Assembly (NCBI GenBank): GCA_963981005.1
Contig: CAXCCM010000001.1
Span: forward strand, 1-47,142
DNA length: 47,142 nt
Direction of reading: 5' to 3'
Source of the DNA: an uncultured bacterium
Lineage (GTDB): Bacteria; Cloacimonadota; Cloacimonadia; Cloacimonadales; TCS61
The translations under genes and the position numbers were made by a program. Under the pieces are notes generated by a model that had not been told where the DNA came from, did not search any database, and worked only from the letters and a program-made list of their open reading frames with translations. This document shows, in pieces, positions 1 to 47,142 of the stretch (position 1 is its first letter; every line of letters begins with the position of its first letter).

Positions 1-1890
1 GAATTCAGCGTGAATGCTTATGATCCTGATGGTAATACATTAGAATACAACTGGCAACTCGATGGCACTCAAGTTTCTGTAAATGCATATTATGACTTCC
101 TCCCAGATTTCAATTCTGCGGGAGTTTACGAAATCACATTGGATATTACAGACAATTTTGTTACAGATAACAGTATTAGTTTTAGTTGGAACGTTACCGT
201 TATTGATGTTGACCAAGAGATAATTGTTGTAGAATTAATTCCTAATGTAACTACAATTGCTTTAAATGAAGGTGAATCAGTTGCTTTCTCTATAAATGCA
301 TTTGACCCAGATGGAAACGATCTTACATATTCCTGGGATTTAGATGGAGCACAAGTCAGCATTTTAGATTCCTACGAATTTATTGCAGCTGTTGGTTCAA
401 ATGGTTCCTATCTGCTTACATTAAATGTAAATGATAACTATTCTGATAGCTCATTAGAGTTTAATTGGGATATCACAGTATTTGATCCTTCAATAAATAT
501 TGTTATTAATCAAATCTCCCCAGCACCTGGAAATCTTTCAATAGCAGAGAATGAAGAAATTAATTTCTTTGTTGATGCATCTACACAAAATGGTGATGAC
601 CTTACATATAGTTGGATGCTTGATGGATCTATTGTTTCAACAGATGCATTTTATGATTTCCTTACTGACTTCAACTCTGCTGGAGAATATTTAATCAATT
701 TAGAGATTGAAGATGAGATGAATCCTGTAACTCATCTTGAATTTACATGGATTGTAACCGTAACTGATGTTGATCAGGAGATCGTAATTAATTCTTTAGA
801 ACCAGAGCCTGGTCTTGTAACAATGCTTGAAATGGAAGTATTAAACATGTCTATCGATGCATTTGACCCTGATGGGAATGATCTTGATTATCTGTGGAAA
901 AAAGATGGTGAAGAAGTTTCCACATCAAGTTTTTATAATTTCTCACCAGATTACAATTCTGCAGGTGAATATCTTATTATTCTATCAGTTACAGATAATT
1001 TCTCTGACAATTCTCTTGTTTTTGAATGGAATGTAATTGTGGAAGATGTAAATCCAAACTTGATTATTGATGATATAAATCCGAATCCCGGTGAAATGAA
1101 TATAGCTTTAAACGATACAATAAATTTCTATATAAGTGTAAATAATCCTTATGGAGATATCTTCTTTAGTTGGGTTTTAGATGGAGCTGAAGTATCAACA
1201 AATTATGATTTCCAATTCAATGGAAGTGAATATACTTTAGGGCCATATTATCTACAACTTACAATCTCTACAGAAGATATTACTCGAGAGACCTTGCAGT
1301 TCGATTGGGGAATTACTGTTACAAATATTAATTTAATGCCAATTGCTGACGCAGGGGAAGATCAGCATGTAACTCATAATGTTTTAGTTCAGTTAGATGG
1401 CTCCGGTTCATACGATCCAGAAGGAGAAGACCTTACATATTTGTGGATTACACCAGATGAGATTGTATTATCAGATCCTACAATTGTAAATCCTACATTC
1501 AATGCTCCGGATGTTCCCGGTGAGGTTGACTATTACATTCAGCTAATTGTAAATGATGGATATTGGAATTCAGAACCAGATGAAGTTATAATTACAGTTG
1601 ATGAAATCGGGATCGACGATCCGGTTATAATTCCTCATTTAACAGAATTACATAACAACTATCCGAATCCGTTTAATCCATCCACAATTATCAAATTCGA
1701 TGTAAAGGATGATGAAACCGCAATTCTAAGGATCTTTAATTTGAAAGGACAACTTGTAGAAAGCAATATATATAGCTCCGGTTCTCATACTTTCGAATGG
1801 AATGCAAATAGAGTTAGCTCCGGTGTCTATTTCTATCAACTTAAAAGCAGTTCATATACAAGTACAAGAAAGATGATCCTCCTAAAATAG
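1..1890 (+). CDS. Secreted multi-repeat (PKD/Ig-like) surface protein with a C-terminal T9SS sorting domain. The 5' end is cut by the window edge.
   Basis: Frame 1 is open from nt 1, so the ORF-track start at nt 10 is a GTG inside an open frame. There are five ~94-aa tandem units with DPDGNxLxYxW-type motifs. These are followed by a PKD-like unit (ADAGEDQ..LDGSGSYDPEGEDLTYLW). The last ~80 aa carry NNYPNPFNPSTII...SGVYFYQL, the signature of type-A Por/T9SS C-terminal domains. Confidence 0.8.
   Translation, partial: EFSVNAYDPDGNTLEYNWQLDGTQVSVNAYYDFLPDFNSAGVYEITLDITDNFVTDNSISFSWNVTVIDVDQEIIVVELIPNVTTIALNEGESVAFSINAFDPDGNDLTYSWDLDGAQVSILDSYEFIAAVGSNGSYLLTLNVNDNYSDSSLEFNWDITVFDPSINIVINQISPAPGNLSIAENEEINFFVDASTQNGDDLTYSWMLDGSIVSTDAFYDFLTDFNSAGEYLINLEIEDEMNPVTHLEFTWIVTVTDVDQEIVINSLEPEPGLVTMLEMEVLNMSIDAFDPDGNDLDYLWKKDGEEVSTSSFYNFSPDYNSAGEYLIILSVTDNFSDNSLVFEWNVIVEDVNPNLIIDDINPNPGEMNIALNDTINFYISVNNPYGDIFFSWVLDGAEVSTNYDFQFNGSEYTLGPYYLQLTISTEDITRETLQFDWGITVTNINLMPIADAGEDQHVTHNVLVQLDGSGSYDPEGEDLTYLWITPDEIVLSDPTIVNPTFNAPDVPGEVDYYIQLIVNDGYWNSEPDEVIITVDEIGIDDPVIIPHLTELHNNYPNPFNPSTIIKFDVKDDETAILRIFNLKGQLVESNIYSSGSHTFEWNANRVSSGVYFYQLKSSSYTSTRKMILLK
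10..1332 (+). repeat. In-frame tandem coding repeats: five units of about 282 nt (~94 aa).
   Basis: The DPDGN-like motif recurs at aa 5, 99, ~194, 286 and ~380 of the ORF. Units 1, 3 and 4 additionally share D[FY]NSAG[VE]Y and V[DT]DVDQEI. Confidence 0.75.
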
Positions 1891-1914
1891 TAGAACGGTT
1901 AACAACAAACAAAA

Positions 1915-1942
1915 CAACAGCCCCGATAATTCGGGGCTGTTG
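1915..1942. terminator. GC-rich hairpin between convergent genes. It is a likely intrinsic terminator, best for the minus-strand gene.
   Basis: CAACAGCCCCG-ataatt-CGGGGCTGTTG forms an 8-11 bp stem. On the minus strand it is followed by TTGTTTTGTTTGTTG. On the plus strand there is no clean T-run. Confidence 0.7.
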
Positions 1943-1970
1943 CATATTACTAATACGATAAATAACTATA

Positions 1971-4166
1971 TCACTTCAGTAGTAAGCATTTTTTAACAGA
2001 CTCAGATCTACCATCAATATATAATCTATAAAAATATATTCCAGAGCTTACCTGTTTATTGTTGGAATCTTCCCCATTCCAAACAATCGAATGTTTCCCT
2101 GCCGAAATATCATTGTTTAAAAGTGATCTTATCTTTTGCCCTTTTACATTGTAAATTGATAATTTAACTTTGGCTTCTTCGGGAATTGAAAAAGAGATCG
2201 TTGTTGTTGGGTTAAATGGATTCGGATAATTATTAAGTTGAATATTTGTAAATGGTACAATTTCTGGATCAACTGAAACTAGATCTATCCATTCTTCTTG
2301 AAACTCAAGATCTATTGCTGCATATCGCAATGCACTATTAGTAAGATTTCCTCCTCCAGAAGTTTGACCGGTACAAGATCCATAATCTCCATCATCCATA
2401 AAAACAAAATGTAATTTTGCATGATAATTACCCGGTTCATTACTCATTATTTCCAACTTATCTCCAAGAGTAACATTTACAGGCAGCATGTCTTCAAATT
2501 CAGGAGCATAATTCCCATCATAATGATTAGCTGGATCGATAATATTATCGTTAGGGTTCGCATTTATGTATAAAATATCTGACCAAGTTTCACCTGAATC
2601 GTCTGAGATTATTATGCAAATTTCTGGTTGTTCAACCCATCCCCCATAATCAGGTACCTCATAAAATGCATTCTGCAGCTTTCTTCCATCATGCCATACA
2701 CCAACAACCCAATTACCATTTGATGTCATTTTACAATTACTCTCATGATAATATGCATCCTGCCAACCACCATCAGAATTGAAGAACCAGCTTGGACAAC
2801 TAGCTGGAATTATTGACTCAAGGTTCTCATCATACTCATCAATTTCACCATCTTCATTAAGATCGTATGCAATTGCTAATTGATCATCTCCGGGATCTGT
2901 ATCCTGAATATCCAGATCATAGAAACTGAATCCACCTGTAATTGTATTAAATGTAAATATTTTGGGATAAATAAACTGAGGAAAGTAATTGCCAATGTTA
3001 ATATTATCTTGTGAATTGTAGTTTACACCACTCATCCACTGTACTTTTGAGTTATCATCACCCGTGAATACTCCATTATAGTGTGATAAATCATAACTTG
3101 GAATTGCATACATTTCTTGATTACCAAACATCGGTAGACCAGTATAAGTGTTTGTTAAGTTAGGAAGTTCCTGTTTTAATTGTTGAGAATGTTTTGTGAA
3201 GGTTTCTCCATAATCATTGCTATACAAGGCAAAAAGAGAATCTGCTACATTTCCAAAGAACACAACTTTTCCATCAACATCACTTACTATCATGTCTTTA
3301 TTAACTTTTGCTATCTCATTATAATACATACTATCAAAATAAGGGAAAGGTTGCACTGTCCAATCGAATGAAGTCCAATTCAATAGATGATCTGAATTGA
3401 AATCTGTATATAAGTAAAGTGAATTGGGACCGCACCCTCCTGAACTACTTAGGTTGTTTCCATAAATATGAATTCTTCTATGCCCAGCAATTGGTGAAGG
3501 GCCAATATGAATTTGTGGCCAAATAAATTCATCATCAATATGCCCTGTAGCCTGCTCACCGATCTCAGGATTATCAATACTAATTATCGGACCTATCCAA
3601 TTCCCCGGGAAACCAGATTCATGAAATATAGAAAATGACATTGAACAATCATAACTTCCATCATATTCAACGACAGAGTGCCAAATAACAAATGGATCTG
3701 CAGTTATTGGATCTATCGCTATTGAAGTAAAACCTTCTCGAATAGAACTAAATGGATTAGCTTGTTCACTTATATTCAAGGTACCATCAGGATTCATATA
3801 ACTATAATATGCACGTCGATCAAAAGTAATATTGTCTGTTTCTGATCGAGCATAAGAAATAAATATTCCTCCTGCAGGATAACCATTTGGTTGTGAATTT
3901 TCTGGTTGAATTCTTACGTTGTGCCCGTTGTAGCTGAATGGCATGAAATCATAGAACGAGTTTATAAGAAAAGTTGTAGATTCTCCATCTCCATTGGGTA
4001 TAAAGGAATATTCCGGAGCTGGATCCTGCTCTCTGTGTCCGGTTCTTGTTCCCACGTGTGTAACTTGATGTTGAACATCAATTGCAATTTGAGACGGCTG
4101 CATAAAATCATTAGCGAATACAAATACAGATAATAAAGTAATTAAAAAGATTATAGTAATTCTCAT
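1971..4166 (-). CDS. Secreted BNR/Asp-box repeat protein (sialidase-like beta-propeller candidate) with a C-terminal T9SS sorting domain.
   Basis: There are two Asp-box motifs, SNDYGETF and SDDSGETW. The C-terminus reads NNYPNPFNPTTTISF...SGIYFYRL. I place the start at ATG 4166 (MRITIIFLITLLSVFVFA signal peptide), which is preceded by GGAGGAGAA. The ORF-track start at 4232 would add 22 aa and would overlap a TTGACA box. Confidence 0.75.
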   Translation of the reverse strand: MRITIIFLITLLSVFVFANDFMQPSQIAIDVQHQVTHVGTRTGHREQDPAPEYSFIPNGDGESTTFLINSFYDFMPFSYNGHNVRIQPENSQPNGYPAGGIFISYARSETDNITFDRRAYYSYMNPDGTLNISEQANPFSSIREGFTSIAIDPITADPFVIWHSVVEYDGSYDCSMSFSIFHESGFPGNWIGPIISIDNPEIGEQATGHIDDEFIWPQIHIGPSPIAGHRRIHIYGNNLSSSGGCGPNSLYLYTDFNSDHLLNWTSFDWTVQPFPYFDSMYYNEIAKVNKDMIVSDVDGKVVFFGNVADSLFALYSNDYGETFTKHSQQLKQELPNLTNTYTGLPMFGNQEMYAIPSYDLSHYNGVFTGDDNSKVQWMSGVNYNSQDNINIGNYFPQFIYPKIFTFNTITGGFSFYDLDIQDTDPGDDQLAIAYDLNEDGEIDEYDENLESIIPASCPSWFFNSDGGWQDAYYHESNCKMTSNGNWVVGVWHDGRKLQNAFYEVPDYGGWVEQPEICIIISDDSGETWSDILYINANPNDNIIDPANHYDGNYAPEFEDMLPVNVTLGDKLEIMSNEPGNYHAKLHFVFMDDGDYGSCTGQTSGGGNLTNSALRYAAIDLEFQEEWIDLVSVDPEIVPFTNIQLNNYPNPFNPTTTISFSIPEEAKVKLSIYNVKGQKIRSLLNNDISAGKHSIVWNGEDSNNKQVSSGIYFYRLYIDGRSESVKKCLLLK

Positions 4167-4203
4167 TTCTCCTCCCCAAAAAAAATGAAATAGCATGCCT
4201 AAA

Positions 4204-4232
4204 GATTGATTTATTTTAGATATTTTTGTCAA
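4204..4232 (-). promoter_or_regulatory. Candidate promoter for the BNR/T9SS gene; only the -35 TTGACA is clear.
   Basis: TTGACA lies on the minus strand at 4232..4227, 61 nt upstream of ATG 4166. The -10 is weak (TCAATC at 17 nt spacing). Confidence 0.3.
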
Positions 4233-4454
4233 ATCTTACATTTTTACTCCTCATATGATACAACAATAATATGCAATTGTAATTCCAATCTAATGAAATC
4301 AAAAATTTATTAATACTAATTAATAAATATTAACTAGTTATAGTGTTGCCCATCACATTTATTTTTTATCTTTCATAGAGTTTATCAATTTGTATGAAAT
4401 ATCTTTTTCTGCGGAATTGATTATGCAGTTAGTGCTTTGTATTCAACGATAAAA

Positions 4455-4490
4455 TAAAAAACCTTCCAGATTAAATGGAAGGTTTTTTTG
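4455..4490. terminator. Intrinsic terminator downstream of asnS, with a bidirectional shape.
   Basis: The sequence is AAAAAACCTTCC-agattaaat-GGAAGGTTTTTTT. The 7-bp stem is flanked by an A-run and a T-run. Confidence 0.8.
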
Positions 4491-4510
4491 TTTTTATCTC
4501 TATCTATGAG

Positions 4511-5809
4511 TTACGGATTGATCCTGTTTATCATTCTTGGAAATGGAATAACTTCACGAATATAACGAATACCGCTCATCCACTGTATCAATCTTTCGAG
4601 TCCTATCCCAAATCCACTATGTGGAACAGAACCGTATTTTCTAAGATCGAGGAACCATTGATAATCCTTAACATCGTATCCTTCTTTTTTAATTCTATCT
4701 AAAAGGATATCGTGATCATCTTCACGCTGCGATCCACCAATGATCTCTCCAAATCCTTCTGGTGCGATTAAGTCTGCTCCCAGAACAAGATCAGGGTTAT
4801 CTTTATCACGTTTCATGTAGAATGATTTTATCTCTTTGGGCCATCTTTCCACAAATACTGGCACATCATACTCGGCAGTGATCATCTCTTCTTCAGGAGC
4901 TCCGAAGTCATCTAAATAATCAATTTCAACACCTTTACTTTTAAGCATATCAATAACTTCTCTGTGTGTCATTCGTTTAAATGGAGCATCTGCTTTTTTC
5001 AGTTTCTCTACATCTCGTTCAAGAATTTCTAACTCTTTTGAATTTCTTTCTATTACTGTGCGAATTACAAAACGAATTAGTGCTTCCTGAATCTCTATAT
5101 TTTCATCATGCTCAACAAAAGCAGCCTCCGCATCCATCATCCAGAATTCAGTAAGATGTTTTCTAGTTTTCGATTTTTCTGCTCTGAAAACAGGACCAAA
5201 GTCATAAACTTTCCCCAGACTCATTATTCCTGCTTCCAAATAGAGTTGCCCAGATTGAGAAAGGAAAGCAGAACCCAAGTCAAAATATGGAACTTCAAAA
5301 AGAGTAGTTGTTCCTTCACTTGCATTTGGTGTAAGAATTGGTGAATCGAATCTGTAAAATTCGTTCTTATTCAGGTATTCACATATTGCATAATAAACTG
5401 TATGACGGATCTTTAGTGCTGCTGTCTGCTTTTTAGACCTTAACCATAAATGTCTTTGAGAGAGTAAGAAATCAACTCCGTGTTCCTTCTTCCCTATCGG
5501 ATAATCTTCAGATTTTCCAATGATATTTAGATCTTTAAGTTGGAATTCAAACTCACCTTCACGCTTTGGGTGTTCTTGAGGAACGCCTATTATTTCTACG
5601 GAACACTCTAATGTTATCTTTTTAACTTTTTCGAATATTTCTTCACCCATTTCTGGTTTAAAAGCTACTGCTTGAATATCTGCATGAGCATCACGGAAAA
5701 TTACGAAACGTAATTTACTGCTGCTTTTACGATAATTTCGTACCCAACCGCGTAATTTTACTTCTTCACCGATATGGTCTTTTATCTCTTTTAATGTTAT
5801 TAATTTCAT
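4511..5809 (-). CDS. asnS: Asparaginyl-tRNA synthetase (class II).
   Basis: The protein is 432 aa and has an N-terminal OB fold (VKLRGWV). Class II motifs are present, including GGSQRE..YGSVPHSGFGIGLERL. The C-terminal IPFPR is typical of AsnRS. The RBS is GGAGAATATAG-ATG. Confidence 0.88.
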   Translation of the reverse strand: MKLITLKEIKDHIGEEVKLRGWVRNYRKSSSKLRFVIFRDAHADIQAVAFKPEMGEEIFEKVKKITLECSVEIIGVPQEHPKREGEFEFQLKDLNIIGKSEDYPIGKKEHGVDFLLSQRHLWLRSKKQTAALKIRHTVYYAICEYLNKNEFYRFDSPILTPNASEGTTTLFEVPYFDLGSAFLSQSGQLYLEAGIMSLGKVYDFGPVFRAEKSKTRKHLTEFWMMDAEAAFVEHDENIEIQEALIRFVIRTVIERNSKELEILERDVEKLKKADAPFKRMTHREVIDMLKSKGVEIDYLDDFGAPEEEMITAEYDVPVFVERWPKEIKSFYMKRDKDNPDLVLGADLIAPEGFGEIIGGSQREDDHDILLDRIKKEGYDVKDYQWFLDLRKYGSVPHSGFGIGLERLIQWMSGIRYIREVIPFPRMINRINP

Positions 5810-5822
5810 CTATATTCTCCGA

Positions 5823-6803
5823 TTATTTCTTTTTATCTATTTTATTTACAATTTCTAATGCAACTTCTAACGCACGGGTACCGGCATTACCATCAACAAC
5901 CGGATTTAAATCTGCTTCAACCGCATGAATGAAAGATTCCAACTCTGTTGTGAGCGCATCTTTCTCGCGATCGGAAGCCTTCACCTCCACAATGTCAACT
6001 ACATCTTTTGTATCAATATTTTCATATTTACCCATCATTAATTTAGGTAAAACTTTATATAAATTCTTAGATTTCTTAATATGCTTCACGCTCTTATCCT
6101 GAAAGTCAATTGAGAAGTAACCATCTTTTTGGAATATTCTTAATTGCCTTGAACGCTTCATTGAAATACGGCTGGCAGTAATATTTGCAACTGCACCATC
6201 TTCAAATTCAATTCTGGCATTTGCAATATCAATGCTTTTGGTCATTACTCCTGCCCCACTTGCACTTATATGCTTTACTTTACTTTCCATAAAAGAAAGG
6301 ATCAGATCAATATCGTGGATCATGAGTTCTAATACAACAGGAATATCAATTCCTCGCGGTGTGAATGGTGCAATCCGATGGCATTCCATGAAAATTGGCT
6401 TTTTTACTTTATCCTCAATCTCCATAATTACCGGATTAAATCTTTCTATATGACCAACCTGGATCTTTAAATTATTTTCCTCAGAAATTTTAATAAGATC
6501 TTTAGCTTGCTGTAAAGTTTCAGTTATTGGTTTCTCAATAAAAACATGTATTCCCTTATTAAGAGCTTTCTCAGCTAATTCAAAATGTGATATTGTTGTA
6601 ACAACTATGAACAGAATGTCAATATCGGCTATAAGTGACTCAAAATCGGGAAATGACTTCGTACCCAATCTTTCAGATATCTCCTCAGCACGCTCTTTAT
6701 TCTTATCATATAGTCCTACAAAATCACATTTCTTACTCTCATTAAGTATTCTTGCATGATTCTGCCCAAACTGACCTACTCCAACAATTCCAACTTTTAA
6801 CAT
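5823..6803 (-). CDS. Gfo/Idh/MocA-family NAD(P)-dependent oxidoreductase.
   Basis: The N-terminal Rossmann motif is VGIVGVGQFGQNH and the family EKP motif (VFIEKPI) is present. The RBS is AAGGAG. Confidence 0.8.
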   Translation of the reverse strand: MLKVGIVGVGQFGQNHARILNESKKCDFVGLYDKNKERAEEISERLGTKSFPDFESLIADIDILFIVVTTISHFELAEKALNKGIHVFIEKPITETLQQAKDLIKISEENNLKIQVGHIERFNPVIMEIEDKVKKPIFMECHRIAPFTPRGIDIPVVLELMIHDIDLILSFMESKVKHISASGAGVMTKSIDIANARIEFEDGAVANITASRISMKRSRQLRIFQKDGYFSIDFQDKSVKHIKKSKNLYKVLPKLMMGKYENIDTKDVVDIVEVKASDREKDALTTELESFIHAVEADLNPVVDGNAGTRALEVALEIVNKIDKKK

Positions 6804-6838
6804 CTAAACTCCTTAAATATAACAAAAAATGTTAAATT

Positions 6839-6867
6839 CAAATTTTTTAGGAATTTCCTCGTGTCAA
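6839..6867 (-). promoter_or_regulatory. Candidate promoter for the oxidoreductase-asnS unit.
   Basis: On the minus strand, TTGACA (6867..6862) is followed by 17 nt and then AATTTG. Confidence 0.3.
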
Positions 6868-6960
6868 GCAAAGAAATAGATGTTCAAATGTAGAAATGCC
6901 CTCCAAAAGTTTCCAATCAAAATTGTACATCTTTGATTTCCTTTGTGCAATAACTCTTTC

Positions 6961-6989
6961 TTGACACTGCATTAATTGCAAAAATGATT
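6961..6989 (+). promoter_or_regulatory. Candidate promoter for gpmI.
   Basis: TTGACA lies at 6961..6966, 54 nt upstream of ATG 7020. The -10 is weak (ATGATT at 17 nt spacing). Confidence 0.3.
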
Positions 6990-7019
6990 GTTTTTGATGT
7001 TTAATTTTTTGGAGAAAAA

Positions 7020-8543
7020 ATGAATAAAGCACTTTTATTAATATTAGATGGATATGGAATTAATAGCAAGAAATACGGAAATGCAATAGCTGCAGCGAAT
7101 ACTCCTAATTTAGATAAATTCCACACACAAAATCCTGTTGGTAAGCTTACAGCAAGCGGACTTGATGTTGGACTGTTAGATGGAGACATGGGAAATTCTG
7201 AAGTTGGACATCTAAATATTGGTGCAGGTCGAGTCGTATATCAAATGAATTCACTTATAATGAAAAAGATAGATGATAAATCTTTTTTTGAGAATAAAGA
7301 AATTATAGATGCTATAGATCATGTTAAGATTCATAAAAGTAATCTGCACATTATGGGTTTACTGTCAAATGGTAATGTTCATAGTAATATAAATCACATC
7401 TGGGCATTATTGAAATTTGCAAAAGTAAATGGATTAGAACAAGTATATTTTCATGCATTCATGGATGGACGTGACACTTTGCCAAACTCGGGGTTCGGCT
7501 TTATAAAGGAGTTTCAGCAAAAATCAAAAGAGATTGGGATTGGGAAGATTGCAACAATATCCGGAAGATATTATGCGATGGATCGTGATACACGTTGGGA
7601 TAGAGTAGAGAAAGCGTATAAAGCATTTGTTCAAAGTGAAGGTGAAAATTTTACTGATCCTATCAAAGCAATTGAGAGTAGCTACAATGACAATATTTCA
7701 GATGAATTTATAATTCCTAAAGTAATTGTTACGAATGGTAAGGCTGTAGCTAAAATCAATGACAATGATTCTGTAGTAGCCTTTAATTTTCGAGCAGATA
7801 GAATGAGACAAATCACACGTGCTCTCAAGATCACAGAATTCGACGAGTTCCCAACAGAAGATCTTAATAACCTTAAATTTGTTTGCTTCAATGAATATGA
7901 TGTGAAATTCAATGAATTTGTTTCTGTTGCATTCAAATTACCAAAACTTAATAATATTTTAGGTGAGATCATTTCTAAGAATGGCTTAAAACAATTACGT
8001 TTAGCAGAAACAGAGAAATACGCTCATGTAACATTCTTCTTTAATGGTGGAGTGGAAGAACCTTTTATGAATGAGGATCGAATTCTTGTGAAATCGCCTA
8101 ATGTTGCAACTTACGATCTAAAACCAGAAATGAGTGCTTTTGAAGTTAAAGATAAATTAATTTCTGCTATTAATAGCAATGAATACTCGCTAATAATAAC
8201 CAATTTTGCAAATTGTGATATGGTTGGGCATACTGGTTTTTTTGATGCCGCCATTAAGGCTGTAGAGACCGTTGATAAATGTATTGGCGAAATTATTCCA
8301 ATTGGAAAAAAGAATAATTATAATATATTGTTAACTGCCGATCATGGAAATGCTGATAAAATGCTTGATAGTAATGGGAATGTCTTCACCGCCCATAGCT
8401 TGAATAAAGTTCCATTAGTTATTTCTCTTACTGGGAACAACCTCGCAGTTGATGGAGGTAAATTAGCTGATATTGCACCTACAGTTCTTAAGATCATGGG
8501 AATTCCAAAACCACCTGAAATGACAGGAAAATGTTTAATCTAA
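7020..8543 (+). CDS. gpmI: 2,3-bisphosphoglycerate-independent phosphoglycerate mutase.
   Basis: The protein is 507 aa. It has LLILDGYGI, ANTPNLD, MGNSEVGHLNIGAGR and TADHGNA motifs. The RBS is GGAG. Confidence 0.93.
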   Translation: MNKALLLILDGYGINSKKYGNAIAAANTPNLDKFHTQNPVGKLTASGLDVGLLDGDMGNSEVGHLNIGAGRVVYQMNSLIMKKIDDKSFFENKEIIDAIDHVKIHKSNLHIMGLLSNGNVHSNINHIWALLKFAKVNGLEQVYFHAFMDGRDTLPNSGFGFIKEFQQKSKEIGIGKIATISGRYYAMDRDTRWDRVEKAYKAFVQSEGENFTDPIKAIESSYNDNISDEFIIPKVIVTNGKAVAKINDNDSVVAFNFRADRMRQITRALKITEFDEFPTEDLNNLKFVCFNEYDVKFNEFVSVAFKLPKLNNILGEIISKNGLKQLRLAETEKYAHVTFFFNGGVEEPFMNEDRILVKSPNVATYDLKPEMSAFEVKDKLISAINSNEYSLIITNFANCDMVGHTGFFDAAIKAVETVDKCIGEIIPIGKKNNYNILLTADHGNADKMLDSNGNVFTAHSLNKVPLVISLTGNNLAVDGGKLADIAPTVLKIMGIPKPPEMTGKCLI

Positions 8544-8562
8544 TTACAAGGAGTTTTATATA

Positions 8563-8964
8563 ATGAGATCAGTTGATAGAATAGATATAAAGAAGAAAAG
8601 GCAAATCCCTGCTGCAACAAAATTAATAATGATGTTAGCTGTAATCATGGGTTTAGTATTGCATACTTGTTGGAAGAAAACTCAGGGTGACAACCTGCAA
8701 ATATCTGATATTCAGCTTTCTAACATTACTCGTATAAGTTTAGATATTTCTTTTACTATTGCAAGTAGAGCCAGTATAGAAATGGAAAAATCTTTTATGA
8801 TAGAAATTTATGCAAACGATGGAGAGCTACTCGCCAGCAAACTCACTCATATAAAGCTCCCACCAAAAACCAGGAAGAGATATATAAAAGTTTTACAGAA
8901 ATTTAATATGCCACTAGAAAGTCCCGACGACATTACTGATTTTAAAATATACGTTTATAAATAG
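8563..8964 (+). CDS. Hypothetical single-pass membrane protein.
   Basis: The ORF is 133 aa with an AGGAG RBS. There is one hydrophobic segment (LIMMLAVIMGLVL). I recognise no family. Confidence 0.55.
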   Translation: MRSVDRIDIKKKRQIPAATKLIMMLAVIMGLVLHTCWKKTQGDNLQISDIQLSNITRISLDISFTIASRASIEMEKSFMIEIYANDGELLASKLTHIKLPPKTRKRYIKVLQKFNMPLESPDDITDFKIYVYK

Positions 8965-8972
8965 GAGAAACT

Positions 8973-10499
8973 ATGAAGAAATATTTTGTATTAATTATAT
9001 TGATATTCATAATAAATCTAGCATTTGCCAGCAATCTTAATAAAGATGTAATAAATGAGTTAACTTCCAATCAAATAATTTCAGGTGATTCTCTTTTTAC
9101 AATATTATCTGATTGGCAAAATTATTCACAACCGCAAAAAACTGGTGTTTTTCTTTTGGAACATAATCAGGTTAATGATACTTTGGCAGCACCTTATGTT
9201 GTTTATATTCCTAATGGTTACAATGCAAAGAGTAAGACTCCTCTCATTATCTATCTTCATGGTGGTGTAAGCACAAAAGTTTTTCATGATACCCCAATTG
9301 AATATGCAGAGCAAAATTATTTTACAGAATATGCTGAAAAGAACAATTGGATAGTTGTATATCCAATGGGAAATAATGATACAGCCTGGTGGAATTTAGT
9401 TGGCATCAATAATATAAATGCACAAATTAGAGAATTAAAATCCCAGTATAACATTGATGATAATAGAATTTACATTACAGGATTCTCTGATGGTGGATCC
9501 GGATCATTTCATTTCGCATTAAATGCTCCTGATGATTTTGCAGCATTCTATCCTTTAAACGGGATGCTCTCTGTTGGAAGCATTGTAACACAAATCCCGG
9601 TTTATCTTCCAAATTTAAAGAATAGATCTGTTTATGCTGTTAATACTGATGATGATGGACTCTACCCAGCCAAGAAAATGCGTGAGTTAATGGAGCTCTC
9701 ACTAAAAGCTGATGCAAATTTGTTTTATAAAGAATATTGGGGAATCGGACACACATTTGAATATGCTAGTAGTGAACTTCCAATTTTAATTGATAATATG
9801 AAAACCAAGGTGAGAGATATTTTCCCACCAGAAATTTATTGGGAAACATCTATGCTTGAATATGGGAAGTGCGATTGGCTGCAGATAACAGAAATTGATA
9901 CAATGCAAACTCATAAGGAATGGCAAAAAGAATATAATGTTAAGCTAACTGATGAACGTGTTTCATTTGGGTTTTATAATGATCGTGAATATAAAGGAAT
10001 TGGAGCGAAGATCACAAAGATAATGCCAGAGTCAGCTGCAGAGGCAATGGGATTAGAGGAAAATGATATAATAATTAAAATGGATGATGTTGAAGCAGAA
10101 AATATTGGAAAATTAATTGAATTACGAAGTACAAAAAAACGTGGTGATGAATTTACATTAACTATTCTTCGAGCTGATGATGAAGTAGTGTTAAATGGTC
10201 TGTTTCCAAATGCATCTAGTTATAATGCTCTGAGTTATGAGAAATCCTCAGGTGCTGTGAAAGCAAACTATTTTGGGAATCATTTTAATATTGAAACTTC
10301 ACGAGTTTCTCAAATTGCAATTTACATTCACCCTAAAATGATAAATATGAAAATACCCATTATTATAACTTTAAATGGGAATGAAGTATTTAACGAAATC
10401 GTTCAGATAGATCGTGAATTTATGGTTAAGAATCTTCTGGAAAATCATGACAGAAAAGCTTTATGGACTAACAAAATATTTTTAAATGTTAATAAATAA
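8973..10499 (+). CDS. Secreted alpha/beta-hydrolase (esterase/peptidase-like) fused to a PDZ-like domain.
   Basis: It has a signal peptide, LIIYLHGG, the nucleophile elbow GFSDGGSG, and a later GIGHTF. The PDZ-like stretch is GIGAKITKIMPESAAEAMGLEENDIIIKMDD. Confidence 0.65.
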   Translation: MKKYFVLIILIFIINLAFASNLNKDVINELTSNQIISGDSLFTILSDWQNYSQPQKTGVFLLEHNQVNDTLAAPYVVYIPNGYNAKSKTPLIIYLHGGVSTKVFHDTPIEYAEQNYFTEYAEKNNWIVVYPMGNNDTAWWNLVGINNINAQIRELKSQYNIDDNRIYITGFSDGGSGSFHFALNAPDDFAAFYPLNGMLSVGSIVTQIPVYLPNLKNRSVYAVNTDDDGLYPAKKMRELMELSLKADANLFYKEYWGIGHTFEYASSELPILIDNMKTKVRDIFPPEIYWETSMLEYGKCDWLQITEIDTMQTHKEWQKEYNVKLTDERVSFGFYNDREYKGIGAKITKIMPESAAEAMGLEENDIIIKMDDVEAENIGKLIELRSTKKRGDEFTLTILRADDEVVLNGLFPNASSYNALSYEKSSGAVKANYFGNHFNIETSRVSQIAIYIHPKMINMKIPIIITLNGNEVFNEIVQIDREFMVKNLLENHDRKALWTNKIFLNVNK

Positions 10500-10501
10500 A
10501 T

Positions 10502-10924
10502 ATGAATAAATTACATCTCCTGCTAATATTAGTTATTATCTTCTGTTTTTCATGTGATACAACATCACCTGAAGAGCTAGATAAAAATGCGATCTTAGAT
10601 ATTCTAGATTCAATTCAAACTAACTTCAATTTTGATGATCTTAATGGTATAATGCAAAATTATCATCAATTGTTCAATCATAATGGATATTCTTATGGCT
10701 CAGAGAGTATTAGATGGGAAATTAGATTAAATGACTTTAATGAAATGACCTTTGATAATATAGATATTGTAATTAATGGTGATTTTGCTACTGCTTCTTT
10801 TGTTATGCATCTAGATAACACTTCATTAAATGAACCTTCAGATGAGAATGGTGATTTATCGTACTTTTATTATGACTATGGTAGCTGGAAATTATGTGGT
10901 GAGGACTTTGTTATTTTACCTTAA
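10502..10924 (+). CDS. Hypothetical small secreted protein or lipoprotein.
   Basis: The ORF is 140 aa with an N-terminal hydrophobic leader ending ..FCFSC. Its ATG lies 2 nt after the upstream stop. Confidence 0.55.
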   Translation: MNKLHLLLILVIIFCFSCDTTSPEELDKNAILDILDSIQTNFNFDDLNGIMQNYHQLFNHNGYSYGSESIRWEIRLNDFNEMTFDNIDIVINGDFATASFVMHLDNTSLNEPSDENGDLSYFYYDYGSWKLCGEDFVILP

Positions 10925-11469
10925 TGCCTTGGCTGATAAGCTCCACATCCTATAAATATATTATCATTGAATTTTGTAAGATAAGTTAACTTCATTTCAA
11001 CTTTCTGAGTCTCATAATTTCTCCAGTAATACTCGATCCATCCATTATTAGACTCATTCATAAGTTTAAGAAAAGCTTTAACAAAATACTTCCCCGCTGA
11101 ATCTTTCAAGTCGATAAGATTCTTACCGATCAATGCTTCTTCTGCTCCGTGGCTTAAGACATTACCGTCCATATCAAAAACAAAAATATATAGATCTTTA
11201 AAATGGAATTTCCCAGCTTTATTTTTGAAATCTATAAAAGCTTTTTCTGTACCTACTTCTTGCATATAGATGATTGCATCAATAACCATTGCTTTTGCTT
11301 GTAGGGGCGTACCATATTTAATCATATCTTCGTGGGAAGCTAATGCAGATCCTGCATAGGTGCTCTGGTCATTTAGATTTTCCTTTATAGGATCATTTGA
11401 TTGAGGGCTTTCTGACAGTAAACTCAGACTGAATAAAGTAATAATTAATAAGATGATAAATTTTTTCAT
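10921..11469 (-). CDS. Secreted stand-alone Cache-like (Cache_2/sCache-type) ligand-binding domain protein.
   Basis: It has a signal peptide followed by KAFIDFKNK..YIFVFDMDGNVLSHG..GKNLIDLKDS.GKYF...GWIEYYW, a pattern typical of single Cache domains. The RBS is AGGAGG. There is no transmitter domain. Confidence 0.6.
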   Translation of the reverse strand: MKKFIILLIITLFSLSLLSESPQSNDPIKENLNDQSTYAGSALASHEDMIKYGTPLQAKAMVIDAIIYMQEVGTEKAFIDFKNKAGKFHFKDLYIFVFDMDGNVLSHGAEEALIGKNLIDLKDSAGKYFVKAFLKLMNESNNGWIEYYWRNYETQKVEMKLTYLTKFNDNIFIGCGAYQPRH

Positions 11470-11521
11470 TCTTACCTCCTATTTGTTATAAACAATGTAA
11501 TTGTTAATTAATATATTGCTA

Positions 11522-11552
11522 GAAAAAAAAGCCGCTCTTTCGAACGGCTTTT
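11522..11552 (-). terminator. Intrinsic terminator after tRNA-Leu.
   Basis: AAGCCG-ctctttcgaa-CGGCTT is followed on the minus strand by T8. Confidence 0.65.
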
Positions 11553-11556
11553 GTAT

Positions 11557-11644
11557 TGGTGCAGAAGGCGGGACTTGAACCCGCACACCATTAGATGGCA
11601 CAAGATCCTTAGTCTTGCGTGTCTGCCAATTCCACCACTTCTGC
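11557..11644 (-). tRNA. tRNA-Leu, type II with a long variable arm. The anticodon reads AAG and the CCA end is encoded.
   Basis: The hand-folded cloverleaf is as follows. Acceptor stem: GCAGAAG/CTTCTGC. D stem: GTG/CAC. Anticodon stem: CAAGA/TCTTG, with loop CTAAGGA. Variable arm: GCCAT-cta-ATGGT. T arm: GCGGG-TTCAAGT-CCCGC. The 3' end is A-CCA. Confidence 0.9.
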
Positions 11645-11651
11645 GAATCTC

Positions 11652-12005
11652 TTATTCAGTTGCTTCTTTAGCTGGTTCTTCAACCGGAATTACTGGAAGC
11701 TCTTCCTGCTCAAGCGGCTGTTCTACAACTTGCTCTTCTTTCATTTTGTCAACTGCCTTACTTCCAGTTGTAGCTTTCTTTCCTTTTAATTGAAAAGCGA
11801 GCAAAATGCAATTTATCATGAAAAGAATTGCAAGGATCTGTGTAGCATTCTTCAAAAATTTTGAAGCGCCTTGGCCACCAAGAACATTAGATGCAGCTCC
11901 ACCAACCATTCCGTCGAGTGCTCCACCTTTACTTGATTGAGCTAAAATCACTAATATCAAAGATATTGAAATTATTACATGTATTACCATTAATACTGTA
12001 TACAT
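11652..12005 (-). CDS. secG: Preprotein translocase subunit SecG, with an acidic C-terminal tail.
   Basis: The protein is 117 aa. It reads LILVILAQSSKGGALDG.VGG...NVLGGQGASKFL followed by a second TM segment, which is the classic SecG pattern. The RBS is AGGAG. Confidence 0.85.
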   Translation of the reverse strand: MYTVLMVIHVIISISLILVILAQSSKGGALDGMVGGAASNVLGGQGASKFLKNATQILAILFMINCILLAFQLKGKKATTGSKAVDKMKEEQVVEQPLEQEELPVIPVEEPAKEATE

Positions 12006-12034
12006 TATTACTCCTAATTACTTACTGCGAAACA

Positions 12035-12063
12035 CATTTATTTGTGCACCTTTTTAGTGTCAA
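12035..12063 (-). promoter_or_regulatory. Candidate promoter for secG-tRNA-Leu.
   Basis: On the minus strand, TTGACA (12063..12058) is followed by 17 nt and then TAAATG. It lies about 30 nt upstream of the secG RBS. Confidence 0.4.
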
Positions 12064-12097
12064 CCATAAATTGGTGTAAGAATAGATTAAATATTAG

Positions 12098-13096
12098 TTA
12101 CTTAAATCCTAAAATATTCTTCACTAATTTCATTTTCTCAGAAGCTATCTCTTGAGCTTTTTCTGAGCCTTCATCTAAGAGCTTATCAATGAAGTCTTTA
12201 TTATTCATAAGCTCATCATATTTCTCGCGCATTGGAGAAACCATTTCTTCCATTACCTCAAATAATTCCTGTTTCGCATGTCCCCAACCCATTCCACCTG
12301 CAAGATATTTTTCACGTAAAATATTCTGCTGATCATTTGATGTGAATAGTTTATAAAGTGTAAAAACATTGCATTTATCAGGATCTTTTACTTCTTCAAT
12401 TGTCTGAGAGTTTGTAACAACCTTCATGATCAACTTTCTTAGTTTTTTAGTTGGAAGAAATAATGGGATTGTATTATTGTAACTTTTACTCATTTTTCTT
12501 CCATCTAAACCAATCACTGTTTGAGTAGCTTCTCTTATAAGAGGTTTGGGAATGGTAAGAACATCTTTTTTATAAATATGATTAACACTTTGAGCTATAT
12601 CAATAGTCATTTCTAAATGTTGAGCCTGATCCTTTCCAACAGGAACTACATCAGAATCAAATAGTAATATATCTGCTGCCATTAATACCGGATAAGTGAA
12701 TAATCCCATATTAACTCCATCATCTTGATCTCTTTTGAGTTCATTATTACTCTGTACCATAGCTTTGTATGCATGCGCCCTGTTCATAAGACCTTTGGAA
12801 GTAAACGCTAGTAAAATTGTAGAAAGATCAAAAGTCTGAGGGACTTGCGATTGCCTATAAACAAGAGCATTCTTCGGATCTAATCCACATGCAAGCCATG
12901 TAGCTGCCACTTCGTATGTCATCTCATTTATTAGCTGCGGGTCTTTTATAGTATTCAAAGCATGATAATCTGCAATGAAATAACGTGCATCATATTCTTT
13001 AGTAAGCTCTATAGCTGGTTTTATTGCACCAAAATAATTCCCAATGTGAGGAGTTCCTGTTGGTTTTATTCCGGTTAGTGCAATCCCTTTATTCAT
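12098..13096 (-). CDS. trpS: Tryptophanyl-tRNA synthetase.
   Basis: The protein is 332 aa. The HIGH-type motif is TGTPHIGNYFG and KMSKS is present. The RBS is GGAGG. Confidence 0.9.
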   Translation of the reverse strand: MNKGIALTGIKPTGTPHIGNYFGAIKPAIELTKEYDARYFIADYHALNTIKDPQLINEMTYEVAATWLACGLDPKNALVYRQSQVPQTFDLSTILLAFTSKGLMNRAHAYKAMVQSNNELKRDQDDGVNMGLFTYPVLMAADILLFDSDVVPVGKDQAQHLEMTIDIAQSVNHIYKKDVLTIPKPLIREATQTVIGLDGRKMSKSYNNTIPLFLPTKKLRKLIMKVVTNSQTIEEVKDPDKCNVFTLYKLFTSNDQQNILREKYLAGGMGWGHAKQELFEVMEEMVSPMREKYDELMNNKDFIDKLLDEGSEKAQEIASEKMKLVKNILGFK

Positions 13097-13111
13097 TTAT
13101 CCTCCAATATG

Positions 13112-14386
13112 TTAAACAATTTTTCCAATAAGATCATATTCCCAAGCATCAATAATCTCAACATTTACGATCTCACCTATATTTGCTTTTCCTTCTGTAA
13201 TTAAAACCATTCCATCAATTTCAGGTGAATCAAAATAACTTCTACCCTCAAAAACAAATTCTTCTTCTTTACTTATTGTATCAATTATTACTTGTATCTT
13301 TTTCCCAACCAATCCAGCAAGAAATTCCTCGGAAATATTCTGTTGGATCTGCATGAGTTCATCTTTCCTCTGCTCTGCAATTTCTTCTGATACTTGTAGC
13401 TCAAGATCATATGCAGGTGTATCTTCTTCTTTGGAATAAGCAAATGCACCCAATCGTTCAAATTTCAATTCCTTCACAAAGTCTTTTAGCTCAATATATC
13501 TCTCTTCTGTCTCACCAGGATAGCCAGTGATTAGCGTTGTTCTAACTACTGCATCAGGCATTTTAGAACGAATCTCAGAAATTATTTGCATTATTCTTTC
13601 TTTTGTAACTTTTCTGTTCATACTGCCAAGAATTTCGTTGCTAATATGTTGAATTGGGATCTCAAAATACTTGCAAATCTTTGGTAGTTCAGCCATCGAA
13701 TCTATCAATTCAGATGAAATATGAGCTGGATGCAGATACAATATTCTTATCCACTCTAAGTTTTTTATTGCATGCAATTTTTGCAATAGTTCAGGAAGTT
13801 TCTGTTCTCCATAGATATCAACACCATATTGTGCAGTATCTTGAGCTGTAAGGATTATCTCTCGAACACCATTTGCAACCAATGCTTCTGTACTGGAAAC
13901 CAAATTTTCTATTGGAACACTTTTAAGATGACCCCTAATTGCGGGTATTGCACAATATGAGCAATGATTATTACATCCGTCACTTACGCGTAAGTAGCCA
14001 AAATGAGGAAGTGTGAGCAGTTTACGGTTTTCTGCAGAACTTATTTCAAATATTTTTTTAAAAGCGTTAAAATCCTTTAATTGGATTACAGTATCAATCT
14101 CTGGAAATGAATTTTTGATGTCATCATAATATCTTTTTACCAGACAACCAGTAACAATTAATTTTCTACATTTTCCAGATTTCTTAAGATCAGCAGCTTC
14201 TAGAATTGTAGAGATAGATTCCTCTTTAGCATCAAGAATAAATCCACATGTATTCACAATAATCACTTCAGCTTCTATAGTTTCTTCTGTTAAGGTATAT
14301 CCAGCAGTCTCAGTAATATAAGCAAAAACCTCACTATCAACAAGATTCTTAGAACATCCTAAACTAATTATTGCAAATTTTTTCAT
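13112..14386 (-). CDS. rimO: Ribosomal protein S12 methylthiotransferase RimO (radical SAM MTTase with a TRAM domain).
   Basis: It has the N-terminal LGCSKNLVDSE motif, the radical SAM motif CNNHCSYC, and a C-terminal TRAM-like segment. The 424-aa length fits RimO better than MiaB. Confidence 0.8.
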   Translation of the reverse strand: MKKFAIISLGCSKNLVDSEVFAYITETAGYTLTEETIEAEVIIVNTCGFILDAKEESISTILEAADLKKSGKCRKLIVTGCLVKRYYDDIKNSFPEIDTVIQLKDFNAFKKIFEISSAENRKLLTLPHFGYLRVSDGCNNHCSYCAIPAIRGHLKSVPIENLVSSTEALVANGVREIILTAQDTAQYGVDIYGEQKLPELLQKLHAIKNLEWIRILYLHPAHISSELIDSMAELPKICKYFEIPIQHISNEILGSMNRKVTKERIMQIISEIRSKMPDAVVRTTLITGYPGETEERYIELKDFVKELKFERLGAFAYSKEEDTPAYDLELQVSEEIAEQRKDELMQIQQNISEEFLAGLVGKKIQVIIDTISKEEEFVFEGRSYFDSPEIDGMVLITEGKANIGEIVNVEIIDAWEYDLIGKIV

Positions 14387-14406
14387 TTCTCTTTCTCAAC
14401 ACCGAA

Positions 14407-15651
14407 TTAATCCAGTAAATGAGTAATTACACCAGAACGAAGCTTAGGTTCGAACCATGTTGATTTTGGTGGCATCACTTCGTCTGCATCTGCAATTGCC
14501 ATGAGCTGTTCTATTGAGGTTGGGAACATACTGAATGCTACAGCTTCACCTTTATTAACTCGTCCGGATAGCTCTTCCAAACCGCGGATTCCACCTACAA
14601 AATCAATTCTCTTATCTTTTCTTGGATCACCAATTCCCAATATAGGATTTAGTAGATTGTCTTGAAGAATTGCAACATCAAGTGATTTCACAGGATCATT
14701 TTCATCAAAAGTACCATCTTTGGCTGTAAGACTATACCAAGTTCCATCTAAATACATTCCAAAATTATGCAATTTATTAGGACTGTAACCTTCAGTTTTA
14801 CTATGAACCTTAACATCGAAATTTTCTGCCGCTTTTTCCAAGAAATCTTCAACTGAATTTCCATGCATATCTTTCACAACTCTATTGTAATCCATAATAT
14901 AAAGCTGATTATCAGGGAAAATAACAGAAAGAAAATAATTATATTCCTCTTCTCCAGTATGAGCAGAATTAGCTTCTCTTCTGGTCTTCCCTACTTTAGT
15001 TCCAGAAGCCGAACGATGATGTCCATCTGCAACATACAAGAAATCTATATCAGAAAAAATACTTAATATTTTCTCAATATCATTTTGCTGATCGATCTTC
15101 CAAAAAATATGTTTGATCCCATCTTCTGTTGCTATATCATAAAGTGGATTTTCTTTGATAATTTCATCAACAATCTCATTTATGTCTTTGCGTGCGCGAT
15201 AAGTAAGGAAAACTGGACCTGTATTGGCGTTCAAAGTATCTACATGTTTAATTCTATCAGCTTCTTTTACAGCTCTGGTATGCTCATGTTTCTTAATGAT
15301 ACCTTTTTCGTAATCTTCTATTGATGCTCCCACAACCAGACCAATTTGATCAATATCTCCCATAACTAGACGATAGAGATAAAAACAAGGTTTATCGTCC
15401 TGAATAAGAACACCTTCATTTAACATTTTATAAAGATTTTCTCTTCCTTTCTGATACACGTCTTCACTATAAAGATCGATATCTACAGGAAGGTCTACTT
15501 CAGGTTTTACAACATGCAAAAAGCTATGTGGTTTACCTTTAACTTCTTCTCTAGCTTCAGCTGAATTCAAAACATCATAAGGTGGAGATGCTACATCTAA
15601 TATTTTATCTGCGGCAGGTCTTACTCCGTAAAAAGGTTTGATCTTTGCCAT
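14407..15651 (-). CDS. DUF1015-family protein (function unknown).
   Basis: The protein is 414 aa. The N-terminus IKPFYGVRP....V.SPPYDVL matches my recollection of the DUF1015 signature. Confidence 0.65.
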   Translation of the reverse strand: MAKIKPFYGVRPAADKILDVASPPYDVLNSAEAREEVKGKPHSFLHVVKPEVDLPVDIDLYSEDVYQKGRENLYKMLNEGVLIQDDKPCFYLYRLVMGDIDQIGLVVGASIEDYEKGIIKKHEHTRAVKEADRIKHVDTLNANTGPVFLTYRARKDINEIVDEIIKENPLYDIATEDGIKHIFWKIDQQNDIEKILSIFSDIDFLYVADGHHRSASGTKVGKTRREANSAHTGEEEYNYFLSVIFPDNQLYIMDYNRVVKDMHGNSVEDFLEKAAENFDVKVHSKTEGYSPNKLHNFGMYLDGTWYSLTAKDGTFDENDPVKSLDVAILQDNLLNPILGIGDPRKDKRIDFVGGIRGLEELSGRVNKGEAVAFSMFPTSIEQLMAIADADEVMPPKSTWFEPKLRSGVITHLLD

Positions 15652-15665
15652 TGTTTCTCTCCTGT

Positions 15666-18600
15666 TTATTTATATTTCTTCTTAATAATATAATTCTTTT
15701 CAACGGTCATAAATACTTCATTGCCGTTAATATCCCATGTTATCATATCTTCTTGTTCACCCTTACAACAATGGAAGGAATCGGATAATGTTTCTGCTTT
15801 TATGTAATCTGCATATTTAGTGAAAACATTTTGTATCAAATTGCTTCCAACATAGAAAATTTTAATGCGATCCATGATATCCATTCCTTTATCTTTACGA
15901 GTATTCTGGATCTTGGCAACAAGCTCACGAGCAAGTCCCTCTTCAATAAGTTCATCATTCAATGCTGTATCTAAGGCTACAAACAACTCTTGATTATAAG
16001 ATTCAAAAACAAATCCCTCTTTATCTTTTATAGAAATGCTCAAATCTTCTTCAGTAAGCTTAAAAGTACTTCCATCCATCTCTAAATAATATTCATTATT
16101 TTTATGAAGAGTTTCCACGATATGATTTGAATCCATTTGCTCTAAAGCAGCTACAATACGTTTAATATGCTTACCGTATTTCGGACCCATCACCTTGAAA
16201 TTTGCCTTAAATTCATAAGTAACAAAACTATCTTTATCTGCAATGTACTTGATCTCTTTTACATTGATCTCTTCTTTTATAAGGTCTTCCATTCTAGCAA
16301 TAAGTTGTTTGTATTTTTCTGGAACATAAAGCGCTCCAAGAGTTTGTCTAACCTTTATCTGACAGGCATTACGCGCAGCTCTTCCCAATGAAACAAGCTT
16401 AATTACAGAATCCATTTCTTCTTCTAGTTTTGTATCGATTACCTTCTTATTTCCAATTGGATAATCATCTAAATGCACACTTTCTTTGCCTGTAAGATTC
16501 TTGTAGATTTCCTCTGAAAGATATGGTGCAACTGGAGCAATTAATTTACAAACTTCCACCAATACATGATATAAAGTAAGATATGCTTCTTTCTTATTAT
16601 CGGAAAGTTCCATCTCCCAATATCTTCTTCTGCAACGACGTACATACCAGTTACTTAAATCATCAATCACAAAATCCTGGATAGCTCGAACGCTCTTTGT
16701 AGGATGGTATTTATCATTACTGTTCGTAACAACTTCAACCAGATTATTCAATTTTGAGATGATCCACCTATCAATTTCAATAACTTTGTTCTCATTAAAT
16801 TCATATTTTGCAGCATCGAAATTATCTATATTTGCATAAGTTACATAAAATGAGTAAACATTCTTCAGTGTACCAAAGAATTTATTAACAATTTCTATAA
16901 CGCCCTGTTCATCAAACTTTGTAGGAATCCATGGTGGGCTTACTGCTAATAAATACCAACGGATTGCATCTGCACCATACTCCTCCATAAGCTTCATTGG
17001 ATCAACAGAATTGCCTTTGCTCTTACTCATCTTTTGTCCTTTTTTATCAAGAATAAGATCGTTAACTAAAACATTTTTGTAGGAAGATTCTCCTGTAAGA
17101 ATTGTCGATATTGCTAATAATGAGTAGAACCAGCCACGTGTTTGGTCGATACCTTCACTTATAAAATCTGCAGGGAAAAGTTCTTCAAAGAATCTATCTT
17201 TATTTTCAAACGGATAGTGCCATTGCGCGAATGGCATTGCGCCACTATCGAACCAGCAGTCAATAACTTCTGGTGTTCTCTTCATCTTTCCACCACATTC
17301 ACATTTAAATTCTATTCCATCCACATATGGTCTGTGTAATTCTATATCTTCAGGAACAGTTGAACCATCTTGCATCTTTCCTTTTTCACGTAATTCTTTT
17401 ATAGAACCGGCACTTTCATGTTTTCCACAATCCGGGCAAACCCAAACATTTAATGGTGTTCCCCAAAATCTATCCCTAGAGATCGCCCAATCGATATTGT
17501 TCTCTAACCATTCACCAAAGCGCTTTTCTCCGACAAAATCTGGAAACCAGTTGATTTTATTATTATTATCGATCATCTGCTGCTTGTATTCGCTTGTTTT
17601 TATATACCAGCTTGAACGTGCATAATAAATAAGCGGACTGTCACATCGCCAGCAGAAAGGATAACTATGAGTTATTTGCTTTCTTTTATACAATAATTTT
17701 CTATCTTTTAGATTTCTGATAATCTCCTTATCGGCATCTTTAACGAATACACCTGACCAGTCAGTAATTTTATCATTGAATTTTCCAGCACCATCTACAG
17801 GCTGAATGATTGGTAATCCATATTTTTTTCCTAAGTCGTAATCATCCTGACCAAATGCAGGAGCTGTATGAACAATACCAGTTCCATCATCCATTGTCAC
17901 ATAATCTGCAAGCCCAACATAAAAAGCTTTCTCTTCAGGTTTTATAAATGGGAATAGTTGATCATACTCTGTATGTTCAAGTTCACTTCCCTTATATTCC
18001 TCAACTATTTCGTATTCTTCATCAATGATCTCTAATCTTGCTTTTGCTAAGATCAGACTTTCATTCTCTAGTTTTATTTTAACGTATTTTGAGTCAGGAT
18101 GCATTACAAGCGCAACATTAGATATAAGCGTCCAAGGTGTTGTAGTCCAAGCTAAAAAGTATGTATTCTCTTCATCTATCAGTTTGAATTTGACAAATAC
18201 AGAAGGATCTTCTGTTTCTTTATAACCTTGTGCAACTTCATGGCTAGAAAGTGGAGTACCACAACTTGGGCAATAAGGCACTATTTTATGTCCTTTATAG
18301 ATCAATCCCTTCTTGAAGAAATCATTCAAAATCCACCATACAGTCTCAATATAATCATTTTCAAGTGTGATATATGGATTATCAAGATCGATCCAGTATC
18401 CCATCTCTTTGGTCATTTCACGCCACTCTTTTTCATAGGAAAATACGGAGTTCCTGCATTTATGGTTAAACTTTTCAAGTCCGTAAGCTTCAACTTCTTT
18501 TTTATCTTTAAGTTTAAGCTGTTTTTCTACTTCGATCTCTACAGGTAGTCCGTGCGTATCCCAACCAGCTTTTCTTTTTACTTGAAATCCTTTCATCGTT

Positions 18601-18815
18601 TTGTAACGGCAAACTGAGTCTTTTAGTGTTCTGGCAATTACATGATGAATTCCCGGCATTCCATTAGCTGTAGGTGGTCCTTCAAAAAAAACAAATTTTT
18701 CTGCTTTATCACGACTTGTTTCACTCTTTACTGCTATATTATTTTTTACCCAATATTCTCGAATTCTCTTTTCAAGAGTAGATGTTTTCTCTTTTACATC
18801 AACTTTGCTATACAT
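15666..18815 (-). CDS. ileS: Isoleucyl-tRNA synthetase, type 2 (eukaryote-like) form.
   Basis: The protein is 1049 aa. It has PPTANGMPGIHHV (HIGH), KMSKSKGN, and GWDTHGLPVE, where type-1 enzymes have GWDCHGLP. Confidence 0.93.
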   Translation of the reverse strand: MYSKVDVKEKTSTLEKRIREYWVKNNIAVKSETSRDKAEKFVFFEGPPTANGMPGIHHVIARTLKDSVCRYKTMKGFQVKRKAGWDTHGLPVEIEVEKQLKLKDKKEVEAYGLEKFNHKCRNSVFSYEKEWREMTKEMGYWIDLDNPYITLENDYIETVWWILNDFFKKGLIYKGHKIVPYCPSCGTPLSSHEVAQGYKETEDPSVFVKFKLIDEENTYFLAWTTTPWTLISNVALVMHPDSKYVKIKLENESLILAKARLEIIDEEYEIVEEYKGSELEHTEYDQLFPFIKPEEKAFYVGLADYVTMDDGTGIVHTAPAFGQDDYDLGKKYGLPIIQPVDGAGKFNDKITDWSGVFVKDADKEIIRNLKDRKLLYKRKQITHSYPFCWRCDSPLIYYARSSWYIKTSEYKQQMIDNNNKINWFPDFVGEKRFGEWLENNIDWAISRDRFWGTPLNVWVCPDCGKHESAGSIKELREKGKMQDGSTVPEDIELHRPYVDGIEFKCECGGKMKRTPEVIDCWFDSGAMPFAQWHYPFENKDRFFEELFPADFISEGIDQTRGWFYSLLAISTILTGESSYKNVLVNDLILDKKGQKMSKSKGNSVDPMKLMEEYGADAIRWYLLAVSPPWIPTKFDEQGVIEIVNKFFGTLKNVYSFYVTYANIDNFDAAKYEFNENKVIEIDRWIISKLNNLVEVVTNSNDKYHPTKSVRAIQDFVIDDLSNWYVRRCRRRYWEMELSDNKKEAYLTLYHVLVEVCKLIAPVAPYLSEEIYKNLTGKESVHLDDYPIGNKKVIDTKLEEEMDSVIKLVSLGRAARNACQIKVRQTLGALYVPEKYKQLIARMEDLIKEEINVKEIKYIADKDSFVTYEFKANFKVMGPKYGKHIKRIVAALEQMDSNHIVETLHKNNEYYLEMDGSTFKLTEEDLSISIKDKEGFVFESYNQELFVALDTALNDELIEEGLARELVAKIQNTRKDKGMDIMDRIKIFYVGSNLIQNVFTKYADYIKAETLSDSFHCCKGEQEDMITWDINGNEVFMTVEKNYIIKKKYK

Positions 18816-18852
18816 TTATTCTCCTAGTATTTTCAAACATAATTTATTAACT

Positions 18853-19110
18853 TTATTCGACAGACTGTTCTTCTTCGTCCTCAAATAACTCGCTATATTG
18901 TTCTTTAAGCTCAGGAATATCCTTTACATAATTTTTCCATGCTTCCATTACCTTATCTACATCAACACATTTGGGGCATAATACCAATGTGTTTTCTGGT
19001 GTAGTTCCAATATAACCTCGGTCATAACAATACCCGCAATTCTTCTTTTTTCTGTTATGAGCCGCAAACTCCTTTGCTTTGTCTAAATGTTTTTCATCAA
19101 GCTTAAACAT
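18853..19110 (-). CDS. Small hypothetical C4 zinc-ribbon protein; first gene of the ileS operon.
   Basis: The cysteines are arranged CGYC-x19-CPKC and the tail is acidic. I prefer ATG 19110 (GAGG, 5 nt, ATG) to the ORF-track GTG at 19116, which overlaps the RBS. Confidence 0.55.
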   Translation of the reverse strand: MFKLDEKHLDKAKEFAAHNRKKKNCGYCYDRGYIGTTPENTLVLCPKCVDVDKVMEAWKNYVKDIPELKEQYSELFEDEEEQSVE

Positions 19111-19132
19111 AATCACCTCAAAAATATTTTTT

Positions 19133-19162
19133 CAAAAATTTTATTATATCTAAATATGTCAA
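19133..19162 (-). promoter_or_regulatory. Candidate promoter for the Zn-ribbon/ileS operon.
   Basis: TTGACA lies on the minus strand at 19162..19157. The downstream A/T-rich segment ends in TTTTTG and there is no strong -10. Confidence 0.3.
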
Positions 19163-19275
19163 TAATATATGAATATGATTGTTATATGAATCAAGCTATA
19201 TTAACAATTGTACAATTTATTTGACTATTAAGGATGATCGTCACTACAAAAAATCCCTTTGTATGGGGAATGGAA

Positions 19276-20595
19276 TTATCTCTCTAAAATAATTATATTC
19301 TCAATATGATATGTATGCGGAAACATATCTACTGGTTGCATCTCTTTTGGCACAAAATCTTTTTCCATGAATAGTTTTACATCTCTAACCTGAGTCATCG
19401 GATCACAACTAATGTAGATAATTTTCTTTATATCGGTTGGGATGCTATCGATAATTCTTTGTTCAAGTCCTTTGCGAGGTGGATCAAAAATTATTGTATC
19501 AATTTTATTAGCTTTAAGAACTTTTTGCAATTCTGTTTCTACATAACCAGCAACAAATTCACAGTTCTCAATTTTATTAAGTTTCGCATTTTCTTTTGCA
19601 TTCTGCACAGCTTTTACATTGTTCTCTATTCCAATTACTTTTGCTGCTTTATCTGCCAGATAAATTCCTATTGAACCTACACCGCAATATGCATCAATAA
19701 CATTCGAATCTTCTGATATATATTGTTTTACAAATTCGTACATTTTCTCAGCTTGTTTTGTATTTACTTGGAAAAATGATTTATAGTTAAGTTTAAATTT
19801 CGTATTTCTTATCTGCTCAATAATATAATCACGTCCAAATAATATCTTTTCATCATCACCAAGAATCACATTTGTTTTCTCTGTATTTATATTCTGTATT
19901 ATTCCAACAATATTTGGATAAGCTTCTAACAAAATTCTTTCAAGTTGTTTTGAGAAAGGTATTTTACGATTTCTGGTTACAAGGATCACAATTATTTCGT
20001 TAGTTTTTTCTGCATATCTGATACCAATATGACGGATGTTCCCTGAGTGATTTCGTTCATTATAAACTTGCATCTTAGAAGCTTCTGTGTATGATATGAT
20101 TTTTCCACAAATATCATCAAAAAGTTGTGGTTGAAGTTTGCAAATATCGTGTGGTATTACATTATGTGATCTACTCTCAAACATACCTGTAATTGGCTTC
20201 CCATCTCTTTTTGCAACTGGGAAAAAACTCTTATTCCTATATGGTTCCTTACCCGAATCTATAATTTCATTGATCTTTCCAACTTCAATATTTTGAAAGA
20301 TTTCTTCAACTATCATTTGCTTATATTTTAATTGATCATCATAGGAAATATTGAGCCAGTCACAGCCTCCACACTTTCCAAAAACTTCACAATCTGCATC
20401 AATTCTTTTGGATGATTTGCTAACTATTTTTTCAATTTTTCCAAAACTTACCTGTCTTCTTGTGCTTAATACCTGCACATCAACAACATCACCAGGAACA
20501 GCATTGGAAACAAAAACAGCATTTGAATTTTCAAAGCCTAGTCCAAGACCTTTATATACAAGTTTTTCAATTCTAAGTTCTTTTATAATTTTCAT
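19276..20595 (-). CDS. rlmD: 23S rRNA (uracil-5)-methyltransferase, RlmD/RumA family (TRAM + [4Fe-4S] + SAM MTase).
   Basis: It has a TRAM-like N-terminus, the cluster motif CEVFGKCGGCDW, and a SAM fold (DAYCGVGSIG). I place the start at ATG 20595, which forms an ATGA overlap with the upstream stop. The ORF-track start at 20634 would overlap the upstream gene by 43 nt. Confidence 0.8.
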   Translation of the reverse strand: MKIIKELRIEKLVYKGLGLGFENSNAVFVSNAVPGDVVDVQVLSTRRQVSFGKIEKIVSKSSKRIDADCEVFGKCGGCDWLNISYDDQLKYKQMIVEEIFQNIEVGKINEIIDSGKEPYRNKSFFPVAKRDGKPITGMFESRSHNVIPHDICKLQPQLFDDICGKIISYTEASKMQVYNERNHSGNIRHIGIRYAEKTNEIIVILVTRNRKIPFSKQLERILLEAYPNIVGIIQNINTEKTNVILGDDEKILFGRDYIIEQIRNTKFKLNYKSFFQVNTKQAEKMYEFVKQYISEDSNVIDAYCGVGSIGIYLADKAAKVIGIENNVKAVQNAKENAKLNKIENCEFVAGYVETELQKVLKANKIDTIIFDPPRKGLEQRIIDSIPTDIKKIIYISCDPMTQVRDVKLFMEKDFVPKEMQPVDMFPHTYHIENIIILER

Positions 20596-21308
20596 TTGAT
20601 CCTTTTTTTTAATTGATAATATTTTAATTTCCAAACAACAATTATAGCTTCACGAACTATCTTTTTAGACATTTTAGATTGCCCAACTCGCCTATCAGTA
20701 AAAACAATTGAAAGCTCTTTAATTCTAAATTTTTTAACCCATGTTCTAAAGTTCATTTCAATTTGGAACGAATAGCCGTCTGAGAGGATATCGTCCAATT
20801 CAATGCTTGCAAGTACTTCCTTTCTAAAGCATTTAAATCCGCCTGTTGGATCATTAATTCTCATTCCTGTTATAACTTTAGCATATTGTGCTGCAAAGAA
20901 ACTAAGTATCAATCTACGCAGAGGCCAATTTACAACATTGATACCCTTTAAATATCTTGAACCAATCACCAAATCAGCATTTTCTATTTCATCCAACATT
21001 CTTGGAATATCATCAGGATCGTGTGAGAAATCTGCATCCATCTCGAAGATATAATCATAATCCTTATCAAGTGCAAATTTAAATCCAGCTACATAAGCCG
21101 AACCAAGTCCCATTTTTCCTTCACGTTCTAATAAATGAATTCTTTTGTTTTTCTTTTGTTTTTCTTTTACAATGTTGGAAGTCCCGTCAGGTGAATTATC
21201 ATCAACGATAAGAACATCGATGCTCTTCTTCTGCTTTAGTGCGGCATCTATGATTGCTGAAACATTTTCAGCTTCATTATATGTTGGTATTATAACTAAT
21301 GTTTTCAT
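20592..21308 (-). CDS. GT2 polyprenol-phosphate mannosyltransferase-like glycosyltransferase (Dpm1/Ppm1 family).
   Basis: The motifs are IIPTYNEAENV, VDDNSPDGT, EMDADFSH and GSRY. It has ATGA overlaps with both neighbouring genes. Confidence 0.8.
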   Translation of the reverse strand: MKTLVIIPTYNEAENVSAIIDAALKQKKSIDVLIVDDNSPDGTSNIVKEKQKKNKRIHLLEREGKMGLGSAYVAGFKFALDKDYDYIFEMDADFSHDPDDIPRMLDEIENADLVIGSRYLKGINVVNWPLRRLILSFFAAQYAKVITGMRINDPTGGFKCFRKEVLASIELDDILSDGYSFQIEMNFRTWVKKFRIKELSIVFTDRRVGQSKMSKKIVREAIIVVWKLKYYQLKKRIK

Positions 21309-22060
21309 TTTTTATCCAAATTATTCTTTAATAATTGTGCATCTTTAACTTTTGATTTTAATTTCGCAGGTCTTCCCATCCAAATTTCACTTGATGGCAC
21401 ATCTTTTGTTACAAGGCTTCCTGCTGCAATCATACTATCTTCATTAATTGTTTTTCCCGGCATGATTGTAGAATTAACACCAATACGACTTCCCTTTTTC
21501 ATCGTAATACCTTTGAAGTGATTAAAACGTTCTTTATCTCGAGCCATGTAGTTATCATTACTGGTTGCAACTGCAGGAGCAACAAAACAATAATCTTCGA
21601 TCTTTGAATATGCAGTTATATAACAGTTAGTTTCTAGTTTGCATCTCTCACCAATTGTCACAAAATTTTCTATTGATACATTTCTTCCAATAATATTTAG
21701 ATTACCAATAGTTACATTTTCTCTTATAGTGGCTAGATCTGCAATAAGACAGTTACTTCCGATTTCACATTGTACGTAAATTACTACATTTGCCCCAATC
21801 TGACATTGATCACCAATTTTAGAAGGTTTTAAATTTGGATCAACTTTGAAAATGCTGCGAGGTGAGCTTAGAGGTGTTTTCCCAATTATCGTATTATCAT
21901 CAATACGAACATTGTTTCCAATCACGCTTCCTTTGTGAATAACCACATTATGCCCAATCATGCAACCTGTTCCAATAACTACATCATCCAATATCACACA
22001 ATTAAAACCAAGTTTGGTTTCTTCTCCAATTTGTGCTGATCCTGAAATATGTTGGTTCAT
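21305..22060 (-). CDS. Hexapeptide-repeat (left-handed beta-helix) acyl/acetyltransferase.
   Basis: It has many [LIV]G.N..I-type hexapeptide repeats along its 251 aa. The RBS is GGAGGGG. Confidence 0.75.
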   Translation of the reverse strand: MNQHISGSAQIGEETKLGFNCVILDDVVIGTGCMIGHNVVIHKGSVIGNNVRIDDNTIIGKTPLSSPRSIFKVDPNLKPSKIGDQCQIGANVVIYVQCEIGSNCLIADLATIRENVTIGNLNIIGRNVSIENFVTIGERCKLETNCYITAYSKIEDYCFVAPAVATSNDNYMARDKERFNHFKGITMKKGSRIGVNSTIMPGKTINEDSMIAAGSLVTKDVPSSEIWMGRPAKLKSKVKDAQLLKNNLDKK

Positions 22061-22135
22061 TTAACCCCTCCGAATTATAATGAAATCACATTTATAAACA
22101 CTTGATTTGAAGTAAAGATTTTTATGTACTAATTA

Positions 22136-22162
22136 GAAAAAGCCTGCAGAATTCTACAGGCT
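22136..22162 (-). terminator. Intrinsic terminator after gdhA copy 1.
   Basis: AGCCTG-cagaattcta-CAGGCT is followed on the minus strand by TTTTCT. Confidence 0.6.
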
Positions 22163-22188
22163 CTTAATTAATATATTAATTTGCTATT

Positions 22189-23523
22189 TTAAACTACACC
22201 ATGATCAAGCATTGCATTTGCAACTTTCATGAATCCAGCAATATTTGCGCCTTTTACATAATCTACGTAATCACCGCCTTTTCCATAAGTAACACACTGC
22301 TCGTGGATGTCTTTCATAATTCTATGAAGTTTTTCATCAACTTCTGTGCGTGTCCAATTAAAACGAAGACTATTTTGTGACATTTCAAGACCACTTGTAG
22401 CTACCCCACCAGCATTAGCTGCTTTACCTGGAGCATAAAGAATTTTTGCTTCTTGGAATACTTCTACAGCTTCTGGTGTTGAAGGCATATTAGCACCTTC
22501 TGATACACACATGCAGCCATTAGCTATAAGAAGCTTTGCATCATCTTCACCAAGTTCATTCTGTGTAGCACACGGAAGTGCAATATCACATTTAACTTCC
22601 CAAGGACGCTTCCCTTCAAAGAATGGAACATCAAATTCATCTGCATAATCTTTTACAACATCACGATTTGAAGCTCTCATTTCAAGTAAGAAGTCTACTT
22701 TATCGCCAGTTATTCCATCTTCATCATAAATGTATCCATCAGGGCCGGATAGTGTTACAACTTTTCCACCTAAATCATTTACCTTTTGAATAGCACCCCA
22801 AGAAACATTACCGAAACCTGAAACTGTTACGATCTTTCCAGAGAAATTATCACCAATGGTTTTTAACATTTCTTCAGCAAAATAAACATTTCCAAAACCT
22901 GTAGCTTCTGGTCTTATAAGGCTTCCGCCCCAGTTAAGTCCCTTACCTGTGAGAACGCCAACAAATTCATTACGAAGTTTCTTGTACATTCCAAAAAGAA
23001 ATCCGATCTCACGACCGCCAACACCAATATCACCAGCTGGCACATCTGTATTTGCACCTATATGACGGAAAAGTTCAGCCATGAAACTTTGGCAAAATCT
23101 CATGATTTCATTATCTGATTTTCCTTTAGGATCAAAATCTGATCCACCTTTACCACCACCCATTGGAAGTGTAGTCAGACTGTTTTTAAAAATTTGTTCG
23201 AAACCCAAGAATTTAAGTATACTTAATGTTACACTTGGGTGAAAGCGAAGACCACCTTTGTAAGGTCCAATTGCACTGTTAAATTCAATACGATAACCAC
23301 GGTTAACCTGTACTCCACCGTTATCATCCGTCCATGGAACTCTGAACATAATTGTTCTTTCAGGTTCTACGATCCTGTCCATTATTTTTGCTTCTTTGAA
23401 CTTGGGATTTGCCATATAAATATCCCATACCGAATCGACAACTTCCTTTACAGCCTGAAGAAATTCTGGCTGTGCAGGATTTTTTGCAGCAACTTGATCG
23501 ATGAATTTTTGCTTATCCATCAT
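22189..23523 (-). CDS. gdhA: NADP-type glutamate dehydrogenase, copy 1.
   Basis: The protein is 444 aa. It has the catalytic Lys region [18 protein letters not shown] and the dinucleotide fold VSGFGNV. The start may be the second ATG at 23520, which has better spacing from GGAGG. Confidence 0.93.
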   Translation of the reverse strand: MMDKQKFIDQVAAKNPAQPEFLQAVKEVVDSVWDIYMANPKFKEAKIMDRIVEPERTIMFRVPWTDDNGGVQVNRGYRIEFNSAIGPYKGGLRFHPSVTLSILKFLGFEQIFKNSLTTLPMGGGKGGSDFDPKGKSDNEIMRFCQSFMAELFRHIGANTDVPAGDIGVGGREIGFLFGMYKKLRNEFVGVLTGKGLNWGGSLIRPEATGFGNVYFAEEMLKTIGDNFSGKIVTVSGFGNVSWGAIQKVNDLGGKVVTLSGPDGYIYDEDGITGDKVDFLLEMRASNRDVVKDYADEFDVPFFEGKRPWEVKCDIALPCATQNELGEDDAKLLIANGCMCVSEGANMPSTPEAVEVFQEAKILYAPGKAANAGGVATSGLEMSQNSLRFNWTRTEVDEKLHRIMKDIHEQCVTYGKGGDYVDYVKGANIAGFMKVANAMLDHGVV

Positions 23524-23540
23524 ACCCTCCGTTTTTTTTT

Positions 23541-23581
23541 ATTTTATAACGTCAAAAAGATTTTGTAAATATTCTTGTCAA
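23541..23581 (-). promoter_or_regulatory. Candidate sigma70-type promoter for gdhA copy 1.
   Basis: On the minus strand, TTTACA (23569..23564) is followed by 17 nt and then TAAAAT (23546..23541). The RBS lies about 10 nt further on. An additional TTGACA lies at 23581..23576. Confidence 0.5.
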
Positions 23582-23624
23582 TCTTTGTGATATTTATTTA
23601 TTTTATGCTGGCAACCATTTATAT

Positions 23625-23652
23625 AGTTTACATTTACACATAAATGTAAACT
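23625..23652. promoter_or_regulatory. Perfect 12-4-12 inverted repeat upstream of gdhA copy 1; candidate operator or UAS.
   Basis: The sequence is AGTTTACATTTA-caca-TAAATGTAAACT. It lies between the gdhA-2 terminator and the gdhA-1 promoter and has no adjacent T-run. Confidence 0.45.
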
Positions 23653-23697
23653 TTAAATATATTTCTATTTGACTTTAATCGAAATGATTAAGTTACA

Positions 23698-23727
23698 CAA
23701 AAAAAACCCCCGAATTCTCGGGGGTTT
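23698..23727 (-). terminator. Strong intrinsic terminator after gdhA copy 2.
   Basis: AACCCCCGA-attc-TCGGGGGTT is followed on the minus strand by T9. Confidence 0.85.
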
Positions 23728-23749
23728 AATTCAATTTATATGATATTAA

Positions 23750-25102
<1,353 letters not shown>

Positions 25103-25119
25103 TTATTTTCTGGAACTAT

Positions 25120-25163
25120 ATTTTATTGCGTCAACAAACTTTAAAAACAAAACTATATGTCAA
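25120..25163 (-). promoter_or_regulatory. Candidate promoter region for gdhA copy 2.
   Basis: The minus strand has TTGACA (25163..25158) and then TTGACG-ca-ATAAAAT (25134..25120). The same TTGACG-nn-ATAAAAT block lies upstream of copy 1 at 23555..23541. Confidence 0.35.
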
Positions 25164-25191
25164 GTGTTTATATTGGCACTTAAAATTTACA

Positions 25192-28152
25192 CTATTTGAT
25201 TGTTTTAGAAATGACCGCAATTCCTTGTTTCCCATCTATTTGTGTTTTCATTGGCTCTTCTAATTCTACGTGAACAGCATACTCCCCAGATTGTTTTACA
25301 GGTAATGTTTTTAGCCATTGCCAATCAATAAAATCAGAATCTGATGAATGAGAAACAGTAAAGTAGCCAACATTCATTGCAACCAAGTTATGAAAGAAGT
25401 GACTTCCCTGTGAAGCTTCTACTGTAAAATTTTCTTGGCTTGCTTCAACAATTATTTTTGCTTTATTTATTTGTGCCCAACGTACAGGAACACCGAGGAA
25501 TCTATCACTTGTTCCCCACCTGCCTGGTCCTAATAGAATATATTCTCTATCATTCTCATCTAAATAATTATTAATTTTTTCTATCTCAGAAACAATTTTA
25601 AGAGTTTGCGTATTATCAAATTTTTCTGGATCTATAAATACAATATCCTTAATATTTTTTAAAATTCCATTTCCCATTGCTCTTGTTGTAGAAAGTATCA
25701 TTTCATCGCGCCTAATTTTATCTAATTTAATATTAATGTTTTCTTTGTTAACTGATAGTGGCCTAATCTGCAACATATAAAATGTTGGCTTATCGCAAAG
25801 GTTTACAGCAAATTCTATTTCTACTGGAACTCCACTAGCAATTTGCCCAAATTCAAGAATACGTAACAAAATATCAGAAAGTGGAAAGTTCTTATAAAAT
25901 ATGAGATTACGATAAGTTAACATTCTTGGACCACGAATAAATGACCCATCAAGAAACTGGAATCGTTCATAATCCCAAACAGAAGTGATCTCTTTGAATA
26001 CACCTTCTTTATGTGAAGATCTTATCCTCTTTTTTACAACAAAATTATCTTCACTACTCACACTTTTGTTATTTCCTATAGATAGATCAACTCCATAGAA
26101 GTCTCTCTGATTATTCTCAACAATCCCTACAGGTTCCAGTAAATTAACTCTTGGATATTTTGGACAATACCTGAATGCCCGTTCTCCATCTACAACTGCC
26201 TTTCCCAAACCAGCTGCTAATGCCACAATTCCATCTTCATGAGACATATCTTTAGGTGGATAGAAGTTATATGATTGTGCTGCTCCTGCAAAGTGAGGAT
26301 AAAAGAGATCTTCCTTGTCTTTTGAGCCAACTACTTCTTGAATTATTACTGCCATTTTCTCTTCTTCTATCTTAAAATTAATGCTCTCTATATACTTTCT
26401 GGCTCCTTCTAAAAATGGTGATGCTAATACAAGTTTTACTGCATTACATAGTTGTTTTAATCTAATATTATCATCAGTATTATTATTTGGAAGCATATAG
26501 GTTTGGTATATTCCTGCAAAAGGCTGTGATTGTGAATCTTCTAGTAAACCTGAAGATCTTATTGCCAATGGTGTTTTAATATTTTTAATTAGTACCTTTA
26601 GTTTCGAGATCAATTCGGGTGTCAAACTGCCACTCATAAAGAATTCATTTATCTCTTTATCACTACTGTTTAGAATATCATTTGAAACGACTCCGTTCTT
26701 ACTTATAAAAAGATCAAATTCATTCGTACCTATTATAGCAGTTTTTGGAATTTTCACTTTAACGTTATCATAGTCTTTTCCGATATCAACTGTTGTTAGA
26801 AGTGCGTTGAGAAAAGCCAATCCTCTTCCCTTACCACCCAATGAGCCATCTGAGAGTTGGATGATTTTATCTTCTTCAGTAAAGACTGCAGGATTAAAAT
26901 TGATAACTTTCCCACGATTTTGTGACTGCCTTACGTTCCTAATTGTATTAAGTAAATATTGCCTTATCTCTTCTGTAGAATTAAAGTCTGCCTCTGTAAT
27001 TTCTTTTAGTTTTTTGGCAATTCCAAGTTCACTATGAGCCATTAACCATGATGAAAATTGGTTTTTGTTAGTATGATACAATATTGATTCTTCAGAAATT
27101 CTCTCAAGTGTTTTTTCAAGATGATATAGTGTTCTTGCTCTTGCTAACTCAACACCCTCTGAATCAAGGAAAATAAATTCACCAAAACCCAGATTTGTTT
27201 TTAAAAATTCCTTCAGATCTTGATACAGTGTTGGTGAGTATTTATAGATGAACTCCGCATTTAGTTTTTTTACTTCATCTTCTATACTCTCATCAGCAGA
27301 TTGTAATAACAAAGGCATCGAAGGGTTTTCTTCTCTGATAACCTTTATTAGTTTTATGCCACCATGAGTTGCAAAAGTATCATTAATTTTTAAATTAGCA
27401 TTTGATATTACACTTATAATATTTTTTTTGTACTTGTTATAGATTGAAATCGCAGCTTCATAATTATGAGCCATTAATATTTTTGGACGTGCTCGCATCT
27501 TTAATCTTTTATTAATTATCTCGTTCTCTGAATCTATTAATTCTTCGGTAAGCTGCATATTAACAGAATAAATAAGTGGTAGAAAGGTTGAATAATAATC
27601 AATTGAGCTCTCAATAAGAAGAATTATTCTAATATCACCAATTTTTGTGTCGTTTTCAACATTCAAAAGATCTTCGGTTAGTTTGATCATTGCAACAAAT
27701 AACTTTGAATCTCCATTCCAAATAAAAACTTCATCAAAAGGTGACAATATTTCTGGTTTTTGTTCAACTAGTTCAATGTAAGATTTTTTATTTAGTAAAA
27801 GAAGAACAGGAAGATCAGCTCTATATTTTTTAATATAATTGCACAGTCTACCAGGTGTTTCTGCTCCGACTCGCATCATTATAATTACAGCATCAAATTT
27901 TTTATTTTCTAAAACAGAACTTATGTCATCTGTGAAAGATATTGTCGTGATACGTGGAGCCATCATTAAATTAAGTTGTTGATACTCACCAAAAACCTGT
28001 TCTGAAATCCTACTGTCCTGTTCTAATACATAAGCATCATAAATGCTTGAAATAAGCAAGATCTCCTTAATCTCTTTCTTCATTAATCGGTGAAAGATAT
28101 CTTCACCGAACTTAAATTTATTGTAATATTTATTTAAATCTTCTAATTTCAC
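25192..28152 (-). CDS. Receiver-like + receiver-like + PPDK_N-type ATP-grasp protein, paralog 1 (GTG start).
   Basis: The protein is 986 aa. The PPDK_N-like motifs are LGGKGRGLAFLN, IRSSGLLEDSQSQPFAGIYQTY, MAVIIQEVVG and LQIRPL. The N-terminal ~300 aa look like two CheY-like folds. The GTG start at 28152 has GGAG 5 nt upstream and lies 17 nt after the stop of paralog 2. Confidence 0.7.
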   Translation of the reverse strand: MKLEDLNKYYNKFKFGEDIFHRLMKKEIKEILLISSIYDAYVLEQDSRISEQVFGEYQQLNLMMAPRITTISFTDDISSVLENKKFDAVIIMMRVGAETPGRLCNYIKKYRADLPVLLLLNKKSYIELVEQKPEILSPFDEVFIWNGDSKLFVAMIKLTEDLLNVENDTKIGDIRIILLIESSIDYYSTFLPLIYSVNMQLTEELIDSENEIINKRLKMRARPKILMAHNYEAAISIYNKYKKNIISVISNANLKINDTFATHGGIKLIKVIREENPSMPLLLQSADESIEDEVKKLNAEFIYKYSPTLYQDLKEFLKTNLGFGEFIFLDSEGVELARARTLYHLEKTLERISEESILYHTNKNQFSSWLMAHSELGIAKKLKEITEADFNSTEEIRQYLLNTIRNVRQSQNRGKVINFNPAVFTEEDKIIQLSDGSLGGKGRGLAFLNALLTTVDIGKDYDNVKVKIPKTAIIGTNEFDLFISKNGVVSNDILNSSDKEINEFFMSGSLTPELISKLKVLIKNIKTPLAIRSSGLLEDSQSQPFAGIYQTYMLPNNNTDDNIRLKQLCNAVKLVLASPFLEGARKYIESINFKIEEEKMAVIIQEVVGSKDKEDLFYPHFAGAAQSYNFYPPKDMSHEDGIVALAAGLGKAVVDGERAFRYCPKYPRVNLLEPVGIVENNQRDFYGVDLSIGNNKSVSSEDNFVVKKRIRSSHKEGVFKEITSVWDYERFQFLDGSFIRGPRMLTYRNLIFYKNFPLSDILLRILEFGQIASGVPVEIEFAVNLCDKPTFYMLQIRPLSVNKENINIKLDKIRRDEMILSTTRAMGNGILKNIKDIVFIDPEKFDNTQTLKIVSEIEKINNYLDENDREYILLGPGRWGTSDRFLGVPVRWAQINKAKIIVEASQENFTVEASQGSHFFHNLVAMNVGYFTVSHSSDSDFIDWQWLKTLPVKQSGEYAVHVELEEPMKTQIDGKQGIAVISKTIK

Positions 28153-28169
28153 AATTGCTCCACATGATG

Positions 28170-31136
28170 TTAAGTTTTATAGATAAATGAAATTCCATTT
28201 CTTCCATCCATTTTTATTACAGTTGGGTCATCTGTTTGGATATGAATAAAATGTTTTGTCTTTTCTTCAAGTGGTTGTTTTTTTAACCATTCCCAATCAA
28301 TAAAATCAGTTTGGGAATCATACGGAACGGTGAAATACCCAGTATTCATAGAGATAAGATTATGGAAGAAGTGTGTTCCTTGCGAAGCATCTACAATAAA
28401 ATCTTTCATACCAGTTTCTACTATTATTTTAGCTTTATTTATTTCATGCCATTGCACAGGAATACCTAAGAATCTATCACGTGAGCCCCATCTTCCTGGA
28501 CCTATTAATATATACTGTCTATTTAGGTCTTTCATTTTTTTGTTAAGGTAATCTATCTCTTCTTTCATCTGAAGCGTTTCTAATCTATCAAAATTATCAG
28601 GATCTATAAAGATCACATCATTAATATCGGAAATTACTCCATTACCCATTCCTGCAGATGTATAAAGAAATAGTTTATCCATTTCAAGATTATCAGAATC
28701 AATATAGATTTCATCTGTATTTATTGTGAGAGGTCTTATTTGAAGTACATAGAATGTTGGTTTAATGCCCTTTGATAAATCGCTATTCAGATTCACTGCA
28801 AATTCTATCTCTATTGGAACACCCATAGCATTTTCACCGATCTCTAAAATATCTTCACAGATTTCTGCAAGTGGGAAGTAATTATTCTTAATAATGTCGG
28901 CAAATGTAACAATTTTAGGACCATTCGGTTCAGCACCGTCAACTAATCTATCATTCTCAAAATCCCATGTAGAAATTAGATGATCTAATGCTCTATGCTT
29001 TACAACATTTCTTATTTTTAGTTGGGTTACTGCTCCCTTTTCATATTCAGTAACACAAAAATCTTTATTTTGTACATCTAATGCATATAGATCTTTCTGT
29101 GATTCACCCAATAATTCATCTTGAGAAAGAAGTTCCATTTTTGGATATTTCGGTGAAAATCTGAATGCTCTGCCACCTTCAACTATTGATTTTCCCAATC
29201 CTGCCGCTAAAGAAACTATTCCATCACTATTCTTTAAATAAGAAGTTGGATAAAAATTGTATGATTGTCCAACTCCAGAAAAATGAGGATAATAGAAACC
29301 TTCGAATTGGTCCCCAACACATTCTTGAATTATTACAGCCATTTTTTCTTCTTCAAGTTTGTAGTTAATACTTTCCAGATAATTTCTTGCAGTCTTTAAG
29401 AAAACTGATGCAAATACTAGCTTGATAGCATTTTTTATTTGTATTAATCGAATCTCATCTTCTATATTATTATTTGGAAGCATAAATGTATCATAAATTC
29501 CTGCAAATGGTTGAGATTGAGAATCTTCTAACAGCCCTGAAGAGCGGACAGCAATAGGATAATCAACCTCTTCTACAAATTCAGTTAAGATATTATTTAA
29601 CTCTTCAGATATTTTGCAATTTACAAAAACTTCTTTGATCTCAATATCACTTTTCTCTACAAGCCAAGAACCAATATTGTTATTTTCTAAAAACTTATCA
29701 TATTCACTTGTTCCTATTACAAATGTTTTAGGAATTTTTATACTTACATCATTGTATTTAGTTTCGATATCCATAGAAACAAATAGCGAATTTAAAAAAG
29801 CTAATCCTCTTGCTTTACCACCAAAAGAACCATCCGCAAGCCTAATTATACCCTCTTCTATATTCAATGCATTTCTATCATATTTAAGGATTTTCCCACG
29901 TGTTCTTACATGCTTTACCTCTTTAAATATATCTATAAGTGTCTTTCTGAAATCATTAATATCATCAAAATCATCAACGTTAATAGCTTTTAATCGTTTA
30001 GAAAACAGAAACTCGCTATGCGCTGTTAACCAGGCAGAAAAATGATTGTGAATACTGTGAAATATTAATGATTCCTTTGAGATAGTTTTTAATTTCTTTC
30101 CGAAAATCTCTAATGAACCAGCACGATCAAGTTCATTCCCATCTTGATCTCTGAATATAAAATCTCCAAATCCTAAATTTCCTAAGATAAATTTCTGCAA
30201 ATCATGTAAAAGAGTTTTAGAGTTTTTATTTAGGAAGCTAACGCCTAATTTCAGAGCATCTTTTTCATTCTCTAATTCTGATGATTGCAGTAATATTGGG
30301 CATTCCACGTTATGCATTTGCATATGCCTTATTAGTTTTATGCCAGCTTTTGGGTGGATCTTCCCTTTATAATTATATCGGATATCAGAAATAATTGCAA
30401 TCACGTTTTCTTTATATTGTTCATAAGTATTTATTGCTTCTTCAAATGTGTGACAAAGTAATACTTTGGGGCGTCCTCGCATTCGATAACGCTTATTAAT
30501 GTCATTAAGCTCCTCGCTTATAAGCCTTTGCGTTTGCTTTAGGATCTCAGAATATAGTAATGGGTGAAACATTGAATAATAATGAATTGAATCTTCTACC
30601 AATAAAACAACTCTTACATGTCCAATTTCAGTATCATTTTTCACATTCCATCTATCTTCCACATATTTTATCATTGTAAGGAATATTTTACTATCTCCAT
30701 TCCAACTGAAAACGTTATCAATATACTTCATTTCATCGCTTTCTTTGTCTATTAGTCCAACATCGTTAGAAACATTAAGCAGAAGCAGAATTGGAAGATC
30801 AGGATATCCCTTTTTGATCTTCTTACTAAGTTTAAAAGGGCTTATCTCACCTATTCGCATCATTGTAATTACTAGATCAAACTTTTTTGTTTTTAGAAGT
30901 TCAAGAGCTTGAACACCAGTTGGAACACTTGTAATTCTGGGTGCAGTACTTAAATTAAGCTGCATATATTCACCATGGATTTGTTCTGAAAGTCTTCCAT
31001 CCTGTTCAAATATATATGCATCATAAAAAGTGGATACAAGCAAGATTTCATTAACTCTTTTTTTCATTAATTCATGAAAGTTATCTTCTCCAAATTTGAA
31101 TTTATTATAATAATAATTTAGTTCTTTCAAATCCAT
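28170..31136 (-). CDS. Receiver-like + receiver + PPDK_N-type ATP-grasp protein, paralog 2.
   Basis: The protein is 988 aa and is collinear with paralog 1, roughly half identical by eye and higher at the N-terminus. It has FGGKARGLAFLN and VRSSGLLEDSQSQPFAGIYDTF. The second receiver keeps LLVEDS...IISDIRY...LLQSS...FLNK. The RBS is GAGG. Confidence 0.7.
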   Translation of the reverse strand: MDLKELNYYYNKFKFGEDNFHELMKKRVNEILLVSTFYDAYIFEQDGRLSEQIHGEYMQLNLSTAPRITSVPTGVQALELLKTKKFDLVITMMRIGEISPFKLSKKIKKGYPDLPILLLLNVSNDVGLIDKESDEMKYIDNVFSWNGDSKIFLTMIKYVEDRWNVKNDTEIGHVRVVLLVEDSIHYYSMFHPLLYSEILKQTQRLISEELNDINKRYRMRGRPKVLLCHTFEEAINTYEQYKENVIAIISDIRYNYKGKIHPKAGIKLIRHMQMHNVECPILLQSSELENEKDALKLGVSFLNKNSKTLLHDLQKFILGNLGFGDFIFRDQDGNELDRAGSLEIFGKKLKTISKESLIFHSIHNHFSAWLTAHSEFLFSKRLKAINVDDFDDINDFRKTLIDIFKEVKHVRTRGKILKYDRNALNIEEGIIRLADGSFGGKARGLAFLNSLFVSMDIETKYNDVSIKIPKTFVIGTSEYDKFLENNNIGSWLVEKSDIEIKEVFVNCKISEELNNILTEFVEEVDYPIAVRSSGLLEDSQSQPFAGIYDTFMLPNNNIEDEIRLIQIKNAIKLVFASVFLKTARNYLESINYKLEEEKMAVIIQECVGDQFEGFYYPHFSGVGQSYNFYPTSYLKNSDGIVSLAAGLGKSIVEGGRAFRFSPKYPKMELLSQDELLGESQKDLYALDVQNKDFCVTEYEKGAVTQLKIRNVVKHRALDHLISTWDFENDRLVDGAEPNGPKIVTFADIIKNNYFPLAEICEDILEIGENAMGVPIEIEFAVNLNSDLSKGIKPTFYVLQIRPLTINTDEIYIDSDNLEMDKLFLYTSAGMGNGVISDINDVIFIDPDNFDRLETLQMKEEIDYLNKKMKDLNRQYILIGPGRWGSRDRFLGIPVQWHEINKAKIIVETGMKDFIVDASQGTHFFHNLISMNTGYFTVPYDSQTDFIDWEWLKKQPLEEKTKHFIHIQTDDPTVIKMDGRNGISFIYKT

Positions 31137-31247
31137 AACAACCTCATATTTTTTTGTTAAAAGGTTTTTTGGGTTAAGTTAAGTCAAGTCATTAATGGAA
31201 TAAATTATTACCTTAGCTATGTTCTGTAAACCTACATTACCTTTTTC

Positions 31248-31279
31248 TTGACACCATTTATCTTTTTTTAGTTTAAATG
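31248..31279 (+). promoter_or_regulatory. Candidate promoter for the OMP-GT2-flippase-like operon.
   Basis: TTGACA lies at 31248..31253. It is followed by 18 nt and TTTAAA, or by 20 nt and TAAATG. The GAGG RBS is at about 31299. Confidence 0.35.
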
Positions 31280-31307
31280 ATTTGTTCAATAAATATTTGA
31301 GGTTTAT

Positions 31308-32867
31308 ATGAAAAAAATATTTGCTATTCTCATCGTATTATATTCTTTTAATGTAGTAGCATCTGAAATTGATTGGAATACAACACAGATCACTTCTCAA
31401 AGTTATTTCTCATTTTTAGAGGAAACATTTGAAGCAGATGCTTATTTAAATCCAATAGTAAAACCAGCAAATTATACGCGATCTGAGTTAGCTACATCTT
31501 CATTATCTAGTTTTAAAAATGCTGTAATAAATTTTTTCTCTAATGAGAAGATCCCGTCACACTTCCTTCATATTTATACACCTGACAAATTCTCTAAGAA
31601 ACCAGACAACAGTATTCATAATTATAACTTACCTTTTAATTCTTATTTGTATTTTAAATTGTTTACAGGTGCAGAATATTTTTCTAATTCTACCCAGAAT
31701 ACGAATTACACATACGTATATTATGGAACAAAATTATTTGCGAATATAAATAATACTCTTTATATTGATAGTTACTGGTGGACAGGGCATTTTGATGGTG
31801 ATGAAGAGTTTTTTAGAACATCTCCAATTATGGATAGCTGGTCTCAACACCCAAATGAAGATGAACAAATATCGGTGGATAATGCAAGTGGGAAAATTGT
31901 TTATAAAAAGAAATACGTTTACCTTAGTATTGGAAGAGGAAAACACATTATTGGAAATAACATTGGAGGAAGTATCATTTTAAATGATGCTTGTAACGAT
32001 TATGGATATTTTAGCGGTAAACTAGATTTTAAGAAATTCTCAATTTCTATGATGCACGGAACACTGGTTCCTGACAGTACAAATGTAGATCATCTTGGCG
32101 AACCCATCTACAAAGATTATAATGATAAATATTTAGTTGTAAAAAAGTTGGATTGGAAACCAAACACACATTTGCATTTTTATGCTGGAGAAGAGGTTGT
32201 ATACGGTGGGAGAAGTATAGATCCGAGTTATCTGCTTCCGCAAACTTTTTTGCGTGCCACAGAGCATAATTTGCAAGATAGAGACAATGTATTGGTATTT
32301 GGGGGAGTAAACTTTATACCCTTTTCTCAAAACACCTTCTATGCAAACTTTATATTAGATGAATTAAGCAGAAGTAAAATTTTCACAGATTGGTGGGGAA
32401 ACAAATATGCTATTCAAGTTGGAAATTCATATCTATTTAATTCTAAAAATAATTCTAGGATAACATTTGAGTTCACAGCTGTAAGACCTTGGTTGTATAC
32501 GCATAAAATTCTACATAATAAATACTCGCACGACGGTATTGGACTTGGATTCCCGGATGGCAGTAATCTTATACAATTTTCTAGTGAGCTTAACTATAAA
32601 TTACTTAGTTGCTTAACAGGCAATATTCATTCATCATATACTAAGCAGGGTAGCCTCGGAAATGATTTCAGTATAAATTACGAAACCAGACCTGATGATA
32701 CAGCAGATTGGCTAGAAGGTGATAAAACTGAAAAGATTGAAGTTAGAACAATTTTCAAGTGGCAACCACTTACGCATCACAGATTACTTTTTGGTCACTC
32801 AGCTTATAAGATCGATGAAAATGATATTGAGCATCAATTGAGCATAAGCTACCAGGCATCATATTAG
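31308..32867 (+). CDS. Putative outer-membrane beta-barrel protein. A Wzi-like capsule-assembly role is only a guess.
   Basis: It has a signal peptide (MKKIFAILIVLYSFNVVAS), a 519-aa Y/G/N-rich sequence with an alternating pattern, and a C-terminal aromatic residue (..YQASY). Confidence 0.5.
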   Translation: MKKIFAILIVLYSFNVVASEIDWNTTQITSQSYFSFLEETFEADAYLNPIVKPANYTRSELATSSLSSFKNAVINFFSNEKIPSHFLHIYTPDKFSKKPDNSIHNYNLPFNSYLYFKLFTGAEYFSNSTQNTNYTYVYYGTKLFANINNTLYIDSYWWTGHFDGDEEFFRTSPIMDSWSQHPNEDEQISVDNASGKIVYKKKYVYLSIGRGKHIIGNNIGGSIILNDACNDYGYFSGKLDFKKFSISMMHGTLVPDSTNVDHLGEPIYKDYNDKYLVVKKLDWKPNTHLHFYAGEEVVYGGRSIDPSYLLPQTFLRATEHNLQDRDNVLVFGGVNFIPFSQNTFYANFILDELSRSKIFTDWWGNKYAIQVGNSYLFNSKNNSRITFEFTAVRPWLYTHKILHNKYSHDGIGLGFPDGSNLIQFSSELNYKLLSCLTGNIHSSYTKQGSLGNDFSINYETRPDDTADWLEGDKTEKIEVRTIFKWQPLTHHRLLFGHSAYKIDENDIEHQLSISYQASY

Positions 32868-32868
32868 C

Positions 32869-33900
32869 ATGGATATATTTGTATTCATTTTTTCGGTATT
32901 CCTTTTAATACTTGGTTTAGGAATATTACGTTCATGGAAGATACACAATAGTAAAAAGCTAAACTATTCAATAGTTATAGCTTGCCGGAATGAAGAACAC
33001 AATCTTCCAAAATTATTTAATTCTTTAACAGGGCTAGATTACCCAATTGATAAATTTGAGATTATAATAGTTGATGATGCTTCAACAGATAACTCATTAA
33101 ATTTGATAAAAGCCTATTGTGATAAACAAATGAACGCAAGTTTCTTCCAAATAAAAGAAAAAAGTAAAAGGTACTTAGGGAAAAAAGCCGCACTTAAACT
33201 CGCTACTGAAAATGCAAAATTTGAAATACTTCTTTTTACAGATGCAGATTGTTTACTAAAAACGAACTGGATAAATTCTTATAATAATTATTTTTCAAAA
33301 GAAACAGGATTTGTTGCTGGCAGTTACGAAGTGACCGATGCGAGTAGTTTTCAAAGATTCTGCAACCAGATATCATCCGCGATCTATGCTTGTACTATCG
33401 GACTAGGATTCCCATTTAGTGCTGCAGGTGGAAATATGGCCGTGAGAAAGGATGCGTTTATTGAAGTTGGTGGATATGAGAAGATAAGAAAGAATTTAGC
33501 TGGGGATGACAAACAACTCTTAAACCTAATAGAAAGTACTTCTTGGGAGATTAGATACAATCCTGAAATTCTTGTTTCAACAAAGATAAATCCATCAAAT
33601 TCTCACCACAGAGATAAAAGGAAATATGGCAAATTTGGGATGTCCTCTCCCCTGTTCCAATTATTTTCAATCTTAATATTTTTATTCTATTTATATCTAC
33701 CATTTAGAATTCTTTTTGTTAAAGAATGGCAAAGCTTTTTGAGTTATTTTATTGGTGCATTATTATTTTGGATTGCTAATATTATTAAACATAAATTTAA
33801 ATTTGTACCAATTGATATAATTTATATTGTCATCTATCCGTACTATTTAATTTATTACTCAATATTAGGTTTATCAGGAAATTGGGAATGGAAAAATTAA
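32869..33900 (+). CDS. Membrane-anchored family-2 glycosyltransferase.
   Basis: It has an N-terminal TM segment, the motifs IVIACRNEE, IIVDDASTDNS, TDADC and GGNMAVRK, and C-terminal TM segments. Its ATG lies 1 nt after the upstream stop. Confidence 0.75.
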   Translation: MDIFVFIFSVFLLILGLGILRSWKIHNSKKLNYSIVIACRNEEHNLPKLFNSLTGLDYPIDKFEIIIVDDASTDNSLNLIKAYCDKQMNASFFQIKEKSKRYLGKKAALKLATENAKFEILLFTDADCLLKTNWINSYNNYFSKETGFVAGSYEVTDASSFQRFCNQISSAIYACTIGLGFPFSAAGGNMAVRKDAFIEVGGYEKIRKNLAGDDKQLLNLIESTSWEIRYNPEILVSTKINPSNSHHRDKRKYGKFGMSSPLFQLFSILIFLFYLYLPFRILFVKEWQSFLSYFIGALLFWIANIIKHKFKFVPIDIIYIVIYPYYLIYYSILGLSGNWEWKN

Positions 33901-34766
33901 TAAAGAATCGATATTTTTATTTTATCAAGATTATTATTACAGCCACAATATTGTATTTTATTTTTAGGAAAATAAATTTCCATCAGTTGTATCTTTCTTT
34001 CATAGATCTAAAATTATCTTATATCTTTTTAATTGTAATCACAGCTGGTATTAAAATATTTATTGAATATGTGAACTGGGGACATTTCTTAAAGATCAAT
34101 CCAGAATATAACCCAAAGAAATCGGAAATCTTCAATTCACACATGATAGGACATGCACTACGTTTCCTGATTCCTGGAGGTCATGCAGTTATTGGAAAAA
34201 TGTATTTCGTTAAGAACGAGAAGAAATTATCATTTATGTCTATTGGTATTGAAAAATTCTTCCAGATCTGGATGAATCTGTTATTTGCAAGTTTTGCAGC
34301 TATTTTCTATTTCCGACGACAATTCATTTTACCAACTATCATTGCTTTTATTTTTATTATTTTCCTTCCATTTATTATCTATCTTCTTAAACATTTAGAT
34401 AGAAAAAAAAATCTTACAATATACTTTAGGCAATACTGGAAGATAATTCCCAGAATTTTTATAATGCAGATATTGTATATGTTCATTACCATATTTCAAT
34501 ATTTTATTTTATTAAATAACTTTATTAGTTTTCACTTTTTCTCAGCTGTAGTTTCTATCCCGTTAATTTTATTCTCAAATTTAATTCCTATTACTTATGC
34601 AGGTTTAGGATTAAGAGAAAAATTTGCAATTGAGGTTCTGGCAAAATATGATATATCTTCGGAAACAGCAATAACAGTTTCTTTAACGGTGTTTATTTTT
34701 AACGTCCTTCTACCAGCACTTATTGGTTTATTTTATATTGTAAAAAGTAAAAAGAAAGAGAAATAG
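33888..34766 (+). CDS. Flippase-like / lysyl-PG-synthase-TM-region (UPF0104) family integral membrane protein.
   Basis: It is a polytopic protein with about 8 TM segments and a basic C-terminus. I place the start at ATG 33888 (AGGA, 8 nt, ATG), which overlaps the GT2 gene by 13 nt. The ORF-track start at 33882 is a TTG codon. Confidence 0.55.
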   Translation: MEKLIKNRYFYFIKIIITATILYFIFRKINFHQLYLSFIDLKLSYIFLIVITAGIKIFIEYVNWGHFLKINPEYNPKKSEIFNSHMIGHALRFLIPGGHAVIGKMYFVKNEKKLSFMSIGIEKFFQIWMNLLFASFAAIFYFRRQFILPTIIAFIFIIFLPFIIYLLKHLDRKKNLTIYFRQYWKIIPRIFIMQILYMFITIFQYFILLNNFISFHFFSAVVSIPLILFSNLIPITYAGLGLREKFAIEVLAKYDISSETAITVSLTVFIFNVLLPALIGLFYIVKSKKKEK

Positions 34767-34799
34767 TAAACGATTTATACAGCATTTCTACAAGCAAAT

Positions 34800-35822
34800 T
34801 TATACTTTTGCCTCTTCTATTCTAACCTTAACACCTTCTAAACAATTTTTACAAATATCAATTTGTTTTCGATCTGTTAATATTTGATTTCTAATTTTCG
34901 TTATATTTTTATTCTTCCAAAGTTTGCTTAAGTTTGTATCCATCACATTACCTACTTTAAAGTCTCCATCTTTATCAAAACAACAGATCGCAACTTCACC
35001 ATCCCAGTTAACAACAGCATTGGTCCAAATACGGCGGCAACGATTCTTTATCCCATATTTTAATTCAAAATTATCACCATTGATCTTATATCTGCGGTAT
35101 TTAGGGTTTGCTGGAAGATAATTTGCAATATCATCTTTAGAATATATTTGGATACTCTTAAGTTCCAGATTATCAACTTCAAGTTCTTTTGCTAATTGTT
35201 TTATTTCTTCTAATTCGTGTTCATTGTGCTTCATTACTAAAAATTGCCAATGTAATGATGGATTAGACTTTTTTAATTTCTTTTTTGCTGCAACGATATT
35301 CTTAACGTTTGTTACTACATTATCTAGTTTACCATTTATTCTGTATTTATTATAAGTTTCCTGAGTTGTTCCATCTAATGATACGATCATAGAATCAAGC
35401 CCAGAGTTTACAATTTCCTCAGCATCGTAATTGATATTCCCATTTGTAGAAACTAATGTAAATAAACCCTTATCTGAAGCATATTTGACCATTCTAGAAA
35501 AATCTTTATTCAAATATGGTTCACCTTGATTCCACAACACAACCATAAACGCAGTTTTATAAGAATCATCAATTATTTTTTTAAAAACATCAAAAGTCAT
35601 ATAACCTTTAGTTCTTTTTAAGGTTCCATTACCAGATGGGCACAATGGACACTTTAAATTACATATATTTGTAGGTTCGATCATAATTATTGGTGGAGAA
35701 CCCCAATATACAGCTCTCTTAAATATTAAGGAAATTGCGTATGATGTTATTACTTTAATTGCATTAATGAGCCTATTAAAGCTAAAACTCTTTTTCAATA
35801 ATCTAATATTTTCGTGTAACAT
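34800..35822 (-). CDS. Radical SAM protein with a SPASM/twitch-like C-terminal Cys cluster.
   Basis: The radical SAM motif is CNLKCPLCP (Cx3Cx2C). The C-terminus reads CRRIW..NWDGEVAICCFD ... CKNC. The N-terminus has a hydrophobic segment. Confidence 0.75.
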   Translation of the reverse strand: MLHENIRLLKKSFSFNRLINAIKVITSYAISLIFKRAVYWGSPPIIMIEPTNICNLKCPLCPSGNGTLKRTKGYMTFDVFKKIIDDSYKTAFMVVLWNQGEPYLNKDFSRMVKYASDKGLFTLVSTNGNINYDAEEIVNSGLDSMIVSLDGTTQETYNKYRINGKLDNVVTNVKNIVAAKKKLKKSNPSLHWQFLVMKHNEHELEEIKQLAKELEVDNLELKSIQIYSKDDIANYLPANPKYRRYKINGDNFELKYGIKNRCRRIWTNAVVNWDGEVAICCFDKDGDFKVGNVMDTNLSKLWKNKNITKIRNQILTDRKQIDICKNCLEGVKVRIEEAKV

Positions 35823-35895
35823 ATATTTATCCTTAAAGGATTTTTTGTGAAAGCAGTTCTCAATGTCAAATGAAAATCTTTATTGTTTTAGGCAA

Positions 35896-35925
35896 AACAA
35901 AAACCCTGCACAAATGCAGGGTTTT
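35896..35925 (-). terminator. Intrinsic terminator after the porin-like gene at 35942..37003.
   Basis: AAAACCCTGCA-caaa-TGCAGGGTTTT is followed on the minus strand by TTTTTGTTTTG. Confidence 0.8.
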
Positions 35926-35941
35926 CTAAAATATTTGTATA

Positions 35942-37003
35942 TTAAAAATCCATCTGAAGTTTTGTTCCGAAGTAAATTTCTGAACCTTCAACAACACCCA
36001 TTCCGTCTTCCATATCATCAATTATTCCGACTTCAGGAATTAATGATGCATTTTTATGAAGTTTTATGTTTCCTTGCAGGAATGCACTCATTCCGGTATC
36101 ATCATCAGTAAGAGCATCATTTGAAGAAATCACATATCCACCACCAGCAGTAATCTTTGTACATCCAACAGGATAAGTAATTTGAAGAAATCCACCCATA
36201 GTGACTGTATCTATTACTTCTTGATCTACATCATCCCAACCAGCACCAGCATTAGTAGATGTTACCATCCCGTAATCTGCAACATTTAAACCATAATTTA
36301 CTTGGCACTTAATAGCCACTTTATTCAAATTATATTTAATTGTTGTTGCAAATGCATATGCCATTAACGCATCATCAATACCCGATGCATCTTTGTTATA
36401 CTTACTCATGTTTAATCCAAATGTTGGATAGATACCTAAATTGCCATTTTTATAATTATAACCGAGATTAATTTTTGGTATTAACGTATCGATATTATTT
36501 GCGCCTAAATTTGCAGCATCAATTTTACTTGGATTTGAAATACTTAAATAAATACCAAGTTTATTTGTAAACTTTATCATTGGTTTTCTTCCATCATAAA
36601 ATGCACCATAACCAAATAGTAAATTTTCTGAACCGATAAGAACTGAGGTTGCTTGTGATGCAACATTTGCAGCAGTGAAGCCAGAGTATGTTTGACCAAC
36701 TAATAGATTACATCCATCTTCATTTAAAATTATTTTACCATATATTAAGCGTGTATAAACATTCCCGGAATTATGTAGACCTAACTCTACTTTTCCAATA
36801 TATTTTTCATGAAGATAATTTATTCCCATCCTACTTGTACTGCAATTTATCAGTTGCATGTCAATACGATTTTCTACACCTGTCATATCTTCATCTTTCA
36901 TTTCATACCAATACCCAAGTCTGGCACTTCCATAAAAATCTACTTTCGCAAAAGCACTTGTAAGTAGTAATCCTAATAATACAATAGCAATTAATTTTTT
37001 CAT
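35942..37003 (-). CDS. Outer-membrane porin-like beta-barrel protein.
   Basis: It has a signal peptide (..LLTSAFA), alternating beta-strand patterns, and a C-terminal ..KLQMDF ending in Phe. The RBS is GGGAGAG. The gene has its own terminator. Confidence 0.7.
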   Translation of the reverse strand: MKKLIAIVLLGLLLTSAFAKVDFYGSARLGYWYEMKDEDMTGVENRIDMQLINCSTSRMGINYLHEKYIGKVELGLHNSGNVYTRLIYGKIILNEDGCNLLVGQTYSGFTAANVASQATSVLIGSENLLFGYGAFYDGRKPMIKFTNKLGIYLSISNPSKIDAANLGANNIDTLIPKINLGYNYKNGNLGIYPTFGLNMSKYNKDASGIDDALMAYAFATTIKYNLNKVAIKCQVNYGLNVADYGMVTSTNAGAGWDDVDQEVIDTVTMGGFLQITYPVGCTKITAGGGYVISSNDALTDDDTGMSAFLQGNIKLHKNASLIPEVGIIDDMEDGMGVVEGSEIYFGTKLQMDF

Positions 37004-37102
37004 TTCTCTCTCCCTATTTTTTTATTTGATATAGTCTTTTTCTTTATTAATTAATATTTGTCAATCTACTTTTGATATGATTGATATTTGTATAATAGAA
37101 GC

Positions 37103-37130
37103 AAAAAAAAACCCCGCATTACTGCGGGGC
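37103..37130 (-). terminator. Strong intrinsic terminator after the OMP gene at 37153..38106.
   Basis: CCCCGCA-ttac-TGCGGGG is followed on the minus strand by T9. Confidence 0.85.
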
Positions 37131-37152
37131 CTGTAACTAGTATCTATACAAC

Positions 37153-38106
37153 TTAGAATGTGAATCCTAATTGCAATGTTAGTGTATCAGCCTTGAAATC
37201 ATCTTCGTCTGCATCAAGAATCTCTTCTGAATACATTTTGTATTCTAATTTAAGAATTGAATCTTTTGTAGGATTCATATTCAAACCGAAGAGAATTGCA
37301 TTGTATTCCATACCTTGTGCTAAAAGATCATCATCTAAGCCATCATATGTGTAATATCCAAAATAAGGAACTGGCTTGATCCAGAAAGGAATTCCAGGAA
37401 CATAACTAACGATAGTATACAAGTTTAAATCACTTGTGTCATCATTAGCATCACCATTACTTACAAGTTGAAGCTTGATATTTGCCATTTCAGCAGCTGT
37501 ATAACCAATATCAAAAGCCCAATCCATAATTGCATCAGTATCTAAATCTGGATCTTGTCCACGCATCACAAAACCAGCACCAATATCAGCACCAGCTACA
37601 TTATAATCAAAACGAGCACCGTAATCAGCATAATCGTACATTCCAATAGCAGACTGATTAATATCTAATGTGAAAAGCTGCCATCCTAAACCTTTTACAT
37701 TACCATCAAATTTTACCATCCAGTCATTTTCAGGATTAATAAATCCCCAGCAAGCACCTTCAATAATATTAAGATTTGCAAAAGTAGAAGGATTTAATTC
37801 TTTTACTAATGGAACTGCAGTTTTACCAATAAGCACATTCACCATTGGGTGAAGCGCAAATTTTTTGAACATATGATTAATAGTAAAATTATCACCAGGC
37901 CATGCTGTATCACTAAAGTTAGCATGGAAACCATAATCAGCTCCCCAGTATCCAATTCCTACATAACCGCGAACTAATCCACCACCTTCATCAGCTGAAC
38001 CAGGATATCCCATAATTGGATAAGTCATATCAGCTTCACCAGAAGCACCAGCAAAAAGGCTTGCTACAAAAACTAAACTAACTACTAATAAAATAATTTT
38101 TTTCAT
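37153..38106 (-). CDS. Outer-membrane beta-barrel protein (second porin-like gene).
   Basis: It has a signal peptide (..VASLFAGASG), a G/Y/D-rich sequence, and a C-terminal ..LQLGFTF. The RBS is GGGAGAA. Confidence 0.65.
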   Translation of the reverse strand: MKKIILLVVSLVFVASLFAGASGEADMTYPIMGYPGSADEGGGLVRGYVGIGYWGADYGFHANFSDTAWPGDNFTINHMFKKFALHPMVNVLIGKTAVPLVKELNPSTFANLNIIEGACWGFINPENDWMVKFDGNVKGLGWQLFTLDINQSAIGMYDYADYGARFDYNVAGADIGAGFVMRGQDPDLDTDAIMDWAFDIGYTAAEMANIKLQLVSNGDANDDTSDLNLYTIVSYVPGIPFWIKPVPYFGYYTYDGLDDDLLAQGMEYNAILFGLNMNPTKDSILKLEYKMYSEEILDADEDDFKADTLTLQLGFTF

Positions 38107-38190
38107 CTTTTTCTCCCTAGATTTTTTTTAACACACATTAGCTAATTTAAATTAACTAAACTTAATTACGATAGTTAAACTCACTTTTTA

Positions 38191-38219
38191 ATTATCACAT
38201 TCTATTCTTATATTATGAA
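38191..38219 (-). promoter_or_regulatory. Candidate extended -10 promoter for the OMP gene at 37153..38106.
   Basis: On the minus strand, TTCATA (38219..38214) is followed by 17 nt ending in TGT, then GATAAT (38196..38191). This would give a leader of about 85 nt. Confidence 0.35.
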
Positions 38220-38384
38220 CATGCCTAAATGAATTTTATTCAGTAATTGTGTCAAGAAATTTTTGCTATATATATCTTATCTAATTGTATTATAATAAGT
38301 TAAATATTTTTCAGAGTAATTTGAACATGCTTATCAGTCATAGCTAAGTCTTTATGTTTTAGATATATAGCTGTCACAAGACAT

Positions 38385-39680
38385 TTATTCTTTTTTTGCA
38401 TTCCTTACAATTGGAAGGAAAATTATCTCAAGTGGGTTCATCATGATATTCCCATTAATATCTTTTGCTGAAACATTAAATTTGTAAGATGAGTAGTTAT
38501 TTAGTTTGTGTTGAGAACTAAAGATATAATGTTTAGAATTACTATTTAGAACAACAACATCTTCAACATTTCCAGTCTCAATTTCTATTAATTGTGTTTC
38601 AATATCATCCTCTAGTATGATTTCAGAAAAATGAACCGATATTTTAGGAAGGAAAGTATTTACAGAAGAACCTGTTCGGGGGGTTGATGAAACTACTTCC
38701 GGTGGAATTGAATCTATTAGCGTGTTGCCATCAATTAATAACGCCCCTTCCCCTGTAATATTATCTTTGCTATCTATTATTTCTTTAATAGTTATTTTGT
38801 ATTTAAGTGTATCTAAGTTAGTTGTAAGAATAGAAAGTTCGTCTTCATATAAATAATGTGCGATTACATCTGAGTTGGTTTCTAATGAATCAGCAGTAAC
38901 AATTAAGATCTCAGACACTGAAACGATTGGCTCTGAAAATTTAATATTAATATTGTTATTATATTTTACAGTTGCTGATTCTATTTCTGGCTTTAAAGTA
39001 TCGGCATAAGATAGGTATATATCTGTTATAGAAGACGTTACAGGATTGATAACTTCTTGGAAATATGGTTCACTTTCATAATCGTATTTTTCATTTGTGT
39101 TTTTATCGATAAAAGCCCTTATAATGTATTCTACTTTATTTAAATCTTCTATTATATATGTTCCGCCAAAAGCAACTTTTGAAAACACTTCTGTTGAATC
39201 TGATGTTAAAATTGTCATCTGAATCTTCTTGTTAGCATCTTCTATCTTTTCGAATGAAAAATTACCAGAAATTCGGTTAGAGTTAAGTTCGCCACTTGCA
39301 AAAATATAAGTACTGTTTTTGCTTAGGAAATTACCATGTTCACCTTTGATCTTACTAGAAAAATTAAAATAATAATTTGTATCATTCTCTAACTCTTCCA
39401 TGATCTTAATCGTTAATATGTTCCCGTCCCAAATGTATTTTTTCTTTAATATTGGAGGGTGGATATAAATTCCTAAAAAAATTGAATTACGTTCGATTGG
39501 TTTAGAAAATATAATTTCGATATTTGAATCGCTTATATTACTGTATTCATCTGGTGTTACAGAAACTATTTCTGGATTTATCGTATCTTTTTTCCCACCT
39601 GTAGGGCTTTTCTTATGACCACAAGAAATTAAAAATAAAAAAATTGTAAGAGAAATAATTATGATTATTAATTTTTTCAT
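38385..39680 (-). CDS. Lipoprotein with bacterial Ig-like (SbsA_Ig/Big-type) domains.
   Basis: The lipobox is FLISCG. PEIVSVTPD...IEIIFSKPI and PPEVVSSTPR...ISVHFSE are typical openings of Ig-like domains. Confidence 0.6.
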   Translation of the reverse strand: MKKLIIIIISLTIFLFLISCGHKKSPTGGKKDTINPEIVSVTPDEYSNISDSNIEIIFSKPIERNSIFLGIYIHPPILKKKYIWDGNILTIKIMEELENDTNYYFNFSSKIKGEHGNFLSKNSTYIFASGELNSNRISGNFSFEKIEDANKKIQMTILTSDSTEVFSKVAFGGTYIIEDLNKVEYIIRAFIDKNTNEKYDYESEPYFQEVINPVTSSITDIYLSYADTLKPEIESATVKYNNNINIKFSEPIVSVSEILIVTADSLETNSDVIAHYLYEDELSILTTNLDTLKYKITIKEIIDSKDNITGEGALLIDGNTLIDSIPPEVVSSTPRTGSSVNTFLPKISVHFSEIILEDDIETQLIEIETGNVEDVVVLNSNSKHYIFSSQHKLNNYSSYKFNVSAKDINGNIMMNPLEIIFLPIVRNAKKE

Positions 39681-39683
39681 GAT

Positions 39684-40403
39684 CTATTCTTTTATGTTTT
39701 TATAAAACTTTCCATTCTGTAGGAAGAAAACGGTTTGCCTAATAACTTCATCATTATATTTTATAGTTAAATGAGTGCTGTGTACTATCATAAAATCTTT
39801 CATTTCAATAAGTTTTGTATTATCAACTGCAACTCTGCCATCATCTTCACCAGGAATGATTTTAGAAAAGTAAGGATTTGTACTTTTATCTCCTGCAATA
39901 ATCCCAATTTCAGGAATAATTTGTTTAAGCTCTGATAAAATATTAGAATCCGTAGCAAGCTCTTGCCCCACATCTCCAACTATAAGATTATAAAATTTGC
40001 TTTCTTTAAAATGATCGGCTACTTCTGATCCTTTATTGGGTGGGCTAAGCATTACGATTCGGCTGCCTTCAGGAAGTTCATGATCTTGAAGATAGCATCT
40101 TACAATTAATCCACCCATCGAATGAGTAACAAAATGTATTTTATCAAAACCAATCTTCTTATATCTTTCTACAATTTCAGATAATTCCTTTTCTGCCAAT
40201 GATTCTATTGTCTCGCCATTAGATGAATATCCAATATTCTTTGTTGTATAGCCTTCTTCTTTTAATGCAATTTCAAGTTTCAACATCGAAAGCTTAACAT
40301 CACCTAATCCATGTAATAATATAACACTTTCATTAATTTGTTTTGCCTGTAGATTAACTATAAAAATTGTTATTACAATAATGAACGTAAATACTTTCTG
40401 CAC
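39684..40403 (-). CDS. Secreted alpha/beta-hydrolase (lipase/esterase-like).
   Basis: It has a signal peptide, ILLHGLGD, and the nucleophile elbow THSMGG. The GTG start shares one nucleotide with the recR stop (TAGTG). Confidence 0.7.
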   Translation of the reverse strand: MQKVFTFIIVITIFIVNLQAKQINESVILLHGLGDVKLSMLKLEIALKEEGYTTKNIGYSSNGETIESLAEKELSEIVERYKKIGFDKIHFVTHSMGGLIVRCYLQDHELPEGSRIVMLSPPNKGSEVADHFKESKFYNLIVGDVGQELATDSNILSELKQIIPEIGIIAGDKSTNPYFSKIIPGEDDGRVAVDNTKLIEMKDFMIVHSTHLTIKYNDEVIRQTVFFLQNGKFYKNIKE

Positions 40404-41002
40404 TATTCTGTTACCGAATATCTTCTTTTAAAAGCATTACTCAAAGTTAGTGAACTTGTATATTCAATATCTCCACCAAAAGGAAGACCTGTAGAAAGCC
40501 TGGTTATTTTAACATTTTTTCCTTCAAATTGCGAAGCTAAAAAATTTATTGTACTTTCACCTTCTGCTGAAGGATTCAAAGCTAGAATTATTTCGTTGAT
40601 CTTCCCAGAGATAATCATCTTTTCTAATTTTGGAAAATTAATCTCATCCGGGCCAATTCCATCGAGTGGTGAGAGTAATTCATTTAACACAAAATATTTT
40701 CCTTTAAACTCATGTAGATCTTCAATGAGATATGCGTCTTGCGTATTCTCAACAACGCAAATAACATTTGATAGTCTTGTTTCATCACTGCAAAATTTAC
40801 ATGGTTCTGTTTCTGATAGCATATTGCAAACAGAGCAATTATCATAACTTTGTACAGCAACCTTAATAGAATCCGCCAAGCTCACAGCATCTGCCTTCTC
40901 TTTACTAATAAGATGAATAGCCAACCGTTGTGCTGTTTTAGATCCAATTCCAGGAAGTTTCTTCAGGTTATTTACAAGATCTTCTAAAAAGCCATTAAAC
41001 AT
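40403..41002 (-). CDS. recR: Recombination protein RecR.
   Basis: It has LPGIGSKTAQRLA (HhH motif), a C4 zinc finger (CSVC..CKFC), and a Toprim region. The protein is 199 aa. Confidence 0.92.
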   Translation of the reverse strand: MFNGFLEDLVNNLKKLPGIGSKTAQRLAIHLISKEKADAVSLADSIKVAVQSYDNCSVCNMLSETEPCKFCSDETRLSNVICVVENTQDAYLIEDLHEFKGKYFVLNELLSPLDGIGPDEINFPKLEKMIISGKINEIILALNPSAEGESTINFLASQFEGKNVKITRLSTGLPFGGDIEYTSSLTLSNAFKRRYSVTE

Positions 41003-41028
41003 TATTTATTGCCTTATTGCAATTTACT

Positions 41029-41355
41029 TTAAAACATTCCTGGTATTTTTAAGCCACCTGTTAGCTTACCCATTTCTTCTTCACTCGATTTTGCTATCTT
41101 GTCATGAGCTTCATTAACTGCAGCTATTATGAGATCCTCTAACATTTCTATGTCATCAGGGTCTACAACTTCTTTATCAATATTCAAAGAAACTAACTGG
41201 TTTTTGCCATTCATCTCAACTTTTACCATTCCACCACCGGAAGTTCCTTCTACAATCTTACTCGAAAGCTCTTCCTGAGCCTTCATCATCTCATCCTGCA
41301 TCTTTTTTGCCTGTTTCATGAGATCCTTCATTCCTTTTTTTCCACCTGGAAACAT
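41029..41355 (-). CDS. ybaB: YbaB/EbfC-family nucleoid-associated protein.
   Basis: MFPGGKKGMKDLMKQAKKMQ... is typical of the family. I place the start at ATG 41355 (GGAGG, 7 nt, ATG) rather than 41361. Confidence 0.88.
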   Translation of the reverse strand: MFPGGKKGMKDLMKQAKKMQDEMMKAQEELSSKIVEGTSGGGMVKVEMNGKNQLVSLNIDKEVVDPDDIEMLEDLIIAAVNEAHDKIAKSSEEEMGKLTGGLKIPGMF

Positions 41356-41418
41356 ACTCATTCCTCCATTTTAAATTATATTTTATTCAATAAATTTATT
41401 ACTATTTTTAAAGTCAAA

Positions 41419-42255
41419 TTAATATTCAATATCAAGCTCTAGAGCCAATTTATAAATTCTATTCTTTTGCTCACCTGTTTCATCTGCAACAAGTTTTACG
41501 GCCTTTTTCTTTGATTCTCCATTTTTTAATAATACAATAATTTTTTCTTCTAATTCACTATCGGTGAATGTTCTTTTTTCTGAACCTTCAACTAAAATTA
41601 CAAATTCACCTTTTGCAATAATTTGCTCATTATTTTCAATTATATTTTTTATTGATGTACGATAATAAGTTTCGTAAATCTTAGAAATTTCTCGGGCAAC
41701 TACTACTTTACGATCTCCAAAAATATCAAATAATCTTTGCATGAATTTATGTAATTTGTGTGGAGCTTCATAAAATACCAACGTATTTTCATTATCTTTA
41801 ATTTTTTGCAGAATTTCATCACGTGTTTTATTTTTCTCTGGTAGGAATCCAATAAATTGGAATCTCTCGCAATTTAATCCTGATGCTACTAAAGCCGGTA
41901 TAAATGCCGTAGCGCCTGGCAATACTTCCACTTTTATATCATTAGCGATAGCTTCTTCAATAATGATACTTGATGGATCTGAAATACCAGGTGTTCCAGC
42001 ATCTGAGATGATTGCAATATCTTCTCCATTTTGTAATTTACCAATTAATTGTTCAACACGTTTGCGCTCATTGAACTTATGATAACTTATCATTTGAGTT
42101 TCAATATTATAATGATTCAACAACTTCTTAGAATTTCTTGTGTCCTCAGCTCCAATAAGTGATACATTTTTAAGAACTTCAACTGCTCTAAAAGTGATAT
42201 CACCTAAATTACCAATTGGAGTTGGAACGATATATAGAATTCCTGTTTTACTCAT
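41419..42255 (-). CDS. rsmI: 16S rRNA (cytidine1402-2'-O)-methyltransferase RsmI.
   Basis: It has LYIVPTPIGNLGDIT.RA...L, AEDTR and ISDAGTPGISDP motifs. Confidence 0.9.
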   Translation of the reverse strand: MSKTGILYIVPTPIGNLGDITFRAVEVLKNVSLIGAEDTRNSKKLLNHYNIETQMISYHKFNERKRVEQLIGKLQNGEDIAIISDAGTPGISDPSSIIIEEAIANDIKVEVLPGATAFIPALVASGLNCERFQFIGFLPEKNKTRDEILQKIKDNENTLVFYEAPHKLHKFMQRLFDIFGDRKVVVAREISKIYETYYRTSIKNIIENNEQIIAKGEFVILVEGSEKRTFTDSELEEKIIVLLKNGESKKKAVKLVADETGEQKNRIYKLALELDIEY

Positions 42256-42274
42256 TATTCTTACCCTTTTATAA

Positions 42275-42306
42275 AGAAAGGAAGCCCCGAATTTTCTGGG
42301 GCTTCC
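42275..42306 (-). terminator. Intrinsic terminator after the BMP-family binding-protein gene.
   Basis: GGAAGCCCC-gaattttct-GGGGCTTCC is followed on the minus strand by CTTTCTTTAT. Confidence 0.7.
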
Positions 42307-42333
42307 AATTTATATTAAGTTACAATTAACTAA

Positions 42334-43344
42334 TTACTTCATCCATTCAGCAAAAGTATCAGGTGTACTTGGAACTACGATCTCACCTGAGATAACTTTA
42401 GCTTTAAGTTCTTCAACTTCTTCTAAGATCTCAGCAGGAACAAGTTTATATGATGTAGGAGCAATTCCAACACCGCCTTCTTTTAAACCGTAACCAACAG
42501 TTGATCCACCTGGGAATTCATCTTTTACGAGGAGTGCAGCAATGTTAAATATTGCATTATCAACTCTTTTCATAGCTGATGTAATCACATGCTCAGGAGC
42601 AAGTGAATTTTGGTCTCTATCTACACCAATTGCAAATTTATCTTGTTCTTTAGCTGCTTCTATAACGCCATCACCAACGCCACCAGCTGCATGATAAACT
42701 ATGTCGGCATTATTTTCATACATTTGATTTGCAATAGCTTTACCTTTGGCTGCATCTGTAAAAGAATCTGCATACTGTGCTAAAATTTCAGCATCAGGAT
42801 TAGCTAATTTAACTCCAGCTTTGAAACCATATTCAAATTTCTCGATCAAAGGGAATTTCATTCCACCAACAAAACCAACTTTATTAGTTTTTGTCATTTT
42901 ACCTGCAATATAACCAACTAAGAATGATGGCTCTTGCTCTTTAAATACAACACCAACTACGTTTGCTGGAGTTTCTTCACCATAAGCATAATCGATAATA
43001 GCATAATTTTGATCTGGATTAGCTAAAGCTTTCTCTTTAATTGTATCGCCCATTTTGAAACCAATACCCCAGATTAAGTTATTTCCAGCATCAAGTAAAG
43101 TTTCCATATTTGGTGAATAATCTGCATCTTGAGTTGACTCAAGATAGCTAACTGCAATAGCAAATTCTTTCTCAGCTCTTTTTAATCCTTCCCAAGCTGA
43201 TTGGTTGAATGATTGGTCATTAATTCCACCAACATCTGTTACCATTGCAACCTTAATACCTGATTCCTTTTGTGCTTGTCCACAACTTACAACAGACAAA
43301 ACAAATAACGCAAGAACAAAAATCGTAATAATTCTTTTAAACAT
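42334..43344 (-). CDS. BMP-family (PnrA/Med-like, nucleoside-type) ABC transporter substrate-binding lipoprotein.
   Basis: The lipobox is LSVVSCG. VAMVTDVGGINDQSFNQSAWEGL is the BMP family hallmark. I place the start at ATG 43344 (AGGAG, 6 nt, ATG) rather than 43350. Confidence 0.85.
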   Translation of the reverse strand: MFKRIITIFVLALFVLSVVSCGQAQKESGIKVAMVTDVGGINDQSFNQSAWEGLKRAEKEFAIAVSYLESTQDADYSPNMETLLDAGNNLIWGIGFKMGDTIKEKALANPDQNYAIIDYAYGEETPANVVGVVFKEQEPSFLVGYIAGKMTKTNKVGFVGGMKFPLIEKFEYGFKAGVKLANPDAEILAQYADSFTDAAKGKAIANQMYENNADIVYHAAGGVGDGVIEAAKEQDKFAIGVDRDQNSLAPEHVITSAMKRVDNAIFNIAALLVKDEFPGGSTVGYGLKEGGVGIAPTSYKLVPAEILEEVEELKAKVISGEIVVPSTPDTFAEWMK

Positions 43345-43440
43345 TTGCATCTCCTTCCTTATTTTTTAAAGCTACTTCAATGTAGCATTTTTTTCTTTAA
43401 CTAAACACTTTCAAATCACTTTTGGTGTCAAGTGATAAAC

Positions 43441-44391
43441 CTAAAATTTATGTTCCTTCTCGTATGGAATACCATCAGCAGAAGGTGCAGCAGACTTTCC
43501 AACAAATCCAATGAGTACAACTATAGTTATTACATAAGGTAACATACTTATTAATTGAGAAGAGATCCTAAAATTAAACTGACCTAAGAACACAGCTATT
43601 CCTTGTGCTCCACCAAATAGCAAACATGCCAATAATGCTCCTTGTGGTTTCCATTTTCCAAATATCATTGCAGCAAGTGCAATAAAGCCATGTCCGGAAA
43701 TTAAAGTAGGTCTAAAATTTGAAACAATTGCCAAGCTCATTGCGGCTCCACCAAATCCAGCAAAAACACCTGACATTATAACTGCAAAATAGCGAATTCG
43801 TATTACATTAATACCCAAAGTATCTGCTGCTGTAGGATGTTCACCAACAGATCTTAATCGTAAGCCGTATTTAGTTTTGTACATAAAAAACCAAATAATA
43901 AGAACCATAATTAATGCTAAATAAACAGTTGCGTATTGATTATCAAATATTATGCTTAAAAAAGAGCCTTCGGGAAAAACTCCATTTAAAGGTCTTGGCA
44001 TTTTGTTATCAAGTGGAATAGATTTTGTCATTGTAGCACCCTCAAAGAACATCCGGCTTAAGAATAGAGCTATACCTATTCCCAAAAAATTAACTGCAAT
44101 ACCAGATACAACCTGATTTGCACCAAATGTTACGCTTGCAAATGCATGAAGGAGTCCAAACATACCACCGGCAATACCAGCTCCGATAAAGGCAATCCAC
44201 GGATCGCCAACAAAATATCCGATTGCTGCGCCTGCAAAAGCACCAATTACCATCATACCTTCCAATCCTATATTAATAATACCGGAATTTTCTGATAAAA
44301 CTCCACCAAGAGATGTGTATATCAGGGGTGTTGAATACATTAATGTTGTTCCAATTATCAAGGCAAGATTACTAAATATTGTATCTATCAT
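43441..44391 (-). CDS. ABC transporter permease (BMP-system, YufQ/NupQ-like).
   Basis: It is a polytopic 316-aa membrane protein. It has an ATGA overlap with the upstream permease gene. Confidence 0.8.
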   Translation of the reverse strand: MIDTIFSNLALIIGTTLMYSTPLIYTSLGGVLSENSGIINIGLEGMMVIGAFAGAAIGYFVGDPWIAFIGAGIAGGMFGLLHAFASVTFGANQVVSGIAVNFLGIGIALFLSRMFFEGATMTKSIPLDNKMPRPLNGVFPEGSFLSIIFDNQYATVYLALIMVLIIWFFMYKTKYGLRLRSVGEHPTAADTLGINVIRIRYFAVIMSGVFAGFGGAAMSLAIVSNFRPTLISGHGFIALAAMIFGKWKPQGALLACLLFGGAQGIAVFLGQFNFRISSQLISMLPYVITIVVLIGFVGKSAAPSADGIPYEKEHKF

Positions 44392-45530
44392 TTTGAACCC
44401 CCTTTTTTATTTTTTTTGGTTAAGATTACTTTGATTAATTTTGGAATTGAAATAAAAAATACTATTGATCCAATTACAATACTGATCACCTCAGAAGGTG
44501 CCTGCATAAATGGTTGGATTTTTGCTCCACCATATTTTAGAGCTCCAAATAAGATTCCAGCTAATATGCACCCAAGAGCACTACTGTTAGCTATCAATGC
44601 AACTGCGATGCCATCAAATCCATAACCCTCCATTGCTGCAATAAGAGTTACTTTATGAGAAACTCCAACAACTTGTAATGCACCTGCAAGTCCAGCTAAA
44701 CCACCAGCAATAAACATTGAAATGATCATATTTTTGTTTACATTAATACCACCATATTCTGCGGCAAATTTATTAAACCCAACTGCGCGCAATCTATAAC
44801 CAAGTGATGTTTTATTAAGGATGAACCAAACTAATATTGCCATTAGAACTGCAATTGCAAAACCCCAATTCATAGGTGTTCTTAAAAGGCCTTTCCAAAA
44901 AGGATGCTGTAACAGCCATTCACGTCCTGCATCTGATTGTTTCCAAGTTTTTAGGATCATCATATTTGCTGTAGGTTGAATAGAATAGGAAGTTTCTCCT
45001 CCTGGCTTTTGGAATCCCTTAGTATATATTAGGAAATTCTGGAAATACAAAGCAATCCAATTCAGCATAATTGTTGATATCACTTCATGCACACCAAATT
45101 TTGCTTTAAAGTAACCAGCCAGTCCACCCCATATTCCCGCTGCTAATACGGCAGAAATAATTACGACAGGAATGTGGATCAATAATGGTAAATGTAAGAA
45201 ATAGCCAGTTGCAGTTGCCACAACCGAACCAATAATGAATTGTCCTTCTGCACCAATATTAAACAAACCAGTCTTAAAAGCAAATGCTATTGAAAGTCCT
45301 GTAAGAATTAGAGGTGTAGCACGAACAATTGTATAGGAAATATAGCTGGGTTTAGAGAATATACCACGCAATATTATTCCATAAGCTTGAAATGGATTAA
45401 AGCCTGCAGCAGCGAGAAAAATAGCACCTACTACAAGTCCTAAGAAAATTGAAATCAAAGTAAATCCTATTGTTTTCTCAGTTGCGAAAATATATAGTTT
45501 CTTTCTTAAATCTTTAAATGTTAGTTTCAT
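44388..45530 (-). CDS. ABC transporter permease (BMP-system, YufP/NupP-like).
   Basis: It is a polytopic 380-aa membrane protein. It has an ATGA overlap with the ATPase gene. Confidence 0.8.
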   Translation of the reverse strand: MKLTFKDLRKKLYIFATEKTIGFTLISIFLGLVVGAIFLAAAGFNPFQAYGIILRGIFSKPSYISYTIVRATPLILTGLSIAFAFKTGLFNIGAEGQFIIGSVVATATGYFLHLPLLIHIPVVIISAVLAAGIWGGLAGYFKAKFGVHEVISTIMLNWIALYFQNFLIYTKGFQKPGGETSYSIQPTANMMILKTWKQSDAGREWLLQHPFWKGLLRTPMNWGFAIAVLMAILVWFILNKTSLGYRLRAVGFNKFAAEYGGINVNKNMIISMFIAGGLAGLAGALQVVGVSHKVTLIAAMEGYGFDGIAVALIANSSALGCILAGILFGALKYGGAKIQPFMQAPSEVISIVIGSIVFFISIPKLIKVILTKKNKKGGSK

Positions 45531-47068
45531 ACGTTGCCTCCGCCAGCCATCATTAATCCTAGTTTTTCAACTTCGGCATCTTTTGCATCTACAATTCCCA
45601 CTATTTTACCTTCATAAATTACAGCAATTCTATCTGAAACATTCATGATCTCATCAAGTTCAAAAGAGATCAGGAATACAGCTTTATTATTGTCACGCTG
45701 TTCTATTAATGATTTATGAACAAATTCGATTGCACCGACGTCGAGTCCTCTTGTTGGTTGTGCGGCTATAAGCAAATCTGGGTCATTAGAAACCTCTCTG
45801 GCAATTATTACCTTCTGTTGATTCCCACCTGAAAGGGTTCTTGCCATTTTAGATTCCTCATTAGGACGAACATCAAATTTATCGATCAACTCTTTTGCAT
45901 AGACCTTGATGTTATCATATTGAAGAACTCCTTTTCTTGCGAATGGACTTCTATAATAATTTTCTAGTATTGTATTTTCCGATATATCAAAATCTAAAAC
46001 AAGACCTCTTTTTTGTCTATCTTCTGGAATATGCGATATTTTTTTATTTATAACTTGGAATGGTGTGTTGTTTGTAATATCTTCACCATTAATCTTTATA
46101 ACTCCTGATTCTACTTTTCTAAGACCTGTAATTGCCTCTAACAATTCGGTCTGTCCGTTGCCGTCAATACCTGCAAGACCAAGTATTTCACCCTTCTTAA
46201 CAGAAAGGTTAAGTTTATCTACAGCAATAATGTCTCTGTTGTCTTTAACAACAAGATCTTTAATCGAGAAAATTTCATTACCTGCTTCTTTCTCATTTTT
46301 AGCAACACTAAAACTTACTTCCCTTCCTACCATTTTAGAGGCTAAACCCTCTTCATCAGTTTCAGATACAACTACTGTTTCAATGTGTTTTCCACGTCTA
46401 ATTATTAAACAGAAATCAGCTGCATCTGTAATTTCTTTAAGCTTATGACTAATAAGAATTATTGATTTTCCCTCTTTAGTTAGATTCTTTATAATTTGAA
46501 TAAGTTCAACAATCTCTTGAGGTGTTAAAACTGCTGTTGGTTCATCAAGTATTAGTATTTCTGCACCACGATATAGTGCTTTTAAGATTTCAACTCTCTG
46601 CTGCATTCCAACAGAAATATCTTCGATCTTTGCATTGGGATCCACATAAAGCCCATACCGTTCGGAAATCTCCTTAACGTCTCTAAGAGCTTTCTTCATG
46701 TCCAGAACACTAAATTTGGAAGTTGGTTCTCTACCTAAAATAATATTCTGTGCTACAGTAAATGGCTTTACCAGCATGAAATGTTGATGCACCATACCAA
46801 TTCCATGATCAATAGCAATATTCGGATTTGTGATATCTACTTTTTTCCCGTTGATCATAATCTCACCTGATGTGGGACTATAAAGTCCGTACAATATGTT
46901 CATTAAAGTAGATTTTCCAGCTCCATTCTCACCAAGCAGTGCATGAACTTTCCCTTTAAATACATCCAGATTTACAGAATCATTCGCTACGAAACCACCA
47001 AATTTCTTGGTAATGTTTTTCATCTCAATCACTTTTTCGAGTGATTGTGTTACATTTTCATATCCCAT
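45527..47068 (-). CDS. ABC transporter ATP-binding protein with duplicated ABC domains.
   Basis: It has Walker A (GENGAGKST), the signature LSGGNQQK/VGMQQR, and Walker B (ILILDEPT). Its 513-aa length is typical of CUT2/nucleoside-type ATPases. Confidence 0.9.
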   Translation of the reverse strand: MGYENVTQSLEKVIEMKNITKKFGGFVANDSVNLDVFKGKVHALLGENGAGKSTLMNILYGLYSPTSGEIMINGKKVDITNPNIAIDHGIGMVHQHFMLVKPFTVAQNIILGREPTSKFSVLDMKKALRDVKEISERYGLYVDPNAKIEDISVGMQQRVEILKALYRGAEILILDEPTAVLTPQEIVELIQIIKNLTKEGKSIILISHKLKEITDAADFCLIIRRGKHIETVVVSETDEEGLASKMVGREVSFSVAKNEKEAGNEIFSIKDLVVKDNRDIIAVDKLNLSVKKGEILGLAGIDGNGQTELLEAITGLRKVESGVIKINGEDITNNTPFQVINKKISHIPEDRQKRGLVLDFDISENTILENYYRSPFARKGVLQYDNIKVYAKELIDKFDVRPNEESKMARTLSGGNQQKVIIAREVSNDPDLLIAAQPTRGLDVGAIEFVHKSLIEQRDNNKAVFLISFELDEIMNVSDRIAVIYEGKIVGIVDAKDAEVEKLGLMMAGGGNV

Positions 47069-47142
47069 ATTACACTCTCTTTTATTTATAAATTATTTTT
47101 TTGTTTTATTTATGTGATGAGTCAAGAATTATATAAATCATA

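Follow-up and report, generated by a model that had tools for sequence, protein, structure and literature searches.

Organization of the Locus

The window, a 47,142-nucleotide stretch of contig CAXCCM010000001.1 from an uncultured bacterium of the Cloacimonadota, carries two long genes on its minus strand, here called P1 and P2, which are followed on the same strand by two gdhA genes (Table 1). The encoded proteins are 48% identical end to end (480/990, E = 0), and P2 repeats the domain order of P1: a predicted pseudo-receiver, a receiver, a DUF5752-like domain, a PPDK_N ATP-grasp, and a C-terminal domain of ∼180 aa. A preliminary description of this DNA had called the two genes collinear paralogs of ∼987 aa with a 17-nt gap and a GTG start preceded by GGAG, and the open reading frames, the alignment, and the junction sequence bear this out; the junction from the stop of P1 to the start of P2 reads TAA-CATCATGTGGAGCAATT-GTG, and GGAG precedes the start codon by 5 nt. 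The 17-nt gap recurs in a related cloacimonadotal locus, L083, where the upstream paralog shares 86% identity with P1, and a protein identical to P1 itself is encoded in a Candidatus Cloacimonetes MAG. All of the motifs quoted in that description are present in both proteins, namely, GGK[GA]RGLAFLN, [IV]RSSGLLEDSQSQPFAGIY, MAVIIQE, LQIRPL, and the two tail motifs, GPGRWG[TS]xDRFLG[VI]PVxW..INKAKIIVE and ASQG[ST]HFFHN.

Table 1. Features of the P1/P2 Locus, in Window Coordinates
Feature	Position	Strand	Description
P1	28170-31136	minus	ATG start, 988 aa; from ORF and translation
P1 REC1, aa 28-171	30624..31055	minus	predicted pseudo-receiver; Pfam and model
P1 REC2, aa 174-320	30177..30617	minus	receiver; complete phospho-acceptor set
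P1 middle domain, aa 322-415	29892..30173	minus	β-hairpin and five helices in model; DUF5752-like
P1 PPDK_N-type ATP-grasp, aa 437-808	28713..29828	minus	PF01326, E = 2.4e-39
P1 C-terminal orphan domain, aa 812-988	28173..28703	minus	GxGNG, GPGRWGSxDRFLGIPV, SQGTH922FFHN
P2	25192-28152	minus	GTG start, 986 aa; from ORF and translation
P2 PPDK_N ATP-grasp, aa 437-812	25717..26844	minus	PF01326, E = 4e-35
P2 C-terminal orphan domain, aa 816-986	25195..25707	minus	carries His918
P2-gdhA spacer	25082..25191	minus	110 nt; CTTGACAT(A/C)TA element, conserved with L083 and L082
gdhA paralog a	23750-25081	minus	443 aa; ELFV_dehydrog and ELFV_dehydrog_N (Pfam); fingerprint SGSGNVAQ...SDS
Hairpin terminator	23704-23727	minus	10-bp stem, 6 G-C pairs, T-run; directly after gdhA paralog a
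gdhA paralog b	22189-23523	minus	444 aa; 76% identical to a; fingerprint SGFGNVSWG...SGPDG

The open reading frames and Pfam likewise confirm the two downstream gdhA genes on the same strand. In the spacer between P2 and gdhA paralog a, where no terminator had been seen by eye, we also found nothing terminator-like; the strong terminator follows paralog a, and apart from this hairpin our promoter and terminator scans stayed at background level. No Rfam family matched the spacers. Alignment with the related loci L083 and L082 places a promoter-like TTGACA at 25163..25158, and because the spacer carries this conserved element, co-transcription of P2 and gdhA is possible but not required. The gdhA gene beside P2 seems to have a promoter-like element of its own, a counterpoint to the regulatory function proposed below.

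Domain Architecture of P1 and P2

The N-terminal ∼320 aa, previously read as two CheY-like folds, form two (βα)5 units in an AF2 model of full-length P1 (pLDDT 82, pTM 0.73). Foldseek matches this region to the tandem receivers of PleD (E = 5e-7) and further to 3luf and to single receivers, and Pfam places Response_reg (PF00072) at residues 64-119 of REC1 (32 bits). Strand 3 of REC1 ends in Met instead of Asp (position 92 is Met in 83/100 family sequences), and the usual Ser/Thr and Lys positions do not hold those residues. The phospho-acceptor set is missing from REC1 in P1 and P2 alike; judged by these residues, each protein has a pseudo-receiver in first position. The acceptor set of REC2 in P1 comprises E181, D182, D251 (codon 30384-30386, checked), S285, and K304, which are found in 98, 88, 97, 99, and 97 of 100 family sequences, respectively. 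The complete set is confined to P1, as P2 has Asn251 at the acceptor position (codon 27400-27402) and E-S as its acidic pair. All four P2-type orthologs (57-81% identical) share the Asn at the acceptor together with E-[SN]-S.

The stretch of ∼120 aa that follows was described as an unassigned linker; the stretch stands, but it is a folded domain made of a hairpin and helices, with a weak match to DUF5752 (PF19027). The match scores 25.1 bits in P2, 24.3 bits in the isolated P1 domain, and 18.2 bits in full-length P1, against a cutoff of 23, and spans only HMM positions ∼20-108 of 208. The domain is kept in relatives that have no receivers (P0137).

That the next module is a nucleotide-binding domain of the PPDK_N/PEP-synthase type is upheld by Pfam matches in both proteins and by the conservation of its nucleotide-site residues: K441, R443, R531, E537, D538, Q604, E778, Q799, and R/K801 are each present in 97-99 of 100 family sequences. 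We take E778, Q799, R/K801, K441, and R531, as read from their motifs, to correspond to the catalytic Mg/phosphate-site residues of PPDK. A pure ATP sensor would also conserve nucleotide-site residues, a counterpoint to reading the family as regulatory enzymes. In Foldseek, the P1 ATP-grasp best matches the rifampin phosphotransferase ATP-binding domain (5hv6, E = 3.6e-9), and it also matches 1dik and 5jvl. The last residue of LQIRPL is 803 in P1 and 799 in P2, and only 185 and 187 residues remain, as short a tail as had been noted. Neither full-length protein matches PF00391 or PF02896 in Pfam at E ≤ 0.1, and with the PEP-synthase models of NCBIfam the proteins reach 47-52 bits, where the cutoffs are 598-740 (PEP_synth, 52 vs 740).

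These remaining residues make up a family-specific domain that is confidently folded in its own AF2 model (P1 tail; pLDDT 86.6, pTM 0.86) and without a match in the PDB, BFVD, or Pfam. Foldseek returned no match for the model in the PDB (best E = 0.11) or BFVD, the tails have no Pfam match at E ≤ 10, and a tail profile searched against PDB sequences gave nothing relevant. By eye, the tail has the element order of a swivel phospho-His domain (hairpin, strand, strand, G-[ST]-H loop, helix, strand), and its RFLGIPV resembles RELGIPA. The idea of a diverged swivel domain was nevertheless dropped, as it found no support in Pfam, in the profile search, in Foldseek, or in hhalign, which aligned the tail to five genuine swivel domains from PDB chains with a probability of 1.7% over 7 columns.

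The conserved His of the tail had been assigned to the first paralog at 25399-25401; the position is correct, but the codon is that of H918 in P2, the gene with the lower coordinates, and the equivalent in P1 is H922 (28371-28373). Positioned at the N-terminal end of a helix, this His shows no variation among 43 diverse full-length sequences and is present in 147/150 cluster representatives at 50% identity, receiver-less forms included. Since the tail resembles no phosphocarrier domain detectably, the case for a phospho-His role comes down to conservation and local geometry, on which grounds H922 is a likely phosphoryl carrier or catalytic residue.

Family Distribution and Linkage to Glutamate Dehydrogenase Genes

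P1 and P2 belong to a large, uncharacterized family of what appear to be response-regulator-type enzymes, with 1620 clusters when grouped at 50% identity and no fewer than 595 genomic loci in many phyla. The conserved core of the family consists of the DUF5752-like helical domain, the PPDK/PEP-synthase-type ATP-grasp, and the family-specific ∼180-aa C-terminal domain; in the P1/P2 branch, it is preceded by a PleD-like pair of a predicted pseudo-receiver and then a true receiver. Some members, such as P0127, are fusions of two PPDK_N-plus-tail units. Searches by domain architecture and by GDH control found no literature on the family. Its members, present in hundreds of species, carry generic names in public records or are wrongly called PPDK.

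The link to gdhA raised in the preliminary description is strongly supported by comparative genomics. Among 80 loci from species-representative genomes, 35 have a gdhA-type gene within 10 kb, for which P(≥35/80) is ∼1e-37 even if each locus is generously given a 2% chance. The gdh genes, 40 in all, lie close to the family gene (25/40 within 300 bp and 35/40 within 1.5 kb), and all four relative orientations are seen. Glutamate dehydrogenase (GDH) is by far the commonest immediate neighbor (24-25/139), followed by LuxR-type response regulators (10-11/139) and KorB-type 2-oxoacid:ferredoxin oxidoreductase (8/139); histidine kinases account for 3/139. The linked taxa include Cloacimonadota, Bacteroidota, Acidobacteriota (Geothrix, Holophagaceae), Ignavibacteria, Gemmatimonadota, Eisenbacteria, and archaeal MAGs. 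Geothrix limicola (L020) and Marinifilum caeruleilacunae (L034) are cultured species in which a gdh gene adjoins the family gene. The link is kept in a receiver-less 668-aa form (L081), in a fusion with two catalytic units (L085), and in the cloacimonadotal relatives L082, L083, and L084, of which L082 has two PAS histidine kinases directly upstream in the same orientation, giving the order HK-HK-P1-P2-GDH. No GDH was found in the fetched flanks of the other 45/80 loci, although many of these flanks are cut short; three cloacimonadotal loci (L001, L002, and L004) have none despite 3-10 kb of flank on each side.

In the ignavibacterial loci L067 and L073, gdh and family genes are interleaved. 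In Bacteroidales, family clade A tends to adjoin the SDS-type GDH and clade B the SGPDG-type; there are exceptions, and a strict one-to-one pairing of family clade with GDH subtype holds only in part. The GDH of Bacteroides fragilis is reportedly inactivated in a reversible manner. We dropped a connection to this system, as the best 120 relatives of a Bacteroidales member, which are, where named, MAG or phylum-level records, include no named cultured Bacteroides species.

Proposed Function and Alternatives

We tentatively favor, with somewhat less than even confidence, the reading that P1 and P2 are two-component-controlled, ATP-dependent regulators of GDH at the glutamate/2-oxoglutarate node. 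A histidine kinase, of the kind encoded beside the close relative at L082, would phosphorylate D251 of P1, and this would activate the ATP-grasp, probably in a pairing of P1 with P2, which itself is not expected to be phosphorylatable. The ATP-grasp would consume ATP, a step in which H922 would likely carry the phosphoryl group or serve in catalysis, and the neighboring GDH would be modified or otherwise acted on in an ATP-dependent manner. A counterpoint is that the window ORFs scanned with Pfam include no histidine kinase. The conserved Asn acceptor of P2-type proteins favors such a partnership, as do the two-unit fusions, because proteins of the P0127 type join two PPDK_N-plus-tail units in one chain and thus suggest that the two units work together. 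GDH is placed where carbon and nitrogen metabolism meet, and to our knowledge, little is understood, beyond a few systems, of how the bacterial enzyme is controlled post-translationally. If a family that so consistently neighbors GDH genes, and at times those of 2-oxoacid:ferredoxin oxidoreductase, does regulate GDH, it would represent a new class of response-regulator output as well as a new regulatory mechanism.

A bolder form of this reading, which we regard as doubtful though not far-fetched, is that the family is an unrecognized class of protein-modifying enzymes, in which a two-component-gated, dikinase-derived ATP-grasp with a new His-bearing domain covalently modifies GDH isozymes. If true, this would provide the FCB group and other anaerobes with a dedicated post-translational carbon/nitrogen switch that follows an AceK-like logic.

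It is unlikely, in our judgment, that the pair is instead a regulated metabolic kinase or dikinase, which would phosphorylate a small molecule of glutamate/2-oxoglutarate metabolism, supplied or consumed by GDH or KorAB, and not a protein. Characterized PPDK_N enzymes do act on small molecules (pyruvate, rifampin, glucans, and phenols), the best structural match is rifampin phosphotransferase, and the neighbors of the family include two different 2-oxoglutarate-linked enzymes, GDH and the KorAB-type oxidoreductase; the DUF5752-like and C-terminal domains could shape a substrate pocket. However, the tandem receivers, and the histidine kinases and LuxR-type response regulators that adjoin relatives, typify signaling proteins, and one-to-one interleaving with GDH paralogs better fits a protein partner. 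Moreover, no phosphorylated form of glutamate or 2-oxoglutarate is known to us for which such an enzyme would be needed.

Less probable still is a noncatalytic sensor of energy charge or of a ligand, in which the ATP-grasp would do no more than bind ATP/AMP or a metabolite and receiver-gated direct binding would control GDH. The linkage to GDH speaks for a sensor as much as for a regulatory enzyme, and no phosphocarrier or substrate domain is recognizable in the family, but residues of the PPDK-catalytic type and the tail His are near-invariant across phyla, beyond the usual needs of binding.

The proteins might also form a self-contained relay from ATP to His to Asp, in which the ATP-grasp would load H922 and then the receiver Asp of the same protein or of P1, with no need of a histidine kinase. 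One polypeptide holds both the conserved His and the canonical acceptor Asp that such a relay would use, receivers can take phosphate from phospho-imidazole donors, and a Pfam scan of window ORFs revealed no histidine kinase. We nevertheless hold it to be quite improbable: the His has a receiver-independent role, because it is equally conserved in receiver-less members of the family, histidine kinases lie directly upstream in L082, and the protein would remain without an output.

Finally, an ordinary or decayed PEP synthase or pyruvate phosphate dikinase, to which the PPDK_N match and the 'pyruvate, phosphate dikinase' names of many relatives in public records would point, is refuted, because the proteins have neither the swivel phospho-His domain nor the PEP/pyruvate barrel, with NCBIfam scores far under the cutoffs and a short, non-swivel tail, in agreement with the preliminary view that they are not complete dikinases; an architecture kept across hundreds of species reflects no decay. 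Irrespective of function, this result corrects a widespread misannotation that skews metabolic reconstructions from metagenomes.

Comparison with Known Systems

The ATP-grasp of P1 and P2 is homologous to that of PpsA and PPDK (PF01326), with conserved GGK, RSS, ExEF, and LQxR motifs. In contrast to those enzymes, which carry the swivel (PF00391) and the TIM barrel (PF02896), P1 and P2 have two receiver-like domains and a DUF5752-like domain before the ATP-grasp and an unrelated 180-aa domain after it. Rifampin phosphotransferase (RPH; 5hv6, 5fbs) and PigC/RedH-type enzymes, the best match of the ATP-grasp in sequence and structure, are also dikinase-derived and without the PEP barrel; however, the P1/P2 family lacks two parts that RPH and PigC retain, a large domain for the substrate and a canonical swivel His domain at the C-terminus, and the alignment is confined to the ATP-grasp. 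Stand-alone PPDK_N subunits, such as phenylphosphate synthase β, show that an ATP-grasp of this type can work without a PEP barrel of its own, but these enzymes depend on a separate subunit with a canonical swivel His, and in our neighbor survey no such partner is conserved beside the P1/P2 family.

Response regulators of the PleD type share the pairing of a receiver with a receiver-like adaptor ahead of an enzyme domain. The order is reversed in the P1/P2 family, with the predicted pseudo-receiver first, and the output is an ATP-grasp instead of the GGDEF domain of PleD. AceK with isocitrate dehydrogenase and PSRP/PDRP with PpsA/PPDK are regulators encoded beside their metabolic targets. Although P1 and P2 have no kinship in sequence or fold with either and their action on GDH is putative, the analogy is one of genetic logic, in which the gene for a nucleotide-using regulator is tightly linked to that of a branch-point enzyme.

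Architecture of the P1-P2 Pair

P1 and P2 are adjacent minus-strand genes encoding collinear paralogs that share 48% identity end to end in a pairwise alignment. Both ORFs were confirmed: 17 nt separate the P1 stop from the GTG of P2, a GGAG lies 5 nt upstream of that GTG, and each motif quoted in the preliminary description is found in both translations. A protein identical to P1 is present in a Candidatus Cloacimonetes MAG, and the source organism belongs to the Cloacimonadota. At a second locus in this phylum, L083, the paralogs are likewise 17 nt apart and the upstream one is 86% identical to P1; a neighbor-joining tree suggests that the duplication occurred within Cloacimonadota. Pfam gives no match for the ORF that diverges from P1, which is conserved in L083 together with the GT2 and LPG_synthase_TM genes that follow it.

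Table. Features of the P1-P2 region and other genes of the window
Feature	Position	Strand	Remarks
P1	28170-31136	minus	ATG start, 988 aa, ORF call
Invariant REC1 stretch of P1	30900-31050	minus	aa 30-67
H922 codon of P1	28371-28373	minus
P2	25192-28152	minus	GTG start, 986 aa, ORF call
H918 codon of P2	25399-25401	minus
P2-gdhA spacer	25082-25191		110 nt
13-mer, copy 1	25160-25172	minus	TATAAACACTTGA
gdhA paralog a	23750-25081	minus	SGSGNVAQ...SDS
Bidirectional hairpin	23704-23727		strong
gdhA paralog b	22189-23523	minus	SGFGNVSWG...SGPDG
13-mer, copy 2	22093-22105	plus	TATAAACACTTGA, inverted
Divergent ORF	31308-32867	plus	519 aa
tRNA gene	11560-11644
Cache-only ORF	10921-11469	minus	182 aa
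FlgD_ig protein	1971-4232	minus	Por_Secre_tail
PKD-repeat protein	10-1890	plus	Por_Secre_tail

Pfam places PPDK_N at residues 437-808 of P1 and 437-812 of P2. Response_reg and DUF5752 matches are weak, and neither PEP-utilizers (PF00391, the swivel domain) nor PEP-utilizers_C (PF02896, the PEP/pyruvate TIM barrel) is matched in either protein, in agreement with the earlier view that these are not complete dikinases. The NCBIfam PEP-synthase, PigC, and RPH models cover only part of the ATP-grasp, with scores far under cutoffs. An AlphaFold2 model of P1 (pLDDT 82, pTM 0.73) depicts two (beta-alpha)5 units at residues 28-171 and 174-320 (REC1 and REC2), a hairpin and five-helix domain at 322-415, the ATP-grasp, and a C-terminal alpha/beta domain, here called the tail. 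Foldseek pairs the N-terminal part with PleD's tandem receivers (E = 5e-7); for the ATP-grasp the closest structure is rifampin phosphotransferase of Listeria, through its ATP-binding domain (5hv6, E = 3.6e-9). These matches bear out the two CheY-like folds and the PPDK_N nucleotide-binding module read by eye. The ~120-aa linker does lie between receivers and ATP-grasp as described; it is modeled as a folded domain, and that of P1 scores 24.3 bits against DUF5752 when scanned alone, a weak match marginally over the cutoff of 23. Residues K441, R443, R531, E537, D538, Q604, E778, Q799, and R/K801 of the ATP-grasp are kept in 97-99 of 100 family sequences; we take them to be the PPDK nucleotide, Mg, and phosphate site (GGK, RSS, ExEF, and LQxR motifs).

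The Tail and Its Histidine

Our suspicion that the tail might be a swivel domain in diverged form was not borne out by any test. The tail-only structure model is confident (pLDDT 86.6, pTM 0.86), and its best Foldseek match is at E = 0.11 in both the PDB (TM about 0.26) and BFVD. A tail profile run against PDB sequences returned a single chance galectin match (E = 1.6), Pfam gave no relevant match at E <= 10, and hhalign against five real swivel domains from PDB chains reached a probability of 1.7%. The tail is therefore an orphan domain, and the failure to find a canonical swivel His by eye holds up. With the last 189 residues as query against 1.84 billion cluster representatives, phmmer found 1620 clusters with E <= 1e-3, of which 297 reach E <= 1e-30. 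In all eight of the variant proteins on which Pfam was run, the tail directly follows a PPDK_N domain. The His codon located previously was verified as H918 of P2, whose P1 counterpart is H922. This His is invariant across 43 diverse full-length sequences, and the G-x-H-F-[FLM] motif is retained in 147 of 150 representatives, receiver-less forms among them. The modeled residue sits at a helix N-terminus, following a low-confidence Gly-containing loop.

Family Forms and Distribution

Scanning a single genome for each species confirmed at least 595 family loci. The best 80 of these fall in Cloacimonadota, many Bacteroidales and Marinilabiliales, Geothrix and Holophagaceae, Ignavibacteria, Calditrichia, Desulfobacterales, Spirochaetes, Gemmatimonadota, Clostridia, and a few archaeal MAGs. 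Members of ~980-1010 aa have the receiver-receiver form, those of ~560-700 aa the core only, and those of ~1150-1650 aa additional N-terminal regions; three of the longest (P0127, P0134, and P0138, ~1520-1650 aa) carry two PPDK_N-plus-tail units per chain. Bacteroidales clade-A members of ~1160 aa have an extra ~175-aa N-terminal region (residues 1-180 of P0271, L045:9437-12946) with no Pfam match, which by eye looks like a GAF-type sensor. In a split form (L086:5888-8860), separate adjacent genes encode the receiver-like protein (333 aa) and the core of PPDK_N plus tail (619 aa), with no GDH found within 7 kb. Relatives are publicly named "hypothetical protein", "CheY-like chemotaxis protein", "response regulator", "PEP/pyruvate-binding domain-containing protein" or, wrongly, "pyruvate, phosphate dikinase", and our literature search found no study of the family.

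Receiver Domains

The canonical REC2 set is conserved in 100 family sequences (E181 in 98, D182 in 88, D251 in 97, S285 in 99, K304 in 97). REC1 is a pseudo-receiver, because its acceptor position is Met in 83 of the 100 and the usual Ser/Thr and Lys are absent. We note that residues 30-67 of P1 REC1 (YDAxIxEQDGRLSEQ..GEY.QLNL...PR) are unusually invariant across phyla, which suggests a functional surface on the pseudo-receiver. REC2 of P2 has Asn251 at the acceptor and E-S replacing E-D. The Asn, together with E-[SN]-S in place of the acidic pair, is common to all four P2-type proteins compared (window, L083, L082, and L004; mutual identity 57-81%), so the change is a maintained state rather than a random lesion. 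From these residues, P1 is predicted to be phosphorylatable and P2 not.

Linkage to Glutamate Dehydrogenase

ORFs were called and clustered in the best 80 of the at least 595 loci. Antisense shadow ORFs aside, gdhA-type GDH is the sole non-family cluster in more than 16 of the 80; it is found in 35 loci, with 40 genes in all. Of these genes, 25 are no more than 300 bp, and 35 no more than 1.5 kb, from a family gene. At an assumed 2% chance per locus, our own generous estimate from typical gdh copy numbers, P for 35 of 80 loci is ~1e-37. GDH is divergent in most Bacteroidales, upstream and co-directional in Geothrix, Ignavibacteria, and one Thermoplasmatales MAG, downstream and co-directional in, for example, the window, and convergent in Gemmatimonadota and Eisenbacteria. 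The gdhA linkage seen in the window recurs across phyla in all four relative orientations. Among 139 immediate neighbors, a Pfam census counted ELFV_dehydrog (GDH) 24-25 times, receiver plus GerE (LuxR-type response regulators) 10-11, TPP_enzyme_C (KorB-type 2-oxoacid:ferredoxin oxidoreductase) 8, HATPase_c (histidine kinases) 3, and every other family at most 4.

Gene orders in individual loci are as follows: interleaved gdh-family-gdh-family-gdh and family-gdh-family-gdh in two ignavibacterial loci (L073 and L067), gdh followed divergently by two family genes and a second gdh in L051, and, in Cloacimonadota, P1-P2-gdh-gdh as in the window (L083), HK-HK-P1-P2-gdh (L082), or one family gene, a small gene, and gdh (L084). 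In L081 a 668-aa receiver-less family protein precedes a LuxR-type regulator and GDH, and the two-unit fusion P0127 (L085:7001-11920) follows a PAS-GerE regulator and is separated by 55 nt from a GDH gene on its upstream side. In L082, a 69% identical relative, a multi-PAS protein of 1570 aa and a hybrid REC-PAS histidine kinase of 638 aa are encoded directly upstream of P1-P2-gdh (1353-7990), with two further histidine kinases downstream, convergent. KorA/KorB-type genes lie upstream of the family gene in six loci (L012, L027, L028, L036, L053, and L068), with no GDH found in the fetched flanks; the KorAB-type oxidoreductase is a second 2-oxoglutarate-linked neighbor.

The tandem gdhA paralogs are 76% identical and differ in their dinucleotide-fold fingerprints. 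The fingerprint of paralog a presumably resembles the E. coli NADP type and that of paralog b the Clostridium symbiosum NAD type, and the pair may be NADP-type and NAD-type isozymes. Both subtypes are found beside family genes. In the tree, the Bacteroidales members seem to form two old clades, one mostly adjoining SDS-type GDH and the other SGPDG-type.

Spacer and Transcription

No terminator-like hairpin was found in the P2-gdhA spacer, as first reported; the strong one follows paralog a, between the gdhA genes. The spacers of three Cloacimonadota loci (window, L083:14961-15066, and L082:13956-14055) share CTTGACAT(A/C)TA, followed ~19 nt later in the window by TAAAGTTTG, which we take to resemble the Bacteroidetes TAnnTTTG box; together these look like a promoter. 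With no terminator and a promoter-like element, read-through from P1-P2 is possible, and gdhA probably has a promoter of its own as well. No Rfam family matches the spacers. An exact 13-mer flanks the gdhA pair in inverted copies, one of which includes the conserved TTGACA of the spacer; with up to 2 mismatches it occurs at chance level (5 vs 3.6 expected). The 13-mer may represent a regulator site or be left over from a duplication.

Elsewhere in the window, a minus-strand ORF encodes a Cache sensor domain without an output domain, with a tRNA gene just beyond. The PKD-repeat and FlgD_ig proteins, which have C-terminal sorting domains, are type IX secretion cargo.

Proposed Mechanism

The preliminary reading of the architecture is supported and extended. 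The analysis establishes that all residues of the acceptor site are present in P1, that P2 is a conserved paralog predicted to be non-phosphorylatable, that the nucleotide-site residues of the ATP-grasp are conserved, and that an invariant His lies on the orphan tail. It also establishes a tight, orientation-independent GDH linkage across phyla and the presence of histidine kinases immediately upstream of the pair in one close relative. We propose that a histidine kinase would phosphorylate D251 of P1, that phospho-D251 would switch on ATP use by the ATP-grasp, possibly inside the P1/P2 pair, that H922 would serve either as the phosphoryl carrier or in catalysis, and that the output would act on GDH. 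The two units may act together, since other lineages fuse two catalytic units. We put this mechanism as a whole, tentatively, at a little short of an even chance. It is unlikely that these proteins are instead small-molecule kinases of glutamate/2-oxoglutarate metabolism, and more doubtful that they are non-catalytic nucleotide sensors binding GDH. A self-contained ATP-to-His-to-Asp relay is improbable because the His is retained in receiver-less members. An ordinary PPDK or PpsA, refuted by the tests run, keeps almost no weight.

By their receiver domain P1 and P2 are response regulators, and the literature searched describes no such output. They are not members of PpsA/PPDK in a functional sense; the N-terminal pair of P1 resembles the tandem receivers of PleD, and the ATP-grasp of P1 resembles the ATP-binding domain of rifampin phosphotransferase.
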